Positions 1 to 64,000 of a DNA stretch of 64,000 nt are shown piece after piece. This DNA is from Eledone cirrhosa (Eukaryota). The notes under the pieces are model-generated. The model did not search any database, was not told the origin of the DNA, and saw only the letters and a program-made list of their open reading frames with translations. Positions within the stretch are counted from its first letter, which is position 1. Every line of letters starts with the position of its first letter. The DNA is taken from contig OZ024746.1 in assembly GCA_964016885.1 (NCBI GenBank), forward strand, positions 33,852,001 to 33,916,000, written 5' to 3'. Both the position numbers and the translations under genes were made by a program.

Positions 1-1539
1 TTATGCGAGTTTAATCAATTAATTCCAATATAAGCCGGATTAAACATTCTGCGTCATTCGTAGACTGCTACACATCGGCTTATTGCTATACGAATGAATA
101 GGAAGACAAGGTTGTATTTCTCGTATTTCAATTTATTTAATATATTTCCGTTATATGCATTTTCTGAAATGGATTTTACGTAACCTACAACGAGACAACA
201 CACTTTCGTGAGACGACTTAACAAAAAGCAATAAAAACACCAAAAATAATTACATGAACTTAGTTCCATGCTGGGCTAAAAAATTCGTTTTTTACCTTAC
301 AGCAAGAGTAAATTCGGCAGGATATAATCTCAGTGTATAAAGAACAAAAGCAAACTCAGATAATTTTATTCGACGCGCCTACGAATTTTCTAGTATTCCT
401 ACATTCCTAATTATAATGGTTTCTATTTTAAGCACCAGGGCAACAATTTAACCGGAGAAAATATTCGATTCAATCGACTTCCGTGCATGACTGTCATTTT
501 AGTTTATAAGTCAAGAAATATCAAAGGTACACATGAACTGAGAGATATTTGAAATGATGTCAGTAAGAGTCAGAAGAAACCACACAAGGAATTTTCTTCG
601 GCGTACTAAGGATTAACCAATTCACGGCCCTGACTAACCACGTAAATAATGATATTATCAATGCGGAGTTTGAATTTAGAACTTACCGCCATAATATTGG
701 GTGTATTTCGAATGAATTAAATGCTGACATATCCGTCAATAAAAACTTAACGTACATGACGGAACGATTGAAAAAATACATTTCCATATATGCTGCCAAA
801 TTTCTAGTAGAAATAAACAATATGGGGAAAGGAAAGAATATCTTTTCGAAAAAGATAGTATAATGTACTGACCATTACCGAAGATTTAAGGCGTGAAGCC
901 AACAATTTGAAAATGGTGTATGGAGGTACTTTTCTTTATCAGATTATAAGATGTATACGTTGTATCTAAGCAATTTGCACCCGTGCCGTGCACATTACTT
1001 TAGACATAGGTAGTTTCTATATTATCTGCGGAATCCGATTGTTCTGATAAACAATAGTTCACATAAGATGCTGAAAGAGACCAAGAAATCTGACGTCATG
1101 CATTTATGAAACTAAAATCATGAAAATCACATGAAAGGCGAAGGATCTATCCAAAACTTATAAAAAACAATGTTGTGTCTTTGGAGCCACAGTGTCTAGC
1201 GCATTCAGTATGAAGTTTCAAAATCAAAGCTTCCCATGATTATACCAAACATTACATTATAGTGTGATTCAGATGTTATTTTATATGCCTTTATGTTTAC
1301 CATTTGCTTTATATTATTGAATGCCTAACGCCAGAGTCGAAATAACAGCATGTTCAATGTATTTACTTAAAAGCAATATATAAAAAAGTAAACTTAGGAG
1401 ATTAATAGAAACGATGGCTGACAAAGCAATATTTTACTTTAAAATGGTGAATTTCATTTTCCATATATGTTTTTAAAGGTATTTTATTTCATCCCTTCCC
1501 TCTTATTCAAATTCATTCTTGCTCTCTCTGTCTCATTCT

Positions 1540-1914
1540 CACACTTTCCTCTCTCCGCCCCCCCCCCTCTCTCTCTCTCTCTCACACACTCTCTTTCACT
1601 CACTCACTTTTTCTTTTATCCCACTCTCTTTATCGTTTACTGCACTCTGCATAGTAGCTATTTGAGGTAGACATGAAAATATATGTTTAACAAAAGAACA
1701 AAGGGAGTTTGAGAAAACCATTCCTAATGACTTATATTTGTGAAAAAATATATACACACACCCCAATATACACACACACACACGCATACACACTCACATA
1801 TATATATGTATGTATATATATATATATATATGTACATATGTATATATGGAGAAATAAATAGATAGGTAGATAGATAAGGTATATATATATATATATATAT
1901 ACATAGAGAGAGAG

Positions 1915-1985
<71 letters not shown>
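1540..1985. repeat. Compound microsatellite block (CT)n, (CA)n, (TA)n, (GA)n
   Basis: Simple repeats read directly from the sequence. Confidence 0.95.
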
Positions 1986-1986
<1 letters not shown>

Positions 1987-3934
1987 AGTTTGTAATTGTA
2001 AAAAGAGAATAGATACGTGAAATACAGAGTGAGAGAGATTACAAAGAGTATTGTTGTTTTGCTCTGAAACTTATTCTTTACATGCAATTTTTTTTATAGA
2101 AGCAGGCATACTAAAATTAATCTATATTTACAGTAAAACTAAAGCAAAAGGTCTTACAAATAATACCTCAAGAGATTTGCATATATGGTTTCAACAAAAA
2201 ATTTCCGATTGCAGAATTTTTTTATTTTTACATTGATGACAAGTTCAATAAATTTTGATGTAATTTCTAATTTTGTTGTCATGTTTTACATTCTAACTAA
2301 ACATTCAAAACATAGCATTTCATTTTTCGTATCAGCATCGGTAGGAGATATATTAAATTAGCTGGTGACCTTCTTAAAACATGGGAGTCTATTTGATGTA
2401 ATAAACAATTATATACATGATTGTTGACTTCAGAATAAGAAAAGGGGCACAAAAAATGTGTTCTACATTGTTACCTCACTTTATATACTTGGTTGTTATA
2501 TTCCCATATATCAATTTTATGAGCTATATATTTTTCTATTTTGGAGTTTGTGTTTCACTTTTTATTACAATTACTACAGAATATATCCTATCATTTAGTC
2601 TTTCAGTGTTCAGACAACTTCATGACATGAAGATAGGTTATTGATATGCCCTCATATATTTAATGAAGTGTTTAAACCTCTCTAGCTTTTGAAGTGTTTA
2701 CGGTGTATCTTGTTGATTTTGTCTGTTGTTCTTTTATATTTTAGTTATTGTTTCAATAAAACACTCCATAATACTTCTAGTCAATTGTGTATGATGTCAC
2801 TTACTCTGTTTGTATTTGGGTGTGGATCTAAGTGCATATGATTCCTATCAAGGTAAACGCAGATGGCCATTCTGTGTTAATCGTTTACTTGTGTTTCGAT
2901 TTTTGCTCTCAATTTTTTTTTCTTACCTCTGTACATTTAATTTCTCTTTCATTTACTTCAGTAATGATAGGCTCCACCCTCTTGAGTTCTTCCGTGCGTG
3001 GGAACTAGCTTTTGCGGATAAATATTTTGTTGTATTTGAATATTTATTTTGTTTAAAAGCTGGTCTATATCGCCCTTGAAATATTTTGGCCTCTCATTGA
3101 ATAAATCCTCATAATTTTCTTTGTGTTTAATACACTTCTTTACGTATTTATTCGTTTTCCTCCAGAGCATTTATGTGACATCTACAATGCTTTTGTGGTT
3201 TGTATGTAGTATTGCAATGCAGAGTCCCTATAATTCACCCATATGGTTATCTTTTCTCAATCGTTCATTTCTCTTGAAAGTTGACATAATGAGACGACGC
3301 TGTATATTCTATATTATCGTTTAAGAGGATTCCCTTTCTGGGTACCATGTTATAAATCGATGTTCGTGGAGTTATTGCGAGAGACCCTCATTTCATTTCT
3401 CCTTTATTTTCCTTCTCATAAATATATATACGAGCAGAATTAATTGATTGATTTTTCTTTTAAATGTAAAAGCAATGGTTAGTTTCTACACAGATTTATT
3501 TCAAAATTACTCTTTTCTTATGTTGATTTCATCATTGGAAGTTCGTTTTCTATGTGATTTGCTTTGCTAGTTTTGCATGGTTTTGTGCGAGTTTTAATTA
3601 AGCATTACTTTTTAAAAGTAAGGCATTTTCCTACGTGATCTGCAACACTTTTTCTCTTTAGTGATTTGCTTTGAAATTCTTCGTGTTGCTTTCATCTTTC
3701 GCACGTGTTGCATATTGGCTCTCTTAAATACCATACATAAAATGTCATATATACCTTATGAGAAATATTCCAGTTTACTGTCTTGATATTGGTTAAAAGA
3801 TTATTCTTTCCCATTTCTCATTTAGTATATTTTTTGATTTATTGTATTTTGTATAGAGGCTTGGCATTGTAGTCTATAATATTTATATACTCAGAGTTTC
3901 CTTGTCAGAGCTTCAACCCTCAATCAATAAAAGA

Positions 3935-4576
3935 CAGAGCGGGACCGCTTGAAAACTGGAATGTCTTCAAGAGCTCATACGGGCAGTGCGATTGGTGAAA
4001 GTCCACCTTGGGGCTCTATAGAGGATTAGGGGGGGGGGTACATATGCCGACGTTCTTGTGGTGACTCTCGGTATTGACAAACATCAACTGGCCACTCTTT
4101 TCCAGAGGAGTTTCCGTCCATTACCCATGGATAACTTCCAGAAATCCCTGGCCTGGCAGTGCTACCAAGAAGGGTGCCGTTTCAGGATAGAATCTACAGA
4201 CATGTGAATACCGTCAGCCATCCCTTTCTGAGATGCATACAGGGCGCGAAAATTGTCGAGTATCAGAATATAGCTGGCTTGAGGCTTTATGTCGAACACC
4301 TGCTGTCAAGTGTTGCACGGATCCTTTAGAGGGGAAAGACAGGCTGTTTTTATTGTTCAGTCAGTGTTTGCATGGAAATTACGTAGGAATGAAACATCAG
4401 GTGGTTATGGATTGGTGGGGTTTCTGAGTCACCCCTGGATGGTTCTTCCCATTATTGGGTAATTTGTTATTGTTTGTTAATTTTTCCCTTTACTGGATTT
4501 TATTGTAAACACCCCACCTTTCCTGTCTTTTAGTATTGTCCCCTGTATATGGGCTTTAGTTGACAGTAAAGAACAC
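3935..4576 (+). mobile_element. Old, decayed 3' fragment of a Tx1-like LINE
   Basis: Aligns by eye to ORF2 at ~13220-13700 (ggaatgtcttca...; atggataacttccagaaatccctggcctggcagtgctacc). Ends in a 3'UTR 'tattgtaaac...tattgtcccct...taaagaa' followed by (ATC)/(ATT)n. Confidence 0.85.
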
Positions 4577-4618
4577 ATCATCATCATTATTATTATTACA
4601 ATCAATAGTAGTAGTAGC

Positions 4619-4698
<80 letters not shown>

Positions 4699-4705
4699 TA
4701 GTAGC

Positions 4706-4757
<52 letters not shown>

Positions 4758-4760
4758 ATC
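4577..4760. repeat. (ATC)/(ATT)/(AGT)n trinucleotide tract
   Basis: Read directly. Lies between the Tx1 3' fragment and the R4-like fragment. Confidence 0.95.
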
Positions 4761-4767
4761 ATGAGTT

Positions 4768-7007
4768 ATGCGCCTGTAACAATCGGGACGAGCTTGATTT
4801 CATGGCAATTCCAAATCCTTATTAACTCCCACTCTAAATCCTGGTATCGGTTAATTTTCTCCCTCTCCTTTTCTTGCACTCTCGTGTCAAATGGGCAGAC
4901 TACATCTACAATCAGGCACGATCTTTTTTCCTTTCCAAAACCACCAGGTCAGGCCTATTGTGTTCTAATTTCTTGTCCGTCTGTATCCTAAAATCCCATA
5001 GCACCTTCACCTGATCGTTTTCTATCACCGACTCTGGCTTATGCTCATACCACTTCTCAGAATGTGGTAAATTGTTTAGTTTGCATAGATGCCAGTGGAT
5101 CACCCTGCCTATCACATGATGTCTCCAGCCTTTATAGTGAGTCTGGGCTTGGTGTTTACACTCGGATACAATGTGAGCCACAGTCTCCTCTCTATCTCCA
5201 CAGATCCTATACAGTGAGCTAGCCTCCTTCTTGTCAATATGGTGTTTCACCCACTTCGTCCTGAGGGCTTGCACTTGCGCAGCCATTAGCATTCCTGCTG
5301 TAGCCTTTTTAAGGTCTCCTCTTTTTAACCAGTTCCATGTCTGTCGATCTCTAAATTCCGTTTACTTAAAGAAGGTACTATGAAGGGATTTTTCATGACG
5401 GTTACTCTTCCTCCTTATTGATAGTTCCTCCTTGGACATCCCCTGGTCTATTGTCTTCTCCTTCAGTACAAATTTGAGCATTGGCTACCTACTGTCAGTC
5501 ACATATTTATGCAGGTTGTTTTCTGAATCTGAACACAGTCCTCTATGCTGATAAAACCTCTTCCACCTTCAGATTTATTTAAGTAGAATCTATCGAAATC
5601 ACTCCCCTTTTGGAACATGTTATAAATAGTCAATAGCTTCCTAGTCTTCCTATCCATTTCGTTTTGTTCAGCAACATTCCATTTCGGAATTCCCCCACTG
5701 TACCTAATAATAGACACAGCTTGGGAATTTACTGCACTAATGACATTTCTAGTATTTAGAGGGTGTGGTTAATGGTGAGCTCTCCTTTTCCTAACTTGTA
5801 TGCTGCTGTCACTTTTCGCAATATAACGGTCAGAACTATCAGAGCAAGGACAAACAGCAGAGGGGATAAACTATCTCCCTGGAAGATACCTCTCTTGATC
5901 TTCACGCCTTTCAAATATTCTCCACCCGATGTTAACTCTGTTTCCCAGGACTTCCTACTTTTGCTCAACAACTGGCTGATATTATCTGCTACCTTGAAGA
6001 TCTCTAGGCTTTTGGTTATCCAAGAATGATGAAATATGTCGAAAACCTTTGTGTCTCCTCTTGCAATTCCTCATTACCATCTTATCAATAAGTAACTGGT
6101 CTTTTGTACCACGGGACTTCGTTCGGCATCCTTTTTGTTCGTCTGGCAACAAGTTGTTTAGAGGTGATGGTAGATTTCATCAGACACAATGTTTGTTAAC
6201 AGTTTCCACATTACGGACAGACATGTAATAGGCGTATAGTTAGTAACATCATTAACCTTGATTCGGTCGTTCCTTACCAGAACGGTGGTAAGTTTTGTCA
6301 ACCACTCTGGTACTTCACCCGACATCAAGCAGTCATTGGATATGGTTGTCAGTTCCTCTATGATAATATTTAGCTTTTTCCCCTAGTTTTGGATTTTATT
6401 TCCAATCTGTCTTTAGTGTCTGTGTTTTGCAATGTCCCTTTCAGTAAGGATTCAAGCTTTCCAAAGTCTTTTCTCATTTCCTTGATTTGACCATTCAGTC
6501 GTTTCTTCCACCAAGGTTCTGACCTTTCTTGTTTGTTGTTTCCTCTAGTTTTCATGCCAAGTATTTTCCTCACGTCATTTGCGGTTGCTTTGAGGATATT
6601 GTTGCATTGGTGAAGGTTCCTCGGCTCAAGGTATGGGATGACTTTGTTTACCTTAGCTGTTGTTTCTTTTAACTTTTTCCTGTATACAAATCTTAGGTTC
6701 ATACGTTTTCCACTATCATTGTTCCTTTCATCTACCACTAAGTTCAGGTTATCAACCAAATCTTGTCCTAGCCCGTCAGAATTAATTTCCTCAATGGTCG
6801 TATCTTTGTTACAGATGTTATTTATTTCAGCATTCAAATCATTGTCTGCTTCAGACGTTTCCCCAGGTCCCTCAACCTCTTCACCTTCATTTCCCATTGG
6901 CTCGTTTGCCTGAGATACTCCACTCTCTATTTCCAACTTAATCTCTCTGCTCAGTTCCTCCAATTCCAACTCGCTTATCCATCCATTAGTTCTTATTACC
7001 CGAGCCT
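4768..7007 (-). mobile_element. Deleted, fragmented R4/Dong-like (RLE) non-LTR retrotransposon
   Basis: ORF pieces include EPWWKKRL, RT RGIFQGDSLSPLLF, knuckle-like RICGDREETVAHIVSEC and RLE WDFRIQTDKKLEHNRPDLVV. Same family as 15398-19137. Confidence 0.9.
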
Positions 7008-7022
7008 CTCAATTTCCACATT

Positions 7023-7053
<31 letters not shown>

Positions 7054-7054
7054 T

Positions 7055-8150
7055 GCATGTATCTTGCTTTATGTTTATACGAGTTATCACCAAGTCACAA
7101 CCAGTGACCTCAAGAGACAACAAGGTCCGCCATGTTCAAGAAAGAACACACATATTCACACATGCATCCTTAGTGTTTAGACTTGTGATGTACTTATATT
7201 GACAGGATCTTCCTTAGTATATGGGCAGTTCCCATTAGTACTATCTTTTGTATTTCTCCTATACGCGGGTTTCCTGGGATTTGCGATAAGTAGTCGTTAG
7301 ACCCCTTAGGTATCATTCCCAGAGCGCCTACAACCACTGGTATTGTTTTAGTTCTCAATTTCCACATTTTTCCAATTTCTATCTCCAGGTCCTTATACTT
7401 GCTCAATTTTTCAAATGTTTTTATAGATACATTCTTGTCTATTGGAACAGACATATCAATTAGCAGGCATACCCTCCTTTGAAAGTCCTTCAATATTATA
7501 TCAGGTCTATTTGCATCTATTTTTCGGTCTGTTTGGATGCTAAAGTTCCACAAGATTGAGATGTGATCTTTTTCAAGTATGGGAGGTGGTTGATGCTCCC
7601 ACCAATTCTTTTGATGGGGCAGGTCAAAATGCTTACACATTATCCAATGTATGTATTGTGCAGCTCTGTCATGCCTGTTTAGGTATTCGGTTGGAGCTAT
7701 AGGACTGCACATTGAAATTATATGGTCAATGGTCTCTGGTTGTTTTTTGCATACACGGCATAATGGGCTGCACCCATTTTTTATTATGTTGGCTTGGTAA
7801 TTTTTTGTTGGCAGACACTGATCTTGTGCGGATATAATCAGTCCTTCAGTCTCCGATTTCAGTCCAGAGGATGCCAACCACTGATGGGTTAAAGTTTTGT
7901 CAACATCAGGATTGTTAGCTCGCTCTGGGTATTTTCCATACAGAGGCTTTTCTTGCCATTTCTTAGCCAGTTTCTGTAGCAGTTATTTCTTTGCAGTTAC
8001 TTTTACCTGCTTTGCTTTTTCTGTGTTTTCCATTTCAGCAGTAAATGGGACTTCTGAAATTTGTAGTCCATTACTGTATCTTTGTGCATCTTTTGTAATG
8101 GAATATGATCTTTTGGTGCTTTCGTGTTTCAAAACGAGTTTGATCATCCA
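7055..8150 (-). mobile_element. 5'-truncated R4/Dong-like LINE, second subfamily, flanked both sides by (ATT/AAT)n
   Basis: ORF 7194-7877 has CRVC..ETIDHIISMC, RHD, RPDI..ID, KLSKYKDL and IPVVVGALG. Repeats at 7026-7053 and 8150-8174. Confidence 0.92.
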
Positions 8151-8386
8151 TTATTATTATTATTATTATTATTGAATGCCATGGTTGACGGAGGCTCGGC
8201 TCTGTAAGGTATAGTAATTTTTAACCGTTAAAACAATTGTAAATTGTTTAAAACTTGAACCAAACTGTTGATAAAGACACCCTCCTCCTCGTGAGAGGGG
8301 TCTTTCTGTCCGTTATTTGGCCCTTCGGGGTTAAATAACCAGTTATTGGGGTTTTGTACCCAAAATTTCATTTTAAACAAAAAAAC

Positions 8387-10481
8387 ATGGCTACCAAAAA
8401 GAAATTTCATACGTCACTCCCACTCATTCCGTCTTCTTCTTCCTCAATCATCACTACAGCAGAGAGAAGATTGTCTCTCTCCCTCCCTTCTTTAAATGTG
8501 TCTCTCTCCCTCCCTTCTCTTTCGCAAGCGACGAAAGAAAAGAAAAGTCTCGTGCAAAGCGTGCAAGGTTTCTCCACGACGACGACGACAGCGACGAAAC
8601 AGGTGTGCGGGAAATACGAAAACCCAGTTCATTCGTCTGACGTCAGGAATAATAGCAGTAGCAGCCGTAATAACAACAGCAACAGTGACAATGAAAACAA
8701 CAGTAGCAGCCGCAACAGCATCACCAGCAGCATAAACAACAACAGCATTAGCAGCAGCAACACCAACAACAACCACAGCAACAGCGGCGGAGGCAGTAGT
8801 CGTAGTACCTGCAGCAACAAAAGTACCAGCAGCTCTGACGACAACAACAACAGCAGAGAAAAACCAATCTCATTTGCAGGTATTGCGAAAAACTTGGAAA
8901 CAATCCTCATAACAAATGAGGAATTAGAGGAAGCGAAGAAGATGGTGACAAAGAACGGACACCGAGCAATCTGCAAGGCAGCGAAAAATTTTTTCGAAAC
9001 CCAAGAGCACTGTACGGTCACGTACCGTACAGTAAGTACAAAATCCCGTAGGGTGGAAAGAGCCACAGAGGCTCAAATACAAAAAGCCTTGGGGTCTGTG
9101 TGGCAGAGGAAAACGCACATCACCCGAGGCAAAAAAATACGCCACCGTAGACGTACTTTTTGCCACACCCCAGGAGGCAAAGGCCCAATCAGTAGTGACC
9201 CTAAGGAGCGAGGAAATGGTGTTGGTGCCCTCCTACTGCGGGCAAAAAATTGTGAGGGTCAAACTGACCCACGTCCCCCCCGTAATGACCCCTTCTTGGC
9301 TGGCCGCGTCTGTCCTCGTCGGAATCGAGGACAAAACAACTGTACTGCAAGTACAGAAAAAAGTAAGAGAAGATTGGGTCGGCTCCTCCATTGAGATGCT
9401 AATCCAAACCAACCTAGAGTGCATCGAAGCTATCCCGGATGTGATAGACTTCGATAACGGCACTCAACTGCCCATAAGTGTTGAGGGCAAACGCCCGAAG
9501 TGCTTTCGCTGTGGATCGAAGACTCACCTCAGGGCCTTCTGCAACGAGAAGACCCTGAGAAAGGAGAAAACCCCCCTCCTTCCGAATCCGGCTCCACGGC
9601 TACCAGCAACAGGACAAGCGGCAACCAGGAACGATAGGTCCGTGGCACCCATACCCACTCCACGGAAATCAAAGACAGCAGCAGCAGTGGAAATATTAAC
9701 AACAACAACAGCAATACCAAATGCAGCTGCAACAGAGACTCCAGTGCAACCATCACCAACAACAACAAGTGAAAGAGTGGAGCTGGTACCCCTCCCCGAC
9801 TTTACAGAATCAGACATGGAGTGTGAGGTGGGAGAGAGATGGCAAAAGGTCGTAAGAAGGCACAAACGCAGAAGCAGCGCATCGTCGCCTTTGAAAAGGG
9901 AGGAAAGAAATGAGAAAAGGGTAAAGTCTACTGCAAAGAGACCCACAGCAGCAACAACACCAACACCATCACCACCCACACTAGCGCCACCATCACCACC
10001 GCCGACAACCCCACCGCCAACAGCACCTTCAACACCACCACCACAAGCACCAACATCGCAAACACAACAACAAAACACACACACCCAGCAACAACGACAA
10101 GAAAATAGCAGAACCACACCCCACCCCCAGAAAAACAAATGCACGGCAATAAATACACACAACAAGAAACTAATGACTTACATAATTGAACACACAGACA
10201 TTTCACAACAGGACTACATAATACCAGCACCAATCAAAACGCCAACTAACATAAGACTGCTAAAAATAGCACAGAAACAATACACAAATATTAAAACGAA
10301 ATTCCCCAACGCAGTTGGTGATTTCAGGGACCTAGGAGGAACCATCAATCGAAGAGTATACTCAGACATTCTCTTAGAAGAGCCGACGACCAGCCGAAGG
10401 GACGATTCAACGGTCCCTTCACCAGACGATCAAGTGAAAAGGGATGTAAAAACCCTCCCTCCTCTACCAAAAGTACGGTAA
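8387..10481 (+). CDS. Tx1-like ORF1 (gag-like, CCHC zinc knuckle), one frameshift at an A7 run (~9131-9137)
   Basis: CFRCGSKTHLRAFC (CX2CX4HX4C). ORFs 8354-9394 and 9195-10481 join as ...HITRGKK/YATVDV..., matching copy B. N/S/T/P low-complexity tracts. Confidence 0.85.
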
Positions 10482-10516
10482 GTGGTCTTTCCCATCTTTT
10501 CCACTCTATTTTAAAC

Positions 10517-13500
10517 ATGACCTCACTCAGAATAGGCAGCATAAATGCGCGTGGCTTGGGGTCGTCATGGAAGCAGGGTCACCTGCTCAACGACCTCAGG
10601 TCACTAAACATAGATGTAGTGGCCATCAGCGAGACCAGAATCTCCGAAGCACGGGCCTTCGCACCGATCTTCGGCGGCTACGATGTGTACGCATCTCCCA
10701 GCCGTCCTGGATCCGGTGCAGGAGTTGCTGTACTTTTTCGGAGAGGTTTGGATCTCGCCATACGGGCCATCTTCCTGGACCCAGAGGGTAAGCTGGTGGT
10801 GCTGGACGTGACCAGCAGAGACGGGCAAGCTTTCAGGCTAGTGGCCGTCTATGCCCCGACAGGAGCAGGGCGGCCTGATTTCTTCCGGCGTCTGGAGACC
10901 TTTCTTGGAACGTCGCGCTCTTTAGTGTTAGTGGGCGACTGGAACGGGATCTTAGATGCTAGCTGGGACTGTGTGGGATTAGCGGATAGGGGTGGAGGGT
11001 GCAAGAGCCTCACCAACCTGCTCAGGCGTTTTGAACTGTCTGACAGGTACCGATTGGATTTCCCGAATGTGCCAATGTGGACTTGGACAAACCGCATAGG
11101 GTCATCCAGATCATATCTAGATAGAGTATTTTGTAGGGAAATAGATAGGTCTAGCATAGGCTGTCCACAATTCAAGATAGTCAGCTACACGGACCACAAA
11201 TTCGTGATCTGTGTGCTTGACTTAGATAGGCTTCATAGACGAGGACCCGGCTACTGGAAGCTAAACGCGTCCTTACCAGCGCGCAAGGCCTACAGAGACC
11301 GGATTAGCGAACTAGTTAAGCGGGCGTTGACGGGGGCCATCGTCAACAACAAGTGGTGGTTTGCTCTGAAAAGAGCGATTAGAATAGAATCGATTAGGTT
11401 TAGTAAGGCTTTAGCAATAGAGAAAAATAGAGCAGAGGGAGAACTAGTTAGAAAATTAGACGAGGCGCTTAGCAAAGGCATTGCGACCGACGTGCTTGCG
11501 GCGAAATTGGCCCTTAACCAATTCTTCAATGCAAAGCACAAAGGCTGCGTTGTCAGAGCTAGGGTGCGTGCTCTCAGACACGAGGGGACGAAAGCCGTTC
11601 AATGGGCCCGAGTGGCGGAGGCGCGTCGTGGCAACAAAGGCACGATCCGGTCTTTGGTGGACCACGACGGGCGCATGCTACTCGATCCCGGGCAAATGTG
11701 TGAAGCTTTTCAGCGACACTTCGCTCAGCTGTTCGGGGGCAGCGGGGGGCCGGGTAGAGGGATGGACTTTAGTGTCTACCTCGACGGACTGCCGCGGCTC
11801 TCGGCCACTGAGGCGAAGTGTTGCGAAAAGCCGATAACAGCCGCTGAAGTACGGGAGGCAATGACTGGCTGCACAAGGGGTAAATCGCCTGGTTTGGATG
11901 GTCTGCCCTATGAACTTTACGTACAGATGCCAGACTTGTTCGGAGGCCTCTTGGCGGACGTCTACTGCAACTGGCAACAGAACGGGAGAATTCCCAGTTC
12001 TGTGAGCCGAGGAGCGGTGGCACTGCTGAGAAAGGATCCGAACAAGGGGGATAACATAGACAATTTCCGGCCCATAACTCTGCTAAACACAGAGTTTAAG
12101 ATTTTGGCCAAGGTGCTAGCAAAGAGGTTGGCGCTTGTCGTTGGTGGTCTGGTGGGAGAGGCGCAGACATGCGCCATTCCCGACAGATCCATCCACGACA
12201 ACCTCCACCTCATGCGATACATCGTAGAGAGGGTAGCTAGGGAACCTGGCACGGGTGGGTCCTTGATCAATTTAGATCAGTCGAAAGCTTTCGATAGGGT
12301 CGACCATCGTTACCTAGCGGCAGTCCTGAGGGCGGCTGGCTTTGGGCCCGTCTTCAGAGGCTGGATCGCTGCCATGCACAGCGACATCTGCTCTGTGGTG
12401 AGAGTGAACGGTCACCTGTCGGAACCGTTCAACATCATGCGCTCGGTCCGCCAAGGATGTCCCCTCTCGTCCCTCTTGTACGTATTGACTCTCGAGCCAT
12501 TACTGCACAAACTGGAGACGTTGAGGGGAGTCCCGCGCGAACTAGGATGCGGAAGATCCGTGTCAGCATATGCGGACGATGTCACCGTAGTGGTGTCGAA
12601 CGCCAAACACATCGAGGCGATCGGCACTACACTAAGAGAATACGAAGCGGTGACAGGAGCAATGATCAACCAGGAAAAGTCAGTGGGCCTGCAGCTCGGC
12701 ACCTGGAGAGGCAGGTCCATGCCGTCCAACAGCGTCGTCGGGCGCTGGACGGACGGACCGGTTAAATTGCTAGGGGTCTGGTTCGGTCCGGACCTCCAGA
12801 CGGACAAAAACTGGGACGAGGTGACGAGCAGGGTGGCTTCTCTCACCCAGAAATGGGCGGAGAGGAAGCTATCCCTGAAAGGTCGAGCGGAGGTGGCTAA
12901 CGCGTACATCGCGTCTGTCATCTGCTACCGCCTGACCGTCGTACCTTGTCCTAAGCTTCGCCTGACTGCGCTGGAGCGTTTGCTCTTTCGCTTTTTGTGG
13001 AAGGGACGTGCTCCGATGGTCAGGCGGTCCATCTGTTGTCAACACCCGCTACGTGGAGGGCTGGGCATGCCGTGGCTGATGATGCGCAGGCACGCGCTCA
13101 GGCTACGACATCTCCACCTCTTCCTCGACGGTGATCAGGTGTGGTCGCCGTTTGCTAGGCGCGTATTACCCCAGCTCGTTTCCTTGACGGAGCTGCAGTC
13201 CTGGGTCAAGCGAAGACCGAGAGGGAGCGCCTGGAGACTGGAATGTCTTCAGGCGCTCACAGCCCTCGACCAATCGGGCAATGTGATCGGTGGAAACTCC
13301 ACCTCGGCGTTCTATAGAGGATTAGTGAAGGGGAAGAGCGACGACGTACTTGGGGAAACTCTAGGCGTCGACGAAAATCAACTAGCCAATCTCTTCGGAA
13401 GAACTTTCGGGCCGGGGCCTATGGACAACTTCCAGAAATCTCTGGCCTGGCAGTGCTACCGAGGAGCCTTGCCAGTTCGGGATAAACTCTACAGGCATGG

Positions 13501-13934
13501 AGGTGCCGTCAGCCGGGCATGTCCGAGATGCGCGCAGGGCGACGAGACCGTCCTGCACGCACTCGTCCAGTGTCCAAAAATTGCTGACTTGTGGGTTTAT
13601 GTCGAACCTGCTGTCGCGTTTAGGACGGATCCGGCTATCATCTGAGTCCATTGTGAGGATTGCTCCGGCCTCCTCCTTTAGCCGGGAAGGGCAGGCAGTT
13701 TTTATCTGTCTGGTGGCCATGGCGAAAGAGATAGTATGGTGGACACGTTTGAAAGGGCTGAAGACGAGCACTTACCTCTTCGGTGATGCTCTGATTGACT
13801 TTTTCAAATTTCATTTGAAAAGGAAAATCAGAGTAGAGAGGGAAGTGCTCTCTTCCCAGCATTTTGTTGAAAGATGGGTGAGAGAAGCAAGAATGGCCCG
13901 AGTGAATGGGCCTACTCTGAGTATATATCTGTAA
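10517..13934 (+). CDS. Tx1-like ORF2: apurinic-like endonuclease + reverse transcriptase + C-terminal CCHC. A 2-nt deletion near 13607 shifts the last ~110 aa
   Basis: APE motifs SINARGL, ISET, VYAP, GDWN, YLDRVF, TDH. RT motifs KSPGLDG, FRPITLLN, DQSKAFDRVDH, RQGCPLS, YADD. C-terminal CPRC..ETVLHALVQC. gaacctg here versus gaacacctg in copy B. Confidence 0.95.
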
Positions 13935-14183
13935 ATTAAAGGTGGAAAACTGGGAGAGGGCACTTGCCTTGGTGGTCAGGGTCATTGTGGCTTTTTACTG
14001 GGCTCTCCACAAATGTCCCTCCGAAGTCTCCCCCCTATTGGGGAATCTTTCATTGTTATTTTTTGTTACATCCTCTGTTTTTGTTTTTTACACGCAGAAA
14101 TGCCCATTTGTACCGTCCTGCATTGTCCTGCACTGTCCTTAATGTCTACTTTATGTAAACCCTTGTGGTTAATAAAGAAATCA

Positions 14184-14214
<31 letters not shown>

Positions 14215-14217
14215 TAT

Positions 14218-15348
14218 TGTTATTCCTTGAATCTCAGTCATTGATGTTGGTTAACTGGAAAGTCCGTTGGATTGAATATCAAGCCACTACCTGCAGCCTC
14301 AGATATTCAGGACGTATCGGAGGGTTCTTGCTGTTCCAAGCAAGCATGCCTTTTGAAGCGTTCCAAAAAGCGTGAAGGGGCCGATTTTCTTTAACCATCC
14401 CTGGAAACTTTTGGAGATAGTCCCCAGTGCGCCTATGACAATCGGGATCACTTTGACTTCATGGCAGTTCCAGATCCTTTTCACCTCCCACTTTAGGTCC
14501 TGGTATCGGTTAATTTTCTCCCTCTCCTTCTCTTGCACTCTCGTGTCGAACGGGCAGGCCACATCCACAATCAGGCACGATCTTTTTTCTTTGTCCACAA
14601 CCACCAGGTCAGGTCTATTGTGTTCCAATTTTTTTTGTGCGTCTGTATCCTAAAATCCCACAGCACCTTCACCTGATTGTTCTCCATCACCGCCTCTGGC
14701 CTATGCTCATACCATTTCTCAGAATGTGGTAGATTGTTTACTTTGCACAGGTGCCAGTGGATCACCCTGCCCATCACATCGTGTCTCCAGCCCTTGTAGT
14801 GGGTCTGGGCTAGGTGTTTACACTCGGACACAATGTGAGCTACAGTCTCCTCTCTCTCTCCACAGATCCTGCACAGTGGGCTAACCTCCTCCTTGTAGAT
14901 ATGGTGCTTCAACCACTTCGTTTTGAGGGCCTGCTCCTGCGCAGCCATTAGCATTCCTTCTGTAGCCTTTTTGAGGTCTCCTCTTCTCAACCAGTTCCAT
15001 GTCTGTGGATCTCTAAATTCAGTTTTCCTAGTCTTCCTATCCATTTCTTTTTGTTCAGCAACATTCCATCTCAGAATTCCCGCACTGTACCTAATAATAG
15101 ACACAGCTCGGGAATTTACTGCGCTTATGGCATTTCTGCTGTTCAGATGTGACTTCAATACGCTCCTTACTCTCCGAATGTATTCAGTTCTTAACAATTC
15201 CTTCATTTTTTTGTTCTTTATGCCATCAGCCTCCATCACTGCTGAAAATACGGACAGTGTCAACAAGCACATCCAACTCCTTCTCACTTTTCCCGAAGAG
15301 CTTAAGGTCGTCCATGAAGAGGAGGTGATTTATGGTAAGCTCTCCCCT
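14218..15348 (-). mobile_element. 5'-truncated, internally deleted R4/Dong-like LINE, tail-to-tail with Tx1 copy A
   Basis: FMDDLKLF, CRICGEREETVAHIVSEC, RHD and RPDLVVVD..VDVACP..EKINRY. The 3' end abuts (AAT)n on its own strand. Confidence 0.92.
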
Positions 15349-15363
15349 TAATAATAATAATAA

Positions 15364-15394
<31 letters not shown>

Positions 15395-15397
15395 TGT

Positions 15398-18300
15398 TTT
15401 TGTTATTCCTTGAATCTCAGTCATTGATGTTGGTTAACTGGAAAGTATGTTGGAATGAATATCAAGCCACTACCTGCAGCCTCAGATATTCAGGACGTAT
15501 CGGAGGGTTCTTGCTGTTCCCAGCAAGCATGTCTTTTGAAGCGTTCCAAAAAGCGTGAAGGGGCCGATTTTCTTTAACCATCCCTGGAAACTTTTGGAGA
15601 GGTCCCCAGTGCGCCTATGACAATCGGGATCACTTTGACTTCATGGCAGTTCCAAATCCTTTTCACCTCCCACATTAGGTTCTGGTATCGGTTAATTTTC
15701 TCCCTCTCCTTCTCTTGCACTCTCGTGTCGAATGGGCAGGCCACGTCCACAATCAGACACGATCTTTTTACTTTGTCCACAACCACCAGGTCAGGTCTAT
15801 TGTGTTTCAGTTTCTTGTCCGTCTGTATCCTAAAATCCCATAGCACCTTCACCTGATCGTTTTCTATCACCGACTCTGGCTTATGCTCATACCACTTCTC
15901 AGAATGTGGTAAATTGTTTAGTTTGCATAGATGCCAGTGGATCACCCTGCCTATCACATGATGTCTCCAGCCTTTATAGTGAGTCTGGGCTTGGTGTTTA
16001 CACTCGGATACAATGTGAGCCACAGTCTCCTCTCTCTCTCCACAGATCCTGCACAGTGGGCTAGCCTCCTCCTTGTAAATATGGTGTTTGAACCACTCCT
16101 CTTGTGGACAACACTCCTCTTGTGGAACATGTTGTAGATAGTCAATAGCTTTCTAATCTTCCTATCAATTTCTTTCTGTTCAGCAACATTCAATCTCAGT
16201 CTTCCCGCACTGTACCTAATAATAGACTCAGCTCGGGAATTTACTGCACTTATGGCATTCCTACTATTCAGATGTGACTTTAATACGCTCCTTACTCGCC
16301 GAATGTATTCAGATCTTATCAATTCCTTCATGTTTTGTTTCTTGATGTCATCAGCCTCCAGAATACCCAAATACTTGTATCCTTCTTCAGTGTCAATTTC
16401 CTTTGTCATCTCATCTGTTGGTACCTGGATTCCGTTGCTTCTGCTCAATTTACCCCCTCTTCATCACAAGGACTCCACACTTACTAATACCAAATTGCAT
16501 ACATATATCATTGCTGATACGGACAGTATCAACAAGCACATCCAACTCCTTCTCACTCTTCCCGAAGAGCTTAAGAGCGTCCATGAAGAAGAGGTGATTG
16601 ATGGTAAGCTCTCCCTGACCCAACTTGTATCCTGCTCTCACTCTTCGTAGTATAATGGTCAGGGACATCAGGGCAATGACAAACAACAGAGGGGACAGAC
16701 TATCACCCTGGAAGATACCCCTATTGATCTTCACGCCTTCCAAGGATTCTCCAGCTGATGTTAACTCTGTTTTTCAGGACTTCATACTTTTGCCCAACAA
16801 CTGTCTGATGTTATATGCCACCTTGAAGATCTCTAGGCTTTTGGTGATCCAAGGATGAAGCACCATGTCAAATGCCTTTTTGTAGTCTATCCATCCCATG
16901 GCAAGACCAGTGTGTCTCCTCTTGCAATTCCCCATTACCATCTTATCAATAAGTAACTGGTCCTTTGTACCACGGGACTTCTTTCGGCATCCTTTATGTT
17001 CGTCCGGTAACAAGTTGTTTGTGTGGAGGTGATGGTAGATTCCCTCAGACATAATGCTTGTCAACAGTTTCCACATTACGGATAGACATGTGATATGTCT
17101 ATAATTGGTAACATCATTACCCTTGATTCGGTCTTTCATTACCAGAACTGTGGTACCTTTTGTCAAACACTCTGGTACCTCACCTGACATCAAGCAGTCA
17201 TTGAACATGGTTGTCCGTTTCGGCTGGAGGGATGTTATATTTTTAATCCAATACCCCTGCACACCATATGGGCCTGGTGATTTCCAGTTGGTTAGTTTTT
17301 TAGCCTGCCCCTTAAGAGTTTCAACTGTGATACTCAAATCAGTTTGTTGGTGTGCCTGTTCACTAATCTCTTTTTGAACTGTCTCAATCCACACTGCCTG
17401 GTCATTATGTTTAACATCCTGCTCCCATATTCCTCTCCAGAATGTCTTAGTTTGTTCCGCCTCAGGGATCAAGTCGTTGCCTCTTTTTATCCCTTCAAGC
17501 TGACCAAACAGCATCTTCTGGTTGTTGTCAAACATGCAGTTCTGTCTATACTGACTGACTCTGCTCTCGTATAGCCTAATCTGTTCACTCTTTGCTACAA
17601 TTCGTTGCTTCAGTTCCTCTATGATAATATTTAGCTTTTTCCTTCTAGTTTTGTACTTTAATTCCAGTCTATTTTTAGTGTCTATATTTTTTAGTGTCCC
17701 ATTCAGTAGCGACTCAAGCTTTACAATGTCATTTCTCATTTCCCTGACTTGACCATTCAGTCGTTTCTTCCACCAAGGTTCTGATCTTTCTTGTTTGTTG
17801 TTTCCTTTCGCTTTTATGCCAAGTAATTTCCTCACCGCATTTGCTGTTGCTTTGAGGATAATGTTGCAATGGTGAGTGGCTCCTCACCTCAAGGTATGGG
17901 ATAACTTTGTTTACCTTAGCTGTAGTTTCTTTTAACTTTTTCCTGTATACAAATCTTAGGTTCATAGGTTTCCCACTATAATTGTTCAATTGATCTACCA
18001 CTAAGTTTAGGATATCAACCAAATCTTGTCCTAGCCCGTCAGCATTAATCTCCTCAATGGCGGTATCTTTGTTCCAGGTATTATTTATTTCAGCATTCAG
18101 ATCATTGTCTGCTTCGGATGGTTCCTCCGTTCTCTCAACTTATTCACCTTCATTTCCCACTGTCTCGTTTGCCTGGCATACTCCACTCTCCATTTCCAAC
18201 CTAATCCCTCTGCTCAGTTCCTCTAGTTCCAGCTCGCTAAGCACCCATTAGTTCTTATTACCCGAGCCTGCCCGGCTAATTTTTGTTCATCTAATTTAAA

Positions 18301-19137
18301 TAGACCAATCTCGTTCCAGATGTTATGCATCCGTTTCCAATAGTCTTTCTCCTTGGGGTTACTCTTCAGGTAACATTGCATAACAGTTCTATTCAATTAT
18401 TTCGTCCCGTTGGTTCTGGTCCCTTTCCTTCTTCTTCTTCCTCCGACACCAGCAGTATTTGGTTGACAGCTAGGACCCCGCTGCTGAGCCTGAGAGCACC
18501 TGTTGGGTGAGAGTCTGTCACATGACATTCCAGTCTCCACTTCACCGTTATTCGAACTGTTTAGGTTCGACATTTAATCACTCTTATCGAGGATTGGTGA
18601 AGGTATGGTTACATAACCACCGGTGATTTTATTGTGGCAGTATCACGGTGTAGACGAACATAAATAAACAAACAAAGAAATAGGTAAAAAAAAAAAACCC
18701 AAAAGAATAAGCATAATTTCCATTTTAATGTAATGTTTGAATGTCTGACTTACTTTTTTTTTTTTTACCTCCTTCTCTGTCTGTCCGTTTGTTTTTCTTT
18801 TCACTTTTCTTTTCTTTACGTTTTTCGTTGTTGCTGAGCTGTTTTGATTTTGATTTTTGGTTTTTTGATTTTTTGACCGAGTCATCATATCAGTCTATTT
18901 ATATCTTTTGATGCCTTCCTCTTTTAGTGGGGTTACTACGATGCATGTCTTAGGAGGAGGTAGTCGGAGAGAATAGCGGCGGTAGCGATAATGAGTTAGT
19001 GGTGGTGGTGGTGGTGGTGCTGTGCTAGTAGTACTTAGCAGGAGTTAGTGGGAGAGAATAGCGGCGTTAGCGATAATGAGGCAGTGGTGGAGGTGATGTG
19101 ATCGTAGTACTGTAGTGATGATGGTGTTGAAGTTGAA
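15398..19137 (-). mobile_element. Near full-length but disrupted R4/Dong-like LINE (putative ATG at 18573)
   Basis: N-terminal VMQCY.KSNP..KRMHNIW..EQKLAGQARVIR, RT (KSPGP, DYKKAFDMV, GIFQGDSLSP) and RLE. Multiple stops and frameshifts. 5' limit assumed at the (ATT)n 19138-19167. Confidence 0.88.
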
Positions 19138-19496
19138 ATTATTATTATTATTATTATTATTATTATTGGCGACCTACGTAGTAAATCGTATCATCGTGAG
19201 CTCCGCAAATGTTTGTTATTTTCAGTTGTTGAAAATTGCCATTCATGGAAAATGTTATTGTTAACTTTATATAAGGGCTCATACATTGTTATCTGAAAAG
19301 GACACCAAAAAAGATTGGAGCCTTGATCACAAAATTTAAACTTTTATAATTATCAAACAAAAATATTTCTTTGAAACATCATGGCTGACTCAGAGTCACT
19401 CCTCTCTCACAAAATAACACCTCACACGACACCACCATTGTAAACATTACTACGTTTGCCAACACTAAAAATATAAGCAGTAGCAATATTTTAAAT

Positions 19497-20845
19497 TTGT
19501 CTCAGGCATATATTCATTTCCCGCCATTACCAATTAGTGCAGGTGTTAAAATCGCCACCACCACCACCACCGCAACAACCCCCACCCTCACCACCACCGC
19601 GACAATAGAAACAAAAGAAAAAAATAAATTAACTCGTGATATCGAAATTAAATCAACCAAAATGAACTCTTCCACACCGAACACCACTGATGCCACCACC
19701 ACCACCACAACTGAAAATAAAATTAATAATAACAAAAATAACGATAACAACAACAGCAACAATGAAACTAAGAAAACCACTCTGAGTTTTGCCAGAGTAG
19801 CAAAACAGTGCGAACCATTTCAGGTAACACAGGAGGGATTAGAAGAAGCCAAACAAATAGTAAAGAAAGATGGGTACAGGGTCAGCTTCACCCCCCCCCC
19901 CCCAACTAGTAAAATGGAGCATCGGCGCCTATGCACCGTGTCTTATCGAACAAATAATATAAAATCGCGCCGAGTGGAACGGGCATCCGAGTCCCAAATC
20001 CAAAAAGCTTTGGGACATGTGTGGGCAAAAAAAACCACATCAGACGCGGGCAGAAATATGGAAGAGTGGACGTGTTCTTTGAAACACCACAGGAGGCTAG
20101 AGAACACTCCATGGTCCCATTAAGGAGTGACGACTTCACACTCGTTCCAAGCTATTGTAGCCAGAGACTCGTAAAGGTCAGGGTGACCCACGTTCCACCG
20201 GCCATCGAAATTCCCTGGCTAATAGCTACCGTCCTCGCTGGCACCGAAGCCAACACCAAGATAATCGAAATAGCGAAAGAAAAGCAGGAGAACTGGTCCA
20301 GATCGGGGATGGAGCTCCTGATCCAAGCGGACCAAAAAAGCATTGAGGAGATCCCAGAGGTAATAGACCTCACTGACGGCAGCCACCTCACCGTAATCGT
20401 CGAGGGTAGAAGGCCTAGGTGTGTCGTTTGTGGTGAAATAACCCACCTAAGGGCTTTCTGCCCTCAGGCTAAAAGTTTGAGGCCACCTCTCCTACCCACC
20501 CCAGACAACCCACAACAAACGCAAACAAAACAAAACAAGCAAAACGATACACACTACACAGCATTACAGTTGAACAACAACGAATTATTACACTACATGC
20601 AACGCAACAGCAGCATCACAGAAAAAGACTACACAACAACCCAAAAGTTCACACCACCTCCACACATACAAATCACTCGCATCACACAGAAAACGTACAC
20701 GACACTAAAACAAAAATTCCCCAAAGTCATCGGAGACATCCGACAAACACTCTCCAGGAGGATTTATAAGGACATCCTTCCGGAGGAGGCCACTAGCAGT
20801 GAAAAGGATGGACAAACCATCCTTCCTCTACGAGAAGTAAGGTAA
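19497..20845 (+). pseudogene. Tx1-like ORF1 of copy B, frameshift at an A8 run (20027-20034). Start codon uncertain
   Basis: CVVCGEITHLRAFC knuckle. SFA..AK, CTV.YRT..KSRRVERA.E.QIQKALG and LVPSYC are shared with copy A. Confidence 0.8.
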
Positions 20846-20879
20846 GTGGTCTTTGCCAACTTTTCCACTCCATTTCAAC

Positions 20880-23800
20880 ATGACCTCACTCAGAATAGGC
20901 AGCATAAATGCGCGTGGCTTGGGGTCGTCATGGAAGCAGGGTCACCTGCTCAATGACCTCAGGTCACTAAACATAGATGTAGTGGCCATCAGCGAGACCA
21001 GAATATCCGAAGCACGGGCCTTAGCACCGATCTTCGGCGGCTACGATGTATACGCATCTCCCAGCCGTCCTGGATCGGGGGGAAGAGTTGCTGTGCTTTT
21101 TCGGAGAGGTTTGGATCTCGCCATACGGTTCATCTTCCTGGACCCAGAGGGCAAGTTGGTGGTGCTGGACGTGACCAGCGGAGACGGGCAAGCTTTCAGG
21201 CTAGTGGCCGTCTATGCCCCAACAGGAGCAGGGCGGCCTGATTTCTTCCGGCGTCTGGAGACCTTTCTTGGAACGTCCCGCTCTTTAGTGTTAGTGGGCG
21301 ACTGGAACGGGATCTCAGATGCGCGCTGGGACTGTGTGGGATTAGCGGATAGGGGTGGCGGGTGCAAGTGCCTCACCAACCTGCTCAGGCGTTTTGAACT
21401 GTCTGACAGGTACCGATTGGATTTCTCGAATGTGCCAATGTGGATTGGACAAATCGCATAGGGTCATCCAGATCATATCTAGATAGAGTATTTTGTAGGG
21501 AAATAGATATGTCTAGCATAGGCTGTCCACAATTGAAGATAGTCAGCTACACGGACCACAAATTCGTGATCTGTGTGCTTGACTTAGATAGGCTTCATAG
21601 ACGAGGACCCGGCTACTGGAAGGTAAACCGTCCTTACCAGCGCGCAAGGCCTACAGAGACCGGATTAGCGAACTAGTTAAGCGGGTGTTGACGGGGGCCA
21701 TCGTCAACAACAAATGTGGTTTGCTCTGAAAAGAGCGATTAGAATAGAATCCATTAGGTTTAGTAAGGCTTTAGCAATAGACAAAAATAGAGCAGAGGGA
21801 GAATTAGTTAGAAAATTAGACGAGGCGCTTAGCAAAGACAGTGCGACCGACGTGCTTGCGGCGAAATTGGCCCTTGATCAATTCTTCAATGCAAAGTACG
21901 AAGGCTGCGTTGTCAGAGCTAGGGTGCGTGCTCTCAGACACGAGGAGACGAAAGCTGTTCAATGGGCCCGAGTGGCGGAGGCGCGTCGTGGCAACAAAGC
22001 CACGATGATCCGGTCTTTGGTGGACCACGACGGGCGCATGCTACTCGATCCCGGGCAAATGTGTGAAGCTTTTCAGCGACACTTCGCTCAGCTCTTCGGG
22101 GGCAGCGGTGGGCCGGGTCGAGGGATGGACTTTAGTGTCTACCTCGACGGACTGCCGCGGCTCTCGGCCACTGAAGCGGAGTGTTGCTAAAAGCCGATAA
22201 CAGCCGCTGAAGTAAGGGAGGCAATGACTGTCTGCACAAGGGCTAAATCGCCTGGTTTGGATGGTCCGCCCTATGAACTTTACGTACAGATGTCAGACTT
22301 GTCAGGAGGCCTCTTGGCGGACGTCTACTGCAACTGGCAACAGAACGGGACAATTCCCAGTTCTGTGAGCCAAGGAGCGGTGGCACTGCTGAGAAAGGAT
22401 CCGAAAAAGGGGGATAATATAGATAAACTCTGCTAAACACAGAGTTCAAGATTTTGGCCAAAGTGCTAGCAAAGAGGTTGGCGCTTGTCGTTGGTGGTCT
22501 GGTGGGAGAAGCGCAGACATGTGCCATTCCCGACAGATCCATCCACGACAACCTCCACCTCATGCGATACATCGTAGAGTGGCTAGCTAGGGGACCTGGC
22601 ACGGGAGGGTCCTTGATCAATTTAGATCAGTCAAAAGCTTTCGCTTGGGTCGACCATCGTTACCTAGCGGCACTCCTGAGTGCGCTGGCTTTGGGCCCGT
22701 CTTCAGAGGCTGGATCGCTGCCATGCACAGCGACATCTGCTCTGTAGTGAGAGTGAACGGTCACCTTTCGGAACCGGTCAACATCATGCGCTAGGTCCGC
22801 CAAGGATGTCCCCTCTCGTCCCTCTTGTACGTATTGACTCTCGAGCCATTACTGCACAAACTGGAGACGTTGAGGGGGGTCCCGCGCGAACTAGGATGCG
22901 GAAGATCCGTGTCAGCATATGCCGACGGTGTCACCGTAGTGGTGTCGAACGCCAAACACATCGAGGCGATCGGCACTACACTAAGAGAATACGAAGCGGT
23001 GACAGGAGCAATAATCAACCAGGAAACGTCAGTGGGCCTGCAGCCCGGCACCTGGAGAGGCAGGGCCATGCCGTCCAACAGCGTCGTCGGGCGCTGGACG
23101 GACGGACCGCTTAAATTGCTAGGGGTCTGGTTCGGTCCAGACCTCCAGACGGACAAAAACTGGGACGAGGTGACGAGCAGGGTGGCTTCTCTCACCCAGA
23201 AATGGGCCGAGAGGAAGCTATCCCTGAAAGGACGAGCGGAGGTGGCGAATGCGTACATCGCATACGTCATCTACTACCGTCTGACCGTCGTACCTTGTCC
23301 TAAGCCCCGCCTGACTGCGCTGGAGCGTTTGCTCTTTCGCTTCTTGTGGAAGGGACGCGCTCCGATGGTCAGGCGGTCCATATGCTGTCAACACCTGCTA
23401 CGTGGAGGGCTGGGCATGCCGTGGCTGATGATGCGCAGACACGCGCTCAGGCTACGACATCTCCACCTCTTCCTCGACGGTGATCAGGTGTGGTCGCCGT
23501 TTGCTAGACACGTTTTTCTTAGCTCGTCTCCTTGACGGAGCTGCAGTCCTGGGTCAAGCGAAGACCGAGAGGGAGCGCTTGGAGACTGGAATGTCTTCAG
23601 GCGCTCACAGCCCTCGACCAATCGGGCAATGTGATCGGTGGAAACTCCACCTTGGCCTTCTATAGGGGATTAGTGGAGGGGAAGAGCGACGACGTACTTG
23701 GAGAAACTCTAGGCGTCGACCTAAATCAACTAGCCAATCTCTTCGGAAGTACTTTCGGGCCGGGGCCTATGGACAACTTCCAGAAATCCCTGGCCTGGCA

Positions 23801-24284
23801 GTGCTACCGGGGAGCATTGCCAGTTCGGGATAAACTCTACAGGCATGGAGGTGCCGTCAGCCGGGCATGTCCGAGATGCGCGCAGGGCGACGAAACCGTC
23901 CTGCACGCACTCGTCCAGTGTCCGAGCATTGCTGACTTGTGGGTTTATGTCGAACACCTGCTGTCACGTGTAGGACGGATCCAGCTATCAGCTGAGTCCA
24001 TCGTGAGGATTGCTCCGCCCCCTTCCTTTAGCCGGGAAGGGCAGGCAGTTTTTATCTGTCTGGTGGCCATGGCGAAAGAGATAGTATGGTGGACACGTTT
24101 GAAAGGGCTGAATACGAGCACTTACCCCTTCGGTGATGCCCTGATTAACTTTTTCAAATTTCCTTTGAAAAGGAAAATCAGGGTAGAGAGGGAAATGCTC
24201 TCTTCCCACCATTTTGTTGAAAGATGGGTAAGAGAAGCAAGTATGGCCCGAATGAATGGGCCTTCTCTGAGTATGTGTCTGTAA
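20880..24284 (+). pseudogene. Tx1-like ORF2 of copy B with several frameshifts and stops (YADD changed to YADG)
   Basis: Near-identical to 10517-13934 but split into at least 7 ORF pieces. Confidence 0.93.
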
Positions 24285-24774
24285 ATTAAGGGTGGAAAAC
24301 TGGGAAAGGGCACTTGCCCTGGTGGTCAGTGTCAATGTGGTCTTTTAATGGGCTTTCTCCACAAATCTCCCTCGGAAATCTCCCCCCCTATTGAGGAATT
24401 TTTCTTTGTTATTTTATTTCATCCTCTGTCTTTTACACGCAGAAATGCCCATTTGTACCGTCCTGTATTGTCCTGTACTTAATGTCTACTTTATGTAAAC
24501 CCTTGTGGTTAATAAAGAAAACATTATTATTATTATTATTATTAGTAGTAGTAGTAGTAGTAGTGTTAGTAGTAGTAGTGGTTGTAGCAGCAGAATGTTT
24601 CCTTATCTCACGCCTACACGAATATATCATCATTGTCATCGTCTGCTTCGTTGAAAACATCATTATTATCTTCTTTAATATCGTATAATTATAACATAAA
24701 TACATATCGTTATCATCATTTTATATTTTTATATGTTCATTGTTAAATTAGTCTTGCCATTATGCACTTTTACT

Positions 24775-24868
24775 CGACCTTATTGTAAACCCCCACTATC
24801 CCTGTCTTTGTATTGTCCCCTACATGTCGGCCGTTGTGGCTAATAAATGAAATCATTATCATCATTAT
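24775..24868 (+). mobile_element. Short 3' tail of another Tx1-like copy
   Basis: tattgtaaacccccactatccctgtctttgtattgtcccct...aataaatgaaatcattatc resembles 4501-4590. Confidence 0.6.
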
Positions 24869-24962
24869 TAACTTTGCCTTTCATCCTTACGGGGTCGATA
24901 AAATAAAATACCAGTAATACACTGGTTAAGTGATGGCCTTGTGCCAAAATAGAAACAATTAT
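24869..24962 (+). mobile_element. 3' part of an octopod-type SINE
   Basis: actttgcctttcatccttacggggtcgataaaataaaataccagt...ggccttgtgccaaaatagaaacaatt. Same family as 29485, 46727, 46905 and 63335. Confidence 0.8.
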
Positions 24963-25409
24963 CATCATTATTTCCACTATTAACCTCGTCCGACACATCC
25001 TATCACATCCTTGATTGTTTCATCGCCCTAATATACATCAAGCTTTCCGACAATATTCTTCCCCTCCGTCTCTTTCTCAACATCACAACTGTCGCCATGT
25101 CATCATCACCATCTTTATCCCCCCCTTTCTCACCATCGCTATTACAATACACGGTAGAACAAACATTTCTCAGATAATATTACACCAATAACACAACCGC
25201 TACTCCAACTCTGGTACCTCAACCACGCTACAGTTATCCACTAACACGCTAACAACACCAACTCGCTAACAAAACATGAATTTAATTGCCATCGTTATCG
25301 TTGTCATCTTCATGTCTTTTCCATAATTGATATCATTATGTAAGCTCTCCGATAAGCTGTTATTAATACAGCAACTCTTATACATACGTTCACAGTCACA
25401 CGCATATAC

Positions 25410-25775
<366 letters not shown>

Positions 25776-26932
25776 CGACTGACACACTATTAGAGATAAG
25801 AATGTTATAACTATGTGTGTCATCTCATCTCAATAGTGAATGCATGTGTGTGTTTGCAATAGACACCGCTATGTTTCTGTATACATACATACATACATAC
25901 AGCGTTAAATTAAGTTGTATGTTCTCTTGATTGTCTATGTCTGCGAGATATTTCATGGAGCAACGCAGACTGGCATATGTGTAAATGTATGTATGTATGG
26001 AATAAACATTATATATATATATATATATATATATTTATTAAAATAACAGATTAAAGTTTAAGCAAAGAATGGTGACGATGGTCTTTTGACCATGACTAAG
26101 TGCGGACCTCGTGCTTGCGACAGGTTCAGATGAGAACTCACAGCCTTCTTTAAAGGTTTCAACCTCTCTATACAGGTTGAGGCCAACCTCTCGGTCGTTA
26201 ATTACCTCGACGTTACCTTCAATTTATTGAATGGGTTGTATTACCCGTATAGAAAGCCGAATGATACGCTTAATTACATAAGTAAGCATTCCAACCATCC
26301 TGCCAGCATAACCAAGAACCTGGTAAGAAACGTTTCATTGACGCTTTCCCGTATTTCCACCAACGAGCGCATTTTCAACGATCATTCCACTTATTACAAT
26401 GAAGCTCTTGCACGAACTGGATTTGTCGATAAGGTAGCATATACAGAGTACGAAAATAGACCTAGAAGAAATAGATCCCGTCGCATTTGTTGGTATAACC
26501 CACTATATAATATGGAGGTGGCCACACCATTAGCTAAGATCTCTCTTTCCCTTATTACGAAGCATTTTCCCCCTACACATAAATATAGTAAAATTTTTAA
26601 TAGAAATACTATTAACATTTTTTACTCTACGACTCCCAACCTTGCACATAACATCACAGCTTCAAATTTAGCTAAACTACCTAGCCGTAGGAACACGTGC
26701 AACCCTGTAGTTAGTACTAACTGGAATTGTAGGAATCGGGTTGATTGCCCCCTATCCGGGAAATGCCTCTCTAGTATCATTGTCTACAAATGTAAGGTTG
26801 TAACACCCACGTCCCGTAGGGCCTACATAGGGTTAACCGCCAATAGATTCAAGCAGCGTCTTTACATGCATACCCATTCCTTTCGTTACCCTCTAAGAAG
26901 GAATATGACGTCATTTTCAGCTTATATCTGGA

Positions 26933-27425
26933 CATGTGACATGCACGCCATATGGACATCTCAACTTACCAACAAGCTAAAACTGGAAATATTCCAAGCA
27001 ACCATTAAGCCCATATTACTTTATGGATCCGAAACTTGGACACTAATATCACAACTTGAGAGGAGATTGGATGGCACATATAACCGCCTCTTAATGAGAG
27101 TGCAAAACCTATACCGGAAACGACATCCCACCTTGTCTCAAATCTATGGCACACTCCCTCGAGCCTCTGCTCTTCTAAAATCACGGAGAGCTCAATTTGC
27201 TGGCCACTGTCACCGTGCCAGCAATGAAATCATATCCGCTCTCTTGCTCTGAAATCCTGACTCCAGCCTGACTAGGAGTAGGAAGCTGTCATTCCCTGAC
27301 GTTATCTCTAGGGATACCGGAATCAGTAGACACGACCTGGGGGCAGCGATGGGGGACAGGGAATTCTGGGGAATGAGAGTGAGATCCATCATCTCGACAG
27401 TAGTCGACGAATGATGATGATGATG
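26933..27425 (+). mobile_element. 5'-truncated RTE-clade LINE nested in the Penelope element
   Basis: PILLYGSETWTL and FAGHCHR. (GAT)n tail. 9-bp TSD ATATCTGGA at 26924-26932 and 27426-27434. Confidence 0.93.
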
Positions 27426-27845
27426 ATATCTGGAGTCTAAAAGACAACCACACCCAATATAAGTTACACTGGGAGATCCTAGCTAGGGCTAGATCGTATC
27501 ACGGAAATAAAAGACCATGTGACCTCTGAGCCGCTGAGGCCCTGGAAATACTCTACGCCACAGACCACATCTTAAACAAAAAAATCTGAGGCAATTTCGG
27601 CCTGTAAACATAAATTGCACAAAACTTTCCTGTATTACAGCTCCACGTTATACCCTAACGGATAGTACGACCTATACGTGGATATTTTATGTCTTGATGT
27701 GGGAGCGCTAAGTATATGTTTTGTTTATACCATTACTTATTTGCATAGCGAACGTTTCCACGAACCAAAGTATAGTCTTCCTGTCTTCCTCCGGTTGTAA
27801 CGTTTTTTGAAATATCCCCTTCTGCGTTTACAGATTGACTTTGTT

Positions 27846-27896
27846 AGTTTCAGAAGATCCCGTTAAGGGTGAAAGCAGCGATTCTTGGCTTAAACT
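27846..27896 (+). ncRNA. Type I hammerhead-like ribozyme with variant core CAGAAGA
   Basis: AGTTT-CAGAAGA-T-CCC(GTTAA)GGG-T-GAAA-GC...GC-TT-AAACT. Confidence 0.65.
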
Positions 27897-28003
27897 TTAA
27901 TCTGTTATTTTAATAAATATTTGCCCTATGGTTCTTAAATATTTGATATATATTTATCCTTATCGAGCCCTCTTTGGATTTTAGTCTTCAAATTTATTAT
28001 TAT

Positions 28004-28053
<50 letters not shown>

Positions 28054-28096
28054 GCAGACTGGTATATATGTAAATGTATGTATGTATGGAATATAC

Positions 28097-28150
<54 letters not shown>

Positions 28151-28567
28151 GTATATTCCATACATACATACATACATTTACATATATGCCAGTCTGCGTT
28201 GCTCCATGAAATATTTCGCAGACATAGACATCCAAGAGAACATACAACTTAATTTAGCGTTTTTTTCTTTACGGCCTATTTTGCTTGTTGATTGTTTAAA
28301 TGTTTAACTATTGATTCCAACTACAAACGCTCTGTAATCACGGTCAACGTTTATTACATAACAAAGATCCTGTATGTATATATATATATACTGATTGACC
28401 TCGATGTCACGTGATTGATTCTTTTGAACTCGCCACCGACTAAGTAGGCATTGATTTTTTCAATGTCCTGGAATTTAGTCCTCGCTTGCTTTTTTCTATC
28501 CACTGCATTATTTTTGTATATGTTCCCTGAGTCCACGCATTGCCTGGGAACTTAGCTGAGAACAGAT

Positions 28568-28651
28568 CTCCCTGATGACGAAAGGATATTTCTCCATGTT
28601 GTTCCAATCGGAAACCATGTTTATTCCCTTTCAGAAACTAATTAGTTGGAA
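28568..28651 (+). ncRNA. Type I hammerhead ribozyme, repeat copy 1
   Basis: CTCC-CTGATGA-C-GAAAGG...CCTTTC-A-GAAA-CTAATTAG-TT-GGAA. Confidence 0.7.
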
Positions 28652-29104
28652 TGAAATTTTAGTAAGCAAGTAAATTTTCATAATTTTCTTATTTTACGTC
28701 TTTCATATAATTGTTCTGCATCCCCTTGCATTGAATCACAAAAAGTTACTAAGACAAAACCTATATATTTGCTAGCATAGGTATGCATTTGTATATATAT
28801 GTTGGTAGATATACTAATTCTTTATAATTATCTCCAAATTATTTTGTTGAGCAAAAATTTGTCAAAACTACTGCTATGGTTCATAGTAATAGCCGGGCTA
28901 CTGTCTTATTAGCACCCCCACTCCTCACTGATTGACCTCGATGTCACGTGATTGATTCTTTTGAATTCGCCACCGACTAAGTAGGCAGTGATTTTTTCAA
29001 TGTCCTGGAATTTAGTCGTCACTTGCTTTTTTCCAACCACTTAATTTGTTTTGTATAAGTTCCCTGAGTCCACGCATTGCCTGGGAACTTAGCTGAGAAC
29101 AGAT

Positions 29105-29188
29105 CTCCCTGATGACGAAAGGATATTTCTCCATGTTGTTCCAATCGGAAACCATGTTTATTCCCTTTCAGAAACTAATTAGTTGGAG
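29105..29188 (+). ncRNA. Type I hammerhead ribozyme, repeat copy 2
   Basis: Same fold with perfect stem I CTCC/GGAG and palindromic stem III CTAATTAG. Confidence 0.75.
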
Positions 29189-29288
29189 TGAAATTTATTA
29201 AGTAAGTACATTTTTATAATTTTCTTATTTTACGTCTTTCATATATTTATATATATATATACACTCACACATATAAATATACTGAAAT

Positions 29289-29455
<167 letters not shown>

Positions 29456-29484
29456 ATGCCAGCGTTGCCCATATTAAAGAAAAT

Positions 29485-29665
29485 AATTGTTTCTACTTTT
29501 GGCACAAAGCCAGCAATTATCCAAATGTATTACTGGTCCTTTATTTTATCGACCCTGTAAGGATGAAAGGGAAAGCTAACCTCGGTGGTGTTTGAACTGA
29601 GACCATAAAGGGCCGTAATTCATTGCTGCAAAGCATGGCGTCAGACCCTCTACCGATACTACTAG
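29485..29665 (-). mobile_element. Octopod-type SINE
   Basis: Reverse complement resembles 63335-63505 (gttcaaa..ccgagg..ctttcatcctt..ggtcgataaaata). Confidence 0.8.
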
Positions 29666-30250
29666 TCCACCGACTTAGAGAAATGAATGAAATTTCATTC
29701 AAAAATATTCTTAGAGTATATTTGAAACTCCTAATAAACATGTTTCTTGTACGAAACATACCGTATAGTTGCAATATGATTTGAAGCTGTATTTATTTGT
29801 TCAATATTATATTATGTCTTTGCTTGAGTTTTCATAGTGCCGGCTATGATGCTGAACGCGTGCCATTCACGTTCGTTGCTTTCCTTATATATGTTACTTG
29901 ATCTCCACGTTCATGATTTGTTAACTTAATTGTTTAGTTCCATACTTGGCTCTCAATTCCCTATACAATTTCACGTGTGTTAACCTCTCAAATTCACATG
30001 TCTTCATTCTCTCTATCTACTGACACATTCCGTCGAAGTACAGACGATAACTCACGAAATCACCATGACGGACGACTGCCAAATACGCAAACATACATAT
30101 TAAGAAAATAATATAGATAAAAGTGTGAGGAAAATATTTTTGGGTCTTTGGGATTCACATGCTGAATTTGGACATGATTGGTCAACTGGTTCTTAAGTTT
30201 ATAGGGGACATATAAACAAAATAAACAACTATTATATACATATATATATG

Positions 30251-30332
<82 letters not shown>

Positions 30333-30783
30333 ATATAGAAATGGCTTCTATAGGACGAAAACTCTTTCATTCGAACGAAAACATCATATATATGTAAGTA
30401 TAAAACAAAATCAGAAGACCGTTCTGGGACCTTTATCCTTTTAATTCTGTGATAACAGTATACATACTTCAATGGTCCAGCTACATCATTCGACTATGAT
30501 ACAAGACTCAGGCGATTTCCTCAGGTGTTAATTGCAGAATAAATTATATACTTTAACAGGATTTGGGCGAACGCAATCAGAGAATAGGAAATAGAGGACC
30601 AATATTGATTTAGAAATTGCTCACCGATTCCGTGTCATGGTAATTGCCATTCATCGCGGCATTAGAATGGTAAAGTCTCCAGTCAGGCCTTAATATTTCA
30701 ATCAGTTTCGGCACCAATAACCAGATACCACATCTACAAGTATGATCGACATGACGACACCCGAGATATATATACATATATAT

Positions 30784-30930
<147 letters not shown>

Positions 30931-31135
30931 CGTAGGTCCCGGGTTGAGTCGGGGATAACCACAGTAAGTAAGGTATTCAATACATGGCAGAGTAAAATAT
31001 TTTTATTTTATAGAAGGAGCTTCTACAAGACTAGTACTGTTTCATTCAGATGAAATCTTCAGGAAGCTTCCTGAAGATTTCAACTGAATGAAACAGTACT
31101 AGTCCTGTAGAAGCTCCTTCTATGAAATAAAATAA

Positions 31136-31140
<5 letters not shown>
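30931..31140 (-). mobile_element. Miniature Penelope-like fold-back: ~132-bp palindrome (31001-31132) plus ~70-bp tail, in (AT)n
   Basis: Centre aggaag|cttcct at 31066/31067, about 3 mismatches. Confidence 0.8.
31065..31115 (+). ncRNA. Type I hammerhead ribozyme (mirror copy on - strand at 31018-31068)
   Basis: AGCTTC-CTGAAGA-T-TTCA(AC)TGAA-T-GAAA-CAG(TACTAGTC)CTG-TA-GAAGCT, GUA triplet. Confidence 0.8.
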
Positions 31141-34154
<3,014 letters not shown>

Positions 34155-34225
34155 TATATAACTGTGTTTGTGTATATGTTCCGTGTATAAGCATAAATAA
34201 ATAGTATAATATTTCTTTTGTATAT

Positions 34226-34270
<45 letters not shown>

Positions 34271-34659
34271 CTTTATTCTTTCCTTCTCTTATTTACACAA
34301 CAATCTGTAGAAAAACATTGTTATTTCGGCCACATCAACAATCATCATAGTTTATTGTATTTGGTTGTGCGTTGCCATGTATAATCCATTTATTAATAAC
34401 TCGAAGCCATACTGAAACTTTTCGTCTGGCAAGATATTAACAATATCTCGATGAAGTTTATATTGTAAATATGTGTAAAGGTCATATATATATATTTAAA
34501 ACCCTTAATTTGCAGTACAAAGTAGAGTTAACACTAAGCATGTTCTCTTCCACCAATCTCGTTGCGTGAAATAACAGCCAAATATCTATTTAGTCAACTT
34601 CACACAGTCGTTTAATGAGGGAGATATGTTGTCCCCAGTATTTTGTTCAGGTAGGTTCA

Positions 34660-34800
34660 AGCTTCTGCCAGCTACTGGTATCGTGGAACCGAGTACAACC
34701 TGCTTGTAGGTTGATTGGTCGGTCACTAAACCGGAGTCTCCACGAGACATTTGTGTCGTGAGGAGGTTAAGTGGAAACGCAGCCAAAGCTGTTAAAATGG
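34660..34800 (+). mobile_element. Fragment resembling the 5' part of the RTE-derived element at 59187
   Basis: gctactggta..agtacaacctg..ctaaac.gg..gtgaggagg shared with 59190-59290. Confidence 0.5.
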
Positions 34801-36315
34801 TGGGAGAACTCATCAGATTCAATTATCATTCACCCCGACTATAAGTGAAATAACCTCATCAACATTCAATTGGGCAAGTGTGGTGAGTACGGCTACACCA
34901 TTGAAGTCACGACTAATACCAAATGCTGTGGAAGTCAATTAGGCAAGGTTTCCTACAATATGAGACAGATTGCACTGGATTGGGTTGGCTTGAACCAGTT
35001 TAAATATTTGTACGAAATTAAGAGGAATGATCATTGTCAAAGCGACTTTGGTATTCGGTATAATGTATCCAGGATGATCTTATGCTAAATAACAACCATT
35101 TCTGTATTCGTCGATCGAAAAACTCGATGGCTAAGTTACGAGAAATATCATCACATACGAATTCAGGATTGATATATAAGAAAGGCGCAGGATGCAATAC
35201 AAATATTGTAACAACATTTGGTCATATAACATTCATAATATTTCCAATTAGAAAAAAACGTTCAGACAAGACATCTGTCATGGTTTTGATTTCAAACTCA
35301 TTACAATATTTGAATCAGATGACGAAATATATTTGCTTCATATAGACATATATAAACTAGGTATTTTAATTGATATCACATTTGTAGGAAATCATTCGAC
35401 ACATTAGAATGGAAATATTCGTTTAAAAGAACCCGAATATTTAATTGTTCTTTACTATTTCTGCCATGGGAAGAATGTAATGAAATATCATCGCGAGGAG
35501 ATTTGAACGTAAATCTTCCTAAATCTAAACTACAGATATATTGGTCCACGACACAATAGATTCACCTCATCTCCGCTATTACTAAGAATTTGCATAAATT
35601 TAATTCTTTATTGATGACAGAATAATAAGACGATAATATTCGGCGCATGAATTAATGATTAATAATCTTAATTCAAGAAAGCAGTATCAGTAGTAGTAGG
35701 ACACAGACCTGAACAATGGCGGTTGCTCTTTCTCACCGAATAATTGGGTAATTCTCATTTAGATTTATTATTATATTTTTGATTTTCTTTTCTTCGTGTG
35801 TTAGTGTGTATCGTGAGAAGCATCATGGGCGTAAAAAATATGAAATATAATGGGGCATTTGATAAAGGAGAAAACAGAAAAATATCAGCATAAAAATAAC
35901 ACTGAATAACACCAAGAGGGAAAAATTTGCATAGATTCAAACGACACACTTGTCAAACTTCAGAAACAATCTTGTTATTGTCTTCACTGCAAACACTGCT
36001 CTAAAGACAATAGACAGAGCCCAGACGAAAACATGCACAAAAAAAAGAACATGAAAGAGTTATAAAGAAAGAATACCAAAGAAGACTTCAGAAAAAAAAA
36101 TCACCAACAAAGTAGCCCATAATTAACTTTGGAAAACAAATAACGATGGTTCAATGCACAAGGAAAGTAAACCACCCCCTCCAAAAACACACAGACACAC
36201 ATTCACCCACACACCATACATAACAAAAACACGCACACATACACACACAAACAAACAGACACACGCACGGACACACACACACACACATATATATATACAT
36301 ATATACATATATATA

Positions 36316-36638
<323 letters not shown>

Positions 36639-36782
36639 TGTTAATACAATGAAATAAAAAAAATCAAGTCATTAGAAATAAACTTCACTGCTTTACGATC
36701 GTACAACATTTATGGATTACATATGGATTACATTGAGTTCTTCATGCAGACTAGGCCCCACAGCCTACCGTGGATATCTCTG

Positions 36783-36823
<41 letters not shown>

Positions 36824-39800
36824 AAGAGAGAGAAAAAATATCCGTGCGTGTATTTTTGTGTGATTAACTACGGTGAATCATCTGTTCACTGTATATATAT
36901 GTATATATATATATATATTTAGAGACAGAGGAAAATAGAAAGAGAGAGACGGAGAGAGAGGGAGAGCGAGAGAGAGAGAGAGGGGGGGGGAGATTATATA
37001 CTTATGTAGAACCAGAGATGACAAATACTTGGGGAGTGAGAGAAAGATGGATGGATGTTTGGGAGTATATCTATTGCAATGGTTTAGTAAGGTGAAATGA
37101 TCAGATTCCGAGAGGTATTTTAAAAACCACATCGATTAGTGGGTGAAGTCAAAGAGACTATTTCCAGAATAGAGGCTCGGATGCGTTCAAAAGTTGTATC
37201 TTTATTCACATCATCCGTTTGCCACTGACTGGTACCGATCTGGGCAATACCTGTCTCCGAATTATTCTTTTTGTTAATCTCAAATTTCGAATATTTAAGC
37301 AATACAAACATCAACTTGCTCACCTGGCGTCAAAGAACCTTTGCACCGCCGTCCATTCCGCAGGAGATGGGGCATTTAACAATAGAGATTCACATATTTC
37401 AGACGCAGGTGAGTTTTTCTATTGCTACTGTAGTGTGCGTGTGTATACAGATTGAACGGGGTATGACATTATTTAGGTTTCGATGTGGCAACTCTATAAT
37501 TCTGTAGGTAACCTTTATCCATACAAAATCCAGCGGCAATTTTGGTAAATCGATGATAGAACTACGCCTGTCTGCCCAGCAGAGAGAAGATTCTAAGCGG
37601 CACTGTGATAGGTTTGTTGTCGTACTCTTGTTAGTTTAAACAGTTGCTGTATGGAGCACCCGAAACTCGTCCAACGGAAGGTATATAGACAAGTAGAAAA
37701 ATATATCAATTTTTTCGGACTGCATATTTAGTCTATTTTCAAGTGAGATCGCTGTTAGTTCGAAGTCTTCTTTGACCAGTCAGTTACCAGTTTGTCTGGA
37801 GTAAAATATAACATGAGTTTGAATTGATGGATGCATGATTTCACAGCCTTAGCATCACTCCTTCATAATCAGCCAAATGTACCTGCCAGCTCATTGTTGG
37901 TTTCTTGTGTCCGTGTGGGGTTAGGTATTCGTGTGTGTCTGTGAGCGGAAACGCTGGAATGATTTTCGTCCTCCACTTCACACCTTTCCCAATGCTGTCA
38001 AATATACTCTCCTTTCCCCGAGCTATACAATGCTTTGTGATCTGTCTCTCCTATTTCTTTAATTTTCATTCAACATTTTACACTTAATATTACTTCCATT
38101 ATCTATCAAGAAAATTTATATATGGTATATTTTAATCTACTTGGAAAAGAACTCAAATAAAATAATTCTACGAGATATATTTCTCCACTGCCTAACCGAC
38201 AGGCTTTCTAGTTGCTAGTTGTCTATATCAGATATCCAGTAGTTAATAATTATGTTATATATTACCAGATACGTGTGTGCGTGCATGTGCTTCTATATCA
38301 TCATATGATGATAAAGTACACACATATGCTTTACTTTGATATCTTAAATGAGAATATGCAAAGGATAATGCTTATTATTTATTCATTCAGTTATATTCTC
38401 TATGGATTCCTTAACTAAAGCATAGACTTCATTCCAATGTAATGTAAACACGTTTATTCATCCAAATTAATCTTGTCGCATTCACCGTTGATATTCCAAT
38501 ATACACAATAGTACATCGATCGACAAGATCCGAACTCATTTCCATACTGAGTGGAGTGGAATGTTACTCATTAAATCGGACTTCGGAATCAATGTTTCCA
38601 TTACTTTTTCCATAGCTAATACTATCTACTGGTCGAAACTACTGGCAGGATATATAGATAAGAGTACTTTCAAATATTACTTAATGCATTACCACATCAT
38701 CCTGAATAAAGCGGTGTGTTGACAGAGTTGTTAGGACGTCGAATAGAATGATTTGTTGCACTTTTCTGGCTTTTTGCTCTTTGAGTTCAAATCCTACATT
38801 TCTTCCATTCGAAAAAAAATGTACGAGTTCAGTACTAGTGTTGATTCCTCTTGTATAACTCTTTCTCTCAAATCCTCTCCTTCTAACTGGCTTCATCAAG
38901 GTTTTAAAATGTCCAAGAATCACTCTATCTCAATTATACACATTCTTCTTGCTAGATTAAATGGAATATTTATCTTTATGTGTTTCATATGGCTTGAGCT
39001 ATATAGTAAGTATTGTTTAGTATCTGTTGATTTATGGTGAATGTCAGTTTCAATATTTGTGTCTTTTCTATGATAAGAATGCCTAAGAAAGGAAGTTGGT
39101 TTAGACTATATTCCATTATTTATTTGTAACATTGGAATAAAACAAAAGATTTTGAAGAATGAACTTTAGTCCCTCAGTGGTGAAACACATTTCTATTCTT
39201 TCCGGGATTGGATTAGGGAATTATTCGAGCCAGAATACTATTGCATCTAGTCCTTATTGGCGTGAGATCATAATATAGACTTTTACTACAACAAAAGATA
39301 AAATAATAAAAAAGAATATTTTCTCTCATGATGTGTTTAGGCAAGTGGTTGAACGACGTTGATGTGGCGCCGAATATATAGAAACACTTTAATATTTGGC
39401 GAAACGTAAATAAAATAATATATTTTACATTTAAATGTTGTACGACAATTAATCTGCATATATTTTTACATATTCCAAAGCATATACATGTCTAATATTG
39501 ATAATTGCCATGCTTCTTTAGGATGCCTCGCTGTTTGGGATGGGAGAATGAATTTTTAATATTAACTACTTTATGTATTTCTTTATTTTTGTTATGTATC
39601 GCGTGAGTCTACCCGGTATGGAAACAATAAAGCAGGAGGATTTCTAATCAAAATATGTTTTAATAAGTGAGCGCTTCTGGCAAAGACTATTTCTTGCTAT
39701 CTAATATCATTATATATTGAATAGGTTGCTGCTAGTACCAATATCTAAGCAACAGAAAGAGGGACTCAGATTAACACCATCAACCACATGAGGTTGTCCT

Positions 39801-40243
39801 TGTAACATGATGTTTGACGTACAAAATGGAAATACACTTAAAATCAGTTTGCTTTAAATAAAAGGAGATAACTGATGGGCTGATTGGAATACGCGCTTAT
39901 AAGACATGTACCTGCTTACTGTCATAACATTTATTTAAATCACAGAAGCAGTTTTAGATCACAGAAGCCATTACATGTCGCCTCTACGGAATTATGGTGC
40001 ACTCACTTTCAGTTGAACATATAGAGGTAGAACACACATTAGTTGAAGTAGATTGTGAGACTCTGTACAAACAGGTTGGCAGTGAAAATTGATGTGTACT
40101 ATTACAATAAAATCTGTATTTCTGCACATTGTCCATTTTGGGGTGTGACTCCGTATTTCATTAATGCGGCAACTCTACACATCTCCATGCATCCAAACCA
40201 ATATAATTTGTGGTATTCCCGGCCGTCGTAGGAAAATTATTCA

Positions 40244-40297
<54 letters not shown>

Positions 40298-40336
40298 TTT
40301 GTATGCATATATATATATATATATATCCATAAGCCT

Positions 40337-40722
40337 GTAAGATCTTCATCAAGAAACTGACTCAGATGGTGGATGGGTGCTACACAAGAATGCTGATGAT
40401 GGCTCTGAAAATTAATCAGTATACACTGAGGATGAAAAACTCAGCTGTATGGGAGCATCCCAAAAGTCAGCTCAAAAGTGACACAGAGGAGACTGAGATT
40501 AGCTGGGCATGCTCACCGACATCCAGAGTTGACATTGCACTCAGTGCTCCTTTGCGAGCCCCTACATGGACATACAAGAAGCGGAAGACCAAGGTTAACG
40601 CATGTTGATGCCCTAAGGACAGACACTGGTCTGTTGGAGACGCAGGACATGGCAGCGATAATGAGGGACAGAGATCGCTGGAGAGAACTCGTCCATGGAT
40701 CTCGGGAATTTTACCCGCCTTA

Positions 40723-40723
<1 letters not shown>
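40337..40723 (+). mobile_element. 3' fragment of an RTE-clade LINE in (AT)n
   Basis: DGCYTRMLMMALKI and [28 protein letters not shown]. Confidence 0.85.
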
Positions 40724-40756
<33 letters not shown>

Positions 40757-40792
40757 TCTGTATGCATATATATATATATAACTATATATATA

Positions 40793-40844
<52 letters not shown>

Positions 40845-41908
40845 TTTGTATGCATATATATATATAAATATATATATATACTATATATACACACATATAT
40901 ACATATATACATATATATATTATATATATATATACATATATATCCATATGTACATATATTAATTCAACATATGACATTCAATTTATTGACATAAAACATC
41001 ATTTGTCATTCTATTTAAGTGGTTTTATATTTCCTTGATGTCACGTGTTATTGTTTACTTTTCAAAGCGTCTTTCTTATCTGACTTATATAAATATTTCT
41101 GTAAAACATTTTTACCTCTGAAAATGTGTGTGACAACACAGGCATGGCTGTATCACTGAATTCTAAATAAAAATAAATATATGACCCACATTTATCATAT
41201 ATTGAGTAAGTTATTGAATTGTTGCTTTATGCAATTTCTGAATAAGTTGGACATAAATGTTTACATCGTCACCAGCAAATGTAATGCGAAACCTATAAAC
41301 GCGTTATCTTATTTGTGGTGTTTTATATAATATTCAGATAATACCATACACATATGGCATATATTTTGAATAATACACATGAGTATATATATATATATAT
41401 ACTTAAAGGTTATATTCACTACATTATGTGTTGTCATTGTTCCTACATATCTACGAGTTTCCTTCGTTGATGTTTATGTTTTTTACATCCAATTAAAAGA
41501 CTACATTCCGTTAATTTCTTTTACCACATAACACACCTACAGGAAAATAAAAAGAAATGTGAAAAATATTCCCACTGTGTCATGCTATTGTCAGTATTTG
41601 ATATTAGTTAAAATTTACTGGGAGATTGTTATAGCATCAAAGAAAATAGCATGTCGAGCAGCACATTTTCTGGGTTCTAAATGTATGACGACACCTTGAG
41701 GAACATAATAGTATCTAGAAAATTTGTGTGATGTTTTACTGAATCTTCAGATTCAAATAGAGGAATCCATATATAACCACGCACACTAACTGCTACATGA
41801 ATAAACGCACATACACACACACACACATCCACACACACATACACGTAAATATATATGTGTATTTATATATATATATATAAATATCTCTCTCTATATATAT
41901 ATATGTAT

Positions 41909-41997
<89 letters not shown>

Positions 41998-42004
<7 letters not shown>

Positions 42005-42455
42005 GAAATAACAGGAGGCTGGACTGGTGTAAATCCTTGAAAGGTTTATTATACTATGATCATTTCAATGACCGGGTTCCATATGAATCCGGTGATATCA
42101 TCAGGTATTGGAATATAACAAAGGAATATATAAAAAGCCATGGGTCCGAAAAACCATGGTTTTTCGGACCCATGGCTTTTTACATATTCCTTTGTTATAT
42201 TCCAATACCTGATGATATCACCGGATTCATATGGAACCCGGTCATTGAAATGATCATAGTATAATAAACCTTTCAAGGATTTACACCAGTCCAGCCTCCT
42301 GTTATTTCATTTATAATTAACTCCGTATTCACACCACCAACTACACAAACGAAGATGGATGAACTGCACTGCGTTGAGTACTCTTCACAATATTACACCA
42401 GGATTGACCATACGGAATGACCAGTTCTATCCAGTAGTGAACCAACAAACCTTAA
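41998..42455 (+). mobile_element. 318-bp near-perfect palindrome (41998-42315) plus ~140-bp tail, Penelope-like fold-back in (AT)n
   Basis: Centre cca|tgg at 42156/42157. One mismatch (42130 vs 42183). Confidence 0.85.
42205..42262 (+). ncRNA. Type I hammerhead ribozyme (mirror copy on - strand at 42051-42108)
   Basis: ATAC-CTGATGA-TATCACCGG...CCGGTCATT-GAAA-TGATCA-TA-GTAT, palindromic stem III, AUA triplet. Confidence 0.7.
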
Positions 42456-42456
42456 G

Positions 42457-42492
<36 letters not shown>

Positions 42493-42510
42493 ATTAGTAT
42501 ATGTATATAT

Positions 42511-42762
42511 CACGTGGCTTAGTGGTAAGGTTGTTGGACTTACTATCATATTGTCGTGAGTTCGATTCCTGGGTTGCATGTTGTGTCCTGGAACGAAACA
42601 CGCTGGTCCATGATACTAAGTTGAAAATGAGTATCAATAACTGGGTGTCTTACCCTGGTGCCCTGTCCAGAGGGAGTCTTGTACTGTCACTCGCTTCACG
42701 TCACAAGACCGGGATAAGCACCTACCAAATGAAACTTCTGGCTGAAGACAGACTTTAGACTT
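42511..42762 (+). mobile_element. tRNA-derived SINE (diverged copy)
   Basis: A box tggcttagtgg, B box gagttcgattc and tail gactttagactt. Homologous to 53155-53446. Confidence 0.8.
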
Positions 42763-42779
42763 AATATATATATATATAT

Positions 42780-43110
42780 GATGGCTGCCCCCTCATTATC
42801 TAGTATGGCCATTGCAAGATATACCATTATTAATAATAATTAATTAATTCTATCGTGCAATGCCTGTGCGTGAAGATATTGGTTAATGTGACGAAAGACT
42901 GTGCACTGAGCCAATCCCACTCTCTGAGCGGCAGTAGCTATAACCCGAAAAGAACAAAAGATCAACATCATCGGTACCTACTGAGCAGCAGTTATTATAT
43001 CGGAGTTATCCCAGTTTCCTGAGTTGCCTTCTCCTAGAAGAATGCCCTGAGAAAGGCTAGGGGTCCCTCACTCCCAGTGGTTTAACCGCGCGATTGGGTA
43101 TCTAGCCTGA
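42780..43110 (-). mobile_element. Short RTE-derived non-autonomous element
   Basis: Minus strand has tctaggagaaggcaactc (compare 59412) and a 3' end tggccatact..ggcagccat (compare 59746-59780). Confidence 0.5.
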
Positions 43111-43297
43111 CTATGTCTATGTCCTCGCGCATATACATACACATGCACCCACGCATATACACATATACACACACATGTACATGTGTATATACATATTTAC
43201 ACACTTTTGGATGGCCGTTGATCCTTATGAGTTCTTCCGCACTTAGTCATATACATATATGAGTGTGTGTATATGTATATATATATACACACACACA

Positions 43298-43356
<59 letters not shown>

Positions 43357-43359
<3 letters not shown>

Positions 43360-43480
43360 AAACACCTAGTTAAATGCAAAAACACCGACAAAACCATAAC
43401 AGTTAGGATAGAAACTAAGGAAAGAAAGCTCGGCAATCTTAGAATTAAGGAAGCACTAATTATAGACAAAACACAACGAC
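43357..43480 (+). mobile_element. C-terminal GIY-YIG fragment of a Penelope-like element
   Basis: KHLVKC..VRIETKER..LRIKEALIIDKTQ, between (AT)n tracts. Confidence 0.5.
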
Positions 43481-43566
43481 CATTCTATGTTCATACCTCC
43501 ATTGTTTTGGCTTTATTATACATATATACCTCATTACACGATGCTTCAAGTGAACTATAACCTCCT

Positions 43567-43605
<39 letters not shown>

Positions 43606-43643
43606 GTAAATAAGAAAATTATAGTAATTAACTCACTTTCTTT

Positions 43644-43720
<77 letters not shown>

Positions 43721-43739
43721 ATACTTTGGGAGGGTCATG

Positions 43740-44670
43740 TTGCCAATAAGAAACACACGCACCAGTTGTTTCACTTCAATTTATTATAATAAATTTATAA
43801 ATTTAGGAATTTATAAATTTCCGGTTGGTTGGTTGGTTCCACAACCGGATGGTTGTTTATATATTGTCAATGTTCTTTCGTCACACATTATGTGACCTCT
43901 TCAGTGACCGGGGTGCTTTTCTCTGTTTTTTGTGCCTCTCCTTTGTTCTGTCCTACGCCATCTTGTTTGTGTGTGTTGTGTGCTTAGTTTGCGCATGTGT
44001 TACATCCGAGTTTCTGTGTGTGTTTATATTCGTTTATTTATTTGTTTATTTACATGTTACTGGTTGGTTGTTTGTTCTATGTGCGTGTGTGTTTTCATTT
44101 TGTCCTTAATTGTAAGTTGTAATGTTGCTGTTCCACTCATGTTTTCTATTTAATTTTGGTTGTAATTCATTTATGTTTATTGCCTCTGTGATTTGTCTAA
44201 ACATTGCATCTTTTCTGTGTGTAGATTCTATTTTTATTTCTATGTTCTAATTTACCCTTATGTTCTATTTTAGCATGTTGGTAGAGTACAGATGATTCTT
44301 TACTATCTTGAAGTTCTCGCCAGTGTTCATTTATCCGTTCCCCTATACTACGAGCTGTCTCACCTATGTACACTATATTTTTATCTCTACATTGTCCTTC
44401 ATTACATCTTATGCTATAAACTACATTTCTAGTTTTACAGTTAATATGGGGGCTTAATTTACAGATTATACATTTCTTATATATACAGGGATGTCTTTGA
44501 AAGGGGTATGTCTTGCTAATAAGTGTTTTTATGGGGGTACCTGGTCTTTCTACTCTCTTAATATTGAGTTTATGTTTATCTAGAGCCCTTCTAAATTTGT
44601 AAGCTAATTCACCTCTAGGGGTTGTATCGATGAACATTACACTCTGGTATTTATTGCTATCAAACCATGA
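43740..44670 (-). mobile_element. 3' fragment of a Penelope/Neptune-like element (GIY-YIG + pLTR)
   Basis: CIIC..NCKTRNVVYSIRC..YIGETARSIGERINEH..LYQH. Degenerate hammerhead CTGAAGA-GGTCACA..TGTGAC-GAAA at ~43866-43908. Confidence 0.85.
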
Positions 44671-46682
44671 TATATATATATATATACGGGATATCAGGTT
44701 ATCGTTATAGGCAGTCCACATAGATGTAGTTCAGTTAGATTACTCCTTGTAGTGGATGGTGTTAACGTGTGGCCTAGTTTGACTCAACACGACGTTTCCA
44801 TAGTGATGCTGCGAGTTCGCGGTGATTTCTATGTAGTTTATACTGGGAGTAATAATAATTCAAGAAAGAAGAGTGACATGGTTTACTATACAATAAGGGC
44901 TTTATTCACATTGCTGACAATTGTTTCTTTGTCTGGTAGTTCTAGATTTCGCTAATCGCTTGATTTTGTGTCAATCGATCTCCAATACTTTGTTTATAAC
45001 CAGTCGTTTTCATAAGAGCACGCGAAAGTGAAGAAGATACACAAGGCATGGCTTTTATAGAGGAGTGGTATTAAACCAGAACAATAATATCAATAACAAA
45101 ATAACTAGATACTGAATAGTTAAAATAATAACATCAATATAAATAAGAAATAGAGTATAATGATGAATCTAGCATATTAAACGAACTGTAATGATACAGA
45201 TGGATAAAATTGACATGTGAAAACTGCTATAGGGTATATTAGATGTAGTGTTAATGTGGTGAAGAGATAACTGATAAAATGTACTTGGAGTCAGGATTTA
45301 TGAGGTATATGCGTTTGCTGTAGGTTTGAAGGCACGCTGGCAATAAACCGGAGATCTATTTATTGTTTGACAGATCAACATTTTCGTTGTATTAATTTAG
45401 TGAGAATGATAGCGTGCGAAGAAATATATAGTTTTTATGTGGTGTTACGTGGAGTTGTAGATTCGTTATTTAAGTGGCCTATTCTAAAAGTTGGAATTGT
45501 TAGTTCGAATCCAGGGGGTTTAGTTTTCACAACATCAATAACAAATAGTGTATAAATAAGACAATAATAACAACAATAATAGAGACTATAAAAGTAATAA
45601 AATAGTAAAATATGCATGGTAGATTGAGAGAACATGATGAATAATATTAGGGATACATTGAGATGATCATAATAATAATAAGAGGAAAATAAGATTTCAA
45701 GGAGTGTAGGAGTAATAAGATAATGTACTTAGAATTAATGTATCTGTTAGAGATCATGAGTGTTAATGTGAGATGCGTAGATATAATTGTTTGGTCCAAA
45801 GGAGTAAACAACAGCAAAGATGGGATAGATTTATGGGCTGATAAGATAGTCGTAGAATGCCCCATCCTAGTGGTATAGAATTAGGGAGGTTAGAAGGTGT
45901 TTATAGAATATTATGGTTCTGTAGTGAGCTGTGTGAGAATGTGGATTTAATATGTTAAATGCTAAGTGATTTTCCCTTAATATAGCGGATGCTGGTTCGA
46001 ATCACGGTGGGTTAAATCTCGTGAATTTTGTAGCAATCCTATGTCTGCAGAAAATTGACCTTTCTATGTTGCTGTTGAGTAGCATTTTATCGTTGCTTAG
46101 GATATGTAGAAATTCAAGGTTGCAGAGCCCGCAATGGGACATTCCGCTGATATAGGCCTTTAAGGACGAAAACCGTTATTACAATATTAGCTGGTCGAAA
46201 TTAGCGACCGCAAACGCCTATAGCAGCGGTATATGGATATTTTAATGTTCTCTCCTTCATAATTTGGCAACAGCTATTTTATTTATATTACTGCATCGAA
46301 AGGTATTGCTGTAAATAAGGGCGACGTTGGAAATGAATCATTATAGCGTATGAATGTTTGCGAATTCTACGAGAAGAATACCATATGATTCGGTTTCTGT
46401 GGTGCTTTGGCAGGCATGACAAACGCAGCAAATTCCAAATTCCAGAACAATTTTCTGTATGCCAAAGACACACTTTCAAATACCCAAATATTAATGCAAT
46501 GCCACAGAAATCCACTAGAACATCATGAACTTAAAATATAATATTTCTCCAACACTTCAATGCAAAAGTAACTCATAATGAAATTGTTAAAGCTTTAATA
46601 GACTCACTAAACCAAAACATTGTTCAGAGAAGCAACAACTGTGTTCAGAGACACAACGACTCTGAAACTCTGACGCTCAGTA

Positions 46683-47031
46683 GAGGTGAGCTAAGCCTTA
46701 TTTTTCCACCAGACAGAATACACAAATTATTGTTTCTACTTTTGGCACAAGGCCAGCAATATCCCAGTATACTACTGGTACTTTATTTTATAGACCCCGT
46801 AAGGATGAAAGGCAAAGTTAACCTCGGTGGGATTTCTTTATAATAATAATATTAATTTGTGTGTGGTGTGTTTATATATATGGCCGATCATTAGGTGATA
46901 CCTGCATCCTTACGGGGTCTATAAAATGAAGTACCAGTAGTACATTAGAATATTGCTGGCCTTGTGCCAAAAGTAGAAACAACTATTTGTGTAATCTGTC
47001 TGGTGGAAAACAATAAGGCTTATCTCGCCTC
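46683..47031. repeat. ~125-bp inverted repeat (46683-46807 / 46905-47031) including SINE 3' ends
   Basis: Arms are reverse complements and include both the SINE tail and ~45 bp of non-SINE flank. Confidence 0.85.
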
Positions 47032-50000
47032 TCAAATAATGAAACCAATTCTGCTATTATCAACAGTACAGTAAAATATATGATGACAGCCTTGTCAATA
47101 CAGCCAGTAACATCGCCACTTCCGAGAAAAGCAACCGTGCCTCCTATTAGAAATAAGGATGGAATTTCTATGAAATTATCAGCAAGTCTCAGAACGAAAA
47201 TTTCTATATATAATATAGTCGAAGTTTCTGACAATTTGAAGGTATTTCACCATAGGTCTCCTTAATTAAGACGTCAAACACCCAATAAAACCAGTGACTG
47301 CAGCAGCATCACCAACAGCATCGAAATATAATTCGTTGCCGTTGAATAATCATCTGTGCTAAATGTATATAAGAGTCCCTTCCTCAGTTAGTCAATATAT
47401 TATCTTTTAACAATATGAAGACCAGTAGTGTCAACAATTCCGGACAAATGGAAGTAAAATAGTCTTTCTTAAAAATGCGACAAGGAGGAAAAGAGTAAAC
47501 AGGTTGAGCATCATCTCATCCTTTTAGAAAAGTATGAAGTTCATTATCATTGAAATATACAATATCGTAATGATGGAACATTTTAAGATACTGCTGGAAG
47601 ATTTCTATTAACGGCAAAAGGCAGGTTCCGGAATTGATAGTGTTAAATAGAATTTATTTTCTGGAGTATTGAACACAATGGATCCTTATAGGATATAGAT
47701 CATTTCGTTTCAGAAGATATTCTGATAGAATTGAAAGGAAGGTAAATTTAGGTTTGATGGGTGCTCTAAGGAAGTCCATAAGTATTTATATATATATTTT
47801 TCTTTTATGTAAATCTCGACGTATCATTGTAAACCAATTTTATATTATTTTCGACAGGTGCACGGGACATCCTACTACATCAATAAATGAATATTGGTCG
47901 GGGATACAGTATTATGTTTTGGCCTCGGTCCACATTGAAAAATCTGTATTTCACTATTGTGCTTCCTTGAAGCAAAGAGTGTATTCAATGCGTATTGTGT
48001 ATTTTTTCATACATGGTAATTGTGTTTCAACGTGTTAGGTATGTTTATTTAAGTATTTAGTGACAGCATTTTATCCTACAAAAGAACTTGTGCTGTTTGT
48101 GTTTGATTGGTTGTGTTTGATTGGTTGCAGTGGCAAGCAGTCTTGTAAAGTGAATAGTTGACATTAAAGTATTGCTTCTCGATAATTTATGAGCACGTTC
48201 TATCTGTATTATTCGCTGGGTATTCTGTAACGCATGTGATGTACACGTTCTGACATATTGTTTCATAACATTTCGAGAATACTTCTGTAGGTTGAGTAAT
48301 TAAAGCATTGCATGCTGATAGTATGGATGATAACATATTGTTGATGTACACAACATTTACTGAATCAAAACTGACATGCCTAGGATGTTGGCCTAAATCT
48401 TGATGACGTGTACATTTCTTTCCTGTTTTATTCTATTTATTTTTCTCTCATAGAGTTACTATTTTTATATATCACGCTTTCCAATTCATACATTCCATCC
48501 TGGGTATACCAATTTCGAGATCCTTGCAATATGTCATAGCCTCGCGTCATTCTTTTCAGCGAGACTTTCTAAACAAAAGATCAATATATTTATCAGATTT
48601 TTTTTCATCCGTATTTGCCTTTTCATGTCGTATGATTTGACTGAATTATTGTCATTTCTGAAAATATGTATTACTAACTTGTTATTTTCTTTTGTATAAG
48701 GCATTTCATAAAAAAATCACAGGAAGACAAACATTTTGCTCAGGTGCTCATTTTTCTTTTAAAGTTATGCCCCATGTGCATATAAATTGCTAAAACAAAA
48801 ACATTCCGAAATATACATTGAAATACTTGATGGATGCAGTTGCACATCCAAGGTGTACATGATAAATATATCAGTCGGGAAAAGAATGAATCAAGAGAAG
48901 CAAAAGAACATTTGCAGAATCATATTATGCTTGAGTGATTGTCCCGAGCGGAAAAAATAAAACTAATGCTATACCCACTCAACAGTCGTCGAATAGGCTT
49001 GAACAAGAAGTACACAGATAATATCAATGACACTATAAGATTAGCCAACAACTCCCCTGACAATTTTATCAAGACGACCGTGGATGTACTACTAAACAGA
49101 ATATGAACTGATGCCCATATATACAGTTGTACGTTCTGCTAGACTTAACAGTGAGCTTTCTGTAAATTTCCCCCGTATCATCTTCAGAGTTTAGAACTTC
49201 GTACAGCGCGGAGTCTACTATAATAAAATGAGTGGAAGCTCCGGGTTGACCGATAATGCTTATATTTCTATACAATGAAGATTGGTTTGTGTACAGCAAT
49301 AACAAAACACCAACACTGTTCAGCGATTTGAAAGCTACATGATACACATTTCTCATTCTAAAATGATGAACAGGTGGGAAAATGATTAGCTTCTTCCAAA
49401 TTATCTCCGCTAAACACTTTCATTGAAGCTGTATACATATGTATAACGTGAGGTCAGCTTTGCAGAAGGTCTTCATCCCATTAATATATTTACTGAATCT
49501 ATGTACATATATTTATATATGCAATGATTCAAATTTAAAATTCACTTCTATATAGTTTACCTAAAGGTATGTAACTAGGAAACACTGACAAGACAAATAA
49601 TAATGCTGACTGACTAAAATAATTACTGTTTTAAACTCAGTTACATAAAAGATACGCTGCTGTCATTAGACATGAACCAACAATACTGTTAAAAACGAAA
49701 CATGTTAGTGAACTAGTTATTAAGTTAAAATGTGACACTGCAAAAAAATATATATCGAGTGAAATAATTACTTAAAAATAACAAATATATATGATACAAG
49801 ATACATATATTTAGTTGATATATATCATACATATTAACATTTGAACCCTATGCAAGACTTACGGTTGTAATCGACACCAACTATCCGGCGCACTGATGCT
49901 AAATGCATATGTTCTTTTGTAACACGTCAAGTTCCTGAGATGCAAAATATTCATTTATATGCTTATGTACCAACACATGCATTGAATTAGCGGCCACATT

Positions 50001-52180
50001 AGCTAATTTCTAATTTAGACGTCTATTTGGGCATATTTTGAACACCGATTCCCAGAAGGATTACCAGCTTTACGTTTTTAACCGTTACCTCTGGAATTTG
50101 AGGTTTGCTGCGTTTGTAAATCCGGATCGCTCATCTTGTGATGTGTGCCAAAGCACCACTCGAACATAGTCACAATTTATGATCAGCCAGTTGATTTAAA
50201 TATAATATGTAAGCGATAAGCGAATATTATATTACATACTAAGTCATTTCCACAAAAGGTAAATGCATTGGGCAAAAAAGTGTTTGGTTTAGATATTTAA
50301 GGAAATTGGATTGAGCTCAGTCACATTTCGTAGATGTTATGGATAACACGGCCTTCATTTTTTACTTTTCAAATATAATTTAGGCAACCTTTAAGCTCCC
50401 AAATTCACTGAGTTTCTAAAGGACATGATCCTCAATGTTTAGTAAGATTAATTATTACATGAGGGTCAAATTATTTTATCTATCTCCACCACCAGTTAGA
50501 TCAATTTCTAGAAAAAGTTCATGACCTATACATAGAGTAATAAGTATTTCATCAACATATCGAACCAGTGGAAGAACTGCACCAAGGAAAGATGGCTGAC
50601 AACAAGGGAGAGACATATATGTGAAGATACATGTATGTAGAATGACTGGAGGCTTCATATGGATTATGTATATTTCTAGGAAATTTACTATTGATTCTAA
50701 TGGAACAAACCTGAGGTTTTGATGTACAAGAAAATGATTTAGTAACATGAGGTTGTTTAAAAGCTCGTAATATAATAATATAATGAATAAGTTATATTTA
50801 TGGTAGCATTTCCTCCTAACCAATTAATCTGAACAACTAGGGCAATTCTGATTCCATTTTTATAATCAGATATTCACATATATCCAGAAAAAAACAAAAT
50901 GAAATGTGTGACTTTATCACCAAACGTGCAATGCCTAGAGACAAACTCTTGGTATATTTGAAGCCCGTGCGTCATATATACTCCAGGAACGTATCTAAGA
51001 TCATAGTTAGCGGGATAGATTTTGCTGACAAGCTTAATTAGTTTTGGCGCACACTACCTTCACAATATACATTGCAGACTCTAAAATGATGTTAATACAC
51101 AGATTGAATGCATAATCAATGAGCAGTGTCTACATATATATAATTATTTCTTGCGCTATCATCATTATATAGAGGAAGTATAACATATATATAATTACGG
51201 AGAACCCAACACAGCAACACTTGAAATACCAAGCTTAATGGTATAGATACAATAACAGTAAACAAATTAAGATTTATCAACAAGCAACATGAATACAAAC
51301 AAAAAAACTGGGGTATGTATCTTACGAACAGTACAATAAATAGGTGGAATATAACCGATTAAAGAAACACTCGTGTTTGATTTATAACCGTTTCGGCGAA
51401 GATGGAATGAGGAACATTACGGGATGTAACTTATTTGAATGGCCTTACCGCATTGTTCTTTTGATCTTGCTACTTTAATTTCTTCATCAATAATGCATAA
51501 ACTTCCATTAAACCAAAATCGAGCCATCGAGGGCACGTTTAATTGGATAGTTGTTCTGCGAGAAAGAATAGCGATACAACACATAGATTGTACTACAAAT
51601 ACAAAGAAACGAGAAAGAACATACTGGATAATGATGACGTAGATGAGAAAATGAACGAGAATGTGTCTCTGACAAGAACTCATTTTCTTTGTCTAACCAT
51701 ATGTTTATTTTGCATTGGTATAAAATCTAATCAAGGGAAACTCGTCTTTTTCACATTATTTTAAGAATTCCGGAATGTTCAGAGACTAAAAGTCTTGTTT
51801 AGAACATTAAAATATATTAGTAACGGTTCTAGACGCCATGGTATTTCGACAGAACGCGTAGAATCACTAAAATTCCATCGATTTGAAACTATATAAATAA
51901 CGGAAAACAAATATATTAGACTATCAACCGAGAACTTGATGACGAAGAAGTATGGGAGGAGAGGTAAGAGGTAGTTAGAAATACGAAAATATAGATGAAA
52001 GATTTATACTCTATATAATTGCTGAAAATGCTTAAATGTTATAAATACTGTTAGTTCCTACGGAAAAATACTTCTTCCAAAATTTCCATTTATTTACACA
52101 TGCACACAAACACGCACGCAAACAGATATCTTGCCACATACTCTCACACACACACATACATATATACACACATACATATC

Positions 52181-52298
<118 letters not shown>

Positions 52299-52381
52299 AA
52301 TATATATATGTATATATCATTCTCTCTATATGTTTATATATACAGACTCACACACATCTCTATCCCTCCCACTGACTCTCT

Positions 52382-52478
<97 letters not shown>

Positions 52479-53056
52479 AATAGATAAAGAGATTATATGT
52501 ATATAAGAACTCAGTAACATTCTCACTAAACACATATAGAAGATGAATAAGACAAACAATCAGTTTTATGTATTTTTACACAAAAACGTTCTTGATACAT
52601 TCCTGCGATTCTAAACAGCTGGGGATGAGAACTTAAATTATGGATTCATCTTATTCGCTTTCGAATGCACACCAGAATATTAAACTCAAGCTGACGTATT
52701 GTATGATATACAATAGATTGTATTATTATTTTTCATATAATTTACAATGCTGCACTTGTTACATGTTCGTTTTTTTTAGAATCATCCTATATATTGATTT
52801 TTTTAAACATGAAGCATATTGTATATTTTGAAACCATGGTATTATTTAACATACACTAGGTTACACAGAAGTGAATTTAAAATGAGTTCGAGAGGTCCAA
52901 ACTCATTTTAGCTGGGAGAGTCACTCACAGTATGACCAGCAATTTAGATTGTGCGCAAACATTTATGCGTACAATATGTGTAAAAGTTGGTACGTATGAA
53001 TGTGTGAATGTATGTACATATGTATACATACATATAACCATACTCAAACACATACG

Positions 53057-53136
<80 letters not shown>

Positions 53137-53154
53137 ATGTATATGCATATATGT

Positions 53155-53446
53155 GAAGGCGCATGGCTTAGTGGTTAGAACATTAGGCTTGCAATCGAAA
53201 GGTTGCGAGTTCAATTCTCGAGCCGGGTGATGTGTTGTTTCCTTGAGCAAGCCACTTTATTTCACGTTGCTCCACTTTACTCGCCTGAAAATGAGTACCA
53301 GCAAAAGCTGGTGGTTTAACCCTGCGATGGACTGGCGTCCTGTCCAGGGGGGAAAGTCTTTTACTTTCAGTCGCTTCACGCCATGAAACCGGGATAAACA
53401 CCGGCCAAATGAGCCTTCTGGCTCAAGACAGACTTTAGACTTTAGA
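53155..53446 (+). mobile_element. tRNA-derived SINE
   Basis: Pol III A box TGGCTTAGTGG, B box GAGTTCAATTC, body ccctgcgatggactggcgtcctgtccagg and (GACTTTA)n tail. Confidence 0.88.
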
Positions 53447-54714
53447 TATGTATATATACCGAGTTAAGTCAATATTTATTTTCGAATGGTCACTAAGGAT
53501 TTTTGCCATGTTGTATTATTTATTCTCTATAACTTGTTGTCCAATCATTGTTGAGTTTTTTTATATAAGTACAGAACACGGTGGACCAGTATTTCCTAAA
53601 TGAGGGGTCGTGAATGTTTTCCCTATTACTGTTAGATAATGTGAATGTTATTAAAAATAAAATCTTAAAATATATTTTTCTTATGTGAATAATTATTCTA
53701 GTATGAATTTGGTTTAATATCCTATCAAAATTATTGTAGAGGTTATTTTTTTTAAATACAGGTGTGTATTTCCAAGTCTTGTAAACGCGTATAAGCTTTC
53801 AGAGACACAACAGCCTTGGGAAATATCACATGACTAAATCTAATCACGTTTACACCTAAGATGATGTCAGTTCATGATGGAAGAAGGAACTTGCTCACAT
53901 TGAGGAATTGTTATTTTTAAATTAGTTGATGGGAAGATGTGTCACAATGGTTGTCAATACATTTTCTAATTAAGAGGAAGATACTTTATAGCGTGAATCT
54001 TTGGAAATGACCTCAATTATATGTGTCGGATCAATGTCGTTAAAGCATTTAATTCAAATGATGCCCACACTAAACTCCATAAACTAGGATTTCTATATGG
54101 TATATCTGAAAGCATTAAAATATTTCAAACTTTCGTGATAAGTCATCTATATTCGGTTGCAGATAAAGGATGTTCTGAACCATCGACAGAATTAAACCAT
54201 TCAAAAAAGTACAAATTCGCCCGTATTCCTGAGATACGTGCTTTTTTCCGGGCACCTTCATAAATAGAGAAAGCTAATGATAGAGAGAAATATATAGTGG
54301 TTTTGAGAGAGTCGATTGAAATTTCCTTTTACATTATATACATGTCTGTGTATATTGTAATTATTTAAAAAATATTTTAAAGTCAACATGATTAAACAAA
54401 TATATTTCTAAGTGACCCAACGGGCCAATGTTTGTTCTAGTTAATTTCTGTTTTATTTTGGTGCATTTTTCTGTATAAATGCATTTTGAAGCTAATATAG
54501 CGAATACGTGTATATATGCATTGGACCCGAACGAAGAAATGGATCCTGTCGTTTCTCTGAGTCTTCACACATCAAATAATTACAGCTTAACGTATCAGGT
54601 TTTTATTTGTTACGTCGATGGGAATAAATCTTAAATAGAATTACTACAATTTAGTTCAGGAACACTGACTTTTTACCACAAAAGACTTTGGTAATGCATG
54701 TTTTAATGGAATTC

Positions 54715-54754
<40 letters not shown>

Positions 54755-55267
54755 GCTGAGGGTAAGTATATTGCAGACAAAATATTTTTTCCTAGTTGTG
54801 GAAATTAAATCAATTTCTTGCTGTTATGTGAGATAGGTCAAGTAAGATAGACAACAGAACCAAACAATCTAAATAGAAAAATTAAAATCATTTGTAGAAA
54901 TCGATATTTTTTCAGTGGAATGTAAGACAGTAGGTGAAAAATTGTGTTTGGGGAGATGTCGATCACTAAAACATTGGATTATCGGCGTTATCTTTCCAAT
55001 ATATACGTATGATGTCACAAAGTCAATTCGAGCGCTATACAGACGTATCATTTAATCGTGCCATGTGAAAAAACATTTCGACAATTGTATTCTAAGCAAG
55101 TTACAAATCAATGATTGAATTGAAAATTGTATACTGTACATTTCCTAAATTTTGTTCAGAATGTGCTAAGCAACCGATCTATCTATCTATCTAGCTCTGC
55201 ATCTCTCTATCTCACTATATCTCTAACTACATGCCTCCTTACATTCCTACGTACGTATGTACCTACC

Positions 55268-55339
<72 letters not shown>

Positions 55340-55358
55340 TATATATATATATAAGTGA

Positions 55359-55448
<90 letters not shown>

Positions 55449-55750
55449 ACAAATTATAAAGCAAACGACACGGTACATTGAAGAAATATATTGGGTTAAC
55501 GCCTGAAATAGCAGGAAAGGGAGATTTACATTCCAGACACTAGTCCTTCATCAAAAGATAGAGCAGGTAATAGAAGATGAAATAGAATGATGAAGATTGA
55601 GACGTGGATGGAAAGGGGAAAATATTAGATAAAATGGTTGGAAAACGCATGTGAGAATTCAGCCGTTAATATATAGATATAACGGCGATGAATTTGTTTT
55701 GCGAGATTTTTGTTATGAAATCCTATGTCGAAACAAGTATAACAATATAT

Positions 55751-56041
<291 letters not shown>

Positions 56042-56347
56042 ATATATATACTAATAAATATATATAACTAATATATTGCTACATTTTCGCATATATATAA
56101 ATATGTAAATATGTACACACACACACATATATATATATAAAGAAAAAGAGATGAAATCGAAAATGCAACTGGAGTCTTATTTTTTTTTGAAATATATATA
56201 TTTATTTGGTTCCTTTACTGGTTTCGCAGTTCTTCTGCTTTTCAAAAGGTGAGTTGAGATGGAGGGTCTGTGGTTTTTCTCACATCAGGTTGGTCTCTGA
56301 ATGTAGGACACCTCGGTTATTTTTCATTTTGTAAAAAAAAACCTCAC

Positions 56348-56408
<61 letters not shown>

Positions 56409-56409
56409 C

Positions 56410-57789
56410 AAGGTAAAAAGCAAATAGCCTACTCAAGAGGAGAGAAAGGTGATTAGTGATGCAGATTACTAGACAGTATAGAGAAGGTTAGTATGCTCAA
56501 TGCATAGAGCTTGTTAGACTAGCGAGCCATGGGATTAGGTGGAAAGAGAGATAATTAAACAATCGTATAATAAGCAGAGCAACAAATCATATTTACAATG
56601 CTGGAGAGAACAACATATATGAATACATGTCTATATTTAATGGCTAACAAGTTGTTTCAAATATTGCACAGTAAGTGTAGACATTGATGTTGTGATATCG
56701 AATATCAATCGATATTAGTCCATTAAAGATAAATAAATGAATCATCTTCAGAGCCGAAAAAAAAAAATGTATAACATTAATTCATAAATTAAAGCATTTC
56801 ACAGAAGTGAGAAATCTACTTTAAATGTGGGATGTTGATAATAAAAGGATGGAATTGAAAAATCGTTTGAGCAGCCATTTTGTACTGGTTTGAAAATTAA
56901 CACTTAAATAACATTCAAAGGGAGATCATTAGTTAAAAGGGGAGATAGTTAAGTATAAGTGTTTAGTGAAATATTCTAAAAATTAGGAAAGGAATAACGT
57001 TAAAATGTTGAGTAAGCTATAGAGATACATTAAAAATAATTTTTTCATAATATTAGAGAAGATGAGTTGAAACTATAATCAGTTAATAATAAGGAGATGT
57101 AATAATAATTATTAGCAGGGGCTAGTTTGAGTTTAATTAACCTATATAGATTTTATGGGTAATCAAATTAAATTAAATTAAAGGTATAATGTCGAAGAAG
57201 TATATAGGTAATAGAGTGTAATGCAAGAAGAGGTTATATTGTGAATGAAAGTAAGAAAGAAGGAAATACTTAGATAAGGGAATATGCAATAGGTAGGTAA
57301 AGTATTATTTTAAAGGGGATACACAGAAATAAAAAAAAGATTGAAATAGGTTTAGGGATTGGAAGTATTACTACATATGTGATAAGGCATGGTAGGAACT
57401 GGAAATAGTTAGGTTTAGGAGGGATAGGGGAGGGAGCTATAACTAGAAAAGAGTTGTCTAAAATGTACAAAAATGTAAAATTTGTATAAGGAGAAAGGGA
57501 GAATTTATAAACAAAAATCAATAGGTAAGATAAGGGAAGGTGAGGTGAATAAGCAAATTAGGAGTAACTATGCGGGGTCGACAGGCCAGATAGCAAAAGA
57601 GTAAGTCAATCGGTGATGGCAATTAATAACTATTTCATTTCTATCATAAATTGGGCTTGCTTTACATGATGGAGTAATATCGATTGATATTCGATATCAT
57701 AACATTCTTACTGTACAATATTTGAAACACATTGTTAGCCATTAAATATATACATGTATTCATAAATCTTTGTTGTTCTCCCCAGCATT
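56410..57789 (-). mobile_element. Non-coding Penelope-like element with ~120-bp IRs (56597-56717 / 57675-57789) and tail
   Basis: IR arms visible, (AT)n on both sides and a hammerhead overlapping the left arm. Confidence 0.65.
56642..56755 (-). ncRNA. Hammerhead-like ribozyme with 86-nt stem II region
   Basis: GGCT-CTGAAGA-(86 nt)-GAAA-CAACTTG-TT-AGCC. Confidence 0.55.
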
Positions 57790-57796
57790 TTAAATA

Positions 57797-57892
<96 letters not shown>

Positions 57893-58860
57893 TAGATAGA
57901 TAGATAGATGATATATGTATATATATATATGTGTGTATGCCTGTGTGTATGTTTCCTGATGATCTCCTTCGAATGAAACTGTTCTAGAACTGTAGAAGCC
58001 ATTTCTATATTAAATATATATATATACGGCTGATTTCCACACATGTTATATCTGACAATTTGTACACACTATGCATTACCTAGCCTGAGGATATGTGTGA
58101 AGAGCTGTGCCCATAGTCCCTATTTACATTCATTTCTCCCATTCCAGTCCATGGTAGTAATTAAGCAAGAATATTTGCACAGACTCTGCATATTTGAGAT
58201 GACCTATTGGCAACATAAATAAATACATACATACCACCATACATACATGTATATATATTCATATATTACTGTACACATACGCACCTACACACGCATTAAC
58301 GCACACACACACACGCACACACACATAGATGTAGATAGACATGAATGTGGGAGTCTTTATATGATGTATGCTTGCGTGTGTGTTTAAGAGTTTCATGTCT
58401 ACATCCTTTAGAGAAATTCAAATATTTGTTAACAATAATTGTTGAGGGACACATTATAGACTTTTATGATTATAGCTGTTGGCGAATGCTAATCACGTGC
58501 ATTATGATGCGAGCCCGCCATACACACATACTGTCAAACAGGTACACGCACACATGCATATATATATATATATATATATATAAGATCAACACTACTGTGT
58601 TTTTTTTTGCAAAATGACAATAATCTTTTTTAGCCAGATAGAAATACTTTAATTCAAGTACATATAGTCCGTCTGTATCGATCTAGAGAATATTAAATAT
58701 TAAATCTATACTTACAGACGTAAAATGGCAACTGCCTGGTGCCTAGACAAGTTTAAATTTCAAAATTCAAACCTTTTCAGCAGATTGTGCGGAACTTCAA
58801 AACATAAACCTGTTTCACAAAATTATAATGTAATGCTCAGAAGTATTTTCTTAGAGCTTA

Positions 58861-58950
58861 ATATTTGTAACTGACTACTAAACTGAAATATATATAAATA
58901 TATATATGTATATATATATATATTTCAGTTTAGTAGTCAGTTACAAATAT
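58861..58950. repeat. ~30-bp inverted repeat around an (AT)n core
   Basis: atatttgtaactgactactaaactgaaata / tatttcagtttagtagtcagttacaaatat. Confidence 0.92.
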
Positions 58951-58969
58951 ATATATGTATATATATATA

Positions 58970-59175
58970 AATTTATTAAAATAACAGATTAAAGTTTAAG
59001 CAAATAATCGTTGCTTTCCCACTTAACGGGATCTTCTGAAACTAAACAAAATCAATCTGTGAACGCAGAAGTAAATATTTCGAAAAATGTTGTAACTGAA
59101 GGAAAACAGGAAGACGATACTTTGCTTCGTGAGGACGTTCCCTGGCAATGAACGGAAAACCGATGATAATACGTC
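58970..59175 (-). mobile_element. Family-A Penelope pLTR with CAGAAGA hammerhead (58993-59043)
   Basis: Reverse complement aligns to ~27740-27920. Confidence 0.85.
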
Positions 59176-59186
59176 ATTATATATAT

Positions 59187-59782
59187 AGTTGGTGCTACTG
59201 GTAACATGTATCCCAGTACAACCTGTTTCATGGTCGGGTCGTTGGCGACTAAACTGGCAACCCCACCAAGGTTTCTTGGTGAGGAGGGTGACTTTGGACA
59301 TCCTGCAGGACTAAAAACAAAACCTGTCAAAGGGCAAAGGAGCTCTTAAGAGTCAATGGCCATCCAAAATCACCGGGAGAGATGACCCCTTAGCCTTTGT
59401 CAAGGCAGAATTCTAGGAGAAGGAAAACTCTGATATAACACCTGCAACCCTGATGGTATCCAATGATGTTGACTTGTTCTACTTTTTGGTAAATATCATC
59501 TTGGTTAAGAGAGTGGGACTGGCTCTGTGCAATGCCTTTGCTCACTATAAAAGCTTCATGGCACAGGCATTGCTTTATATCTGGAGATCTCTGCACTTGT
59601 CACATGGTACTATGGGCCCAGCACTATGTGTCAATAATTGTCACAAGTGTAGTGTTTGTACCAGAGTTATCAAGTCGCTGGCTGGACTCAAAAGTCACAC
59701 TCGTTCAGCGCATCGGTAGGGGTTCTCCTACATGGATATAAAGTAGTGGCCGTACTCGAAAACGAGTTGGCAGCCACCATAT
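59187..59782 (+). mobile_element. Internally deleted (bipartite) RTE-derived element
   Basis: RTE-type 5' motif tctaggagaaggaaaactctga joined to C-terminal CSVCTRVIKSLAGLKSHTRSAHR* and a short 3'UTR. Confidence 0.65.
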
Positions 59783-59944
59783 ATATATATATATACAGTA
59801 TTTACGTATCGAGAGAGAGAAAAAAAGGAGAGGATAGGTGATACATATAGTGATTTGCCAAGTAGCGTATGCCAAAGGTGCTCGATACTAGTGCCGGCAC
59901 TATTAAATATTCGAAGTGTTAATATTTAGTGGGCTACAGAATAT

Positions 59945-60076
59945 ATATTTATGTATGTAGTAATAATAATAAATGTGAAGACTAAAACCGAAGAGGGATC
60001 GATAAGGATTATACATATACAAATATATATATAGACATATACATATATCGAAAAAAAGACAGAGAGAGAAGGTGAG

Positions 60077-60145
<69 letters not shown>

Positions 60146-60172
60146 GACAGATTTAGGTCGTTTAAGCAATAC
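59945..60172 (-). mobile_element. Diverged family-A pLTR end and tail, split by microsatellite
   Basis: Reverse complement contains atccttatcgatccctcttcggttttagtcttcacatttattatt (compare 27955-27995). Confidence 0.65.
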
Positions 60173-60814
60173 TCGACTGGTATATTCGTCATTTTTTATT
60201 TTTTATATTAAATTACTTTTCTGCTATTATACATTTGATTAGTCTGAGACTTATTAAAGATATTACTTTATTTATATTTATATGCGTCACTAAATTAAAT
60301 TCAAAACAGTCTTGTCCATTGAGATGTTAAGTACATTACTGACACATTTTTTAATATATATATACGTGTATATTGGCTACGTTTTAAATGTTGAGTTTTT
60401 AGAAAGTTATAATTGACGGCTATTTCAATTAACAATTTTATACTTGTCAACAAATCTGAAATGTACAAATATTTACATTGTTGTTAATTCTAACCTAGTG
60501 TACAGTATTGTACATCTTGTTGGATTGTTTGGCCGAACGTAATGTTCAGCAACAGGTAAATGTATCTTCTTTTTTATAATAATAAGCAGAACCCTCTCCG
60601 ATGATTGGCAAGTGCTATTGGAACGAGCTATCTTGATTAATTAAAATAGTCAATTGTGTTCTTTTTGTTCGATAAGCTGCATTTTCCTATTTCATGTCTA
60701 TACACTTTACATGGAATATTATCTTTTTTGTTTCTGTTGGCCAAATATCATTTCACGAATTTTTTTCATGAAACATTTTGCTTTCTTTACTATATTTACT
60801 ATATCTATATACTA

Positions 60815-61433
60815 CTAGCAGTGGTACCCGGCGTTGCACGGGTTAAGGTATTTTGGAACGCGGGCCGCCAACAGACCTAATCGTGGAAAAACTGCATGCC
60901 TGGACAATATGTAAAGAAAATAAACCGAATACTCTGATGGTTGGATAATCTTTAAGATTATCCTCGATGAAGCAGGAAAAATGCAAGTTTCCACCTAATA
61001 CCTAGGAGATCAAGAAAATGAATTTTGTTATGTGCATAGTATGCCTTGAAATTACAGGAAAATCGGTTAGACGTAACGCCTCAAAAAAGTCATAAAAAGC
61101 TGAAAAAATGAAGTTTTTCACCTAATGCGGGCCCAAGGCCATAAAAAAGTTGGATTTTCTTTGCTCACGGTATGAAGAAGAGACTGACTAAAACATAGTT
61201 ACAAATTGAAGGAAATCGGTCTGACGTAACACCTCAAAAAACCCCTAAAATGTGAAAAAACACAGTTTTTCCCCTAATGCGGGCTCTAGGGGATCAAAAA
61301 GTTGAATTTTATGTCCCTGAAACATAAGTAATACACATGTAAAGTTTGAAAAAGATCGGTAGGGTACTTCTCGAGTTTTAGAGATTCAAACTCTGAGACA
61401 CACAGACAGACATCCCAGTTTTATATATATAGA
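60815..61433 (-). mobile_element. Non-autonomous Helitron
   Basis: Minus strand reads A|TCTATATATATAAAA ... hairpin CCCGTGCAACGCCGGG, 8 nt, CTAG|T. No TSD. Internal ~150-bp subrepeat. Confidence 0.88.
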
Positions 61434-61529
61434 TATTTATTTACTATATTTCTTTACCATATTACTAACATGTGCGCTTGTTGTCTTCAGTGCAATATGT
61501 TGATGTTGTATGTGGTGGTTGGAGGAAGT

Positions 61530-61830
61530 TGATTTTCTCTGGTGTTGCTGTTAAGAAAAAGGACAGTTATTTTTTTGCTGTTATTTTATATAAGTTGATA
61601 TGACACCATTTTCTGCTGTCGCTGTTAAGACAAAATACAATAGTCTTGTTTTGCTACTTTAAAATTCAACCACATTTCACTTGGTGTGGCGATTAAGAAA
61701 AGATACGATAGATTCGTTGCTACTAATTTAACCATGGTGATGTGATCCACATTTCTCTGGGGTTACTGGTATGAAAGAATGCAATAGTTTTGTTGGTACT
61801 ACTGTAAAGCTGTTGTTATGAATCTGATTT
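61530..61830. repeat. Degenerate ~70-78-bp tandem repeat (~4 units)
   Basis: Recurring tttc..tggtgt.gc.gttaaga.aa.a..caatag..ttg..gcta. Confidence 0.55.
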
Positions 61831-62345
61831 CTATGTAATTCATGCAACGTTGGAATAGTTATACAACTGTGTCTGGAAAATAGTTGAAGATATCAATGTG
61901 ATATCATCTTTGTATGGAGTTGTCCGTATATTTTCAGCGAGTAAAGAGAATATAAATATTAGTTGAAAGGAAGTTATTTTACAAGGTACGTGAAATTGCA
62001 AGTTGTTGAAATATTAGTAGAGGAAGTGGGTTTATGTATACTGTATCTTCATTTTGCTTCAGTTTTGTATAGATTTTGCCTATAATGAATTTACGATTCT
62101 TAGACGTTTCTGGTGGTGATATTTAATTATATTCCTTATATATGTTTGCCAGAATATTTCCATCTTATCATCTGTCATTTCATGAGATTGCTAACCAATA
62201 TAGCTAACCAATATTGCAAAATTTAAAGAAAATAAAGAAAGGAAACATGGTTTATTACATAACATAATAAATCTTATATTAATTTAATATTAGTAGAGTT
62301 TTACATACACAAACTTTACGTAATATTATCCGTCTTATAATAATT

Positions 62346-63095
62346 TAATATCGTCGTCTAACACAAAAACAATTGTGCGAGTATTGATAACATTAATAAG
62401 AGTACTGAGGGGAAAATGGTCAACCAAATAATATCGGCGTCAAACACAGCCAAAATAGTGCGAGCATTGATAACATTAATAAGAGTACTGACGGGAAAAT
62501 GGTCAACCACATAATAACGGCGTCAAACACAACCAAAATAGTGCGAGTATTGATAAAATTAGTAAGAGTACTGAGGGGAAAATGGTCAACCAAATAATAT
62601 CGGCGTCAAACACAGCCAAAATAGTGCCAGTATTGATAAAATTATTAAGAGTACTGACGGCAAAATGGCCAACCAAGTAATATCGGATATCGGCGTCAAA
62701 CACAACCAAAATAGTGCGAGTATTGATAAAATTAGTAATAGTACTGAGGGGAAATTGGTCAACCAAATAATATCGGCGTGAAACACAGCCAAAATAGTGC
62801 CAGTATTGATAACATTTTTAAGAGTACTGAGGGGAAAATGGTCAACCAAATAATATCGGCGTCAAACATAGCCAAAATAGTGCGAGCATTGATAAAATTA
62901 GTAGGATTTGTGGTGAAAATCGTCAACCAAATAATATCGGCGTCAAACACAGCCAAAATAGTGCGAGTATTGATAAAATTAGTAAGATTACTGACGGGAA
63001 AATGGTCAACCAAATAATATCGTCGTCAAACAGCCAAAATAGTGCCAGTATTGTTAAAATTAATAAGATCACTGATGGGAAAATGGTCCACCAAA
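62346..63095. repeat. 83-bp minisatellite, ~9 units
   Basis: caacca recurs at 62421, 62504, 62587, 62670, 62760, 62843, 62923 and 63007. Confidence 0.95.
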
Positions 63096-63334
63096 TGCAA
63101 TTTCCCCGTTGGAATCCTGAAATTTCTCTAAGGAAAATAATTACAGATTTATTCTAAACTGTATTAAACAACAACAACAGATGCAGTAGTAGCAACATCT
63201 ACAAAAACAATATCAACCGAACAGGAGCTCAGCCACAGCAACAGCATCAACAGTGAAGTATTTAGTTTTTATTAAGTAAAGAAAATACTAAGATTTAGGA
63301 TATCAATTGTAGAACATCATATCTACCTACATTA

Positions 63335-63505
63335 TTCTTGGCAGTATCGGTAGAGCATCAGGCGCCATGCATTGCAACACAGATTTATGGCACTTTAAGT
63401 TCTAAGTTCAAATTCCGCCGAGGTTAACTTAGCCTTTCATCCTTAAAACACCAGTAATGTACTGGGTAATTGCTGGCCTTGACCCAAACGTAGAAACAAT
63501 TATTC
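63335..63505 (+). mobile_element. Octopod-type SINE
   Basis: gttctaagttcaaattccgccgaggttaacttagcctttcatcctt...ttgctggccttg..tagaaacaatt. Confidence 0.8.
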
Positions 63506-64000
63506 ATATATGTATGACTGTTAATTAATGGATAGAATTCAATTTCTTATAAAATTAAAACCCATTTCTGCGATTAAAACTTTAAAATTAATTCTCATAT
63601 ATAACGCAAACTACCGGTAGATTCTATAGGTATGATGAGGATGAATTAAGATGTTTACTCAAAATTAGGTATTGTGAAAACGCATGATTGAGTGAACCAA
63701 ATAAGATGGTTGAGTAAATCTCTGCTAGTGGGTAGTGAAAATATAGTTAGTGGTCAACGGCTGATGATGATGATGATGAAGGGGTGGAACTAGGAATGGA
63801 TATAAAAATTCGGTAAGTAATCGTCACCTCATCTAGAATCATTTCTCTTTGTGTATTATCCAAAATCTACTTAATGGAGAAGAATATTTTCAATCAAATA
63901 TACTGTTTGGAGCCATTACTACTTTATTTGTGTTTGATTGTAAATATGGTTCATAACTACTGTGCCTGTACCAGGTAATGTTAAGTGCCCATTTTATTTT

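Follow-up and report, generated by a model that had tools for sequence, protein, structure and literature searches.

The window, a 64-kb stretch of DNA from Eledone cirrhosa, contains eight nested copies of two unrelated retrotransposon groups, in opposite orientations and with short ATT repeats at most of the joins. Four Tx1-like copies on the plus strand and four R4/Dong-like copies on the minus strand make up 19.8 of 21 kb. Sequence comparison confirmed the order that an earlier note on this DNA had proposed: Tx1(+), R4(-), R4(-), Tx1(+), R4(-), R4(-), Tx1(+), Tx1 tail(+). The features are:

3896..4597, plus strand: Tx1A, a 5'-truncated copy of a diverged type, with the end of ORF2, the 3' UTR, and an (ATC)3(ATT)4 tail (by sequence comparison, with 3' ends aligned)
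4606..4757, plus strand: (AGT)n microsatellite of ~50 units (152 bp), from Tx1A to R4a
4758..7007, minus strand: R4a, decayed and 5'-truncated, with internal deletions and its 3' end and tail gone; same family as R4c and R4d
7008..7025, no strand: 18-nt insert at the 5' junction of R4a, equal to 7354-7371 within R4b (19 nt exact if 7007 is included)
7026..7053, plus strand: (ATT)n, the 3' tail of R4b
7054..8149, minus strand: R4b, a 5'-truncated copy of a second family, with C-terminal CCHC and restriction-like endonuclease motifs
8150..8173, plus strand: (ATT)8, head-to-head between the 5' ends of R4b and Tx1B; the 3' tail of no element
8174..14182, plus strand: Tx1B, a full-length Tx1-like LINE, from 5' UTR to 3' UTR
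14183..14224, plus strand: (ATT)n, tail-to-tail between Tx1B and R4c
14225..15348, minus strand: R4c, 5'-truncated and internally deleted, with its 3' end intact
15349..15407, no strand: palindromic (TAA)5/(ATT)n tract, with inverted units at the 5' junction of R4c plus the 3' tail of R4d
15408..18619, minus strand: R4d, near full-length and decayed, with the ORF start at 18573 and a frameshifted N-terminus
18620..19137, no strand: non-element spacer (no R4 protein match, low depth) that ends in a compound triplet-repeat region
19138..19167, plus strand: (ATT)10, immediately before the 5' end of Tx1C; it is no tail and adjoins no R4 copy
19168..24522, plus strand: Tx1C, a full-length Tx1-like LINE, more decayed than Tx1B
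24523..24587, plus strand: (ATT)7 and then (AGT)n, the tail of Tx1C merging into a host triplet tract
24750..24870, plus strand: Tx1D, a ~120-bp fragment of a 3' end with a mixed ATC/ATT tail (77% identical to the 3' end of Tx1A)

The earlier note had also placed an ATT tract at each of seven junctions. The tracts are present, but just four of the seven (7026, 8150, 14183, and 15349) join two elements directly. The one at 4585 is the tail of Tx1A and is followed by the (AGT)n microsatellite, with the 3' end and tail of R4a lost; the tract at 19138 lies ~520 bp from R4d; and 24522 is the tail of Tx1C, ~200 bp from Tx1D. The array does not start at 3935 either: the protein match of Tx1A starts at 3872, and the element begins at about 3872-3896. 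Perfect (ATT)n tracts of at least four units lie at 4586, 7028, 8150, 14183, 15363, 19138, and 24523. With a threshold of at least five units, there are seven perfect AAT/ATT tracts within 3896-24870 (at six sites, as the halves of the palindrome at 15349 count as two), and the other 43 kb of the window has two (48 of 43,025 bases). Searching the window against Rfam gave no match, and hence no sign of an RNA gene as the target. Two runs of raw reads (X22 and X23) each had coverage in 4 of 30 bins, confined to low-complexity patches.

Tx1B has an ORF1 (8387-10481) with a CCHC knuckle and one frameshift near 9131, and an ORF2 (10517-13934) with the layout APE, RT, zinc finger, one frameshift near 13605, and 1031 stop-free codons. 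Tx1C is 92-98% identical to Tx1B across ORF2 and the 3' UTR, but its 5' UTR and ORF1 are of another type. In both copies, the 5' UTR extends for 213 nt up to the ATGGCT start, yet the two 5' UTRs have no similarity above shuffled sequences (score 33; for 300 shuffles, the mean was 23 and the maximum 36). Each ORF1 has a CX2CX4HX4C zinc knuckle, and a Pfam search of the Tx1 ORF1 gave no match. ORF2 contains PF03372, PF00078, and PF13966. Its APE domain retains the N, E, Y, D-x-N, D, and D-H motifs, and its best matches among solved structures are L1 endonucleases; the hairpin loop is short, of a length like that in L1, and lacks the extension seen in the Tx1L graft of PDB 2v0r. The APE-RT-zinc finger layout fits the Tx1 clade (of the L1 group) but does not separate Tx1 from L1, and none of the protein matches of these copies is named Tx1. 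The APE-type copies are labelled Tx1-like here on the basis of their motifs. Tx1A is 70% identical to Tx1B and Tx1C at the nucleotide level (over 3896-4324). Tx1A and Tx1D are both of the diverged type and look older.

The R4 copies fit a single-ORF layout: motifs of RT, of a CCHC finger, and of a restriction-like endonuclease (PD..D-x-K) can be read in them, and the pieces are collinear with full-length relatives. An N-terminal SANT/Myb-like domain is described as a trait of the R4/Dong clade (PMC7998251). The named protein matches are uncharacterised proteins from fish, corals, anemones, and beetles, and for one relative (P0190) the nearest solved proteins are R2. R4c and R4d are 87-91% identical at the nucleotide level; R4a, which carries stops and frame changes, matches them in segments at 82-93%. 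R4b shares ~41% of amino acids with these three and has no nucleotide match to them.

The 3' ends of three of the four R4 copies carry a (TAA)n tail, and the 3' end of R4a is missing. At the 5' junctions, (TAA)n is clean for R4b, behind the 18-nt insert for R4a, inverted for R4c, and absent for R4d. R4b is interrupted in mid-ORF precisely at the 8150 tract. We considered whether R4b might reach across this tract into the UTR of Tx1B and rejected this, as most relatives begin at the tract edge (in 92 of 116, homology begins in the bin 8130-8159). When 8174-8400 was queried alone, none of the matches listed was better than E = 0.02. The 5' limit of R4d at 18619 is a loose end in run X1 (two contigs), and other copies diverge from the window there. 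Depth in that run is ~21k in the bin 18772-19195, as compared to 121k and 88k in the adjoining bins.

That Dong elements target (TAA)n, as the earlier note had stated, is established, with molluscs included (PMC3812793 and PMC7998251, in the portions available), and is visible here in the cut of R4b at the tract. Dong elements of Bombyx mori, Anopheles gambiae, and Biomphalaria glabrata resemble the R4 copies in having RT, a C-terminal CCHC and restriction-like endonuclease, a (TAA)n 3' tail, and, in the case of R4b, (TAA)n at a truncated 5' junction. Unlike them, this locus has two families (at ~41% of amino acids) and a clean 5' tract in only one of four copies.

For the Tx1-like copies, the informative tracts are at 8150 and 19138. 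Most of the other tracts are just 3' tails, while these two immediately precede the 5' ends of the two full-length Tx1 copies. Both copies begin at the last ATT and are flanked by (ATT)n at either end, and the flanks of Tx1C rejoin into one compound triplet tract. The probability of two insertions hitting a tract of such polarity by chance is 8e-6 (~1e-5, with a generous background), before allowing for the selection of the window, which was picked for this pattern. From these junctions, the Tx1-like family likely targets (ATT)n (n = 2), sharing Dong's target on the opposite strand, as TRAS and SART share theirs. The earlier note had called the family (ATT)n-specific. Both 5'-complete copies, with their unrelated 5' UTRs, agree with this, but the two truncated copies of the A/D type do not fit: in this window, both full-length Tx1 copies have a 5' tract (2 of 2), and neither truncated copy does (0 of 2). 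The 5' junction of Tx1A has no tract (by inspection of its flank), and upstream of Tx1D is ATC/ATT-rich DNA with no clean tract. These absences count against targeting, since a strict target would leave a tract; that R4d has no clear 5' tract speaks against the shared-target reading as well. The rule that APE-type and RLE-type copies lie on opposite strands held for the elements (4 of 4 on plus and 4 of 4 on minus), but ATT polarity is mixed at 15349, where a perfect (TAA)5/(ATT)5 palindrome has 15-bp arms centred after 15363. The orientation rule is also mostly a given, since the tract is itself the 3' tail of each element; 8150 and 19138 alone test orientation.

In our preferred reading, the nest probably grew as the R4/Dong-like group and the Tx1-like family both inserted into (ATT/AAT)n, with target-primed reverse transcription starting on one strand for R4 and on the other for Tx1. 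Read on their own strands, the R4 copies have (AAT/TAA)n at the end and the Tx1 copies (ATT)n. The geometry of the junctions suggests that R4 would use the nicked ATT strand as its primer and that the APE domain of Tx1 would nick the AAT strand and use it for priming. With every insertion, repeat would remain to the left and right of the new element and a further repeat tail would be added, giving later copies a place to land between earlier ones. The core at 4769-18619 (R4a, R4b, Tx1B, R4c, and R4d) contains no host DNA: its four gaps, of 24-59 bp, consist of repeat and one 18-nt templated insert. As compared to X4 contigs (8 of 60 X4 pieces, under another organism code), Tx1B has 55 differences in ~5.6 kb (1%), and R4b, R4c, and R4d differ at 1.5%, 3.7%, and 8%, with subfamily differences mixed with age in these values. 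This order suggests that Tx1B and R4b may be the latest arrivals, into a tract that parted older R4 copies. The earlier idea of a self-feeding array survives for the 13.9-kb core in its usual meaning: an insertion primed at its target has target remaining at either end. Tx1C sits in a separate host tract and presumably split a compound microsatellite nearby. The reading does not require the two clades to depend on each other, and nothing points to one of them depending on or recruiting the other.

The strongest alternative, which we consider unlikely, is that no sequence-specific endonuclease brings Tx1 into (ATT)n: the (AUU)n tail of its RNA would instead anneal to 3' ends on the AAT strand that arise from loose nicking, breaks in the repeat, or the second-strand cut of R4. 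This explains the same junctions; it predicts a loose preference, as seen in the mixed ATC/ATT tails and missing 5' tracts of Tx1A and Tx1D; and the short, L1-like hairpin loop agrees with it. However, the tract of Tx1C adjoins no R4 copy, the catalytic motifs of the APE domain are intact, and target specificity is known for Tx1 elements, with target choice credited mainly to the endonuclease (PMC4494074, text available in part).

Less likely again, Tx1 might have no target preference and carry (ATT)n at both ends (a 3' tail together with either a 5' leader or a short duplication that expanded), with just R4 targeting the repeat and piling on. A 5' flank and a 5' leader are not separable in the contig comparison over 6900-19600, which skipped repeat zones, and the sister arrays described below show that this lineage maintains short spacers from copy to copy. 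But two unrelated 5' UTRs would need the same leader, the flanks of Tx1C are one split triplet tract, and R4c and R4d, which look older than Tx1B, and R4a, which is more decayed, could not have targeted the ends of Tx1B. Segmental duplication of an (R4, R4, Tx1) unit or an assembly artefact would account for the periodic-looking order but is very improbable: the breakpoints mismatch, the second unit contains nothing that matches R4b at the nucleotide level, R4a, R4c, and R4d (88-93% identity) are truncated differently, the 5' halves of Tx1B and Tx1C differ, and Tx1A is just 70% identical. By sequence comparison, we read the eight LINE copies as separate insertions and not as duplicates.

With insertion of both groups into the shared repeat as the preferred reading, (ATT)n would be a new target for the Tx1-like group, on the basis of two full-length copies. 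We found no (ATT)n-specific Tx1 family in the portions of the literature that our search covered, which did not include Repbase Reports or Kojima and Fujiwara 2004, so one may already have been described. Known Tx1 families with microsatellite flanks include Kibi at (TC)n, Koshi at (TTC)n, and crocodilian families at (TTCC)n/(TTTC)n, which are also APE-type with two ORFs (PMC4494074, in part); we compared these by target and layout, and unlike theirs, the repeat here, (ATT)n, is not a pyrimidine TC-type. TRAS and SART, at the telomeric repeats of Bombyx mori, are likewise two families that share a tandem repeat, lie in it in opposite orientations, and build up mixed arrays (PMC10088271, in part), but both are R1-clade APE elements at telomeres, while here RLE and APE elements of distant clades meet at an interstitial microsatellite.

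A wider claim, which we put forward tentatively and at somewhat less than even chances, is that the APE specificity of this Tx1-like lineage may have switched to the A-rich (AAT)n strand, that it may share the microsatellite genome-wide with RLE-type Dong, and that mixed arrays in opposite orientations may regenerate each other's target, as a cross-clade, interstitial counterpart of TRAS/SART. For comparison, a Tx1 family is considered target-specific if one target type accounts for over 20% of flanks genome-wide (PMC4494074, in part). If true genome-wide, (ATT)n would join the known Tx1 targets, and RLE and APE would be a natural pair of unrelated endonucleases that meet on one repeat from opposite strands. 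It would also explain in a simple way why such genomes have LINE clusters and plentiful AAT repeats, and the sister lineage, with its other spacer and longer hairpin loop, would offer a direct comparison for switches in APE specificity. Every ingredient has a precedent, so the surprise would be moderate.

The sister lineage (P0002-P0018, with arrays in genome G001) includes the nearest Tx1 relatives with DNA context, at 42-43% of amino acids in ORF2 (42 overlapping loci), and is the sister group at 100/100 support in a tree with no named Tx1 anchor. No close relatives with DNA context turned up in a metagenome scan with the window's protein or in viral contigs. A further scan found 37 distant loci (best segment 22-51%, mostly <35%), which we left out of the flank analysis. 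Like the copies in the window, the sister lineage has several 5' UTR/ORF1 types over a conserved ORF2, a 3' end at AATAAA, and strongly clustered insertions. Unlike them, its arrays are purely head-to-tail, with ~17-nt non-repeat spacers and no AAT/ATT tracts of at least four units, and its APE hairpin loop is longer. Since these arrays are ATT-free, ATT targeting is not lineage-wide. An Rfam search of seven sister loci gave no match, and a search of G001 gave matches to ATT tracts alone. G001 also has truncated R4-like fragments, of which we inspected three of five loci (the other two are copies of L082): in L085 and L086, sense-strand (AAT)n lies a short way 5' of the R4 match, and in L082 it lies further upstream.

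Eight LINE copies occupy 19,846 of the 20,975 bases of the array, as determined from a sequence reading of 3000-26000, ORF lists, self-BLAST, and translated searches. The repeat landscape suggests an octopus-type animal as the host. The Tx1-like copies are on the plus strand and the R4/Dong-like copies are on the minus strand:

3896-4597, plus strand: Tx1A, a truncated APE-type LINE, 70% identical (nucleotide) to the other Tx1 copies
8174-14182, plus strand: Tx1B, a full-length APE-type LINE
19168-24522, plus strand: Tx1C, a full-length APE-type LINE
about 24750-24870, plus strand: Tx1D, the 3' end only of an APE-type LINE
minus strand: R4a, R4c, and R4d, RLE-type, one family, 88-93% identical in their common segment
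minus strand: R4b, RLE-type, a second family with about 41% amino acid identity to the other R4 copies and no nucleotide match

The four gaps within the core (R4a-R4b-Tx1B-R4c-R4d) are 46, 24, 42, and 59 bp, and they are all repeat apart from one 18-nt insert. This insert (7008-7025), between the 5' end of R4a and the tail of R4b, is a copy of 7354-7371 within R4b and possibly reflects abortive priming or a template jump. The array and its R4 half are ordinary Dong-like behavior.

Could the array have formed by duplication? We rejected this because the R4 copies differ in their truncation points and internal deletions, R4b has no twin, and Tx1B and Tx1C have just 47% amino acid identity in ORF1 and unrelated 5' UTRs. 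The ORF2 and 3' UTR of these two elements are 92-98% identical. Their 5' UTR/ORF1 modules (8174-10432 and 19168-20797) differ, and the switch is at about 10433/20798, shortly upstream of the end of ORF1.

The tracts at 4586, 7028, 14183, 15363, and 24523 are 3' tails, so the polarity of each was set by the element that made it. (The tails of Tx1A and Tx1C both turn from ATT to (AGT)n on the same strand, at 4598-4757 and 24544-24587.) Only the tracts at 8150 and 19138 are the tail of no element. R4b ends mid-ORF exactly at the 8150 tract (92 of 116 relatives begin to match in that bin), and Tx1B begins on the opposite side. The 19138 tract has no adjoining R4: copies from sequencing run X1 (2 contigs) diverge from the window at 18619, and a translated comparison with R4 relatives found no R4 protein match in 18620-19137. 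Depth over 18772-19195 is about sixfold lower. On both sides, the flanks of Tx1C read as a single compound triplet tract. No tract was seen at the 5' junction of R4d. At the truncated 5' junction of R4c, inverted units form a perfect 30-bp palindrome, (TAA)5/(ATT)5, at 15349-15378, which is possibly the product of fold-back synthesis. The earlier note had placed a tract at every junction; 4 of the 7 sites are indeed direct element-to-element joins, but the other 3 are not.

In both full-length Tx1 copies, 213 nt separate the last ATT from ATGGCT. Their UTRs are nonetheless unalignable (the alignment is no better than shuffles), and we take the equal lengths to support both being true 5' ends. 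If every tract of at least 4 units is taken as an available target, the chance of two insertions with the observed polarity is 8e-6, a value uncorrected for the picking of this window by its pattern. These two copies make it quite probable that the Tx1B/Tx1C family has some genuine preference for (ATT)n, and we lean toward a preference directed by the endonuclease. The proposal that Tx1 is (ATT)n-specific gains from the non-tail (ATT)n directly 5' of both full-length copies. The flanks of Tx1A and Tx1D show no tract at their 5' junctions, which, like the 5' junctions of R4d and R4c, speaks against a strict rule.

In target-primed reverse transcription, the RNA tail is complementary to the primer strand. 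By this mechanism, the ATT strand would serve as primer for R4, whose tail is (AAU)n, and the AAT strand for Tx1, whose tail is (AUU)n. The best structure matches of the Tx1B APE domain are to L1 endonuclease (E = 8e-7 to 3e-6), and it retains the catalytic motifs. The Tx1 site may be picked by the endonuclease or by pairing of the tail.

Differences from contigs of run X4 are about 1% for Tx1B, 1.5% for R4b, 3.7% for R4c, and 8% for R4d (8 of 60 aligned pieces; X4 carries another organism code). No stop interrupts the 1031 codons of Tx1B ORF2, which carries a single late frameshift. In Tx1C, the portion covered by P0001 (the closest protein) shows about five frame changes and as many as three stops, and R4a has several stops. 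In the simplest history, an older chain of R4a, R4c, and R4d would have formed first, and Tx1B and R4b would have entered its short spacer later. The tract that Tx1B struck would then have been a few tens of bases long. The earlier note's "self-feeding" array survives as the normal outcome of target regeneration, but the array gives no sign of coupling between the Tx1 and R4 clades.

The portions of the literature covered here describe several related systems. Microsatellite-targeting elements include Waldo (ACAY), Mino (AC), Kibi (TC), Koshi (TTC), and Dong (TAA) (PMC3812793), as well as the (TG)n-specific Togen (PMC4640811) and crocodilian Tx1 families that target (TTCC)n/(TTTC)n (PMC4494074). 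The main text of the latter has no whole-word ATT, AAT, TAA, or TTA; its Fig. 3 and supplements may bear on novelty. (TAA)n is the target of Dong in most insects, molluscs, and cnidarians (PMC7998251), and PMC3774820 makes use of TAA repeats that precede the 5' end of Dong. SART and TRAS insert in opposite orientations into one common telomeric repeat (PMC10088271, which also cites a telomere-specific Tx1); the Tx1 half of our array works alike, but here the clades are distant. Octopus vulgaris has 1129 Dong-R4 and 421 L1-Tx1 recently active insertions (PMC13282606), and we found no target analysis of them in the parts of that paper covered. We found no (ATT)n-specific Tx1 in the literature searched, which leaves out Repbase Reports and the 2004 survey.

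P0001 (79% identity) comes without DNA context. A sister group (39-45% identity, 100/100 support in the tree) includes eukaryotic-looking contigs within G001, a bacterial genome bin. There, 42 overlapping loci (L038-L079) form head-to-tail arrays with a period of 6.4-6.9 kb, on contigs of up to 94 kb. The spacer that follows AATAAA is about 17 nt long, differs among array types, and persists upstream of truncated copies (L060, L075); its retention suggests that this lineage inserts repeatedly at its own 3' junction. These loci have no AAT/ATT tracts of at least 4 units in 400,940 bases, so the trait of the lineage is clustered insertion, not the ATT target. The APE hairpin loop of the sister lineage is two residues longer than in the window's Tx1. 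In R4-like fragments from this bin, (AAT)n on the sense strand precedes the matching part, as it does in the window. The sister families also carry varied 5' UTR/ORF1 modules on a conserved ORF2, as do Tx1B and Tx1C.

Elsewhere in the window, we noted other repeats:

26134-27252, 32389-33423, and 44197-44730: ORF remnants that we take to be Penelope-like, with a weak GIY-YIG match at 44200-44730 (E = 3e-4)

An inverted repeat (31368-31907 and 33504-34061, 91%) with internal ATT tracts flanks the remnant at 32389-33423. A tandem satellite at 62346-63096 consists of about nine units, each about 83 bp long, that are 83-88% identical. A short interspersed repeat is present at 24868-24970, 29475-29660, 46724-46988 (two close inverted copies, at 46.7-47.0 kb), and 63343-63504, and one copy begins directly after the tail of Tx1D.
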